A DNA stretch of 64,000 nt from Trichosphaerium sp. ATCC 40318. Taxonomy: Eukaryota > Protista > Tubulinea. Shown piece after piece: positions 1 through 64,000 of the stretch. The DNA is taken from the NCBI GenBank assembly GCA_038496445.1, contig JALMLS010000228.1, forward strand, positions 543,117 through 607,116, read 5' to 3'. The notes under the pieces are model-generated. The model was not told where the DNA came from and searched no databases. It worked only from the letters and a program-made list of their open reading frames with translations. Position 1 is the first letter of the stretch. The number at the start of each line of letters is the position of its first letter. The translations under genes were made by a program, and so were the position numbers.

Positions 1-899
1 ATACCAGTGGTACCAGTAGATGATGACGGCGCTGATGGTGCAATAGGCTCCATCGTCACTGGTGCAATAGGTTCTGTCGTCACTGGCGCAATAGGTTCTG
101 TCGTTACTGGTGCAATAGGTTGTTCTGTCATTACTGGCGCAATAGGTTCCATTGTACAAGGCATATCACATCCAGAAAGAGGGAATGGATCACCTCTACC
201 GTTTCCTGCTGTATTGTAATTACAAGCTATTGTCGCCCAGCCGTCTAAACACACAAAAGAATTAGCCGACAATTGGTTTTTTTTCAATCTTTTGGTTTTT
301 TGTACTTTTTATGTTTATACCGCATCCAAGCTTTGTAGAGGTTGCCCACATGACTTGAGTGTAGTGACCTCCTCCCGTATTACAAGGTGTTGACTCTTCG
401 CTTACCCAACCGTCAAAATGATCTTTGATGGTAAAAAAAGGCCTAACAATCATAAACAAAGTTGATAAACGATTTGCGAATTTTTTTTTTTGATTTGGAA
501 ATGTACCAACTTCCTCCTGCTATGTTTTCTCCTACGCTACCTACGCCGCCAACACGTTCAAAATCAGCTTCGCTGTTAGGGTTGTGGCCTGTATTTCCGG
601 CGTCAAGCCAATTTTGAGCCACCGTTTCTAGTTTATCATCCCATGTCATTGCTACAACACAGCGTGATGCTCTGTTCGTATTTGTTTGTAAGTTCATGTA
701 ACATTATTTGTCTTACACGTTTTTTCGAAAAAGTTTTGATTTACCTCTTCTCGTTGTGGAGATTGAGAAGCTCTTCGCGTTGTTCTGTTGTTAGAGCAGA
801 TAAACAGAGTGTTACTAAAGCGAATAGAACGATACAAACTAAGTTTAGGTTACATCAATAAAGACAGCAGTAATTTATACCTATTGTTAACGTTGACAT
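1..899 (-). CDS. CAP/SCP (PR-1/CRISP-like) secreted protein with Pro/Thr-rich tail; multi-exon, runs off the window start
   Basis: Exons give a hydrophobic leader, ELLNLHNEKR, MTWDDKLETVAQNW, GENIA, GHYTQVMWATSTKLGCG and IACNYNTAGN (CAP signature motifs), then EPIAPVTT repeats. ATG at 899. Confidence 0.88.
36..152 (-). repeat. 27-30 bp coding tandem repeat (EPIAPVT(T/M)), about 5 units
   Basis: ggtgcaataggttctgtcgtcact-type units repeat directly. Confidence 0.85.
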
Positions 900-1503
900 T
901 GGCGAGCTGCTGTTGGTATGTCACAACTTTTTATTTGTGTATACGCTCACAATATTAATAACCAGAAAAGGGTACTACGCTTGATCGCGGTAGTCCTTAT
1001 TGTAAACAAGATTACAACGCCGTGACATGCCAACAAGGCAACGCAGATCAAAAATAGTGAAACAGAAGGTGCACGTTTTTTCTGAACGCTTTAATAATAC
1101 GAAGACAGCGCACAAGATGCGTATTATACCAAAATCAAGCACTTTATATTGTTGAAGTTTGTTTTTGTTGTTCGCAATCACGTGACACAAATCTATTAAA
1201 CGTGAAAAGTAAAAAATTAACCACAAAAACCTCAGTTAACCAAAAGCAATACTGCATAAGTGTTCTGTACGACTGGATTTTTTGTACAGATATTTAAACA
1301 GCTTTATGAATCAGGAATAATTGGTTCTAAAAAAGCGAAGAATGATTATGTTTCTAATTTAGTGGCAACACTATAAGATAACTCCATCTTTATCGCAACA
1401 GTCACAAAGCACTCTGGTAATAAATGAGACGTCTTACTTGTGTGACGATAGTTTCAGCAATGGGTACACGTTGTCAACCCACAGATTAAAAAGAATAAAA
1501 CGT

Positions 1504-4500
1504 TTATTTCTTTACCTTCTTCTTGTAGTGGTAACCTTGTGCCCACCAATTGCGTACAGATGTCTCGTTTGCTCTCTCTTTTGTATGCTTTTTCTTACGT
1601 AATTTCATACCATGTTTAGCAATCTCTCCAAGCAATGCCCTGTGTGAAGTTGTTGCTTTTGGAATTGCTAAAAAATAGTCAGTGAAAAGACTTAAAAAAA
1701 GGTTCGTACGTTTTCTTTCGATTACTTCTTGCTCCACAATACGTGACATTGGTGGTGGTGGAGGTGGTGGAGGAGCTTGCAGCTGGGTCTCTATCATATC
1801 AATACTGATGACTTTACTGTGTTTGGCGCCAAGAATTTTTGTGTAGAGCAGTTTGGCCTTCTTAAGATGTTCTTTCCTACAATTGTTGTCAAAAAAAAAC
1901 AAGCTCAAATGTATGATTGTAATAACTTACGCTTCATCTCTTTGTCCGGCTGCTATCTTCATATTACCCAAACGCAAATACACATCTGCTGTCTGAATAC
2001 TTTCAGCTCCATAGACAGTAGTAACAAGCGATAAACCCTGTAATTAATTAATATTCGCAAAGTTTTGTCCAAAAAATAGTCACGTGAAAGCACTTCTACG
2101 TACTTCCAAACCATATTTTTCAGCAGTTTCGAATTGCTCTTGGAATTGATACAACAAAAAGAGGTAGTAAACAGTTTGTGCCACACGACTGTGGAATGAA
2201 CCTAATTTTTCTCTTCGGATTGCCAATGCGCGAAGTAAGCACTTCTCAGCTTTTTCGAACTCAACTCTTTCAGTGTATAGCGATCCCAATCTGTTCAATG
2301 TTCTTGCCGTATTAATGTGCTCACCTAAAGTAGCTTCTTGGACTTTGAGAGCTTTCAGGAACCTCTTTTCAGCTTTGTCACTAGAATACGCTTTTGACGA
2401 ATCCTTCTTCTTCTAAACAATAAACTGTTAGTGCAGGCTTTGCTTTTGGTTACGAACCGATAGTTCTTCTGGTTTAAGTAAGTAGAAACAACCAAGCTCA
2501 TAAACAACGTCACTTGTACGAGGATGGTTAGGACCCATCTTATCAATACAAATACGAAGTGCATTTTTGAGAACTTTCTTTGCCTCAACAAACTTTTTGT
2601 TTGCCAAGTAATGGCGCCCAAGTTCGATCTAAAAGAGGGTTATAACATGTCAAATGTGATTTAATAGTATAGAATTGACATACTAATACACCAGCCATAC
2701 TAAAGTGTGATGGACCAAAGGTGTTCTCAATTATTGAGAGAGCCTGTTCGCCACATTTCAATGCCGCAGCACGTTTTTTCAAATGATCATACACAGGAAT
2801 CAAGTTCTTAAGCGTCTAGAGATAAAAGTATAAGTGACGGCCAAACACATAGATTAGGATTTACTTGCCTGTGCTACACGAGAGTGTGTGCCACCAAGAA
2901 CTTGTTTTCGGATTCGCAAAGATTCCTCCAGCACCTTTTGTGCTTTGGCATAATTTTGTTGATTAATGTACATAACACCGAGTCTGTTGAGTACAGTTGC
3001 AACATCTGGATCATTAGCGCCCTTGTGAAATAACTTAATATAATGATCATCTACCATGTATTTCTTACCTTTTCTTTCTTGTAACGATCAAGTGCTTCAG
3101 TGAGCATCTCTTCAGCTTTTTGGAATTGAGCTCGAGCTAATAAAGCCTAGCGTTCACTTAATACCCAATAACTTCTACTCTGTGCTTACCTTTGCAATAG
3201 AGTAATCTGTACGCGCAACATCGAGTGGTTGAGAGCTGATAACTGCGTGAGCTCGAGGTAAAACCAAACATCACAAAAAACGAACCTGACTTCGAAATAA
3301 TGTCTTGCTCGCAAATAGATTTCTTCACATCCTTCGTATTTCGCTATTTCTTCCAAGAAAGAACCTACCTTGTAAAACAACTTGCCAACGATAACATCTA
3401 AACCTATGAGTAAGTATACTTCATGGAATACTAAAAAGAGAACCGTTTGGAAAAGAGTCTCCTCTGTTAAGAGATTGTCTATATGCGTCCACAACATCTA
3501 TAGAAGAATTGGCTTCAATTGCTCTCCAGTAGCGGAATAGATCGTATTTATGCTCTTGAGTAAACAGCTTTACGAATAGCCTACAACACTATTAACGTTG
3601 ATTCATATTAAGAAGTTTTCAATACCGTAAATTAGTGAGAACATCTTTGAGTTTGAAAAAGTCAGAACACTTTTCGAGTTGCCTAAACAGTCAATCATGT
3701 TAATACACATCTTAACAACAAGTACATACCAAGGTATTTCCTCAACTTTGCGCATTGTGATACCTTCTGTGTTCTTTTCAAAGAATACGGCTAACATCTT
3801 GTTAGTTGTTTGATTATAAATATTAAGTCCGTACCAAGGTCTTCGTGAACTTGTTTCTTATTTGATTCGTTCTTCATGTAACGTACACCGACAGCACTCC
3901 TGATATCTTCGTTAGAGAAGTTAAGTAATCCTCCTGAGTTGAATAGCAAATCTTCAACTACAGAATAAAGCGAAGACCACTCTGATATATCAATGCCTGT
4001 CAAACATGTTAACATCTAGTAAACGTTTCCTTTGTTACCTTTAGCAGTTAAGAGTGGGCCAAGTTCATTTTCCAAGTGCAGACCCCGTCTAGAACCCCAT
4101 ATGTACGACTGAAACAATGAGGATTAGATCTTTCTGAGGACTATTACTTACCATAAAGTATTGTACGATTCCCTTTCTCTTTGAGTCATAATCATGTTCT
4201 AAGCGCTCGAGTACAATCTCGTATAGCTCACTCGCAGAGGCAGCACGAAGATTTCGACTATAAACGGTCAGTAGGCGAGTAAATCGCAAAATGAAAATCA
4301 TACCAGATACGTTCGTCTAGCTTTTCAAAGTGACCCCACACAGATATATCTTCAAGTAGAGTCTAGCGAATATGTTTAAAACAGAACAATAAACTTTTGT
4401 GTAGATTACCTGTAGGTATCGGGGGATGCCAGTCTGCTTGACTTTTGCAATTTTAAATTCTTGCTCTTCTGATAGCTTCTTGCTGTTCAAATCCAAACAC

Positions 4501-7500
4501 TTTCTAATGAATGCGATCCTATCTGCTTCTTCCAATGGCTCCATATTCAACACTTCATAACCTCTCTTTACTATCGCATTCATAGCTTTTCCTGGCGCTA
4601 CAGCTAGAATGACACGAACAATAGGTGGAAATTGCATTGGAAACCAAAGCATCTCAGAAGCATTTCCGAAATCATCTAAACGATCTAGACCATCTATAAC
4701 GATAACCAACCGCTTCCTCTTATTGCCTACAACATGTCAATTATTTCGAAAAAATCGAATGGTTAGCGTACGGTTCAAGGTGCGTTCAAGCCAGTGAGGA
4801 AACTCTGCGGTCAAAAGGTCTGGGTTTGAAGGAATATCTTTTGTGAAATCCTGTAATGCGTCTTGCACTTCGTTCATGATTCTGGGGTTCATTAGACTAG
4901 TAAAAACGTGTATAGTTTACCTGGTTAGTAAGCTAATATAATTTGAGGACGAGGAAGAACAACTGATATAATGTTCTATTACAATCTCTTCCTGGCGGTG
5001 CGCTACGAGGGAATAACAGTTAGCATAGTTTTTTTAACATGCGTATCATCTAATTACCTCTAAATCTTTGAGTCCAATTTGCGAGCAACGCCGATTTACC
5101 AAGACCACTCTAAACAACATTAGTATTTGTAATGTATTTTCACGTGTTTAAAATTGATTACCTCTCCAATAACAACAAAAGGAGTAGAAGTATTACTTGA
5201 TGTATATTTATCTAATAATAAAAAGTATTTTTCTTGAGGTAAATAAACACGTGTCAAACGTCTGCTGTAAGAACGATGTCTGAATTTTTCCTTCTTCAAA
5301 GGATCCAATTTTACACCTGAAAGGAATTAGTGAACAACTTAAAAGCTGTCAACGTACCCTCAGGGTAGTGACGGTTGATGTAAGTTGTCAAATGGTCTTC
5401 AAGCAACTCTGATAAATGGCTTGGTCTAAAATGATGTGAGCAACTGTAGATGGCCGAAGACGCACCTGTGGTACTCATAGCACGCTGTAGGTCCACCTGA
5501 TACTTCTTTTTTGAGGCTGTTCAGTTTTTGAAGTTGCTCTCCTCCTTCAGAAACGAACAAAGCTCTGTCCTTCTCAGGTACACTAAAAGAATACAAAGTT
5601 AAGGCGTACTTTAAAATACTTGCTTTGCTACGTACGCTTCAACATAATATTCATCTCGTAGATAGAACATACTAGATTTTTCAGGGCCAGTATAGTGGTT
5701 ACCCAGAATCTAGTAGGAATGAGATGTGAAGTTTAAAAAACTCAAAAATATCAGTACCATTCTCCACTCAATCTCTGTGACTGATCTGTCTTTGTAGTTT
5801 CTTATCCATGGGAAATCACGTGCTGCAAGATCGATTGAACGATTCAGTAGTTTATCTTGGGCTGTAGGATTCTGGTAACTCTTGGAAGATAGACACCAGC
5901 CATAACGTGCACCGTAGAGTCCCAAAAAGATGTTTGACTTTTGAATTTCACGAAGACACATAAGAAGAGTAGCTGCTTGTTCAGTAGCATTTTCCGTAAC
6001 GCCCCTATTGATTGGGTTTACAACAAACCTCAAGAAGAAAATTGCGTTCGTACCAACGAAGATCAACGACTGTCAAGAAAGCTTCACGCTCCATGCACTT
6101 ACGACGTAATTTTGGAATAATATGCTTAACGATTGAATCTCGCTCTGCTTGGAAATCCTATACACTTAAATGAGGGATATAGTAAAGAGTATAGATGTAA
6201 AATGACAGTACCTTGAATGGAGAAGATATAAAGATTTTAATCTCTCTATCTGGATCTGCAACTCCTTCGATAACTTTCGACTGATTGTTAGCTACATGCT
6301 CAATAGCTCTATTAACATTATTCTGGAATGTTTGTCCGTTGTTGTGCATTAGTGCAGGTTGGGTTTTTGGAAGAGGAGCTACGTATTCGTTCACTTAAGG
6401 AAATTAGAATAAATGTATTGTAACTGTACTTACCTTCCATCTCAAGGCCATATTGAGCGCCAGTTTGTATACCAATGGATTTTAACAAGTTGATCTCATT
6501 CTGCAATTGAGAAATGCTTCTCATCATATTCTTCACGTGAGATATAGCAACGGGGTCACCAAGTTTAGTAACTGAGTTCCCATCTGAAAATTACACTCAA
6601 TTATGAACCTAAAATACAAAGACTTCACAAACATACCATAGAACGTGAATAGCACACTGCCACTGTATGTTCTTCCGCCATCTACTGATACTGCTACATG
6701 TACTGGTTTAGGCTAAACAATCTCCGTTAGTAAGCTACATCAGGGACACTATTGTCAGGTACCAATATCCGTCTAGAGCGGGTGTCAACTTTAACCTAAC
6801 CGTTGTACTTGAGTGCTTGAGTAATGACATTAGATAAAAGTACCAGTATATTAGATGAAGCATGCCATTCAACGTCTGTAAAGACATGTTTGCCAAACTT
6901 AACTTTTGTGTTTTTCGACGGTTTAAAATTTAAACCGTACAAACTGACGTGGTACACGCCAGATATTGGGCCTTTTGGAGGAACAACAAGGTTCACACAA
7001 CAAACTAGGGAGTGTCAAATCGTAGTTGTTGTGTTGTTTTTCACCGAAGAGTTGTTTGGTGAGTAAGTCGTACCATTGCTGGTAGATGCGTGTATCTTAG
7101 CGATTACTGCCTTTTTCTGTTCTGGCTTTTTGCTTTCTTTCTTTTCATGCGAAAGGAGTGCCTTAGTAACGTATTCAGGCGTAACTGTACTGTTTTAGTC
7201 GGTTTAAAGATGTTTGAAACGTACTTATTTGTACGCCAAGCTTTTTGGCACTTGTTATTTTGAATCCACCTTCTTTGAGTGTACGCGCAGGAGTTACAAG
7301 GTGAGTGACCTATAACTTGTCAGTTTAATTTTAGCTTTTTGCGTACAGACGATCCAAACACAAGTGCTGTGGTACCACCATGTTTGGTTATTAATTTTGT
7401 CAACGTTTGCTGGTCACTCAAGCTAATGTTGTGAAAATTAACAACAGCACCTTCAAAAGGGCGTGAAAGTGACCCGGAGGCCTGTTGGCGTGTTTGAAGG

Positions 7501-7505
7501 CGCAT
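1504..7505 (-). CDS. NPHP3/TEP1-like STAND protein: BRCT - IPT/TIG - coiled coil - DUF4062 - NACHT - TPR - polyPro - WH2-like; many short introns
   Basis: BRCT-like LTKLITKHGG..VTHLV..AKKLGVQI.TPEYV; IPT-like PPKGPISG..VSLYGLNF..VKFG; DUF4062 IKIFISSPFKDFQAERD..VDLRW and IFLGLYGARYGW..SVTEIE; Walker A GESGLGKS; Walker B VIVIDGLD; TPRs DVATVLNRLG/ARTLNRLG; PPPPPPPP then RALLGEIAKHGMKLRK. Confidence 0.87.
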
Positions 7506-7689
7506 TACGTTTGCTCAGAAAGTACTAATTGATTGAACTTCGCTTAACGGTTTTTTTCTGGAAATTCGCAATGCCTGACTTAAGTTTTATCCAACACGTA
7601 ATACGAACCCTCAAAGGTAAAATGTTTGGTTTCATTAACCCTGGCCATGTTTATTTGGCTGAGAATGTAAAAAAAATGTATCACAGCTT

Positions 7690-9600
7690 TAAATGAAACA
7701 CGACATGTCTTCATAGTTTCTCACAACGTGGGATAAACTGCCGTCTGTCATTTCATTTACTTTGACTATGTCAAGTGAAGAAAGTTTGAAGGCAGTTGGT
7801 GGCACAAATAAAAAGAACAAAGGCAATGTTATAGACGAAAAACAATTTATTATGGTACAGTAATTGATAATAGTCAGAAGCGTTGAGTATTTTGTAAAAA
7901 TGAATAAATTATTTGAACGTTGCACACCCTGACTTGTAGGTACATACATAAACAGAAAGTTATTGTCCTGAATTAAAAAAAAGAATGATAATACGTACCG
8001 CAAAAGAATCAAAAGAGAAATCCAAAGGTGGAACATAAAAATAAAGTAAGTATTTGATAGAAAAAAAAAGAAGCTAAGACATACCGATTGCAAAGCAATC
8101 GTAAAAGCAGTGCCATGAGTGAATACCAAGAGGCAATGCCTACAGTACGTGGCAATAGGAATTCCAAGATTGGGTGCCAAGAGGGAACGCCAAGAGTGAG
8201 AACATAAATAAAGTTAGCACTTGATTAATAAAAATAAAGTTAGGTAGATACAAAAAACAAAGAAAGGTAAGACGTACCGATTGCAAAGCAATCGAAAGAT
8301 CATGCCAAAAGTGAGCGCCAAGAGTGAATACCAAGACCAAGTACCTAGAACGTAAGCAAATTGTATAATGTATTTTATTTTTTGGAAGCTATTTCAGGTT
8401 ATTGAAGAAGAGCTATTTCAAAGAAGTGCTATTTAAAGAAGTGCTAATTTAAGAAGTGCTATAAGATCCTATGACAAAAGGAGTTAGCAACGAAGGCGGC
8501 ACTAAGTGCTACTGAAAAGCTTTGTCTCGGATGTTGCAAAAATGTCTCTCAGAGAGGGCTTGTTTGTCAGGAAAATTCGCTATGCATGAACTAGCAAGCC
8601 CCATCGTCAACTAGGTGTTGTGCAGTGAGGTCTGAGCTAGCAGTAGTGCTAGGTGACAAGTATTTTAGTAACGCTCTCGCACCTCCCCGACCCTACTTTC
8701 TAGGTGAAACTCTTATCGCCTCTATTGGAATGTGTCCTGAGCCAAACGGATACTATATTCTAAAGCTCTCTCGTGCCCTGGCTTGCTGAAAGATTGAAGA
8801 CTATTCGCTACCAATTTTAAGACCTTAGCAGACTTTGTGTTCAGTTGTGTTAGAACAAGGCCTCTATCGAACCACCACATGAGGACAGGTATTGGCTGCT
8901 ACAAAATAAAAGACTCAGAATCAGTCTGCCCTACTGGTACTACCCTATCCTGCTGCTTTGCCTTTTGACTCGGGTTTATACCGTGTACATCCTAAAACAC
9001 AAAAGACACGTACAGCAAGTCCAAAATTGCTTCTGATAGACATAACAATTTCTCTGCACTTGCAGTTCCTTGCATTGATTTCTGAAGCCCACATGGATGC
9101 TTCAAAGCAAGAAGCCAAGCAGATGTGAGGAAAAAAAGTAGAATTCTAAAGACATGTTCACGTGAAACGTGCTTAAACCCAGTATTGACGTGCCTCTGAT
9201 TTGTCACAAGATGGATAATTATGCCTGAGTACTTTCTACGCAGAATTAGCGTATAACCAATAACAGTTTTGAAATTTCAATGATACCTGCCCAGTTATCT
9301 TTTGAAACTTTCGATATTGTTTATTGCACTTGTGTTGAGCCCAATACAAACAAGCTGGTTACAATGAGCCTTGGTACGGAGTTGCTGGCTATGTGGAAGA
9401 GAATTGTATTGAAGTGTTTGAATCCTACTTCACGTGGTATTTGAGTACCAAATAGCACGTGAAGCATGTATAATGAGTCGTTGTTCAAATCCTTGTGCAA
9501 GAAAGGGTGGGTGTTAGTTTATCGTTGTTGTTACTGCAACGCGAGGGTTTTCACGTGAGTTTTGTGATTGGAAAAATAGCAAAACAAAACAAATATGTTG
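7690..9600 (-). repeat. Dispersed modular repeat family, copy A
   Basis: Reverse complement matches 16480-18105 and 43700-46590 in a 5' block (aaataccacgtgaag...caccaaggctc), a central block (tcataggatcttatagcacttct...) and an end block (gtttatcccac..gagaaactatgaagac). Confidence 0.85.
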
Positions 9601-9969
9601 CCAAAGAAATTACATTTCTATGGAATAAGTGTAAATATGGTCAATAACGGATTAACAGTCCTATTTTTGTTCGCCGCATAGTATTTAGTTCGTATTCCGC
9701 GTTAACTTCTTTGATTTAACTAGCGACAACTACGTCATAAGTGAAAGGCTAGGTAGTGTTTAACTGCCAACGCTACTTTGTGAAAAAAAACTACACGTCA
9801 TTCTGCAATTTTCACTCTTACGGGTTTAGGGATTGAGGACTGTGGAAAGAAATATTGAAACGCGCTATTCCTACGTTGAAAATCACACAGCTTCAACTGG
9901 TATCAGGCTCTACTTCATTCTTTATCGAGCATTTCGAGAAATTTAGTGAATTTTATGTTGCACTTTAAC

Positions 9970-11092
9970 TTACAATTTTGGTGCCATTAGCTTCTGGCCT
10001 TCATGCAAGATGTCCAAGACATCAGCATAAATCTCCTTCTTAATAGCAACATAATTATCTCTGTTGGTGTCAATCTTAGCAATCGAGGAGCCAAAAGCAA
10101 TGCTCTTCTCAACAAGAGAGTCGATATCTGCCACTGCATCTACAATACCTGCTTCTAAAGCTTCTTTTGCATTCCACCTCTTGGCAGTCAATGCCTACAA
10201 TTTCGTTTTAATACTTATTCTAGTATAATAAATTATAGTACATACCGTTGTGCGTCGAGTGTTTGGTGTAAGCTTCAACAAAAACGCTCTGTAGTCGTGT
10301 CAACATGGAAATTGCAAAAAACAAGCTTTTTTAAATGACAAACGTACTTGAACGCAGAGAAAGGTAAAGGAATTGCAGCCTCAGGACAGCACCAAAATCC
10401 ACGCTTAGTTCTCATCAGCCTATAATCACAAGCCAGGGCTAAGAATGCACCTGCCCCAAAGGCGTGGCCTACACGTGACTATGAGCCTCTACATCAAAAA
10501 AAAACAATAAAATGACGAATTCATAACTACTCTCAGGCTATGGTAGTACTAAGCATAAGCGTACCATTAATAGCAGCGACTGTAGGGTATGGGAATACGA
10601 GAATCCTGGGATACAGTTAAAAGTTTTTCATTGTTGAACGGGAAATTGACCAATACCAACGATTTTTAGCGCTGAAAAGCCGCGAGGGTTATTTACCTTT
10701 CTAGGACTGTCCAAACAACTTTAACAAAGGCGCCCAAGTCCCCATGCTTCGAAAAGTATTCCAAATCGAGCCTATAAGTCGCTGGTGTTAATTTTACGCG
10801 TTGGTGTGGTTGTTTAACGCACCCATTAGAGAAAAATTTACCCGCACCAGTGATAACCAATGAACATGGTCCTGGGGCTCTCCCTTGCGTCAGATGTTAT
10901 GAAAAACGTAGTTTTCCGTACTGTTCAACTCTATCTAACGCAGCGTGTAACTCCTTTACTAAGGTTGGGTTGAAGGCGTTTTTACCTTCGCTGGTGTAAG
11001 TTTGCGTTATCAACACGTAACTCACCTCTATTTAACGTAATTACCCATACTCTACCGTCAGCAGCGCTAGTAACTTGAATGGAACCACTCAT
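9970..11092 (-). CDS. Crotonase-family enoyl-CoA delta-isomerase/hydratase, probably peroxisomal
   Basis: NAFNPTLVKELHAALD, VITGAGKFFSNG-LDL, PTVAAINGHAFGAGAFLALACDYR, AKEALEAGIVD; C-terminal PKL is PTS1-like. Confidence 0.9.
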
Positions 11093-11197
11093 CGTCGGTT
11101 CAACGTTCAAAAGTGTTTTTGTAGCAATTTATCGAATCACTTGTGGTCGCAACTCGTCTTTTGTATTTGTTACAGCACGGTTTGACTATCGCACGCC
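11093..11197. promoter_or_regulatory. Putative bidirectional promoter (105 bp)
   Basis: Divergent ATGs at 11092 (-) and 11198 (+). Confidence 0.5.
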
Positions 11198-13243
11198 ATG
11201 TTACACAAATTAGCGCTAGTTCTCGCTACTCTTGTAGTGTTTACTTCGTGTCAGACTGTAAAGCGATTCGAAATATTTGAGCTAGCTCTCTCTGGCAGTA
11301 CTTCAGGAAACCCTTTCACGGCACGTTTTTTTTCAAAACAATTTTGATTGCTTCACTTTTACGCCTTGAAAGGGCCAAAATGGTATAAACCGTAAATGAG
11401 CAGCAATAAAAAGCTCTCTTTAACACGTGAGCATAAACGTCTTTTCCGAAAAAAAAAAACTGAAAGAAGTTTACTCTAACCTTTCCAACAGTTGAATGTG
11501 GAGGTGACATTTACTTTGAAAAGTACCATATCTCTATCAGCCTCCAGGTACCCTACGGCGACAGTGACTGCGTTCTACGATGGCAACAACTTCTGGAAAG
11601 TGAGATTCTCTCCTGACACTGAAGGCAAGTCCGCGTAATACAACCATCATTAACAGTGAAAAAGGTACTTGGGATTGGGTTTCAAGCTCAAGTGAATCTT
11701 CTTTAAATGGTCACAAAGGAAGCGTAGCTTGTACACCAAAGAATGCCTCAGCTCACGGTGGCGTAATTGTAGACCCGGAGCACAAACATCACTTTATCTA
11801 CGAAGACGGCACCCGCTACTTTATGATGGGTTATGAAGCAGATTGGCTTTGGGCTCTCGGCCTGCGTGGTGTCAAAACAAACGTAGAGCTCGATAGTTTC
11901 GTAAAAATGACGACATCTTACGGATTCAACCAATACTTGGTAAACGTGTATGCGAACTACAGCAATTGGGGAAAGAAAGTCAGTGCTCCTCCACGCGTTG
12001 CGCCAACTACTCTTACTCCTTGGGGAGACAATGGAAGACTTGACTACAACAGTATGGATCTAACGTACTTTAACCACTTTGATGAGGTAATGGATACACT
12101 CAAAAAGTATGGTGCTGTTTGTCACTTGATGATTACCGTTTGGAATAAAGCTGTACAGTGGCCTGCACATGAAAGTCCTCAAGATGATCTTTTCTGGCGT
12201 TATGTCGCAGCTCGTTACGGTGCTTACTCTAATATTATCTTCGACATATCTAAGGTAGGAAAAGCTCAATATTAACCTCTAATTTTTCGTTATATAGGAA
12301 GCCAACCGCGAAAAAGATTCGTACTGGGCTACTAGGCTACCACTACTCGCCAAATTGAATGCTCATAAGCGTCTCATAACATCTCACACTCACTGTCCGG
12401 ACTGGAGCTATTGCGACTTCATTTCAGCTCAAGTACACAACAACTACTACAATAATATTATCGAATCTCGAAAATCGCATAATATTCCTGTTACCAACGT
12501 GGAAGTGCGTCAATTATTTAAAACAATCCTGCCTTGTCGCTTATTTCGTTATAGTTTTTGTATGAGCAAGGGCCTATCCCTACTTATGGACAACACAGGT
12601 ATTCGTATTTTGTTCTTTCCTGTTTTTTTCACACAAAATAATCAGCCCTGCTATTGTGATGCTTCCTGTCATGTGGTCATTGTACATGGCTGGCGGATAT
12701 GGAGCTTGGTACGTACCCTAGACATACAAGCTAAAGAAAATAAATTAACAATTAATAAAGGTACTACGACGATTCCGCTTGGGATGTTATAACAATGGTA
12801 CGAAAAAGAAAAATCACGTGATTCTTTTTGTTACTTCGTCACAACTAAAATTTTACGTAGGACGAGACTCCAGGTTACAAGTACTGTAAATTGCTGAAAG
12901 AGTTTTTTTCCAACATAAAGTACTGGGAGATGGAACCAAACAACGATTTTGTGAGTGATTATTTGTTCGACGACGTTTTCTCGAACTAATTTTTTTTTAG
13001 ATTTCTTCCACTTCTGGTGATACCGTGTACGGGCTTGCGAGCACTGGAAAAGAGTATATCGCTTTTGCATCTACTAAAAGCACATTTTCTGTCACATTAT
13101 CCCATGTACCATCTGCACTCTCAGCCGAATGGTATGATCCTACGACAGGAAATAGAGTGTCTGCTGGTACTTTGGGAAGTGGTACCCACAAAGTCACCCC
13201 ACCAAGCTCATTTGATCATGAAGCTGTGCTCCATCTACACTAG
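11198..13243 (+). CDS. Secreted DUF5060 + DUF4038 (apiosidase-like glycoside hydrolase) + putative collagen-binding domain protein
   Basis: Signal peptide MLHKLALVLATLVVFTSC, then NPF, FYDGNNFWKVRFSPDTEGTWDW, HFIYEDGTRYFMMG, FWRYVAARYGAYSNIIFD, and C-terminal AEWYDPTTG. Confidence 0.8.
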
Positions 13244-13553
13244 AATAAAGTGTTCTACATAAAAATTCCAACAATTAAAGCTGCGTAAGTAAAACAGGAC
13301 AGAGGTTTAGGCTAGTTTTGGCAAAATGTTTCAAATACTCTACCGACCCCAACGCTACCTAGCTTACGTCGTTTGCCAACCGAGCAGTACGCCAAGAAGC
13401 ATCTCAGCAGCCAATAAAAGAACTTTTATTAGAGTTGCATTATTGGTCTGTTGTGTCGTGTTCAGCGTTGTCCTTTTTACGCGCTTTTGCTACAACAAGC
13501 GTTTATTTGGTCTATTTTATTCTTAAGTAGCAATCGCACACGAGAAGTCCTCC

Positions 13554-15383
13554 ATGTCCTCGTTTGTTGTTAGTACAATTGAGGCCATCAGAAAGATGGT
13601 AAGTGCCGCTAGAATATCAGGTTGTAACAAAATCTAGGTTTCAGAGGCTGAAAATAACATCGTAGAAGATTTAACCGCTACGGAGTACCATGTTGAGGAA
13701 AATGATACAGTTGATACAACAAAGTGCGATTATTAGTTTACATACTTGTGCTAAGCGATAATAGTAGCGGTAAGGTTGCATACAAGGACTATGCGCCTCA
13801 AGTATTTCGTCATCTACGAATGTTAAACGGTATTGACCATGAAAGCTTTCTCGTACGTCGTTTGGTAGCTTTCGTGACTTCGCTAACGCGTCCTCAACAG
13901 AAATCGTGGGAAGTTCCAAAAGAGGCCGCATTGGAAGGTGACAATGTCGCTAGTCGCTCTGGTTCACGCTTCTTCTTGACAACAGACACAAGGTTCTTTT
14001 TTAAAACTCTCATTCATGACGAAGTTGGTACTTTACTTCATATGCTACCTCAATATGTGCAAGTGCGTCAAGGAGCTCTTTTATAATGTTTTGTTCGCAA
14101 AAAAAATAACTTTTGTCAGCACCTCGAAAAGTACAAAAAATCGTTTATGATGCGCATATACGCATTAAACCGCATTGAGATTGAAGGAGAAAAGGTCTGG
14201 GTTATTGTGATGGGCAACTTACTTCCTAAAGTCAAGGTACTACATACATCTGCTACACGTAGCGCTGACACTATGCCAGACAAAAGAGAAATACGACTTA
14301 AAAGTAAGAGCTCCTTCTTTTCACTTTAATTTCAACAAGCTCCTAGGGTCGTAAGCCAAAGCCAGCCAAAGGTCCTTATGATCGCGCACCTGTTGCCGAC
14401 AATATTCGTAAAGACAACGAAATTACTCGTCAGTTTACTTTCAAACGCTGGCAGGATCACAAGCATTACCTGGCACAAATCTATGCAGATGTTCAGGCGA
14501 GTAACACTATCTTATTTTTGTAAACGAGGAAAACCGCGCTAACTCGATCACTATAGCTATTACAAGGTTGTAATGTGATGGATTATAGTTTACTCGCTGG
14601 CGTTTACACCGAGGAACAGTACAACAAGAATAAGAGAAAGTATGCTTGGAAAAATACTTATTTATTGTTTTAACATCACTGCAAGGTTCCGAGGCTTTAA
14701 GATTTACAGAGGGTTCAATTTGGAAGGCGAATACAACGAAGTCTACGTAATGGGTATTATTGATTGCCTCACAAATTTCTCCGCGAAAAAAAAACTGGCC
14801 AACATGTTCAAACGTACCTTGTGGAAAGAGAGTGCGCGAAATATACTTTATTTGCATGTTACACTAAAATACAATCCATAGATACTCTATCCACTGTACC
14901 TGCTTCCGATTACGCGAAACGCTACCTTGAATTCATGCTTAAAGATGGTACGTACAGTATTTTTCTGTTCAAAATTGGTTTGTTACTGATCTTTTATCTA
15001 GTCATCTCTGCACCATGCACCAAACCGCCACCAGATAAGCGTCTCATTATTCCAGACATTAAAGCTATTAAAAAGAAGCGACGGAATACAATGGCGACTG
15101 GTGCAAAGCAAGAGAGGTCTCATAGGCGTACTAAGAGGTGAGTGAATCTAAAATATACAATCTGTTGTTTACAGTTACATGTTGTAGCGCACGTGGTAAT
15201 AGCAAAGATGAGGTATCCTCTAATGGGAAACCTGTAACTGCTCGTGCATCAAGAAGCAGTCGTAAGAAGAGCTCTCGTAGAGCGAAATCAGAAGCTGGAG
15301 ACGATAAATCTTCCAAAAAGGAAGAGAAGTCTTCTAAATCTAACAAATCTATCAAGTCCTCTAAAGAGGAAAGTGAAGAGTAA
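13554..15383 (+). CDS. Phosphatidylinositol phosphate kinase (PIP5K/PIP4K family) with basic Ser/Lys tail
   Basis: KDYAPQVFRHLR, SRSGSRFFLTTDTRFFFKT, IVMGNL, YDLKG, VMDYSLLAG, VYVMGIIDCL, STVPASDYAKRYLEF. Confidence 0.92.
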
Positions 15384-16479
15384 GGCGATGGCAAGAAATG
15401 GAGTTGGAGTTCCATAGGTTCAATAGCCAATAAATGACTTTCACGGACGACGTTTGTTGTGATTTCACTTAGTATGCACATAAAGTAACACAAAATGCTA
15501 CAAGGACTCGTGTTAACAAAATGTACCCTGTATTTTCTCCTGCTCATACTGTATCTGGTGGGTTAACATGAGCGTTAAAACTGAAGCTGCGTAACTATTA
15601 GCAAACGTGTGCACCATGCGCGGACATAGGCAGGATGTACTGTTGTAAATCAGTTTAAACAGAAAAGCAGCTGCTTTTTGAAATGTAGAAGCAATGTCCA
15701 GTGATTGTGCAGTCGTTTTCGCACCTGTTCTCGTTTGTGCTCATGGTATGTATTGTAGAGTGGTAGATGTTGTGTAGGAGCAAGAAAGTTTACAAGGTTA
15801 TGAACTCACCGAAGAAGAGGTGGAGTAGTGTTAGACGAATGCTAATTTCTTTGTTCTCTGGTGATGTTAACCTGACCCATAGGATGCAAGGGCTAAACTT
15901 GTTGTTGCTTACAACAATGAGTTGTGAAATAAACGTATTATTTTCTCGGCTTTATTATTTCTTACGTATTTACTACTTTGAGTGTTTACTTGCTGTTCAA
16001 TTAGCCTGACTATTCGATGACACGTTGTGTTGTTACTATTTTTACAATATTGACATATTGACATTTCCGCCTCTTTATGTTTTTTACGTAGTATAGCTGT
16101 TTAGACATTCAGAGGCGTTTACGTGATTGTTTGGGCGAGGCGGGTTACGAAAAAAGTATGAGTTTTAGAAGCTTTGCGTGGTACGACCTTTTTTTTTTTG
16201 CATTTTCAACAATTATATCGCTTAAACGCCCTCAAAGGCACGATTTGGGCCATAAGTCGATACAAAATTGTATTTTAAACAGGTAAAGTATTTAAAATAG
16301 GATAAAAGCACTTGGTGGCTAGTAAAGATCAAAGAGATTCAAAATTTTCGTAGCGCGCCGTTTTTTCTCATGAAAATCGTCATTCTAAAACAATCATTCC
16401 AATCACAGCTGTTTTCTATGCTGTGCTTATGCCTCAGGTACACGCTGTGCCATTCTGTAACTACGTGCATTTGTAGCCA

Positions 16480-18105
16480 TTTTATCACAAAATTCACATA
16501 CATGCTTCACGTGCTATTTAGTGCTCAAATACCACATGAAGCAAGATTCAAAACAGCTAGCAACTCCGCACCAAGGCTCGTTTATACTATATTTAACTAA
16601 CCTGTTCGTATTAGTATATAATAAGGTACAATCGATAGCTACGTAAAGAACAAGTCATTATTACAAGTTTTTGGAATTCTACTTTTCTCATATCTGCCTT
16701 CTAGGTTTGAGGTTTCCACGTGGGCTTCACACGTTACAAATCAAGGTAAAGAGACTGAAAGTGAAATCGTAGAGTGGTTTGTTTAAATTTCGCATAGGCT
16801 TACTTTTTTTTTCAGATAGTTTTGGTACAACCACGCTTTACCTTGATTCTAGGCATGTGCTATGACCTTGGCCACGTACGTTAAACATAAATTATCAAAC
16901 TAGGTTAATGATAATCTGTAGGAACCAAGCGATCCTAGGATGATACAAGGGCTAAGGCCCACGCCTGAGTTCAAAGTTTGGTACGAAGAACAAGTTTATT
17001 GGTTTTCTTAGTCTTTATTTTTGTAGAGTCCACCCTTCAAGATGTTATGGATGGTCAGAGGCTAGTTAGTGGCGCTCTAGCTGAGCTAAACAAAAAGGCG
17101 GGGAAGTTCTTAAAAAACCAAAGCAACATCAGCTTTGTTTGCCTACAAGAGTGGTTGTTGTTTATGCAAACCGACTCTGGTGCTGCGCAACTTACAAAGG
17201 CAGTTACTAGGGAGGTTGTCGATGAGCTGGCAGTCCAATGGGACCTCTTGACTCGCGATAATTTTAAATTTAGTCTGAACGCTTCAGAGTGTTGGTAAAC
17301 TTGTTAACTTATGTTGCACATTGGGACCCTTGATTAGCAGCAACTTTAACTTATGTTGAACTATTTTGGATTGCGCTTTAGCAGCGCAGCATGGAATTGC
17401 TAGTTATTCGTAACTTTTTTTTTTTAGGTTCATACAAGCAAAATCAGAGGAAGACTTTAGTAGCACTATAGTGCCGCCTTCGTTGCTAACTCCTTTTGTC
17501 ATAGGATCTTATAGCACTTCTTAAATTAGCACTTCTTATAAATAGCACTTCTTTGAAATAGCTCTTCTTCAATAACCTGAAATAGCTTCCAAAAAATAAA
17601 ATACATTATACAATTTGCTTACGTTCTAGGTACTTGGTCTTGGTATTCACTCTTGGCGCTCACTTTTGGCATGATCTTTCGATTGCTTTGCAATCGGTAC
17701 GTATTACCTTTCTTTGTTTTTTATCTATCAAGTGCTAACTTTATTTTTATGTTCTCACTCTTGGCGTTCCCTCTTGGCGCTCACTCTCGGCATTCACTAT
17801 TGATATTACCCTCTTGGGAATCGCTGTTGACATTCACTCTTGGCACTGCTTTTACGATTGCTTTGCAATCGGTATGGTCTACCTTATTTTTTTTCTACGA
17901 AGACTTACTGTATTTTTATGTACTTTTTACAAAATGCTCAACATGATCTAGTGTACCATAATAAATTGTTTTTCGTCCAATAACATTGCCTTTATTATAT
18001 GTGCTCCAAACTTTCTTCATGCTTGACATAGTCAAAGGAAGTGACGTGACTGAAAACCGTTTATCCCACATTGAGAAACTATGAAGACAAGTCAGGTTTC
18101 GTTTA
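16480..18105 (+). repeat. Dispersed modular repeat family, copy B, containing a small ORF (16940-17298)
   Basis: Inverted relative to copy A. ORF ...WLLFMQTDSGAAQLTKAVTREVVDELAVQ is homologous to 30812-31087. Confidence 0.85.
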
Positions 18106-18189
18106 CATTAACGTTCTCCATACGCAAAAAAAAACAAAAGTCGTATTTGTAGAACAACAAAGTATTCATTCGAATTAGTATTGAATAGC

Positions 18190-19462
18190 AAATACGTGCC
18201 AAAGTCTTCGTGAACTTGTTTCTTATTTGATTTGTTCTTCATGTAACGTACACCGACAGCACTTCTGATATCTTCGTTAGAGAAGTTAAGTAATCCTCCT
18301 GAGTTGAATAGCAAATCTTCAACTACAGAATAAAGCGAAGACCACTCAGATATATCAATGCCTGTCAAACATGTTAACATCTAGTAAACGTTTCCTTTGT
18401 TACCTTTAGCAGTTAAGAGTGGACCAAGTTCATTTTCCAAGTGCAGACCCCGTCTAGAACCCATATATATGACTGAAACAATGAGGATTAGATCTTTCGG
18501 AGGACTATTACTTACCATAAAGTATTGTACGATTCCCTTTCTCTTTGAGTCATAATCATGTTCTAAGCGCTAGAGTACAATCTCGTATAGCTCACTTGCA
18601 GATGCAGCAGGAAGATTTCGACTATAAACGATAAAAGGTGATAATTCAAAAATGAAAATCATACGTTCGTCTAGCTTTTCAAAGTGATCCCACACAGATA
18701 TATCTTCAAGTAGAGTCTAGCAAGTCATTAACCAAACTAAAGTATTAAAAGGTTGATTAACTTATGTGTAGATTACCTGTAGGTATCGGGGAATACCAGT
18801 CTGTTTGACTTTTGGAATTTTAAATTCTTGCTCTTCTGGCTTCTTGCTGTTCAAATCCAAACACTTTCTAATGTACTTCTAGCTGATATAATGTTCAAGT
18901 ACAATCTCTTCCTGTAGGTGGGCTACAAAGGGAATAACTGTTAGTATCGTTTTTTAACATGTGTATCACCTCAAGGATTAGAAGTATTACTTGATGTATA
19001 CTTATCTAATAATAAAAAGTATTTTTCTTGAGGTAAATAAACACGTGTCAAACGTCTGCTGTAAGAACGATGTGAGTTTTTCCTTCTTCAAATGATCTAT
19101 TTTCATACCTAAAAGGACCTAGGCGTGAACAGCTTAAAAGCTGTCAACGTACCCTCAGGGTAGTGACAGTTGACATAAGTTGTCAAACGGTCTTCAAGCA
19201 ACTCCGATAAATGGCTTGTTTACAGCAACGTTAGCAACTTTAGCAAATATAGATAGCCGAAAACGCACATGTGGTACTCGCAACACGCTGTAAGCCCATC
19301 TGATACATCTTTTTTGGGACTGTTGAAGCTGCTCTTCAGAAACGAACAAAGCTCCATCCTTCTCAGGTTACTAAAGAATACAGAGTTAAGTACTTTAAAA
19401 TACTTGCTTTGCTACGTACGCTTCAACATAATATTCATCTCGTAGATAGAACATACTAGATT
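18190..19462 (-). pseudogene. Intron-retaining, internally deleted copy of the NACHT region of the 1504-7505 gene (matches ~3830-5678)
   Basis: Near-identical peptide LTCLTGIDISEWSSLYSVVEDLLFNSGG. DNA is collinear, with jumps near 18875 (4508 to 4960) and 18975 (5050 to 5185). Confidence 0.92.
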
Positions 19463-19959
19463 GCATTCCTCTTGCGCCTAAACCTTAATTTCAATTACGT
19501 ATTTCTACGCGTATAAATACGATCAATAGTGTATAGAAGATCTGTGGTAAATGGTGGATCCTTGGTGGTGCATTGGTTGCTGGTGGGTGAGTATTTGGTA
19601 TTATTTTGGATTGTCTGTGGTTGAGCGATGTGTAGAACAGTGCGAAAACAGAAAAATAAAACAAATGTCTTGTACTCTTTTTTTTTTTTTTGACACATTG
19701 TTTTAAGAATAAAATGAGAATGGTTTATTCGCTTTCAGTTTTGTTTTTTTGTAAACTAAAGTAATAGAGCGTTGGTAATACCCTCAACCACATATTTCTA
19801 GCAGCATGAAGAAGTCCAAGCTTATGTCGAAGCTCATGGGAGATAACACTATTCTTTTCTGCTTCTATGATTGCCAGTGTAGACATGAAAAAAATGCCAA
19901 GTTAACCCAACAATGGTTTGTGGAGCATACCACAAAGCCGTTCTTTATAGTTTCTCTTT

Positions 19960-20760
19960 TTGCCCTTGGTGTATCGAAACAAAGGTTACTTCACCAAACG
20001 AATTTATATAGAAAACGTGTGTGTACAGATTCTATACCACCCCAATGGACTTTTTGATATCTCCATTAGAGCACCAGGGATAGTATATAATCAAAATGGT
20101 TTTTTTTTCTCACACAAAATTAGGTTACCTCCACATTCGTATCTTCAAAATCGACAACTTATCGCGGCGACAATGAAACCAATCGCACACGCGCTGGTTA
20201 CGTAAACGCTGTCGCGGAAGCACCAATATTAGGGAGTGCGATGGAAGTGGAGTGATGTTTGTACCTTTGAAAACGTCAACTGATGCGTATTCTGGGTGTT
20301 TTGAGAGTGGATTGATGGTTGAATACGTTGCTGTAAGATTGTACGTACTCGTAAATGTATTTCCAAGGCGATATCGCAAGTATTTTTACATTAAAGCTCA
20401 ACGTGTCTAGCGATGTGTTGATGCGAATGTGATCTCGATATAAATTGCCAATGGTTAAATAAGCGAAAAAAAACCTCCCCGCATTCTCGACGCGAAGCAA
20501 ATGGTACAGTTGATGTGTGTAAAGTAATTCAGACTGTAAAACTTCAAATGCTCCATTTCAGTAGCTCCCTTGGTGTGCTTCTGTTATAGCAAGCGTATTT
20601 GATGAATTAATAATGTTGTTGGTGACTACAGCAAAGGCTACGACAAATGCAACGCAAACGGCAGTACGTTTTGGGCGTGATATGCCATCAAGGCATGGTT
20701 GAAACGTTGTTAAACTGAAGCAAGTTTTCAAATTGGTCAAATTATGTCGAGAGGCCAACA
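19960..20760 (-). pseudogene. Decayed gene of unknown family with an N-terminal membrane anchor
   Basis: Overlapping frameshifted ORFs with hydrophobic VCVAFVVAFAVV followed by globular sequence. Confidence 0.3.
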
Positions 20761-22071
20761 GTCGTAGTTGGTTATGGTAGTCGTTGCGATTTTTCTATTA
20801 TGTGTACTTGTAGAGCAAAAAATAAAATAAAGGCACACAATTTTATTTTTCACAAATGTATGTACGTGCCCACTGTACATTTTAAATTAAATGTTGGCGT
20901 AAATAACTTAACAAGGAGACGTTCATAGCTTCTATTTTGGACCTTTTGGAGCTTGTACAATATTTTTGTCACCTCAAAAGCGCTGCTCAGCTCTATTCTC
21001 GATGTTTTGTCAAGTATTCTTAAACGAGGAGAAGGCAAATGGATCGGACCGTTTAAAACCCAATGTACTGTTGTGGACAGCGATTTCCCAATTACAGCAA
21101 AGAACTCATGCTCTTCCTAACAGTAGACAAACCCCGTTTATGAAAGTTTGGCAAAAAAAAAAAACTGAGAAAAAGTATGACTTGTGCATCTTTATTTAAC
21201 CGAGAAAAGACTGCAGCAACAACATAGGAGTATTAGCGAAACTCTGAGTTCAGCTTTTATTGCAAAGGTATCCCATTCTACGTGATAAGGGTTTACTGTA
21301 CCTTGGGCAGCTCCTGTTGCAGTTTTTCGTCTTTTCTCGTCCACCTGCTAGCCCTAAAGATTGGTCTGTAGCATCACGCATACAAGGTAAGGCGTTCTTA
21401 TTTACCAAGCACAGTTTTCTGACTGTTTTTGCAACGCAGTTGCACCAAGCAATTTTTGGGGATAGGGATCACTACGGACGCGCGTGTGGAGGGTAGTAAC
21501 GCTTATTCATCTATATTGTTTTTGTTTACCTTTGTGTGCTCTTGGTTTACGCAAAGCGACTGTGAGGCTTCTAACGTCTGTTGTGGGTTTAGTAAGACGT
21601 AGATGAAATGCAAAATTGCGTCATTTTTACTCTCTCAATTTGAGTTCACCCAGGTAGTGCCGTTAGCCTCCGGAGGGGTTTTTTTTGTTTGTTGAAATGT
21701 TAGCCCGCTTTAAAGTCGCAAACAAAGCGGTTGAATCTTTGATTATGTCCATAGTGTGTATGTGCGCTTCCACATTAAGTTTGTTGAAGTACGTACGAAA
21801 AGCGTCAGCTTGGGCAAAAACAATACTAACTCGCCTTATAAACACAAAAGTACACTATGTAACGCTGCTAATACGTGCTAATACGTGCACAACAGGAATC
21901 ATGGAGGCAGAGCCTTAAATGTCGACTTCCACTTGAACGTTTCTGCCTCTGTATGGGCTTTACATGCGTAGAAAAGCAAAGTTCGACTATTTGTATGCGT
22001 TTCAGGAGCGTTGTGAGCGAGAGGCAAAAAAAGCTGAAAAACAATGAATGGGAGTTTTCTTTGTAAACACA

Positions 22072-22566
22072 ACAACTAAATCCACGTCTACAATGCACAC
22101 ATACATATTATTGCAACACCACGTGTTTTTTAACCATTATTTTTTTTTTTATTATTTGGTATTACATTGCTTAGCAGTTCTGTTGACAGACATCCTCTAA
22201 GGTCCAGCAGTTGTCTCCTATACTCTAAAAAACCGCACTATTACACTAATGTTAATATCGTACACTCAGCAGCGCAAGAATACTTTGTAAGCGCTTGTAA
22301 TTTTCTCTTTGAGGTTGTTAAACGTTTTTTTACTCCTCTTTACGCGCCTGAACATGTGCCAGCATTTGCTCCTGGTGCTAGTAAGTTAACATGTAAATCA
22401 TCATTAATTCGTAGCCGTTTTTATGGTTCCTTTTTTGGGGTGAGCAATAATGAGAGCGCACCTAAGTAAAATGCTGCGATCGTCTTGTTAGATGCTATGA
22501 CTTTGAACCAGTGCTTTTTTTTCATCTTGCCTTAATGTACATAAGGACAGCAAGCACGGTACGTTG
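22072..22566 (+). repeat. Diverged copy of the internal segment of the TIR element (50750-51197), without TIRs
   Basis: Shared cctctaaggtcca..ttgtctcctatactctaaaa, gatcgtcttgttagatg and gtacataaggac.gcaagca.ggtac. Confidence 0.88.
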
Positions 22567-22799
22567 TTAGGAAGACAAAGTGTCTTGTGCCTCTAGCACA
22601 GCCACGACAATGAGGCTTGATACAAACTGAAAGTACTTTTAACGTAGCATATAGATACACGTTATTATAAATAATAAGGTTGTAAAATCGAACACATTAT
22701 CGATAGAACGCAGCAAATTCAGAAGAGAAAATGAGAAAGTGTAGAAAAAAAAAAAAAAGGGTTTGTATGTATGTACGTTGCAAGTTTAGTGTTCCGATA

Positions 22800-24900
22800 A
22801 CCTGAGAAACTAAATTCATCACCAACGAGTGCACAGCGTAACTTTGTTGGTTAACTCGAAACGAAGGATACCACCTAATACAATAAGATAATAAGAAAAA
22901 AAAAAAAAAAAAGAAGCTTGCTTAAATCATACTGATATTGCCGCAATGCTACATACATTGTTGTCCTACGCCTGCGCTATCTTATACTTCTTTAATCCTC
23001 CTTGCCATTTGACGATACCTTCGTGTAGCTCCATGAGTCTGCAAGCAGGTTTACCAAACTTGCCTCCTACTATGATGTAATGCAATTGATCTCCAGTGTC
23101 TCTTGGATCAATCTTTGGTGTGTGTCCCAATATGGTCGCCTTTTGAGGAGGCACTACACTTAGCCTCACCCAATTATTCCTAATTGGCAAGATTTGAACA
23201 CAATGAACTAATTAAAAAAAAAAAAGGCTGCGTCTTTAGCAAGCACCTCCGTTAGATGGCTGAAGAAGCGTTGTTTGGAGAAACAACGCTTACAGTAATA
23301 ATACCGTGGCAAAGTCTAATACATAGTATAGATGGTCTTGCACATCAGGAACATGAATAATCGTTCTTATACCTTTTTTATGTTTACAAACACGCCTAAA
23401 GGAAAAAAGATTAAAAAATCTGAGATAACAAAAAAAAAAAAAAAAGAAAAGGTTCCAACCTGAGCAGAGTAGCAGCACCCTTGTGTTTGCGCTTCTGTTA
23501 CTTCCCAACGTGAATCAACACAACTGAGTGAATACATATATCTCTCTGAGCATAGTTTACAAAGTCGTGGTATGGTAGTCTTTACAAGGTTATCACGTTC
23601 ACCGTGCATATCATCGATAAATGGAGAAGAAAAAGGAAAATAAAATCCTAACCTACAAATATGTGTAAACAACAAAGAAAACATGGTTTCTTTACCTCTC
23701 TCTGTCAATGGTATCAGAAACAATTTTTTGCTACTTGTTGTATCTTAATTAATTACCTGAGGCGCTGTATCTATAGCTGTAGGCCCAGATGAATGTCCTA
23801 AAACGATTTTGAGAAGAGAAACATTCAATGGCTTCAGAAAAGTTTTTCTAAAACTCACCGTTCGTTATGAGTGGTCTTGGTAAAGTTGGAAGGTAAAGCG
23901 GATGGTTCTCTTGATGTTGTTGGTGCCATAGAAGCAGGTAGATTACCAAGTAATGCGGCTTGAAGGGTGAAAATGAGATTATGTTTGAGCTCTTTTTTTT
24001 TTTTTTTTGTTTTTGGCAACGTAACAGTACCAACACCTATTGTTGAGCTTGTTGCTGAGAGACCTTGTTCTACACGCTGAACGAGTGTTCAATTCTGATG
24101 CTGCCAGGTGTACAATCTTATTGTGAAGCGCTTGTAATTGACTATGTAAATCCTGTAAAGCGACATAAGCATGCTTTTGCGAAAAAACGGTGGCAACTTT
24201 TTTTAAACGGAAAAAAAAAACGCACAAGAATGTTTTCTTACGATACCACTAGGTGAGCAGCAGTCACCTCAATAGCACTGACTTTCGCGCTACCAGATTT
24301 TAATGGTCCAAGAGAGTTTAGAGCTACGCATTCGCCGAAATCCTTGTCTATAAACGTCCAACTGGATTGTTGTGTTTATGCCTAATTTTGGAGCCACCCC
24401 TTTTTTTTTTTTTTGAAATTTTAACGTTACTACACCACTAACAGCCAATCCCATACAGTGCTTTCTAAAAAACAATTCAACGGGTTGTAGTATAAAAAAT
24501 TGGCAAAAATAACACGTGTGTTGTTGTGACTAACCTGAATGCCCATTTTACTACTAACAAGTGTGACCCTTTCAATTTTCGCTTTTTTTCTTCGTTTGGA
24601 GCTACAGAAGAAGAAAATGAGTTGGTTTAGACGTTTAACGGACTTAAAGTTAATATCATTCTCTTGAAGCGTAGCAATATATGTAAGGTACTAGTTCCCA
24701 ATGTCTGTGTTAATAACATTAGTTTGATAAACCACATAAATCAAATAACGACTTACGAAAAGAACAGTGGATCTCAAGAGTTATAAACGTTTCTTCCTCC
24801 ACCCTAACCTACTTGCCAGTGACAGTATGCTGCGATAGCATCGTTCTGCTCAGCAAAAAGCTGCTTTGAGATAAAGAACAAAAAAAAAAAAAAAAGAAAA
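22800..24900 (-). pseudogene. Decayed paralog of the DUF4062-NACHT family, possibly with an N-terminal SAM domain
   Basis: FSSPFIDDMHGERDNLVKTTIPRLCKLCSER..VDSRW (DUF4062); WVRLSVVPP (NACHT-like); YIATLQENDINFKSVKRL (SAM-like, ~24620-24700). Stops and frameshifts present. Confidence 0.6.
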
Positions 24901-26036
24901 AAAAAAAAAGAGGGTTATTTTTGATGGTTGGACAAGCTGAAATGCTTACCACATATATAAGAGTGCTCATATGTTTATCGGCAATAAAGCAACTACAGAT
25001 AGCATGTCAGAATGAGTCATTTAGACGTGTTTGATAGTACCAAGGCTATTAATCTGAATACACACTATAATCTATTAAGGAAAATAAAAAAGGCAAGGGT
25101 GTTCGTTTCAAAATTAGATAGAATTTTTCAATGGTAAAAAAAAAAAAGAAACTCATAACAGCTTTCTACAAACGTGTTTCGAGTCCTTTAAACCTACAAA
25201 GGTTGCGTACAAGCATTGGCGCCTTGTCTTGGTCTATATTTCAAAAGGGTTCTTGCAAAATGGTGATAAGGAACTACGCGTGCGAGGAACCAATCATTGA
25301 AATTGAAAATAACGGCGCTGTATTTTACTTTGATAATACAAGCTTCTAGGTTTTTGTTAGGTTCTATTACGTGCGTTTTACGCTTCATATCTCGTACCAT
25401 GTCAGCTACGATAATCTATTGCTAACAACAAGCAATGTTTTAAGTTTTTTCAAAGCGATTTTTCAAAACTCTAAGAGTCAGACATTTCCAAAAAAAAAAA
25501 AAAGACGTGCTTTTTTTTGTTTTTTTGTTTTGCGACCATAAATAAATCTTTGGTACCCGAAAAGCTACTTCATGCGCCACAGGCATTTAGTCACACCAAC
25601 AAACAATTGTACAACAAGAAAAATGGTGCAGGTATTTTTAGACGTGTCAAAATCAAAAAAACAAGTAAATTTCTTAATTTTTCAAAACACAAGCTAAGAT
25701 GACCACTCGTGATACTTTTCACGCTCAACGTTCACTTCAACAAGTACGTAGTAGTAGTAGTAGTAGTATAGTAATGTTTAGACATTGACACAGGCTATTT
25801 TAGAGTAAGAAGAAAAGGAAACGTAACCGCAGCAGTACCGAAAGCTGCAGGACGCCAAAGCGTCAACGGCCCACTGCAATGTACGACCCCTTTTAATTAA
25901 TTTTTTTTTTCAATTATTATTATTTTGCAAAAAAACACTAAATTTTGCGCCTAGATTTTGTATCTCTGACTTTTCAGAGATAGCGTTCTATCTCGCCGTT
26001 ATAGTTGACGTAACGCTGGGAACTCCTTTTCCTTAC

Positions 26037-26930
26037 TTGGTCCGTGTTGTTATGCTGATGAAGTTGAAAGAGTGGTTGGACACTGGCGCCTGGAAGTTGT
26101 GCATCAAATTTGTAAACAGACCAGCATTTATTCAAGCTCAGTTTGAAATGCTGGAAGACTTCTTTGGCGCCAAATGCTCACATAGTGAGGCGCTCCAAGC
26201 TGTTAAAAGATTATCTTTTTCCCTTGGTGCAGTAGTGTCACAGCACAGATACAGGACCTTAGAGTGTACGTTTACTTTTTGTTTTTTTTTTTTTTTTTTT
26301 TTTTCCAGTCTTTCCTCAAACTAATTATTTGTTAGGTCACAAAATTAACTATATTTACCGTGATGAACAGCTGTACGTACCTTTTTTACTCTTTTAAAAC
26401 GACAGTATTTTTTTTTTTTTTTGTATTTCATTTCCAAAACATCTCCTGTTGTTGCTTGTTTTCTTTTTACCTCTTACTTTGTACGCGCACGCAACGCACT
26501 CACAGCCATTAGGTTTAACCTCAAGAATGCACAATTCCTGACCAGGGAGTTTTGTAGGTCAATTAATTTTGACATTGAGTTTTCGTATAGGTACTTCCTC
26601 TTGATGAGAGAGGTGTGCCAATCGTTTCTGAAGGCTATTATGTGCTTTCAAAAGCACTTGCCAGATGACTTACCATTGCTTTGTGGCTTAGACATTTGCG
26701 GGTGGTATAGACTATTTATTCACGACTCAAAAATGTGGCATCTGCTGGTCGTTCATATGCTCAACAATCGCAAGCAGCCTACTAAGGTATACTCGCTTTT
26801 GCGCCAAATATCAAACAAACGAGGCGATATGGTTCACGGCCGACGTGAAAATAAACAGGGCCTGCTTAACGATTGTGCTGCGCTGGCATCAATAATGACG
26901 TCAAATCCTACTGAAGACGTGCAATCCTTA
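26037..26930 (+). pseudogene. Decayed helical (ARM-like?) protein gene fragment
   Basis: 95-aa and 185-aa ORF pieces with splice-like boundaries; no family recognised. Confidence 0.3.
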
Positions 26931-27204
26931 GGTAAGTCTGTTGCTTATTTTACAATCTTTACTTATACACTTGTGTAGCAATTATGGGATGTTTCAATGA
27001 TAATTGAGAGTGTTTTTCAACACACGCATTCTTGTACCCCCCCCCTTTGTATAATTCTATCTTTTTTTTCAAAAAATGTAAACGTTGACACTGAAGGAAA
27101 ACTAATAAATAACAAGTGAAGGCGTATAATTTTTGTAAAGTTTTATTTTTCACAGTGCGCGTGGCTTGTGTAGCGTACCGATAGTTCTTCAAGGTTTAAT
27201 TAAA

Positions 27205-27290
27205 AATAGAAACAACCAAGCTCATAAACAATGTCACTTGTACGAGAATGGTTAAGGACCCCCCTTAGCTAAAACAAAACAAGGTGATTT
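27205..27290 (-). pseudogene. Isolated ~85-bp fragment of a TPR exon of the NACHT gene (matches ~2482-2560)
   Basis: tagaaacaaccaagctcataaacaa.gtcacttgtacgag.atggtta matches 2482 onward. Confidence 0.85.
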
Positions 27291-28526
27291 ATTGTACAAA
27301 TTTTCTCCCTTTTCTTTTTTTTTTGACATGGCATGCAACAATGACACTCCCAGTTACTCAGCAAAGCTTGGTATGTAAACCTCCACGCGTATATCTAACT
27401 CTTTTTAAACTTATCTCAGCGCCATGTTGAATGCGTACACTTGTGTTTCTATAGCATGTGTATGCGTTCAAATATTCCCTCATGCAATCGGCGTTCCCTT
27501 TTTTGAGGGTTATTTAAATCGGCATTAAATGATTCAGTTGGTATTTGTGTTTTATAGCGTACCATTACAAAACTTTTCGTAAGTTGCTTTTTTTTTTTGT
27601 ACAGTACTTTGTTGTGCTTCTCGTGCATCGTTTGTAGATTCTCAGCTCTATCGTTCTAGATTTTCTCAATATATTAAAAACCTTGAACAGCATGTCTAAG
27701 ACTTTTTAGAGTATGTCTGCTAATAATTAGTTTCATTTGATGTGTAGTATTCATCCTGACTTGGTTGTACCCTTTTTTAATTTTGAAAGTTGATTGATTG
27801 TGTCAAACTTTCTTACGCTATAATCTAGTAATTGCCTTGCTTGCAACCGCGGCTACCTCTCCATTTTGAGCAGCATGTGCTTTATTTTTAAAAGTGTTGT
27901 TTTTTGCCATTTTTGTTGTTTCTTTTTTTTTCTGCTGACACGTGATTCGAAGTTTTCAACGTATACCACTTAGGCCATGTACATAACCCTTGGATCTACC
28001 AAACAAGTGCCTCTTTAACACACAATAAGCATTAATGAATGAATGTGGGATTAACGTTTACTCACAAAAAAAAAAAAAAAAAAGAAAAGAAAAAAAAAGC
28101 TATGTATCTGCGCTAGTGTGTTGGCGATACGTACAAGGGTTATCAACGTTATCTACGCGAATATTTCAGCTCTTCAGCGTTTTTGATTGACACATACTGC
28201 ACGTAGCTATAGGGGGGGTGTGCTCTACCATCCCCGTCGTGTTCTGCTAAACGATTATTCACACAATTACAAATTTGAATGAAGGTAAAGTTGTAATGGT
28301 TGTATGAAGGATACCTGCTTTTTTGGCGCCTATTTCAGAGGCTTCTTCACGTATTTCAAGCAAGTATTTCAAAATCATTTGTATTTGCGTCGTACACCTG
28401 GGCTCCAGATCACTTTTTTGTTACTTATGGACACGACGCTCGAGAATACAGACAAAAACACTAGCAGCTCAAGTCAAAGTTGGTTCTTTTAGTATTCCAA
28501 TCTTCAAAAAAAAAAAGAAAAGGGGG

Positions 28527-29640
28527 TCGTAACAAAATCTGGGTTTCAAAAAAAGGCTGAAAATAACATTGTAGGAAGATTTAATCGCCACAGAAGAGTA
28601 CAACGCCGAGGAAAATGATACAAGGTTGACACAACAAAAAAGGTGCGATTATTTATTTACATAGGTACAACATACTATTTGGTACACACGTAACGCTAAC
28701 TCTCCTTCTTTTTTTACTTTAGTTTCAACAAACCCCTCCTAAACGCTGGCAGGATCACAAGCAACTACCTGGCACAAATATATGCAGATGTTCATTTATT
28801 TTTGTAAACGACAGCGCTAACTCGATCACTGCAGCTTTTACAAGGTTTTAATGTGCTGGATTATAATCCACTCGTTGGCGTACCACCGAGGAAACAGCAC
28901 AATAAGAATAAGAAGCGAGATGCTCGGATCAAAAAAATAGACTGTTTTTTTTTAAAACGTCACCTACAAGGTGCTTCTCAGAGGCTTTTAAGATTTACAA
29001 AGGGAGAGTTCAATTTTGGAAGGTGAATACAACAAAGTCTACGTGGTGGGTCGCCTCACAAATTTCTCCGCAAAAAAGAAGCTGGCCAACATGTTCAAGC
29101 GTACCTTGTGGAAAGAGTGTACGTTGAAATTATACATTTTCATTTGCATGTTATACGCTTAATGCAATCCATAGATACTCTGTCCACCGCACCTGCTTCC
29201 AATTGCGCCAAGCGCTACCTTGAGTTTATGTTTAAAGACGGTACGCGTGGTAGTATATATTTTTTTTTTTTTTTTTTGCTTTTGGTTCGTTAATAACGTT
29301 TTGTACAGTCATCTCTGCACCAAACCGCCCACAAATCTGTATGTTTACAGTCATGCGTTGTAGCGCACGTATTAATAGCAAGGATGAGGTATCCTCCCCA
29401 GCGGACAATCTGTAACTATTCGCGCATCAAGAAGCAGTCGTAAGAAGAGCTCTCGTAGAGCGAAATCAGAAGCTGGAGATGACAAGTCTTCCAAAAGGAA
29501 TAGAGAAGTCTTTTAAATCTAACAAGTCCTCGAAAGAGGAAAGCGAAGAAGGTAACGTGATGACAAAAACTGGAGTTTTGTAGGTTCAATAACCAATAAA
29601 TGACTTTCACGGAAGACTTTTTGTTGGGATTTTCGCTCGA
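28527..29640 (+). pseudogene. Intron-retaining, deleted and frameshifted copy of the PIP5K gene including its 3' UTR (matches ~13622-15470)
   Basis: aaacgctggcaggatcacaagca, DTLSTAPASNCAKRYLEFMFKDG and agaagagctctcgtagagcgaaatcagaagctggag all match the intact gene; about 500 bp of the kinase N-lobe is missing. Confidence 0.93.
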
Positions 29641-30699
29641 ATTCATACAATAGCAAACACATCGAGCAACTTGTTTTTCGAAAAGTATGAAATTATCCTG
29701 TTTTTTTTATTTCTGTTACTACACTGCTTCACAATGCGCAAACCAAACTCGAATATCTCCGTATATGATGCAAAACGCACCAATAATGCGTAAATAGGTC
29801 GTGGCTATCGTGTGGGAGGGTTTTAGAAGAAACGAGCAAAAACCACAATTAAATTTTGATCAAAATGACGATCAATAAAAGGATTTTTCTCCAAATTGTT
29901 AGTGTAAGCAATCGTCAAATGCCAGTTGTTCTTTCCGGTACAAATATGTCCTCTCAAGAGTGCCCTGTTTCACCAAGGGGTAGCAGGATACACGTATTGA
30001 TCTCAGTAAACAGCAACCTGCTGAAACCATGCTGGTTGACGACCCTCCCTACCTAACCAAGTACCGTTTGATGGTGACTTGAAGCAAGTTGTTGGTGGTG
30101 ATGAAAAAAGCTTGACAATTTTTTGCATTTATTTTATAAAAGGAAGGAGAGGAAGAGGAAGGAGAGGGCTAGTTAACACACGCCAGCTTTAGTGTGTACG
30201 CACCGCACCCACTCCAAACCATTTCCTTTTTGTTCCCTTCGGTTTTAGGTGCTGTGACGCATCTAAACATGGCCGTTGGGCACACTACGTTATACTGTAT
30301 ACAAATATCTATCACGATTTGCAAGGAAAGAAAAGAAGCCAAACAGCTTAATTTACCTGTCCGTAACATGAACATGATGATTACACCAACTATACTGAAA
30401 GATGTTAGCTTGTCTTAATTAAATTAAAGCATAACTTAAAACTTTCAGATTTTGTTGCACTTCATTTAAATCAACTCGTCAAACTTACTCACTCTCTACT
30501 GAATTCCAAATTTTCAATGAGCACAAACAACAGGTACAGCTTTCTTAAATGTGTGGGTTATTGCGATGCTAACAATAGTGTTAGAAAAAACAGTGGCATC
30601 TACACATGCAATGGTATTGATCTCACCAAGGAAGAGCTCGAGTACGCGTAGACAAATTATTATTGCTTTTTTCTTTTTGTGATATTAACCTGGACCACA

Positions 30700-31087
30700 G
30701 AATGATAAGAGGACAAAGACCTGTGCCAGAGTGCGAAGTGACGGTACGAAGAACAATGGTTTTCTGAGTCTTATTATTTTTTTTTTGTAGTTTCCTCCAA
30801 CAGAGGTTCTTGTGGCTGGCAATCTTCAGCAAAAGAGAGCCCTAAACAAACTCAACGTAGACTCTGCAAGGTTTTTGAAAAGAGGCACTACCTTCGCAAG
30901 CTTAGACAGGTGGTTGGTGTTCCTGCAAACCAATCCAATAGCCTCGCTTCTGACAAGAGCAATAACCAGGGATGTTATCAACGAGCTCGCTGTACAGCGT
31001 AACTACTTGCAGCACTGCGACTCCAGATTTAATCTGGATGTTATGCAAGAGTGCGTAGATAAAATTGTTCAAGTTCTCGATGAATAA
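30700..31087 (+). CDS. Small unknown helical protein, paralog of the ORF in repeat copy B
   Basis: MIRGQRPVPECEV..RALNKLN..WLVFLQTNPIASLLTRAITRDVINELAVQ versus MIQGLRPTPEFK..ALAELN..WLLFMQTDSGAAQLTKAVTREVVDELAVQ. Confidence 0.55.
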
Positions 31088-31649
31088 ATAATGAGAGTTG
31101 TGCGAAATAAACATATTCCTTTTTATTTATGTTGTTACAATTTTTTTGTAAGCACTTTTTTAACTCTCTAAAAACAAATTCATTCTAAACTCATAGGTAC
31201 TTGAAATCAAGCCTTGTCAGGCATTGCAAATTTTTTACTTTACTTTTACTTTTATTCCAGTCAAGATTCTCATTGACGGTCTTTTACAAATTTATTTTAC
31301 AAACTATTTGTAGCACAACCTGTTAGAACTATTTTGGTGTTCTTTAAAAGCGGATTGCCTTTTAAGAACGCGTAATCAGTATCAAAAGCCTACATTTTGG
31401 CGTAGTAATGTCGTTGAACCGGTCAGAAACTATGGAAGCATTTAAACGCCCTGTTTTAATCAACTTTCCATCCTTGTCCTCTTGTTCGCCAAGGCCCCTT
31501 TTTTTTGACCATACTTTCTCTGGTGAAACCTCTATTTCTTCAATACAATTCGTTGTTCTTCGTTAGTTGGTTCAGGAACGGGTCTCACATAAAGTTAGAG
31601 CCAGATTATTTATGTAAGCAATTCTGCAACTGTTTCTAACAGTCAATGT

Positions 31650-33300
31650 AGAAGCAAGTGTCTCGCTGACTATCGCTGGCAGTTCTACACAACCTATGGT
31701 AGCGGTACTTGTAATCTATTCTTCACGCCCTCTTGCAATTTTGTTGTAGGTGATGGTACAGGCAATACTTACCCAGAGAGTAATCCTTCTTCCGCCAACA
31801 CCTCCTCCAACGACACAAACTCCAACCCCCTCCGCCAACGACTGCTCCTCCAACAACATTACCCCCCAACGACATTACCTACAACAACATTGCCCCCAAC
31901 AACTGCTCCTCCAACAACACAACCTCCAACCGTTCCGCCAACTACAGCTCCTCCAACAACATTACCTCCACAACATTACCACCAACGACCGCTCCTCCAA
32001 CAACTCCTCCACCAACAACACAAGCTCCAACTGCTTTTCACCAACAACGAATCCAACAACATTACCTCCGACAACTGCTCCACCAACAACTGCTTCTCCT
32101 ACAATAGCGCCAACAGAAACCCCAACTGCTGCACCTACAGAGACAGAAACTAAAGAACCTACAGCAAACGACGTATACCAACAACAGCGTTACCAACAGT
32201 TGCTCCTACAGCTAGGATTCTACCTGATGTACGCTCTCAAGTTTCTCCCTACACATGTAAATCTAACTTCACCTTTAGATTGTGCCTCGAAGTGACTGCG
32301 TCGCTGATAATGGAGATGGTACTTATACTGCGTATCTTGGCTGGACAACAATAGTACGTTTTCTTCATTCTATTCTTGGCATTGTTCTTATGTTATTTGT
32401 ACAGGAAAGTTCAATTACAGTACCTATCGGACAAGATAACGATATTTCTCCTTCTGGAACACCTGAACAACCTACTACTTTCAAAGGAACTTCAACATTC
32501 TACCCAAATATTAACTTCGCTTTTGTATTCGACGGTTCTTCAACGACTTGGACTCTCGGTGTACGTTCTTTTCGCCTTTTTAATAGTATCTCCTTTTCTT
32601 ATTTTATATTTAGCGCGGTATTTTAACTTTTATCGGCGGTGACAATGCAACAAAGTGCCCTGAAGAAAGTAAGAATACTTGTCTTTTTTGCTTTTTTTTA
32701 TCTAAACACACGTGTTTTCGACTCTTCTTCGAACAATAGATCTGACTCTGTTTTCTCTCTAGGCATGGAAGTTGGTCTTACTATCTTAAAAATATACCCG
32801 GCCCCTCAAAACGTTGTAGATGATGTTGGTAAAGCTATGCTAGACGCTATGGGTATCAAACAAGAAGACGGCCAGATTTCTCAAAAACCTGCCGAGTCTT
32901 CTAAGCCTCAAGCTGAAACACAAGTTGTCGTTACTGTCAACAGTTCTGATGAGAATACATTTGTTGCTCAAATCGTGTCTTCTTACCTTAACGACCCTCA
33001 AAAAATTGCCGCAACAAATCTGGCAGTTCAAAATGCTGGCATCACAGTTACAGTACGTTACCCTCACTTCCTTCCTTCTGTGTATCACTCGCTAATATTC
33101 TCCTTTAGTCCGAGCCTAGCGCACTTCCTCCAGCTTCTCTAAACACAGCTGTGGCAATCTCTCCTACGACACAGGATGGTGTAACATCCACTGCTTATTT
33201 ACAGCACGTGATGTTTGTTTCTACTGGTACGTAGTTGTTTTCTGTCTGTTTTGTCGTAATCCGTTTCATACTTACTCTTTTCATAGTATTAGCATATGAT
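31650..33300 (+). pseudogene. Mucin-like surface protein gene: (PPTT[A/L/V])n stalk plus CVADNGDGTYTAYLGW beta-domain; frameshifted and apparently lacking its 5' part
   Basis: PTTAPPTT repeats alternate between frames in 31790-32220; spliced downstream exons read VPIGQDNDISPSGTPEQPTTF..FDGSSTTWTLG. Confidence 0.6.
31790..32220 (+). repeat. 15-bp degenerate coding minisatellite (cctccaacaacagct-like)
   Basis: Direct repeats encoding PPTTA/PPTTL. Confidence 0.85.
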
Positions 33301-33363
33301 GATCACTTTTTAAAGAAAAAAAAAGAAATCGAAAATAGTATTGCAAAAAAGATACAAACTTGT

Positions 33364-35056
33364 TTTTTGATTTTATTAGTCTATACATGAATGTCAATGA
33401 ACTCCAATTACCTCAAAAAGAGAACCCAACTAGTGCTGGGCGTCCAAACACAGGGATCGAACCTGCTTGACAGTATGAATCTTTGACAGGACGGCAGCGC
33501 TTATGCCAAAGGCATAACGTTCCTCTGCTACCAACAATATGAGGTACTAACCCTCACGCCCTTCACATAGGTTAAATTTACAATTGTACAAGTGTTAATA
33601 GTAAGGAAGGGCCGACCGCCTAACCTCACTTTGGTAAAAACCAATTTTGATGAAAGTCTCTTTGATATCTATCTTAACCAACAAAGCCATTTGAGAAAGA
33701 CTGTAAAATCCTTCACCATGACGAGCTCGGTTGTAGAGTTTCCAACACCATTTGATGAGAATGCCCAGAACCACAAGGTTCCTTTCAGTAAGCACAATGG
33801 CATTGTGTAGAGTGTGTGAGCTATAAGAAAAAGTATAGCCAAGGGAATGTTTAGTGATGCGTATAACATCAGCCGCAGGCGACTGAAACAAGATGTATGA
33901 GATTCGGTCTTGTGTCGCATCATAGGCACAAGGTAGAAATCTCAAAATGGATTTGAGTAGGTAGTCCCTAACTAGAGGAGCACATTTAAGTTTGGGATGC
34001 TTGAAAATGTGAGGGAAAGTTTTGTAAAGTTTTTTATGGGTAGAAAGCATTCGAGAAATTGTAGGAGTTGTGTCAACTTTACGGACAAAATTAAAGTGGT
34101 AGATGTCAGAGGAGGTGCGTGGTAACTTAATTTTGTGCTCGACAAAAAGGCGCTCCAACTCTGAGAGTGTTTTACCTCTGAAACGTTGGTTAATTTTAAT
34201 CCATGCTTTTTTGCATGTGGTGTAATGATAGGAGGCCGCCAGTCCCGACCAGAGGCCTCCACCTTCATCACCACCTGCATATTGATGCCAAAGGTTCCAT
34301 TGACATTGACTATGGTACACCTGAGAACCATAGTCAAAGAGGAACACCTCCCAAACACGTGCGAGTAGAGCTTGATTATACCTGGCAGGGTCAACCAAAC
34401 CTAAACCACAAGCTTTGAGAGGGTTAAAATAACGACTAGCTAGCTACACGCCGCATAGACAATTGATTATTGAAGAGTGTAGCAGCCGCATTCCGTATAG
34501 ATCTCACTTGCGTGGGATGAATACTAATAAAGCGAAAGTAATAAGTAAAAAGAGGCAGCGCATAGGCTGTATAAATTGTTTTCTTAGAAATTAGAGTACG
34601 TGCCAGGTAGCGCCAACGACAAACTTGCTTGGAGAGTTTGTCAATAACGTCAGAGGCATAGTTAGCCACTCCTTCATCAGCTCGGAAGTAAATACCTAGA
34701 TACTTTACCTCGTCCGTGTTTTGAAAGGCGGGCGTCTTGAGATTACTAATACTGAAGCACTTAGAGGGATTAGCTATAAGGCCTACGGTGTGTTCAGCAG
34801 CTCTAAGAACCGCTTTGAAGTTAATTGCGTCCTGTGGGCAAGAACACAATCCAGCAATATCATCCGCAAAAGCAAGGGAGGTGATACGTGTTTCACCAAG
34901 TGTTACACCTTGGTTTATTTCTTGCACACGGGCCAATATAGGCTCCATGCACAAGACAAAGAGAGTAGGAGAGAGAGGATCACCTTGTTTGACTCCTCTC
35001 TGCACCTCAAAGGGGTTACTTAGCTGGCGGTTAGCCAGCACTTGAAATGTAGAAGC
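33364..35056 (-). mobile_element. 5'-truncated non-LTR retrotransposon (L1/Tx1-like RT) with 13-bp TSD
   Basis: RT motifs RGVKQGDPLSPTLF, LAFADD, KYLGI, then GLGLVD. TSD GATACAAACTTGT at 33351-33363 and 35057-35069. A-rich 3' end AATAAAATCAAAAA. Confidence 0.93.
33595..35041 (-). pseudogene. Reverse transcriptase ORF2 C-terminal part, split by one frameshift near 34436
   Basis: Removing the duplicated GCTA in gtaGCTAGCTAgt joins the 201-aa and 267-aa ORFs as RRVASRYFNPLKACGLGLVDP. Confidence 0.88.
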
Positions 35057-35426
35057 GATACAAACTTGTGAATAATAAAGAAAAATAACTTATACTTCTT
35101 GTCTCAACGCAATTCTGACTTAACACGCACTATTATTGGATTGTTCTTTTAGTAGAGTATGGTAAAGCATGACTTTTTTGCATGTTTTCTTGATTGGTTC
35201 TACATTTTCTTCTTGTTTCTTTCTGATTGTAGAATTTGCGATAGTCATTAGTGCATTGCACGCTCAATTGGTTTTTTTTTTTTTTGCATTGCAAGTACGA
35301 GTCGAACCAAAGTGAAGTGGTAGTTTACACTTAACGGTTTTTGTTGAATTCAAGGTTTTTATTTCACACCAATTCAACCAATAGAAGAAAGTAAATATGT
35401 GATACACTCCATAACAAGGCTCGACA

Positions 35427-38400
35427 ATGGAAAAAGCTGTTTTGAACGGTTTCCGCTCGATTTAACTATTTTAGATAACCATACTGATGAAACACAGCCT
35501 ACGGGCAATAAAAAGAATAACGTACGCCATTCAAGCCTATAAGAGGCAAAAAACTGTAATTCTTTGTTGCTTACCCTCCAAAGCCTTCAAAATATTCCAA
35601 TGACTTCGATAGTACCAAGAAACTGATAATGAAGGTCCCAGATCACGAAATGTTGAAATCAACACGCCCAAAAAATTCAGGCGCCACATCCGACGCCACA
35701 AAACACAACACAACGATTGTAGGTACCTAAAACAAGTAAGTCACTGACATTTAAGCTGAGAATCGTTTACCGAGCATAGAAATTGCTCAAGAACTCGTTC
35801 AGAAGGTCCACCAGGCTGAAAAACAACACAACAGTGTCAAAAAATCAGTTAGAGAACTGTTAAAATCAAAAGAAGCCAGATTCAACAAGGTTGTGCCACA
35901 AAACCGTTCGCTCTCACTCTGTAAAGTCACTCAAACTATTTGTAGTTGTTTGAAGGTTATATTAGCGAGCTAAAGACACTTGTAGAAACAACAGAATTTG
36001 ATGCTAGTGTCCGACAGGAGGTACAATGGTTATTGTTTTTTTTGCCGGTTTTTTTTTCTTTTTTGCCTTTTTTTTTTTTCTTTTTTGACAGACTTAGATT
36101 ATTCGTCAAGAGACTGTACGGATAGAGAGGCATAAAAGACAAGTGCTGAGTGATATTGACGTCAGTTTTGCAACTGTAAAACGAAACATTGCTGCACAAA
36201 AACGCGATTACAAGGTTCTTTGATTCGACTTTGTTTCTCCTTTTCTGAAAACTTCTTGTAGCTCTCAGAGAATATTGCCAAACTTCAAGGTGTTGTTCGT
36301 GGATTCTCACAACGTAAGAGATATCGTCGCATGCTTGCACATGCCAAAAAACGAGAAAACATTGAGGCTGAGGTATCTTTACAACTTTATGAAGTATTAA
36401 CTTGTTACTAGGGATTTTATGAACCTTTGAAAGCTTCTGCAACATTTAATGGCGGACAAGAAGCCATTTTGGAGCTTCCTGTTATCAACAGCATCTTTGC
36501 TGATTTAATACCTATCTATAGTGTTAATAAAGAGTTTTTACAGCAATTAGAAGAGAGCAGAACAACCAAAAGTAAAGGAACAGGATACGGCAAAGTATTT
36601 GGCGACTTGGTAAATATGTTAACTATTTTGGGTTTTTCACATGTTGATCACGTGATTTTTTTTTTTGAAATGACAACATATTAGGCACCGTATTTGAAGT
36701 TGTATACGAATTATGTTAATAAGTTTAACACGATCCTTGATGCTACAGCAGCTGCCAAAGAACGAAATGCTGAATTTCAAAAATTTCTTAGAGTACGCTT
36801 TTGTACAACGCCTAACATGTGTCTCATCATTTTGTCTACTAGGGAGCATGTAAAAATCCAAATATAGGAACACAAACCCTAGAATCTTTTCAGATTATGC
36901 CAATACAAAGAGTTCCTGTACGTGAGACACCATCATATGTATGTGCTGACTTTTGTTGTTTTTTGCTTAGAGGTACAAGTTACTTCTAGAGGTAAGTACA
37001 GACTCTGATTTCCCTGCTCATGTTATAACATTCTCTTTAAGCAACTTATTAAATATACACCTGACGATCACGTGGACTTTGAAAACCTGACTAAAGCACT
37101 CGCGCTTATTGAAGGAGTGGCTAAAGAAATAGACGAGGTTTGTTGGATTTAAGAAATTTATGGGGGAACAAGTTTTGTTTCAAAAAACTAATTTTGGACA
37201 ACAGGGTAGAGCCATTGTAGAAAATACGAAAAAAATATTAGATATTCAAAAGAGGTTAGCACCTCAGTGTCCTGTAAGTCCTCTTTGTATGGCTTGAATT
37301 AACTTTTACACTTAATAGGGTCTGTTTGCACCGCATAGGAAGCTGCAACTGGAAGAATCTATTTTTTTGCTGGTACAAAACGAAGAAGTACTCGCGGCGT
37401 TATTTATTAATATATTTAGCGTGATACAGGGATATTAGATGACTTGTTCAATGATCTGCTACTCGTTACTCAAAAACTAAAAGGGCTTCTTTTGGACACT
37501 GAAAAACTCGTTGTAACTATAGAATACAAGCGAGCTAAGCTTGTTGAGCTAATAAGAAACTCTTTATTACAAAATGGAGGTACGCGTAGATATGTCAAAC
37601 GCTTTACGCGTTAGAAGAATCAAGTAGACATGACTCATCTGTAGTTTCCTACTTTGGCTTTCAAATTGTTTTGGCAAAGAAAGCGTATCAGTTCTATGCT
37701 TACACAGAAGATATATGCTCCAAGTGTTTTAATACAGTAAAGCAAGACGTAAGCGAACTCAAATCTATAGAAAAAACACGACATGCGTATCAGGGTGTAA
37801 TAACGTACTTAGTACTTACATTATGACGTGTTTTAGGACATGCAAGTACGCGCGTAAATCCCAGTATACTGAAGCTTGTTGATCAACTCAATGATCCATC
37901 GGGTTTCAAGCCTAACAATACACCAAGCAATTCTTCTGGACCATCTATGAAACAAAACTTGAAACCTAAACTAAGCACCATTGTAACGATATTTGAAGAA
38001 CTAGTAAAGCTTGAGACGGACATGTTTCGAGCGCCAATTGAGATACAGACATTGTTGCCCGGTTTTGAAAAACAGTTCAATCCCGTCACAACTACGCATG
38101 CTGCATAGTCGAATTGAGGTAAGAATCATCCACATTCGTACTGCATTTAACAATATTTAGGCGCTAAAGCAGAAACTAGAGCACCTCCACTTTTAAAAAT
38201 AAATTATTTGCGTTCCCACCTAAACAGAGCTTGTTATACGTTTGGAGAGACTGACGCATCACGAGCAAGTGCTCAAGGAGCATATGCTGATACTTTCCTT
38301 ATTAGGCAACAGTTCTTGTCAATACTGATAAGTTTGTTTCACTTGCAAGCTGTTAGAAAATACATACAAAAAAAGAATATACGCACGTGCACTTGCAAAG

Positions 38401-41066
38401 AGTTCTATGCCTATTGCAATAATAGCCAAAGATATTCCACAAGCTCTATTAACATAGTGCTGGTACAATCTATAATGTACGATAAGTTGTAAAGTGGTGG
38501 TATCAGGTTACACTGTGTTTTGAACTTTCGGTTGTTTTGAAAGCATCTGTGTTGAGTTTATTTGAGCTGTAGATGCTCTATTTCGCTTCTAATATCTAAC
38601 AAGACATACACAAGATGAAAGTTTATGCACACGTGCTTTCCAGATGTAGTAACTAGGCGAAAAAAGTTGACAAATTTTCTGAATTTGTTTTAACGCCATC
38701 ATCGCCACAAGTCGTATAAGAAGGCCTTTGATATTACCATGTATCGTTGTAGAAAGCAATACAGGGCAAAAACCGCACTGACATGTGAAGTCGGGTTTGA
38801 AGCGTCTTGTAAGAGTACATTCGCACAAAGTACGTCTATACGAACCACAACGTACTCAGTTTGTATTAATTTTTTGTTCTAAGCTGAGCCTCATTATTAT
38901 TGTGTCAATGAAGATATAGTCGTACGCATGAGGATACTCTCAACCTTTCTACAACGGTTTTTCCTCTTTTCCAGAGAATTTTACCACCGCTTAACGATTT
39001 GAAGGCTTGTACTGTTTGTGGTAAGGCACTAAGACCATATATGCCTTGGGATAGGCCTTTTGATGTGTCATTGAAAACATTGATCTTCACAGGTAAGTAA
39101 TGATTACAAATTTATCACGTGTATACTAAAATAAACAAGACCAGCACATTGCGCGTTAGCTTTACAGTACGCTGTGTACAAAGCTGCTTATATCACATGT
39201 CATTAACTAAGTCTTAGTGTTGCAAGAATATTATGGCTTGACAATAAAAGACCACAAACAATCGTGTTACATAACTAAGGTAATCCAAAAGAATATAAAG
39301 TTCATGAACTAACACGTGGGTACTTTTTAGCAAAGGATTCGTGGTACTCGATATAAAGGTAACGCCGTCTTGTTTACGAAAGTATCAAAAGTTGTAAACT
39401 CTGTTTGTTTTTTTAAGCGTTTACCATCCCTACACCGCCAAAGCATGAGAGAGGAGATTACTTTCCTCATCTTAAAGATCTACCAGTTAATTTATGTGAA
39501 GCTTCCTGGATCTTGAGGTTTAAAACAGACAGAATTGACTTGAAAGAAAACGTGATTTGGTTCATTGTATGAACTGCCTTTTTTGTCAACGAAACTAATT
39601 TTGTGCACCAGATCCCGTCACTGTTCGCTTTAGATAGACCACTAATCTCAATAAACATGCTACAGGTAATTGAAATAATGTTGACCTTGACTAGAGGTGA
39701 AAACCATTAATGATTGTCATTGTGGAAGCACGATTTACCTTTTTTTGTTATGCTTAAAAACCTAGGCTGTTGAACTTTGATACATCAAAATCAAGTGCGT
39801 CTTCTCCGTCTCCAACTGGTAGTGATCCTCCGAGCCTCCTTGGTTCCAAATGTACTACAGCAATGTCTTAAATATCTTTTTATTTCTCGTTATAAAAACG
39901 CAGCTTTCAGAACAAGACAAGGATTCCTCAGACCCAGACTCAGACTCAGACTCTGAACTACCTAATGATTACACCAAACTATACGGTGGTATTGATAATA
40001 TCACATACTTGAACTACAATGAAAGTAATAATGAATCCTCCGATGATGAAGGATCAGAAAGGTTACCAACAACAGCGTACTCATCACTTGCATTACCTGG
40101 AAACAAAGAACAAGAACAGGATTCAGAAGACATACCGCTTCACACTGAAGCGTATGGTCAGTCTCAGAACCTCAACACCTCTTCCGATGATCTAACGGCT
40201 GGAATGCACGCTGGAGCGTATGCTGCGGCCGATGTAGGTACGAGATATCATCGTTCAAGCTTGAATTTTACATCATGTCGTAGAACAATACGTTGAAGAG
40301 AAGGACGCAGAAGTACCACAGGAGGTGCAGAATTCTGATCTTCAACAGAATTACACCCTAGATACCGATGCTTGTGGTGATTACAGTGCTTATACAAATC
40401 CAAGTATAACCCCATACACAGAAGCAGCCATAACCGATGTAACGCCTTATGAAGAACCAAACACTTCAGTGAGATACTTGAGCGAAGATGATAAAAAAGG
40501 CGAAGTGACATATCTTAGTCCAGAGAACATTTTTTTTTTAATGTTTGGAAATTTATTAATAAAACCACACGATAGTTACAATTTACAAGCCATAATCAGT
40601 GGCAGGCCTTCCGTGTAAGGCGTATACGCCTAGCACGTGCTTTTTTCCACTTCTTTAATGCAGCTGGATCAAACGCTTTCACAAGTGAAAGTGTATCTCT
40701 AGCATGCTTGGCATCATTACTACTGCGAAACACTTTGTAGACCAATAAACCACGGCCTTTTTCCCGTTGTACCACAGCTAGCTTGTCCTTGAGTAAAAAC
40801 GAAGGCAGCTCATCAAAAGACATGAGACAAGCATTTGTTTTTAGTCCCGATCTGGAATCCTTCCATCGAAGAAGAAGACAATAAGAGTTCAACAAGTGAA
40901 AAAGGACAAACTTACTCGTCAAGTACTGTTGATACCGACGATATAAGTCAAGGTACCTCTTATATCTACTTAATTTATGATAAACGCAAGCTTTTAGGTT
41001 CTGGTCAGGGTTACACATACGCAAAATGTAGAATTGCAAGATGTGGACAAGACAGAATTGACATCC
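35427..41066 (+). pseudogene. 3'-truncated copy of the IQ-RhoGEF(DH-PH)-CLU gene
   Basis: IQ IAKLQGVVRGFSQRKRY; DH APYLKLYTNYVN, IMPIQRVPRYKLLLEQLIKYTPDDHVD; PH LFNDLLLVT. Cut mid-exon at 41066. Confidence 0.85.
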
Positions 41067-42592
41067 GACTCACCACAGTGAAACCCAACGCTGTATGAGT
41101 ACAACCGGTGCACTGAATCGCACTGGACACATGCTTTAACCCTGTAATTTGAAAGTGTGAAAACAAACTAAAACATGTGTTGACTCACGACTCACACAGT
41201 TGAGTCATCAAAAAAAAAAAAAAAAAAAAAGAACAAAATGGAGAGACGCACTTGAGCAACCCTTTTCCGTTGCCATAGTAGTTTATTTTCAAGTCCTTTT
41301 CCCCATTTACACCGCCTCCTACGTTATAAGGAGTGACTAAGCGAAAAAATGTGAGCTGTCAGGGGAAAAAGCAAGCACGAGTCACCGAGTCATTTTTTGG
41401 TTTTTTTTTTGTTCGAGAAAATGAACAAAGTTGAGTGAACGCTGTTAGTACAAAAAAAATCCCCAAGTACCTATTCCATCAACAGAGCCTTCACCATCAT
41501 CCGTGTCACACTCCTATCGGTTTTGTTCCCGCTTGTACGAAGCTACAAATATTTGAGTCAGTGGGTGGTGACTCGGTTGAGAGCTAAAAGTACATGTTCG
41601 AAAAGGGTCGAGTCAACTTTAGCATTAAAAATGAACTCACCTTCGCTGTGAACGGGTTCGTCTCTGTTGAAATCCTCACTTAACTGCGCCTTGGATCCAC
41701 GTTTGGGCAGCTCTAAATGCATATGAGTCAGTGGGAGTTGGTGACTCGGTTGGGAGTGAACAAAATAAAAATATCGAAATGGGTTGAGTCAACTTTTAGA
41801 TAGCAGCGCTGAACTTACCTTCAAGTTTGACAAGACCATCACTACAATCGCCCTTGTCCTCTTCTTCCTATGATTCGCCCTTAGACAAATCTATTTAAAA
41901 AAAAAAATGAGTAAAGTACTAGAGATGGTATGGAAAACTGAAATTGTTTACACTTTTTGAAAAAAGAGCTAAAAGTGAAATATTTCAGTATTTTCATTTC
42001 CAATTTGCAACAGTTTTTAGCAAGATTCTGGGTCCATTTTCGTACTCTACGCTCCTTGTAGCGCAACATAGAAAGTCGAATACCTTTTTTTATGTAAGTT
42101 TTGTTTGAAACAGTGAAGTTATAAAATTTCGTAATTTTCACTATTTCAGTTTCCCATACCATCTCTATAGCTCTACAAAGGCGAGTTAGCTCAGTGTCAG
42201 GGTGAAAATTAGGGTCCAGTCACGACTCAGTCACACATCCTCACCTGAAGATGCCAGTGTTTGTTTCTTTAACTCCACTACAACTGTTGAGCGCTCCTTG
42301 CGAGTTACTGGGTAGGTTGAAGTTGAGTGCACGGCTCGAAATGGAGAGGCGAGATTGCTGAACCTGATCCTTGGTTTGGAGGGTCCTGTTATCTTCCACT
42401 GAACGAACGTATGAGTTGGTGTCAAAGGAAGAAAAAAAGAACTGAGTAAAAGTGCCTTGACCTTCCAATTTCTGGGCGTCTCGGTTCAGCGCTTCCCTCC
42501 TGCTGCGAATGTGGCTTCTACTGGAGGTGTTGTAGGCGTTTTTCATCACCAAGGCGTACTTTAGGAAGACTTGGTTGCCATCATAGTTTCTA
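41067..42592 (-). pseudogene. Unknown multi-exon gene remnant with GAGTC-rich introns, truncated at the duplication breakpoint
   Basis: Phase-compatible exons: ..EEEDKGDCSDGLVKLE / ELPKRGSKAQLSEDFNRDEPVHSE / ASYKREQNR*ECDTDDGEGSVDGI / VTPYNVGGGVNGEKDLKINYYGNGKGLLK / VKACVQCDSVHRLYSYSVGFHCGGV. Two in-frame TAGs. Confidence 0.55.
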
Positions 42593-42659
42593 AAAAGTTG
42601 AAAGGATCAGTTATTGGAAATGGAGAAAGATAAGAAAAAAAAAAAAAAGAGTCCGACTA

Positions 42660-43397
42660 AACACGCTGTCGGGGGTGACCTCCTGTCGGGGTTAAAATTG
42701 CTCCTGAGTCCTACTCACACGCTCAATAGTGACTTGACGCTCAGATCACGCTGTTGGCTCGACACAATCAAAAAAACAAAATTTGATATTCATCACAAAA
42801 CACGTGATTTACAATTCTTTGTTCTGTTTACTTACTATGTGTTTTTAGCGCGGTTGTTGTATTAAATGCTTTTATTAATGACAACTCGGGCATGTGACTC
42901 AAGTTATGTCATATAGGGATGGTGATAATATGACTTGGGGTTCTGTCGGGGGTAAAAAGGTGCTCGAGTCGTGAGTGGTTTTTTTTGTTCATTTAACATT
43001 ATGACTCCATGTCTGTTGGGGGTAAAAGTGGTGCCGAGTCGGACTCAACCATTCGAGTTGTAACTGACTGAGGTTAAAGAGCGGGATCAAGTCACAAAGG
43101 AGGTGTTTTTATTAACACGTGACTAGTGTACATTTTACACTTGTGTCACGACTCAGTATTCACTATGACTAGGGGTTGTGCCAGGGGTAAAAACGGTGTC
43201 GAGTCATGAGTCAGTACACGTTATTACTCCATGTATGTCAGGGGTAAAAACATGCTCAAGTCACGAGTCATAATTTTAGGTTTTCACATGGTGACTAATG
43301 TCTGTCGGGGGTAAAAATGGGTGTTAGTCGGTACTTAACAATATTTATAATGGTACTATGCATTGGCGACTGAGTCGAGTCAGTCAAAAGTCGACTC
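42660..43397 (+). repeat. Array of ~50-bp units ATGACT-N7-9-TGTCRGGGGTAAAAA-N6-9-AGTC with variable linkers
   Basis: Cores at 42667, 42684, 42944, 43014, 43179, 43236 and 43303; outliers at 41357 and 42195. Confidence 0.85.
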
Positions 43398-43699
43398 TTT
43401 AACACCACTAGTGGTAAGTGTGAGTTCAAGTGTGGCAGCATCATGCACAGAAGAACTATTCGAACAGAATTGGATCAAGATTCTAGTACTAGTGTACACC
43501 GGATTAGCTCCTTTGGCGATAAAACCTAAGTTGCTTTGCACCTCAACACTTCTTTATGACTTATTTCTACTTTTCTTGTACACCTCAGCAAATAACTCAA
43601 AAAAATTTGACAAGTCCACATTAACTTCTGACAGTTTTCCAAGCAATCCAGGGGATCTAAGTATGAGTATCTCCACAGTGGGTTAGTGGATTACTGCTT

Positions 43700-46590
43700 C
43701 CAACAAATTCAAAGAATATATTGTGTTGTGCATTTTAATCAAAACTCACGTGAAAACCCTTACATTGATGATTTCAAGTTACAACAAGGTTAAACTAACA
43801 ACCATCCTTTCTTGCATAAGCGTTACAACAAGACACAGCATACATGCTATTTGGTGCTCAAATACCACGTGAAGTAGGATACAAATACTTTCAATACAAT
43901 TCTCCCTCCACACAGCCAGCAACTCTGCACCAAGGCTCGCTTATTGTTTTTTGTAGTAACTAATCGTTTGTATTAGGCTCAATACAAGCGTTATATATGC
44001 ACATCAAACGTTTAAAAGGATAACTGGACGCAGGTATCATTGAGACTCCTTTGAAGTTTTCATATCATCCTTTTTATTGTTTACATGCTAATTATGCGTA
44101 GGAATTACCATCTCAGCCACAATATCTTCTATTCTCTTGGTATAAAAGCAGAGGTACGTCAATACTGGGTTTAAGCACGTTCCACGTGAACAGGTTTTGG
44201 AATTCTACTTTTTTTTTATTTTTCTCAGTTAAGGAATTCTTGCTTTGTTCTATGGTTTCGCAGATCTTCAACAAATTTGCATTGCAAGTAAACCTTTTGT
44301 TGTTTTTCATCTGTTATGGTTTTGTTTAAGCTGCTTCTGTGCAGCCTGGGTACTAGTGATGGCAGTCCCTTCACGTACGTAGTTTATATTGTTGACCTTC
44401 TGGTTTGCTCTAACGTAGCCATGTAGGGACACGGGAAGCTTCTCGGCACCCATATTACGCTTTTTTTACTAAATAGTTTGTTATAAAATACTAATTATCA
44501 TCTGCAAACAGTACTAAATGGCAACGAGTGCTGGTTCACGTGGAAACTGCCAAACCCTTTTAGAACTAAAGCGTTTCAGCTGAAATGCTTTGTTCCTGTT
44601 GAACACTACGCAGGCACGTTTGTTTAGTGGCTTTTTTGCTTTAAATTAGCGGTTTTCTCTACAATTGAGAAGCATTTTTGTGGCTTTTTTGACTCGTTGT
44701 AATTTCTAATTTCTTGTAGACGATCTAAAAAATATGGCGTTATACAAAAGAGCGTATAACGAGGGTTGTTTCCTTAACGCTGCTCGTCAGTTAGCTGGCA
44801 CACTGACGCTCGAAGACATTGGTGGCTTTCTGGTTTCAGACTTTTACGCCACTACAAGCTGTACACCAACCAAACGGCATCGGTAGCCGACCGAACCATA
44901 GTGTACGCCTATTGAAATTACATTAACTTTACGCCTAGATTTCACATCTCCAAGAATAACAAAAGACCTAACTGTTATGGCTATTGAACACTGGCTCCGT
45001 CACCCTCATATAGTCCTTAAAATACGGGGATTATCACTGAAGCAGTGGATGGTCACTGTTTATTCAACAGTTTGTTTCTACAAACTGGTTCGAGGCCTAG
45101 TGTCGACCTAGAAGCTCCTGGAGCTGTCAATCAAATTTTAAACGAATATGCTTTGAGAGTTTTTGCTTTATTCGCAGATCTCGTTGAAGCTGGGATATAG
45201 GTTTTGCTATTTTCTTGCTTGTCTAACGTGTATTGGGAGACATAATCGGACAATATAAGCAAAAAATCAGAGAATGCTTGGAATGTACGACAAATAAGTT
45301 TCGATAATTTCTGCTTTAGGGATCATTATAGATGCTTGCGACATGTTTTAGAGCATGCGATTACGATGCTAACGCTATTCGTTTTGACTATAGCTTTGAT
45401 AAAGAAAAGTTAAGCATGGTGACTTGTGCTACTATTGAGTGCAATTTTAAGCCGTAAGTGGACACCAATAATCGAACGCTCTCTGTACATTATTCTATGG
45501 TTTTTGAAAAACTCTTTTCAATTTTTGATCAACGAGGTACTGGCTTTGGAGGTTTGCTAGATAAGTCTTTTCTTGTTATTTAGGTTCTTGTGTGTAGCTT
45601 TGGTTGTTCTTCTCCTCGCGAAAAGAAATATCGTGGCATAAATGTGCCTTTATTGCTAACCCCTTTGTCATAGGATCTTATAGCACTTCTTAAATTAGCA
45701 CTTCTTATAAATAGCACTTCTTTGAAATAGCTCTTCTTCAATAACCTGAAATAGCTTCCAAAAAATAAAATACATTATACAATTTGCTTACGTTCTAGGT
45801 ACTTGGTCTTGGCAATCACTCTTGGCACTCACTTTGCAATCGGTACGTCCTACTTTGTTTTTTTTGGTTTTTGAAGTACTAACACCTTCTTTTTTATGTT
45901 CTCACTCTTTTGGCAGTCACTCTTGGCATTCACTTTGGACGCTCGCTCTTAGCAATCTGTCTTGGTATTTACTCTTGAAGCTCACTTGTAGCACTATGTC
46001 TTTCGATTGCGTTGCGATTGGTATGTCTCAACTTTCTTGATTTGAACCATTCTAACTTTGTGTTTATGACTTTGCTCTTTGTTTTGGCACATGTTTGGCA
46101 CTCTCTTTGATCATTTTCCCTCAAGTACGCCCTTTTTTTTTGTTGAATTGAATACACTTTGTCTTTTGTTATTTCCTCACTTCTTAAGCCTATTTAGGCT
46201 TGCTACATTTGATAATTTACTCAGATGACGTTAATCGTTCTTTTCCACACAAGTCAACATCACTTGCAACAAGCTCGAACAACAATTTTATTCATTACAA
46301 AGCTTCTATATAAAATGCTCAAGGTTCTAGATGATCACTTACGTAACTGTGCCTATAATAAATTGTTTTTACTCTGCTACATTGCCCTTTGTTAGTAAGT
46401 TTTATTTGCCTTATTGTACCTGATGATCTCGCATCATTGGAATCTATGACATGGTATTTATCTAACACTGTTGAACGGTAAAGGTCTTTTGACACTTTTA
46501 GCTTAGGCAATAGTCAGTGGAGGTTGCGTTTAATGTCAATGGACCAGCAACCGTTTATCCCACATTGTGAGCTAAAAACTATAAGACATG
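43700..46590 (+). repeat. Dispersed modular repeat family, copy C (longest, with a different middle)
   Basis: 5' block 43740-44220, central block 45663-45812 and end block near 46550-46590 match copies A and B. Confidence 0.85.
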
Positions 46591-47899
46591 GAAGATATAA
46601 ACACTTATTCGTGTTGCGTTAGAGCCACCGAGATGTTAGTCTTCCCCAACAAGTCTTGCTTGCTCACAAGTCATTCATCTAGCATGTAGAATCACCTGAA
46701 AGCGTAAAATTTTGTCAAAAAAAAAGTGTAAATTCTGTTAACTTTTCAATCTTGCGCTTGCTTAGGTCTTCCTAGAAGCGTGTGAACGAGGTATTCAATC
46801 TCATTAGCAAACACAAGGGATTAATACGTAATTTTGTCTCTGCACAGCACTCTAAGAAAGTTCTGTAGTTCTCTAGCATGTTGCCTACAGAGAATCCTAC
46901 CGACTGTCAGGAGCCGATTCTAGTGCCTTGTCCATTGCTTCTTGGCACTTGTTCCGTGATACTTTTCCTCCTTGATTAATCACTTTGCAGTGGTATTGAC
47001 CTGAAGGCGCTTGGAAGGCTGTCACAGGCCTGCTTAAGGTATTTGATGGAAGACGTCATAAGCACAAAACAAGAAAAATTCAGCAATTTTCAACAGTTGG
47101 TACACATAAAAACCCTGACGCTGCTAAGGAGGGGTCGCGTGTTCAGTATGTTTTATTTAGTTACAAGGCACATGCTAACTTGTTTTTACTGCTTCTATAT
47201 CGCATACCACACATTTACATATTGCCTTCATACCAGACAGAGCATTTAAAATGCTACAACACAACGACAAATTCAAATTTACCCAGCAACTTTGATTGGC
47301 GTTGACATGAGTAGGAGATGTGAACAAATACGTTTTAGCGCTGTTGCGCAGGTTTTGCTTCTTTTGAGGTGTCAAGCTCTTTAACATTTGTTTGAATGGC
47401 ACATTGTGATTAAAGAGCAATGCTTATGGCTTTACAACCATTAGTACAACAGTAAAGTACAACAAGACTTGTACGCAAAAAATACGCTTAATTTCTGACC
47501 AAACTTAATTTCGCGGCACATTGTTCGCACTGTTCGCATCAAATATAAACGTTATACCTCCACCTACAAAGCTTTACGGTACTAGTTTTACTTTTGCAAT
47601 TGATGATGGTACCGTGCGCCTAAACAGCTCTAAATTGGCAAAAAGGAGCAATGAACGCGTTACCACCCAACATCCCTACATAACCGCTCTTTTGCTAATT
47701 AACTAACTTTTAACCAGGACGATGTCTATTTTAGGACGGAAACGGTACCTCTCTTACGCTAAAACAACTTACTTATTTGTAGACCTTTACAAGGCAAGGA
47801 GGGCAATGTGCAATCCAAAAAGCAGAAGCAATCAATGACAAATATAGTACGGTAATAATTGATTCAAAACCATCTTTTAATTTACTTTAGCAAAAAATA

Positions 47900-49529
47900 C
47901 AGAAAATGATTGCAGTACGTTGTTACTTTTGTGGTTTGCCATTGTCTCTGTTGATTATTTAAAGTCTGGAGAGCTACATCCACCTCTGGTACTGGAACCC
48001 GCAACAGCCAATCGTATGTCAATTATTTGCTTTTGTTTTTTTTTGTTTCTATGAAATTGGTGAAACGTATTTATTTATACATGCAAAGTTAAGGACCACT
48101 ATGGGAACAATTGTGTTAGTATAGCAAAGAACTATACTGAACAGATGGAAAGATATTCATCTTCAACTTACAACGTAGAACCAAACCACAAAAATGTTGC
48201 ACTTCCTGAGGATCTTAAAAATTGCCGAAAATTGGTGGTACAATTCTAAACAACTAATTGTTTTTCTTGCTAATCTTTTCGTAGCATAAGTACTTGTTCC
48301 ACTACCCTTGTTTTACCAAAGAAGAAATACAGCTTTTACATACAGTTCTCTCTCAGTTTGCAACGTATGTAGAAGAACTGCTGTGAGTATCTAATTTTTA
48401 TAACTAGGAAATGGTACAACGATTTAGGTACTGCTAGAAGTGGGTGTGAAAAGTTTCGGAGAGAGAGATCTGCATTTGAGGCACAGGTACAAAGGCAATT
48501 TTGACTGCTTCTAATAAGTGTAAGCTGCACTTTCAAATCTTAAAGTTACTTTGGTACAAGTTGTCTGTTAGCCAACAAAACGCTATAAATTATGAGTTTA
48601 TTCCTATTTGCTGCTATGGATATGGAGACCAACTTGCATTCTTGTATGCACTGCCATTGTTGTTTTTTAATACTAATCAATACAATAGAAATTCTCGTGT
48701 ACGATTTATGACAATGGGCTACAATGGAGCAATAAATGATCAGGTATTGGGCAGCCAAGGCAAAATTATGATCAACTTCATAAACACACAGCCGTTTGAA
48801 CCTGTATCAAGAGACATCACTGATACTTTTAAAACCATAGCAAATACTTATTTCAGTTCGGTACTGGTAAACAATGTTGCAATATTATTAACAGATTCTC
48901 AGAAAAAGTATAAAGGCCACTCTTATTTCAAAAAGCTGTCATTGTTTCTGCACCGTCTCGGCACTGACTTTCTTTGTAAAGAAGAAACAAAATACAAGAA
49001 CACATGTGTTCACTTGGATTTACTTTCTCCTTTCACAACCTTGAAAAACTGGGGAGCCCTTACTGGTACGCCAATGCACATTGTTTTTTTTATTTTGAAC
49101 TTACTCTATTTATCACCAGCTGAGGAGACAAAAATGAATGAAACATTTTCACATTTGGTTCGTCATAGAATATCTCAACTCCAGCCGGATGTTGTATTCA
49201 TGAGCTTATCAGAAATGCCTATTCATTGTGTTTTTGAGTGTGAACCTTTCCAGATTGTGCCTAAGTGCTTTGTTCAAAAGAACAAGAAACTATTTAAATT
49301 GCATTATTCTGTAATTTCAGTACCACAACCAAACAACAGTGTACACCGCTTCTTAGCATTTCAAATGCCTCCCCTACATACACCATTAGGGGGTCTTTCA
49401 GATAAAGAAGTTGTTCTGTGGGGTACTGAAGTAAACAATTTTGTTAAGCAGTTTTGTAAAAGCAAACATCCTAAATACAAGGCTCTCGCGCGCAGGCTAA
49501 AGACAAGACACACTTGGTGTAATCACTAA
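47900..49529 (+). CDS. Unknown protein, possibly a type II membrane glycosyltransferase-like enzyme; 342-aa open last exon
   Basis: Longest ORF in the window. CCYGYGDQL loosely resembles fucosyltransferase GxGN/DQ motifs; hydrophobic upstream exon. Confidence 0.4.
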
Positions 49530-50562
49530 TACATTTGACTGCATATTAATTAAAGTTTTAATTTCATCAATAAACTCTATGTGCTGCATAACACTGATTC
49601 ATAATACTAATTGGAATTGAAAAAAAAAACAACCAAACGCTACAATCCAGTAGGAAAAATCCAAGAAAGTGCTACAAGGATGGTAATAAAAGGGAATGAA
49701 GACAGTGTAATTACAAGTATGACATATCGGGTAGCTAAACAAACCTGTTTTTCATGAAGAGCCGGATTTTCCGTTTCCGCGTAGTTTACATGAAGAGCTT
49801 GTTGAACTTTGACAACACAAATATCACTTGCAATACTAGCTGATCCTTATATGGGCGTTTCTACGCTTGGTACTCCAAAGTAACTCTTTTGAATAAGGTA
49901 GTTTGTTTGAACGCGTTCATGCCTGAACTTTAAGTTATGGTGATTTTGTTTGATTTCCAGTGGATAGTCACTCCGACTATCAATAACTCCGTACCACTAA
50001 CAGAAGGGATAATCTAACTTGTTGCCGATAAAGGACAATACATTCGCTATTACAGCTCCAGCCTGCGAAAAAACAAGCATAAAACATACCAGCAAGAAGT
50101 CGATAAGCAACAAGTAAGAATTGATGTGAAATGAACATCTCCGAGTAGTTAAATGCAATGTTATAGTGAGTGTCTACAAAATAGTGTTGGTGTTTGTACA
50201 AAACCATCAAGTAGGCTTAGGAATATAGGGATGGGGATTGAGAATGTTCAAACGTAAAAATAAATTGAGAATTTTTTGAGACAGGATAGCCTCCGTTTAC
50301 CACTCACAAAAAAATTTTGCACCACTTCTGCTACTATAATTTAGTACATCAGCAAATGTGTATTGCTGGTGCTGTAATACAAAGGCTTCCCTGAGCATAA
50401 AAAAAAAACATTTTTTACTGTACATGACCTGCAGCAAATGAAATAAATACAGTATTAATGCCTTTCCTGGGTTTGTTAATTGTCAACTTACCCACTGTCT
50501 ACATTATCATGACTGTATTGTACCAAATTGGGAAACTTTTCGCATCATGGGATACAAACTTC

Positions 50563-51423
50563 TGGAGTTATTGTCCGTATCATTCAAGTTTGCTAATCTT
50601 TGCAACTTTTTGCTGTTTGTGACTTTTGGTTTTCGTGTTTAGTCAGATCTGACAGATCTTGCAACTTCTGTTAGTTCTTACAAGATCTTGTTAGTTCTTG
50701 CAAGATCTGTTAAAAACTACAAGATCTGACGGATCTTGTCAGTTCTGGAACAAACTAAATCCGATTGGATACAACGTATACAAATTATTATGACACCACC
50801 AGTGTTCTTAACCCATTATTTATTTGGTACATTAGCTTATGTCTCTGATGACCTCTAAGGTCCAACGATTGTCTCCTATACTCTAAAACTGATTATTTCG
50901 CTACGTTATCCGTGTACATGCAGCGCAAGATACTTTGGAAGCGCTTGGAACTTTCTTTGAGGTTTTAACGTTATCTACTCCTCTTCACGCCTGAATGTGC
51001 CAGTATTCGCGCGTGGTGCTTGTAAGTTAAAATGTAAATAATTATTGATTCGTACTCGTTTTTATGGCTCCTGGGTGAGTAGTAATGAGAGCGCCCTACG
51101 TGAAATACTGAGATCGTCTTGTTAGATGATGTGACTTTTGACACAGTCTTTTTCGTCTTGCCGTAACGTACATAAGGACGGCAAGCAAGGTACATTGCCA
51201 TGAGTTATAGAATGTGATGCATTCACATTGCACTGGTTCTACAGGTTTTTATCAAAGCTGTCAGTTTTTGCTGGAACTATCAAAACTGACAAAATCTGAC
51301 AGAACTTGCAAAAACTAGCAGAACTTACAAGATCTGTCAGTTTTGTTAGTTCTTGCAAGATCTTACACTTTGATACTTCTGCCAAACCTGTCGCAAACTT
51401 GAATGATACGGACAATAACTCCA
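50563..51423. mobile_element. Non-autonomous TIR DNA element (861 bp) with 31-bp perfect TIRs, AGATCT-rich subterminal repeats and a captured internal segment
   Basis: TGGAGTTATTGTCCGTATCATTCAAGTTTGC (50563-50593) and its exact reverse complement (51393-51423); gttagttcttgcaagatct-type repeats at both ends. No TSD seen. Confidence 0.88.
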
Positions 51424-54194
51424 AATAAAACAAAAAAAAGTAAAAATGTGATCAACAATTTGGGTGATATCACGTTCTCAGAGTGTAAAACCTGAATATG
51501 GTGGACTCAGGTGTAGCAAGAAATATAGTGAACACACATTTTTGATTTGTAGCCCAGTTTTAATGCTAACGTTCACAACCAAGTCGTAATTCACTAAAAA
51601 AAAATTAGGACTAGTAGCCAGTAAAACTTTGTCAAAACGGCTCCAAAATACTCGCACGTACTATAGACATGCTAAGAGGCTTGTTAGACACACCATAAGC
51701 AAAAAACCACAAAAGACGAAAAACGCAAGTTCAACACGTGTACTAACACACTAAAAACAAGCGATGCGCGTAAACATTCAACAGAAACTAAAGTTGTAGT
51801 GGTGCAAGGCAAAAAGTACTCAAGCTCAGAGTTATTGTCAAGTGAAAATTTTCGTGTTCGACAATTGATTTTGAATTGTGTCCTTTTTTGTCCGATACTG
51901 CTTAATTGCCTTGTTTTTTCTCCCCTTCAGGGTTTTACAGGCAATACATTGTATTGTAGTTGCACTAGGGATTGTAAACGACTCCAAAGTAGTATGTGAT
52001 GCCATTCACATGGTTTTGTTGTAAAAACGTGATAAAGAAATTCTTTGTCAAATGTTAAATCTTGGTGACAAGCCCATTTTTTTTCTTTTGTACAACAGAA
52101 AATTGGATTTTGTCCACCTATGAAAGAAGCGTGTAACTTTGTCAAGTTTTTTGGTCAATTTTGCCAACAACAAAACTATCACATAGCATGGAAGAGTGAC
52201 ACGGGGTCATTAGACTGTAAAATGGACGTGTACGCTCTACTCTAACGAAAGAGTTAACACGGAAGTAAAGCTATGAAGTACAGCTAACATTAGCATGAGC
52301 ATACCTTTAGAGTTAAATCCCAAATCACTCGTGAGCCACAGAAAGAAACTTGTCGAATTTAGATACAACGCTAATGTACCTAGCCATACCAGCAATCAAA
52401 TATATAGTCTACCTGTGCCATCTGTTGGAGCCACTGTACATTTTAGTACAATGACATAAACGCTATTGATGCTTTCTATTGTCAGTGCCACATATTCACG
52501 TAGTACATTGTAGGTGATGACGGACATAATTGAACATTGCACATCCTGTTTTAGTTGTAATTATTGCAACTTCAATCCAGAGTATGTATACTACTCTGTA
52601 CGCGTAGAATTAGGCGTCAGGAGTGGATTCGAGCGATATGTCTGCAAGTGGCAAAATCAAGATGAAAGCTTTAAACAATTCTTAAACTCGTTGACACACT
52701 TTAATGACGTATTTTACCAAAAGCGAGTAATAAATGTGAAAAAACGCGAAAGATATGTCTGTGCATATAATACGTAGCTCTCCCGACTGTAGACTGAGTA
52801 TAATCGTATTACATTGAAGCACAAACTATGGAGTTTTAGGAGTTATAGCCTTGCAGTCATGGGTCTTGAAATAGACACTGAAAGGGAAAGGTGATGAAAG
52901 AAACTCAGTATCAGCAACAAATCGATCTTACGTTACAAAGAAATTAAAACGAAAAAAGAAGAGAATTGTAAAAGAGTTTAAATGTAGTACTTGGATTTCA
53001 GGCTTGAATTGAACGCCAACTTTCTCTTGCATCTGTTGAAACAAGCTCTGTAAATTGACACTAGATAGTGTGTTTTGATCTCTTCACTTGTGAGTGCCAA
53101 GCCGCCATAAATAGCAAACTTGACAACTGAAAGAAAAGTAAACTCGAGAGTCAAATTATACGTAAGCACTTACCGATTTGTATCTTAACAAATGTCCAGA
53201 AATAATCAGAGGCGTCAGAGATTACTAATATCAAGTTAAAGTGATTAGCAACTACTCTTGGAGCATCCTTGCTATCAACTGCTTGCAGTCTCTTCCTAAA
53301 GTAAATGAGTAAATATTCAAACAAATCACGGTAAAAATACCTTCTAGATAAGCCTTTGTAACTCGAGCTATCATTTCAAGTAGCACATGGACTGCAGAAT
53401 ATCACCGCAAGATACATCTTCTAGTTGAGGTGGATGAATTCTTTGAAAAAGGGTCAACAATGGTGAAGGTAAGGCTTGGAAATGAAGGTACCTAGAAACC
53501 TCATATTGAATCCTTTGTTTTGCAAGAAAGACAAGAACGCTTTTTGTCTTGGATGAAAGTTCGGTGACTACAAAGCCTCAATCAAAAAATTTACATATTA
53601 CGCGTGACATACGTTAATCTGTTTTTACATTCATTCCATTGGTCATCAAGAAGGTAGAAGAAAGCGTCTAAATAATTGGTATGAAGATTGTTAATAAAAA
53701 GAAGCAAAATACTTACCTGTCACTTCCTATGTACAAGTTCATCATGTCTCCAAATCTTGTCTGATGATAGAGGCTTATTTGGAAACTTCTGTCGTAGAAT
53801 ACTGAGGTATGATTGTTTTGTACAAATGAGCCGACTTTCTACCTTAACATGATGCTGGGTGAGTATTGGTTTTTTTCTTTTTTAGCTTACTTTGAGAACT
53901 AGTAAACAGTCACCATAAACTACTTTACCTACTATAGTAGACGCCCTTGAGTTAACGAAATCCCTTGCTTTTAAATCACCACTGATCACAGGTGCTGCAT
54001 GAAACAGACTTCATTCTAAGAAATTATCTTTCGTAATGATTGCCTTTAGCTTTCATAGCACTTATTGACACATTGGCTTAATATTTTTCCGCCTTGATCT
54101 TCAAATTTATTAACTGGAAGCTGTATCTCCTCAATGGCTAAACATAAACTCAACAAGGGAACCATGGTCATTCATTTGATAAAAACGTACTATC

Positions 54195-55225
54195 TAGATG
54201 TTGGAATGTTCCTGGATCATTGTCGAATCTGGGGTACCTATCACTTGAATACAATCATCACCAGCACCACCTATTATATTAGATACTTCTACATTACTGA
54301 GGACAGCCTTATCATTTCCTGAACCAAGATTGATGGTGTTTTGGAACACAACATTTGTTGCTCGAATGCAGTCATTTCCAGTACCTTGTTTTGAAACAAT
54401 TACTAAAAGTAAACTTCACATACGATACCTGTGAGCACATTGCCTGCGATTGAAGCACCCTCCATCACAACTAAGCAATCAAAGCCTTCCAATAGTGATA
54501 TACCACTCCTTACAATAGCACCTGCTCCAACAAGAACACAATCATCTCCGCTTGATCCAATAATTGAGTCTACAGACTCTCCAGGTAGTATCTTGATACA
54601 GTTTGTACCTAGCAATACGTTACTATAATAATTACAAGAACCTTTGTATTGCGTACATTCATCAAAGTTACAGCGATCACAAGCACAACCTCGAGAACAA
54701 GGACCCAAGAAAATAGTCGAACAAATACTGTTATCAAAATTTGTTGGGTTTGATGTTGGTGCGATAGTTGCTGGCTGCATTGTTGGCTGTATTGTAGGTG
54801 CATCTGTAGCATCCATCGAAACATTAAAAGTTGTAGGTTCAGCAATACCACAAAGGCTTATTGTATTAAGACTTTTACTAGTTAGTTACAAAATCTTCGA
54901 AATGAAACTTACATTGCGGTACTACTTTCAGTAGAAAAATATGTTCTATCTCCTACCGTTATAGATGCTTGTAATTCCGATGTACCAGTTCCTTCACAGT
55001 ATAAGAGATAATCACGTGAACTATTTCACTAACCTGTTACTTCCATAGAGAACGAACATGTAACAGTACCACCCACAGCTATCATTCCACTAGCAGAGAA
55101 TCCTGTCCCATCAACAGACTCTCCAAAAGCCTTATTGCAGATTACTTTAATTGAATACTACTTCTATAACTACGTACAATGTCACAGGATTTCTTGGTGT
55201 AACAAAAGAAGGTGTTCGGAATTTT
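54195..55225 (-). pseudogene. Inserted fragment of a Cys-rich surface protein gene with RTX-like (GxGND/GDD) Ca-binding repeats
   Basis: PT-rich linker, Cys cluster, IIGSSGDDCV, TGTGNDCI, LGSGNDKA and IIGGAGDDCI, lying between CLU motifs ARIYPP and PLSSD. Confidence 0.7.
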
Positions 55226-55850
55226 AAACTGTTTTTTTGAACGCCACAAAAACTGCATATCACTCTAAATTCACTCATTTGGTAGTGGTATTATTTGGGT
55301 ACTGGTGGATAAATACGAGCGGCATCAACATAGTATGTATGGAACAAGCGTTTGTAAACAAAGTTATCCTTTTAAGGGGATGGAATTCTAATCGAACTGC
55401 CCATAAGTATTTTTTGTTTACCTTCCATCTTTTCCTTTATGTCCTTCAATATCAACAGGACCAAATATCTCTTAAAGTTTAGTTTACAGCCTACAAAAAC
55501 TAAGAATATCACACCGTAAGCTGGATAGGTCGTGTTTGCAAGTAGAATAGGCATACCATATGACCCTTTATATGAAGTTTTTCTGCAGCTTCGTTCATCA
55601 GTTTGTTGAAATGAGGATCATCTTTGTGGATTGTTTTCCCTCCATTTGCACTTCCATAGATCAACGTAGAATCACCAGTTATCGGTAAACAAGTCGTTGC
55701 TATAAACAAACGGTATCAAAAAGGAGATAACTTTTCATTTAAGGCTACAATAAACGTCTAAAATGCTGACGTACCGACCGATGAGTCTGTATCCTTTGTA
55801 ATCAAGAGCAACCATAAACGGAAAATGTAATCCATCGATATTGGCTGTTG

Positions 55851-56021
55851 TATCTTTTTCAAGTTTGCAATCGATCCTTATGGTATCTATGGTGGTGATA
55901 AATTTACATCAAAGGCCGTAGGTAAGAAACCCAATGATTTAAATCAAAGGTTACCCTACTTTTTTTTTTTCCCTGATCTTTTCGATTAAGGACATGAATT
56001 GAATGGTCTTAAAGCGTACTA
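55851..56021 (+). other. 171-bp inverted exon-intron-exon segment of the CLU domain
   Basis: The plus strand reads IFFKFAIDPYGIYGGDKFTSKAV|gtaag..aag|GHELNGLKAYY while the flanking exons are on the minus strand. Confidence 0.88.
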
Positions 56022-56446
56022 CCACTACGAATGTACTAGTACGCAAATCAAATCAGTTACAACTTAATCAACACTTGAAGCATGTCATACCTTCTCGCCT
56101 CCAGCAATACCACCTACATTAACAGGTTTAATTGTCTTCTGGTGATTAGGAATACTTCTCTCATTGATGATTACCCTTAATACCAGCATAAGAGAAAGAA
56201 ATACAAAGGACAAACAAAGTAATTGCTGATGACAACATAGAGAAAAAACTAGGAAAAAAAAAACGTGCCCTCCTGATTTACTCGCAATATCAATAAATTG
56301 TTTGGAGAGCGTACTGAGTTTATACAAGTACTCTAATTTATCGTCTAATCCTTTAGGTCTATACGCAAACAACACTTGAAACTCAGAATTCCAATCTATG
56401 CAAGCACACAGACAAGTTGAAGCAATACTCTTGAAGAAGACTTTGT

Positions 56447-59400
56447 GGATGTCAATTCTGTCTTGTCCACATCTTGCAATTCTACATTTTGCGTATGTGT
56501 AACCCTGACCAGAACCTAAAAGCTTGCGTTTATCATAAATTAAGTAGATATAAGAGGTACCTTGACTTATATCGTCGGTATCAACAGTACTTGACGAGTA
56601 AGTTTGTCCTTTTTCACTTGTTGAACTCTTATTGTCTTCTTCTTCGATGGAAGGATTCCAGATCGGGACTAAAAACAAATGCTTGTCTCATGTCTTTTGA
56701 TGAGCTGCCTTCGTTTTTACTCAAGGACAAGCTAGCTGTGGTACAACGGGAAAAAGGCCGTGGTTTATTGGTCTACAAAGTGTTTCGCAGTAGTAATGAT
56801 GCCAAGCATGCTAGAGATACACTTTCACTTGTGAAAGCGTTTGATCCAGCTGCATTAAAGAAGTGGAAAAAAGCACGTGCTAGGCGTATACGCCTTACAC
56901 GGAAGGCCTGCCACTGATTATGGCTTGTAAATTGTAACTATCGTGTGGTTTTATTAATAAATTTCCAAACATTAAAAAAAAAATGTTCTCTGGACTAAGA
57001 TATGTCACTTCGCCTTTTTTATCATCTTCGCTCAAGTATCTCACTGAAGTGTTTGGTTCTTCATAAGGCGTTACATCGGTTATGGCTGCTTCTGTGTATG
57101 GGGTTATACTTGGATTTGTATAAGCACTGTAATCACCACAAGCATCGGTATCTAGGGTGTAATTCTGTTGAAGATCAGAATTCTGCACCTCCTGTGGTAC
57201 TTCTGCGTCCTTCTCTTCAACGTATTGTTCTACGACATGATGTAAAATTCAAGCTTGAACGATGATATCTCGTACCTACATCGGCCGCAGCATACGCTCC
57301 AGCGTGCATTCCAGCCGTTAGATCATCGGAAGAGGTGTTGAGGTTCTGAGACTGACCATACGCTTCAGTGTGAAGCGGTATGTCTTCTGAATCCTGTTCT
57401 TGTTCTTTGTTTCCAGGTAATGCAAGTGATGAGTACGCTGTTGTTGGTAACCTTTCTGATCCTTCATCATCGGAGGATTCATTATTACTTTCATTGTAGT
57501 TCAAGTATGTGATATTATCAATACCACCGTATAGTTTGGTGTAATCATTAGGTAGTTCAGAGTCTGAGTCTGAGTCTGGGTCTGAGGAATCCTTGTCTTG
57601 TTCTGAAAGCTGCGTTTTTATAACGAGAAATAAAAAGATATTTAAGACATTGCTGTAGTACATTTGGAACCAAGGAGGCTCGGAGGATCACTACCAGTTG
57701 GAGACGGAGAAGACGCACTTGATTTTGATGTATCAAAGTTCAACAGCCTAGGTTTTTAAGCATAACAAAAAAAGGTAAATCGTGCTTCCACAATGACAAT
57801 CATTAATGGTTTTCACCTCTAGTCAAGGTCAACATTATTTCAATTACCTGTAGCATGTTTATTGAGATTAGTGGTCTATCTAAAGCGAACAGTGACGGGA
57901 TCTGGTGCACAAAATTAGTTTCGTTGACAAAAAAGGCAGTTCATACAATGAACCAAATCACGTTTTCTTTCAAGTCAATTCTGTCTGTTTTAAACCTCAA
58001 GATCCAGGAAGCTTCACATAAATTAACTGGTAGATCTTTAAGATGAGGAAAGTAATCTCCTCTCTCATGCTTTGGCGGTGTAGGGATGGTAAACGCTTAA
58101 AAAAACAAACAGAGTTTACAACTTTTGATACTTTCGTAAACAAGACGGCGTTACCTTTATATCGAGTACCACGAATCCTTTGCTAAAAAGTACCCACGTG
58201 TTAGTTCATGAACTTTATATTCTTTTGGATTACCTTAGTTATGTAACACGATTGTTTGTGGTCTTTTATTGTCAAGCCATAATATTCTTGCAACACTAAG
58301 ACTTAGTTAATGACATGTGATATAAGCAGCTTTGTACACAGCGTACTGTAAAGCTAACGCGCAATGTGCTGGTCTTGTTTATTTTAGTATACACGTGATA
58401 AATTTGTAATCATTACTTACCTGTGAAGATCAATGTTTTCAATGACACATCAAAAGGCCTATCCCAAGGCATATATGGTCTTAGTGCCTTACCACAAACA
58501 GTACAAGCCTTCAAATCGTTAAGCGGTGGTAAAATTCTCTGGAAAAGAGGAAAAACCGTTGTAGAAAGGTTGAGAGTATCCTCATGCGTACGACTATATC
58601 TTCATTGACACAATAATAATGAGGCTCAGCTTAGAACAAAAAATTAATACAAACTGAGTACGTTGTGGTTCGTATAGACGTACTTTGTGCGAATGTACTC
58701 TTACAAGACGCTTCAAACCCGACTTCACATGTCAGTGCGGTTTTTGCCCTGTATTGCTTTCTACAACGATACATGGTAATATCAAAGGCCTTCTTATACG
58801 ACTTGTGGCGATGATGGCGTTAAAACAAATTCAGAAAATTTGTCAACTTTTTTCGCCTAGTTACTACATCTGGAAAGCACGTGTGCATAAACTTTCATCT
58901 TGTGTATGTCTTGTTAGATATTAGAAGCGAAATAGAGCATCTACAGCTCAAATAAACTCAACACAGATGCTTTCAAAACAACCGAAAGTTCAAAACACAG
59001 TGTAACCTGATACCACCACTTTACAACTTATCGTACATTATAGATTGTACCAGCACTATGTTAATAGAGCTTGTGGAATATCTTTGGCTATTATTGCAAT
59101 AGGCATAGAACTCTTTGCAAGTGCACGTGCGTATATTCTTTTTTTGTATGTATTTTCTAACAGCTTGCAAGTGAAACAAACTTATCAGTATTGACAAGAA
59201 CTGTTGCCTAATAAGGAAAGTATCAGCATATGCTCCTTGAGCACTTGCTCGTGATGCGTCAGTCTCTCCAAACGTATAACAAGCTCTGTTTAGGTGGGAA
59301 CGCAAATAATTTATTTTTAAAAGTGGAGGTGCTCTAGTTTCTGCTTTAGCGCCTAAATATTGTTAAATGCAGTACGAATGTGGATGATTCTTACCTCAAT

Positions 59401-62400
59401 TCGACTATGCAGCATGCGTAGTTGTGACGGGATTGAACTGTTTTTCAAAACCGGGCAACAATGTCTGTATCTCAATTGGCGCTCGAAACATGTCCGTCTC
59501 AAGCTTTACTAGTTCTTCAAATATCGTTACAATGGTGCTTAGTTTAGGTTTCAAGTTTTGTTTCATAGATGGTCCAGAAGAATTGCTTGGTGTATTGTTA
59601 GGCTTGAAACCCGATGGATCATTGAGTTGATCAACAAGCTTCAGTATACTGGGATTTACGCGCGTACTTGCATGTCCTAAAACACGTCATAATGTAAGTA
59701 CTAAGTACGTTATTACACCCTGATACGCATGTCGTGTTTTTTCTATAGATTTGAGTTCGCTTACGTCTTGCTTTACTGTATTAAAACACTTGGAGCATAT
59801 ATCTTCTGTGTAAGCATAGAACTGATACGCTTTCTTTGCCAAAACAATTTGAAAGCCAAAGTAGGAAACTACAGATGAGTCATGTCTACTTGATTCTTCT
59901 AACGCGTAAAGCGTTTGACATATCTACGCGTACCTCCATTTTGTAATAAAGAGTTTCTTATTAGCTCAACAAGCTTAGCTCGCTTGTATTCTATAGTTAC
60001 AACGAGTTTTTCAGTGTCCAAAAGAAGCCCTTTTAGTTTTTGAGTAACGAGTAGCAGATCATTGAACAAGTCATCTAATATCCCTGTATCACGCTAAATA
60101 TATTAATAAATAACGCCGCGAGTACTTCTTCGTTTTGTACCAGCAAAAAAATAGATTCTTCCAGTTGCAGCTTCCTATGCGGTGCAAACAGACCCTATTA
60201 AGTGTAAAAGTTAATTCAAGCCATACAAAGAGGACTTACAGGACACTGAGGTGCTAACCTCTTTTGAATATCTAATATTTTTTTCGTATTTTCTACAATG
60301 GCTCTACCCTGTTGTCCAAAATTAGTTTTTTGAAACAAAACTTGTTCCCCCATAAATTTCTTAAATCCAACAAACCTCGTCTATTTCTTTAGCCACTCCT
60401 TCAATAAGCGCGAGTGCTTTAGTCAGGTTTTCAAAGTCCACGTGATCGTCAGGTGTATATTTAATAAGTTGCTTAAAGAGAATGTTATAACATGAGCAGG
60501 GAAATCAGAGTCTGTACTTACCTCTAGAAGTAACTTGTACCTCTAAGCAAAAAACAACAAAAGTCAGCACATACATATGATGGTGTCTCACGTACAGGAA
60601 CTCTTTGTATTGGCATAATCTGAAAAGATTCTAGGGTTTGTGTTCCTATATTTGGATTTTTACATGCTCCCTAGTAGACAAAATGATGAGACACATGTTA
60701 GGCGTTGTACAAAAGCGTACTCTAAGAAATTTTTGAAATTCAGCATTTCGTTCTTTGGCAGCTGCTGTAGCATCAAGGATCGTGTTAAACTTATTAACAT
60801 AATTCGTATACAACTTCAAATACGGTGCCTAATATGTTGTCATTTCAAAAAAAAAAATCACGTGATCAACATGTGAAAAACCCAAAATAGTTAACATATT
60901 TACCAAGTCGCCAAATACTTTGCCGTATCCTGTTCCTTTACTTTTGGTTGTTCTGCTCTCTTCTAATTGCTGTAAAAACTCTTTATTAACACTATAGATA
61001 GGTATTAAATCAGCAAAGATGCTGTTGATAACAGGAAGCTCCAAAATGGCTTCTTGTCCGCCATTAAATGTTGCAGAAGCTTTCAAAGGTTCATAAAATC
61101 CCTAGTAACAAGTTAATACTTCATAAAGTTGTAAAGATACCTCAGCCTCAATGTTTTCTCGTTTTTTGGCATGTGCAAGCATGCGACGATATCTCTTACG
61201 TTGTGAGAATCCACGAACAACACCTTGAAGTTTGGCAATATTCTCTGAGAGCTACAAGAAGTTTTCAGAAAAGGAGAAACAAAGTCGAATCAAAGAACCT
61301 TGTAATCGCGTTTTTGTGCAGCAATGTTTCGTTTTACAGTTGCAAAACTGACGTCAATATCACTCAGCACTTGTCTTTTATGCCTCTCTATCCGTACAGT
61401 CTCTTGACGAATAATCTAAGTCTGTCAAAAAAGAAAAAAAAAAAAGGCAAAAAAGAAAAAAAAACCGGCAAAAAAAACAATAACCATTGTACCTCCTGTC
61501 GGACACTAGCATCAAATTCTGTTGTTTCTACAAGTGTCTTTAGCTCGCTAATATAACCTTCAAACAACTACAAATAGTTTGAGTGACTTTACAGAGTGAG
61601 AGCGAACGGTTTTGTGGCACAACCTTGTTGAATCTGGCTTCTTTTGATTTTAACAGTTCTCTAACTGATTTTTTGACACTGTTGTGTTGTTTTTCAGCCT
61701 GGTGGACCTTCTGAACGAGTTCTTGAGCAATTTCTATGCTCGGTAAACGATTCTCAGCTTAAATGTCAGTGACTTACTTGTTTTAGGTACCTACAATCGT
61801 TGTGTTGTGTTTTGTGGCGTCGGATGTGGCGCCTGAATTTTTTGGGCGTGTTGATTTCAACATTTCGTGATCTGGGACCTTCATTATCAGTTTCTTGGTA
61901 CTATCGAAGTCATTGGAATATTTTGAAGGCTTTGGAGGGTAAGCAACAAAGAATTACAGTTTTTTGCCTCTTATAGGCTTGAATGGCGTACGTTATTCTT
62001 TTTATTGCCCGTAGGCTGTGTTTCATCAGTATGGTTATCTAAAATAGTTAAATCGAGCGGAAACCGTTCAAAACAGCTTTTTCCATTGTCGAGCCTTGTT
62101 ATGGAGTGTATCACATATTTACTTTCTTCTATTGGTTGAATTGGTGTGAAATAAAAACCTTGAATTCAACAAAAACCGTTAAGTGTAAACTACCACTTCA
62201 CTTTGGTTCGACTCGTACTTGCAATGCAAAAAAAAAAAAAACCAATTGAGCGTGCAATGCACTAATGACTATCGCAAATTCTACAATCAGAAAGAAACAA
62301 GAAGAAAATGTAGAACCAATCAAGAAAACATGCAAAAAAGTCATGCTTTACCATACTCTACTAAAAGAACAATCCAATAATAGTGCGTGTTAAGTCAGAA

Positions 62401-64000
62401 TTGCGTTGAGACAAGAAGTATAAGTTATTTTTCTTTATTATTCACAAGTTTGTATCGCTTCTACATTTCAAGTGCTGGCTAACCGCCAGCTAAGTAACCC
62501 CTTTGAGGTGCAGAGAGGAGTCAAACAAGGTGATCCTCTCTCTCCTACTCTCTTTGTCTTGTGCATGGAGCCTATATTGGCCCGTGTGCAAGAAATAAAC
62601 CAAGGTGTAACACTTGGTGAAACACGTATCACCTCCCTTGCTTTTGCGGATGATATTGCTGGATTGTGTTCTTGCCCACAGGACGCAATTAACTTCAAAG
62701 CGGTTCTTAGAGCTGCTGAACACACCGTAGGCCTTATAGCTAATCCCTCTAAGTGCTTCAGTATTAGTAATCTCAAGACGCCCGCCTTTCAAAACACGGA
62801 CGAGGTAAAGTATCTAGGTATTTACTTCCGAGCTGATGAAGGAGTGGCTAACTATGCCTCTGACGTTATTGACAAACTCTCCAAGCAAGTTTGTCGTTGG
62901 CGCTACCTGGCACGTACTCTAATTTCTAAGAAAACAATTTATACAGCCTATGCGCTGCCTCTTTTTACTTATTACTTTCGCTTTATTAGTATTCATCCCA
63001 CGCAAGTGAGATCTATACGGAATGCGGCTGCTACACTCTTCAATAATCAATTGTCTATGCGGCGTGTAGCTAGCTAGTCGTTATTTTAACCCTCTCAAAG
63101 CTTGTGGTTTAGGTTTGGTTGACCCTGCCAGGTATAATCAAGCTCTACTCGCACGTGTTTGGGAGGTGTTCCTCTTTGACTATGGTTCTCAGGTGTACCA
63201 TAGTCAATGTCAATGGAACCTTTGGCATCAATATGCAGGTGGTGATGAAGGTGGAGGCCTCTGGTCGGGACTGGCGGCCTCCTATCATTACACCACATGC
63301 AAAAAAGCATGGATTAAAATTAACCAACGTTTCAGAGGTAAAACACTCTCAGAGTTGGAGCGCCTTTTTGTCGAGCACAAAATTAAGTTACCACGCACCT
63401 CCTCTGACATCTACCACTTTAATTTTGTCCGTAAAGTTGACACAACTCCTACAATTTCTCGAATGCTTTCTACCCATAAAAAACTTTACAAAACTTTCCC
63501 TCACATTTTCAAGCATCCCAAACTTAAATGTGCTCCTCTAGTTAGGGACTACCTACTCAAATCCATTTTGAGATTTCTACCTTGTGCCTATGATGCGACA
63601 CAAGACCGAATCTCATACATCTTGTTTCAGTCGCCTGCGGCTGATGTTATACGCATCACTAAACATTCCCTTGGCTATACTTTTTCTTATAGCTCACACA
63701 CTCTACACAATGCCATTGTGCTTACTGAAAGGAACCTTGTGGTTCTGGGCATTCTCATCAAATGGTGTTGGAAACTCTACAACCGAGCTCGTCATGGTGA
63801 AGGATTTTACAGTCTTTCTCAAATGGCTTTGTTGGTTAAGATAGATATCAAAGAGACTTTCATCAAAATTGGTTTTTACCAAAGTGAGGTTAGGCGGTCG
63901 GCCCTTCCTTACTATTAACACTTGTACAATTGTAAATTTAACCTATGTGAAGGGCGTGAGGGTTAGTACCTCATATTGTTGGTAGCAGAGGAACGTTATG
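56447..64000 (-). repeat. Right arm of the inverted duplication (continues past the window end)
   Basis: Reverse complement of 33513-41066. Confidence 0.97.
62457..64000 (+). mobile_element. Duplicated copy of the truncated non-LTR retrotransposon
   Basis: Same RT ORFs (62472-63077, 63115-63918), same frameshift and same 5' junction as 33364-35056. Confidence 0.93.

Follow-up and report, generated by a model that had tools for sequence, protein, structure and literature searches.

A GAGTC-rich island in Trichosphaerium reads as a truncated copy of a non-autonomous hAT transposon family

An island saturated with the motif GAGTC, and with GACTC on the opposite strand, lies at 41067-43397 of the window (the whole 64-kb stretch of Trichosphaerium DNA analysed here). 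From its sequence, the feature is real and well defined but ordinary in kind: it reads as one truncated member of a new hAT family that is non-autonomous and has GAGTC as its subterminal repeat motif. We consider it very probable that the island is the right-hand part of such a copy, truncated on the left and interrupted by nested DNA, with GAGTC forming putative transposase-binding subterminal repeats. The island belongs to a repeat family, family A, which has defined ends, target-site duplications (TSDs) and a characteristic architecture of repeated units, and the same assembly holds a coding relative, family B.

GAGTC sites are concentrated in one part of the window

Over its full 64 kb, the window has no surplus of GAGTC/GACTC sites: it carries 80, as many as expected. 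Their distribution is far from even, with 27 of them in the 2331 bp of the island, where 2.0 would be expected, and 53 in the remaining 61.7 kb (0.86 per kb). This amounts to a 13.5-fold excess (Poisson P ~2e-21). First-order Markov simulations matched to the dinucleotide composition of the island averaged 4.3 sites and peaked at 13, and the densest other 2331-bp span in the window has at most 7. The saturation reported in a first-pass annotation of this DNA is therefore borne out, as is the pairing of sites that it described. The sites conform to a wider consensus, YGAGTCR: a pyrimidine precedes the motif in 24 of 27 cases and a purine follows it in 24 of 27, with T in the 3' position in none (0 of 27). 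The same annotation had GACTC at both limits of the island. GACTC does make up the first five bases past the inverted-repeat junction at 41066/41067, and the last site does occupy 43393-43397, yet the element itself ends 13 nt further on, at 43410.

The copy in the window consists of the following parts:

41067-41198, plus strand: an internal 'core' of family A and, after it, a single minus-oriented unit; present about 12 times in the genome (85-91% identity); the left edge is the duplication junction
41199-42667, plus strand: copy-specific interior, with plus-oriented units at 41356-41390 and 42195-42231
41551-41640 and 41721-41818 (also given as 41551-41620 and 41721-41796): local duplication of about 170 bp in the interior, with three GAGTC sites in each stretch
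41917-42187, no strand assigned: nested, unrelated miniature element (MITE) with 37-nt inverted arms at 41911-41947 and 42140-42176
42668-43410, plus strand: right arm of the family-A element, with six plus-oriented units of ~35 nt starting at 42683, 42943, 43013, 43179, 43236 and 43302
43398-43410, minus strand: right terminal inverted repeat (TIR), reading inward TAGTGGTGTTAAA; the element ends at 43410

GAGTC sites are spread unevenly over these parts, with 3 in the core piece, 11 in the copy-specific middle, 0 in the nested MITE and 13 in the right arm. The right arm is 94% identical to its counterpart on contig C228, 93% to that on C186, 90% to that on C267 and 88% to that on C173. The core piece has a counterpart on C267 that is present in tandem, three to four times.

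The 1.47-kb interior is different in character, as a genome search returned no match to it other than the nested MITE and the two units. Its two paralogous stretches, 41551-41640 and 41721-41818, are about 95-105 nt long and have splice-like GT and AG bounds on the minus strand, and the short segments between them are unrelated. We considered whether this middle region might be a decayed transposase or another gene. A tblastn comparison with the hAT loci was negative, and the open frames of the island had no Pfam match above threshold, no paralogue and no Atlas support; the putative small exons of the region were searched one by one. The first-pass annotation had placed the GAGTC sites almost entirely in introns and upstream DNA, but these searches gave no supported gene to which such introns would belong. 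The nested MITE occurs at 84-91% identity on at least ten contigs (C150, C36, C124, C286, C154, C325 and others). Rfam and tRNA searches of the island found no tRNA and a single sub-threshold match, to mir-290, which falls on the hairpin of the nested MITE and is probably due to chance.

Copies elsewhere in the assembly define the family and its ends

Genome-wide pattern and BLAST searches of the 70.3-Mb assembly (642 contigs) recovered other GAGTC islands at about 10 loci. The first-pass annotation had held that its reading of the island as an element would fail if no other islands existed and the enrichment came down to tandem duplication of one unit; the existence of these loci removes that objection. 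At least four of the copies are complete. They range from 0.36 to 2.2 kb, are bounded by 13-bp TIRs (TAGTGRTGTTAAA) and encode no protein:

C267:14453-16617, 2165 bp: perfect 8-bp TSD TATGGGAT
C228:53542-54812, 1271 bp: perfect 8-bp TSD CTAATTAT
C16:438036-438650, 615 bp: TSD matching at 7 of 8 positions
C185:63617-63973, 357 bp: perfect 8-bp TSD GCAAGATG

The 615-bp and 357-bp copies are internal-deletion derivatives that retain both ends. The four complete copies have 14-18 GAGTC sites per kb, and a 2.2-kb element can contain as many as 39. Two incomplete copies, on C173 and C186, reach 17-24 per kb.

Both ends of the family could be placed. On the right, six copies are alike up to the equivalent of 43410 and diverge from the next base on. 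The left end, found by following conservation leftward, begins TAGTGATGTTAAAC in the copies on C267, C185, C228 and C173 and in the C16 copy at 438036. The left tip, TAGTGATGTTAAA, and the right end read inward, TAGTGGTGTTAAA (in fuller form TAGTGGTGTTAAAG), are the same 13-mer in inverted orientation at opposite ends of complete copies. The left end is missing from the window copy, so the evidence for an 8-bp TSD comes from other family-A copies. Across all of the elements described here, perfect 8-bp TSDs flank the family-A copies on C267, C228 and C185, the family-B copies on C22 and C106 and a sister MITE on C278, and three more copies match at 7 of 8 positions.

These termini also classify the family. 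The TIRs of family A are short and carry the tip TAGTG, an instance of YARNG, which we take to be the consensus of hAT tips, and the duplicated target measures 8 bp. Together, the tip and the 8-bp TSDs place family A in the hAT superfamily, and the term 'unclassified element' used in the first-pass annotation can be dropped. Target duplications of 8 bp are typical of hAT elements (PMC10368747).

Family A is a mirror-image array of a composite unit

The GAGTC sites are not randomly placed but are parts of a degenerate unit of ~35 nt, of which the window has eight plus-oriented occurrences between 41356 and 43340. Each unit consists of a TGTCRGGGKTAAAA block followed about 10 nt downstream by RAGTC and usually then by a second GAGTC or GACTC. 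In the complete family-A copies, the unit, with one or two YGAGTCR sites behind the block, accounts for nearly the entire length. Similarity between individual units is no more than 60-80%, and what has been retained is the motif blocks. When 34 instances of the unit, drawn from seven copies, are compared, conservation is confined to the columns of the GGGG-TAAAA block (TGTCRGGGKTAAAA) and of RAGTC. The enrichment in GAGTC is thus owed in part to repetition of the unit.

In the full-length copy on C267, the left half is built of minus-oriented units and the right half of plus-oriented ones, indicating that family A is a mirror-image array set between short TIRs. The GGGG-TAAAA block is conserved across units as well as GAGTC is. 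It follows that the element recognised by a transposase may be larger than GAGTC, or may be different from it.

The breakpoint of an inverted duplication truncates the window copy

The left edge of the island coincides with the inner edge of one arm of a perfect inverted repeat:

33513-41066, plus strand: proximal arm, 7554 nt, 100% complementary to the distal arm; contains the 5' part of a CLU gene and a reverse transcriptase (RT) fragment (RVT_1, 34436-35041)
56447-64000, minus strand: distal arm, running to the end of contig C16 (base 607116), which alone sets its outer limit; at its inner junction the CLU gene is continuous

The first-pass annotation had the island starting exactly at this breakpoint, and many BLAST matches do begin at query position 1, as they would if 41067 were a terminus of the element. 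We rejected 41067 as a terminus, as the other copies continue leftward with family sequence. In all 11 of them, the stretch of 70 nt that precedes the equivalent of 41067 is conserved element sequence (a minus-oriented unit); at this place the window has part of the inverted-repeat arm instead, namely a CLU exon. The window copy has therefore been cut internally, and the junction is not a terminus. Judging by the complete copies that contain the 41067-41198 piece, the cut would lie roughly 550-900 nt from the left terminus. The coincidence of the island with the breakpoint thus reflects truncation and not an element boundary.

The two junctions of the inverted repeat differ in age. An open frame at 56085-56678 spans the distal junction at 56446/56447 and has a weak CLU match that lies below the Pfam cut-off (E 0.0057). 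A diverged homologue at C49:106489-107930 (alignment coordinates) aligns without a break over 56446/56447, indicating that the distal junction is ancestral and the proximal one derived. The proximal junction is blunt, without microhomology, and joins the middle of an exon to the middle of the element.

It is quite possible, if short of probable, that the inverted duplication is an assembly chimera. The real element would then be complete and lie away from the CLU fragment, and its coincidence with the breakpoint would have no biological meaning. Perfect identity of the arms over 7554 nt fits an artefact of this kind, as do a distal arm that stops exactly at the contig end, an ancestral distal junction and a blunt proximal junction from mid-exon to mid-element that lacks microhomology. 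The junction has, however, no shared repeat that could mislead an assembler, and a loop of 15.4 kb would be unusual if a simple fold-back read were the cause. A chimera would in any case be compatible with the hAT explanation of the island.

We consider it unlikely that the element itself caused the rearrangement, a possibility raised in the first-pass annotation. The routes considered here are aberrant hAT transposition and breakage at hairpin-prone palindromic GAGTC/GACTC arrays that seeded an inverted duplication. Alternative transposition of Ac/Ds can produce inverted duplications; in the window, the junction falls inside the element, where it abuts a GACTC site, and the arrays are rich in short palindromes and inverted units. 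However, rearrangements mediated by hAT elements, alternative transposition included, join DNA at element termini, whereas the junction here is internal, at neither terminus, and shows no microhomology. The four complete copies are simple insertions with TSDs. At 12-18 sites per kb, moreover, some 3-4% of random breaks would fall against the edge of a site, and what we have is a single case, noticed after the fact. It is more doubtful still that the mirror-image arrays of composite units (GGGG-TAAAA plus GAGTC) act as hairpin-prone fragile sites that seed blunt inverted duplications, including the one at 41066/41067.

The surroundings of the inverted repeat hold several other rearranged or repeated sequences. 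Within the CLU gene, about 174 bp (55852-56025) are inverted in place relative to C49:107137-107311, with 94% identity on the opposite strand and flanks on the same strand. About 1 kb of the CLU region (54221-55221) is missing from the C49 homologue but recurs at C7:229830-230836 with 97% identity, and probably represents a repeat that inserted recently. Immediately beyond the proximal arm, 148 nt (33365-33512) have 96-99% identical copies on C41, C70, C228 and C135 and form the edge of another repeat family. Elsewhere in the window, 3819-5678 is paired with 18184-19462 and 14533-15318 with 28811-29496 in a direct segmental duplication (period about 14.3 kb, 86-100% identity).

A coding relative carries BED and hAT dimerisation domains

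No family-A copy encodes a transposase. The genome contains 22 matches to the hAT dimerisation domain, and one of them, on C22, is bracketed by clusters of GACTC/GAGTC. This match lies in an element that defines family B:

C22:286737-289135 (locus L016, 4738-7136), 2.4 kb, coding on the minus strand: TIR TAGTACTGTTAAC, perfect TSD AGTGCAAC, GACTC/GAGTC clusters at both ends

Its minus strand encodes an N-terminal zf-BED domain (1e-7) and a C-terminal Dimer_Tnp_hAT domain (6e-19), and the C-terminal piece matches residues 541-596 of the Hermes transposase (2e-10). Domain and homology searches, in which the transposase pieces were searched singly and not as a joined or spliced model, returned no match to the RNase-H-like catalytic core expected of a hAT transposase. 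Two in-frame stop codons, both TAG, interrupt otherwise continuous frames, and the frame changes three times, perhaps because of short introns or of damage, so that this coding copy may be dead. It is the sole coding copy of a GAGTC-type hAT element that we found in the assembly. Short derivatives of family B with TSDs are present on C119, C106, C70 and C32.

The left end of family A and the right end of family B have in common TAGTnnTGTTAA and the 11-mer AAGTCGAGTCG at an equal offset from the tip, which indicates that the two ends are homologous. The TIRs themselves differ at 3-4 of 13 positions, and the exact family-A TIR was not found near any of the 22 hAT-dimerisation matches in the assembly. 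With its homologous ends, its motif clusters and its BED and dimerisation domains, family B is the best candidate in the assembly for a relative that might have mobilised family A.

Other candidates were examined as sources of a transposase. A hAT-coding locus on C243 (L015, position 4725) has an end that begins with a similar tip, TAGTGACGTTAAAC, and was set aside as an autonomous partner because it has no GAGTC clusters. Six further loci with TAGTGATGTTAAA-type tips also lack the GAGTC density and belong to other families. A 4.5-kb repeat common to C560, C398 and C9 proved to lack a transposase; all that it has of family A is a nested fragment.

Tips of the TAGTGATGTTAAA type without GAGTC clusters were seen at L029-L031, L033 and L034, and in a 362-bp MITE on C278 (L032, 762-1123) flanked by the TSD CTAAGCAT. 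Together with the C243 locus, these elements suggest a group of hAT families that have similar tips and different subterminal motifs.

GAGTC as a candidate transposase-binding repeat

The first-pass annotation had offered three explanations for the dense sites, namely subterminal sites of a transposase, replication iterons and bZIP sites. The first of these fits the copies with TIRs and TSDs and the coding relative, and the other two are not favoured. An element on C22 that has homologous ends, clusters of the same motif, and both BED and hAT dimerisation domains leads us to read GAGTC as subterminal transposase-binding repeats. By analogy with Hermes, a BED-type hAT transposase most likely docks at the YGAGTCR/RAGTC sites of both families, A and B. 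We infer that family B or a lost relative mobilised family A. In such a scheme, the transposase would be supplied in trans, with family A as its passenger; its BED zinc-finger domains would bind the GAGTC subterminal repeats, and this binding would bring both ends together for cut-and-paste excision, a role demonstrated for Hermes.

Subterminal repeats are also found in the hAT transposons Ac/Ds and Tol2. The Hermes transposase acts through several protomers, whose BED domains contact short subterminal repeats scattered over ~450 bp of each end (PMC10368747). An AAGT-based motif is present 17 times in one end and 14 times in the other, forming quasi-palindromic pairs close to the tip, and excision in vitro is reported to require the BED domain (PMC10368747). 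Family A resembles Hermes-type elements in its short TIRs with a YARNG-type tip (TAGTG), in its 8-bp TSDs and in the numerous short motif copies that occupy either end region, facing both ways and often forming quasi-palindromic pairs. Its internal-deletion copies are like the MITE-type derivatives of hAT elements, and its coding relative, family B, has an N-terminal BED finger and a C-terminal hAT dimerisation domain that resembles the one in Hermes.

There are also differences. The motif is YGAGTCR in family A and AAGT in Hermes, although the related form RAGTC overlaps AAGT. Unlike in Hermes, the motif of family A sits in a composite unit of ~35 nt with a second conserved block, and the units fill almost the whole element, whereas in known hAT elements such repeats occupy only the outer 150-450 bp. 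No autonomous partner with TIRs identical to those of family A was found in the assembly.

A regulatory function in the host is very unlikely. Under this explanation, the island would be a cis-regulatory field of bZIP sites (AP-1/GCN4-type, TGASTCA) serving neighbouring genes, and 7 of the 27 sites are indeed full TGAGTCA/TGACTCA heptamers. The other 20 are not, the consensus is YGAGTCR, and the sites travel in mobile copies with TIRs and TSDs at unrelated loci, whereas a bZIP cluster would have palindromic heptamers conserved in place at a host locus. Between four orthologous copies, in a comparison of low power, variation at the site columns is close to that at the other columns (22% against 28%, P 0.35). 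Site columns that vary like the rest are expected of dead transposon copies and give no sign of host constraint.

Helitrons begin with 5' TC, end with 3' CTRR behind a 3' hairpin, insert between A and T, and have neither TIRs nor TSDs. It is scarcely credible that the island belongs to the Helitrons or other rolling-circle elements, and equally so that it consists of replication-origin iterons or of small-RNA genes in an array. The right end of the element in the window does show CTAG before a T, downstream of a 7-bp stem, and the spacing of the units is iteron-like. The CTAG+T and the hairpin are, however, specific to the window: elsewhere the copies finish with CACTA, not with CTRR, and the bases beyond it are unrelated. 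The copies also have inverted terminal repeats and 8-bp TSDs, and the Rfam and tRNA searches gave only the one sub-threshold match in the nested MITE.

Implications

Reading the island as part of a truncated, non-autonomous hAT copy turns what had appeared to be an undescribed system into a repeat family that can be annotated, with ends, a TSD, a unit structure and a candidate transposase relative. Two hAT families are thereby described in the genome of a poorly studied protist. Their GAGTC repeats provide candidate BED-domain binding sites for the study of how hAT ends are recognised outside insects and plants.
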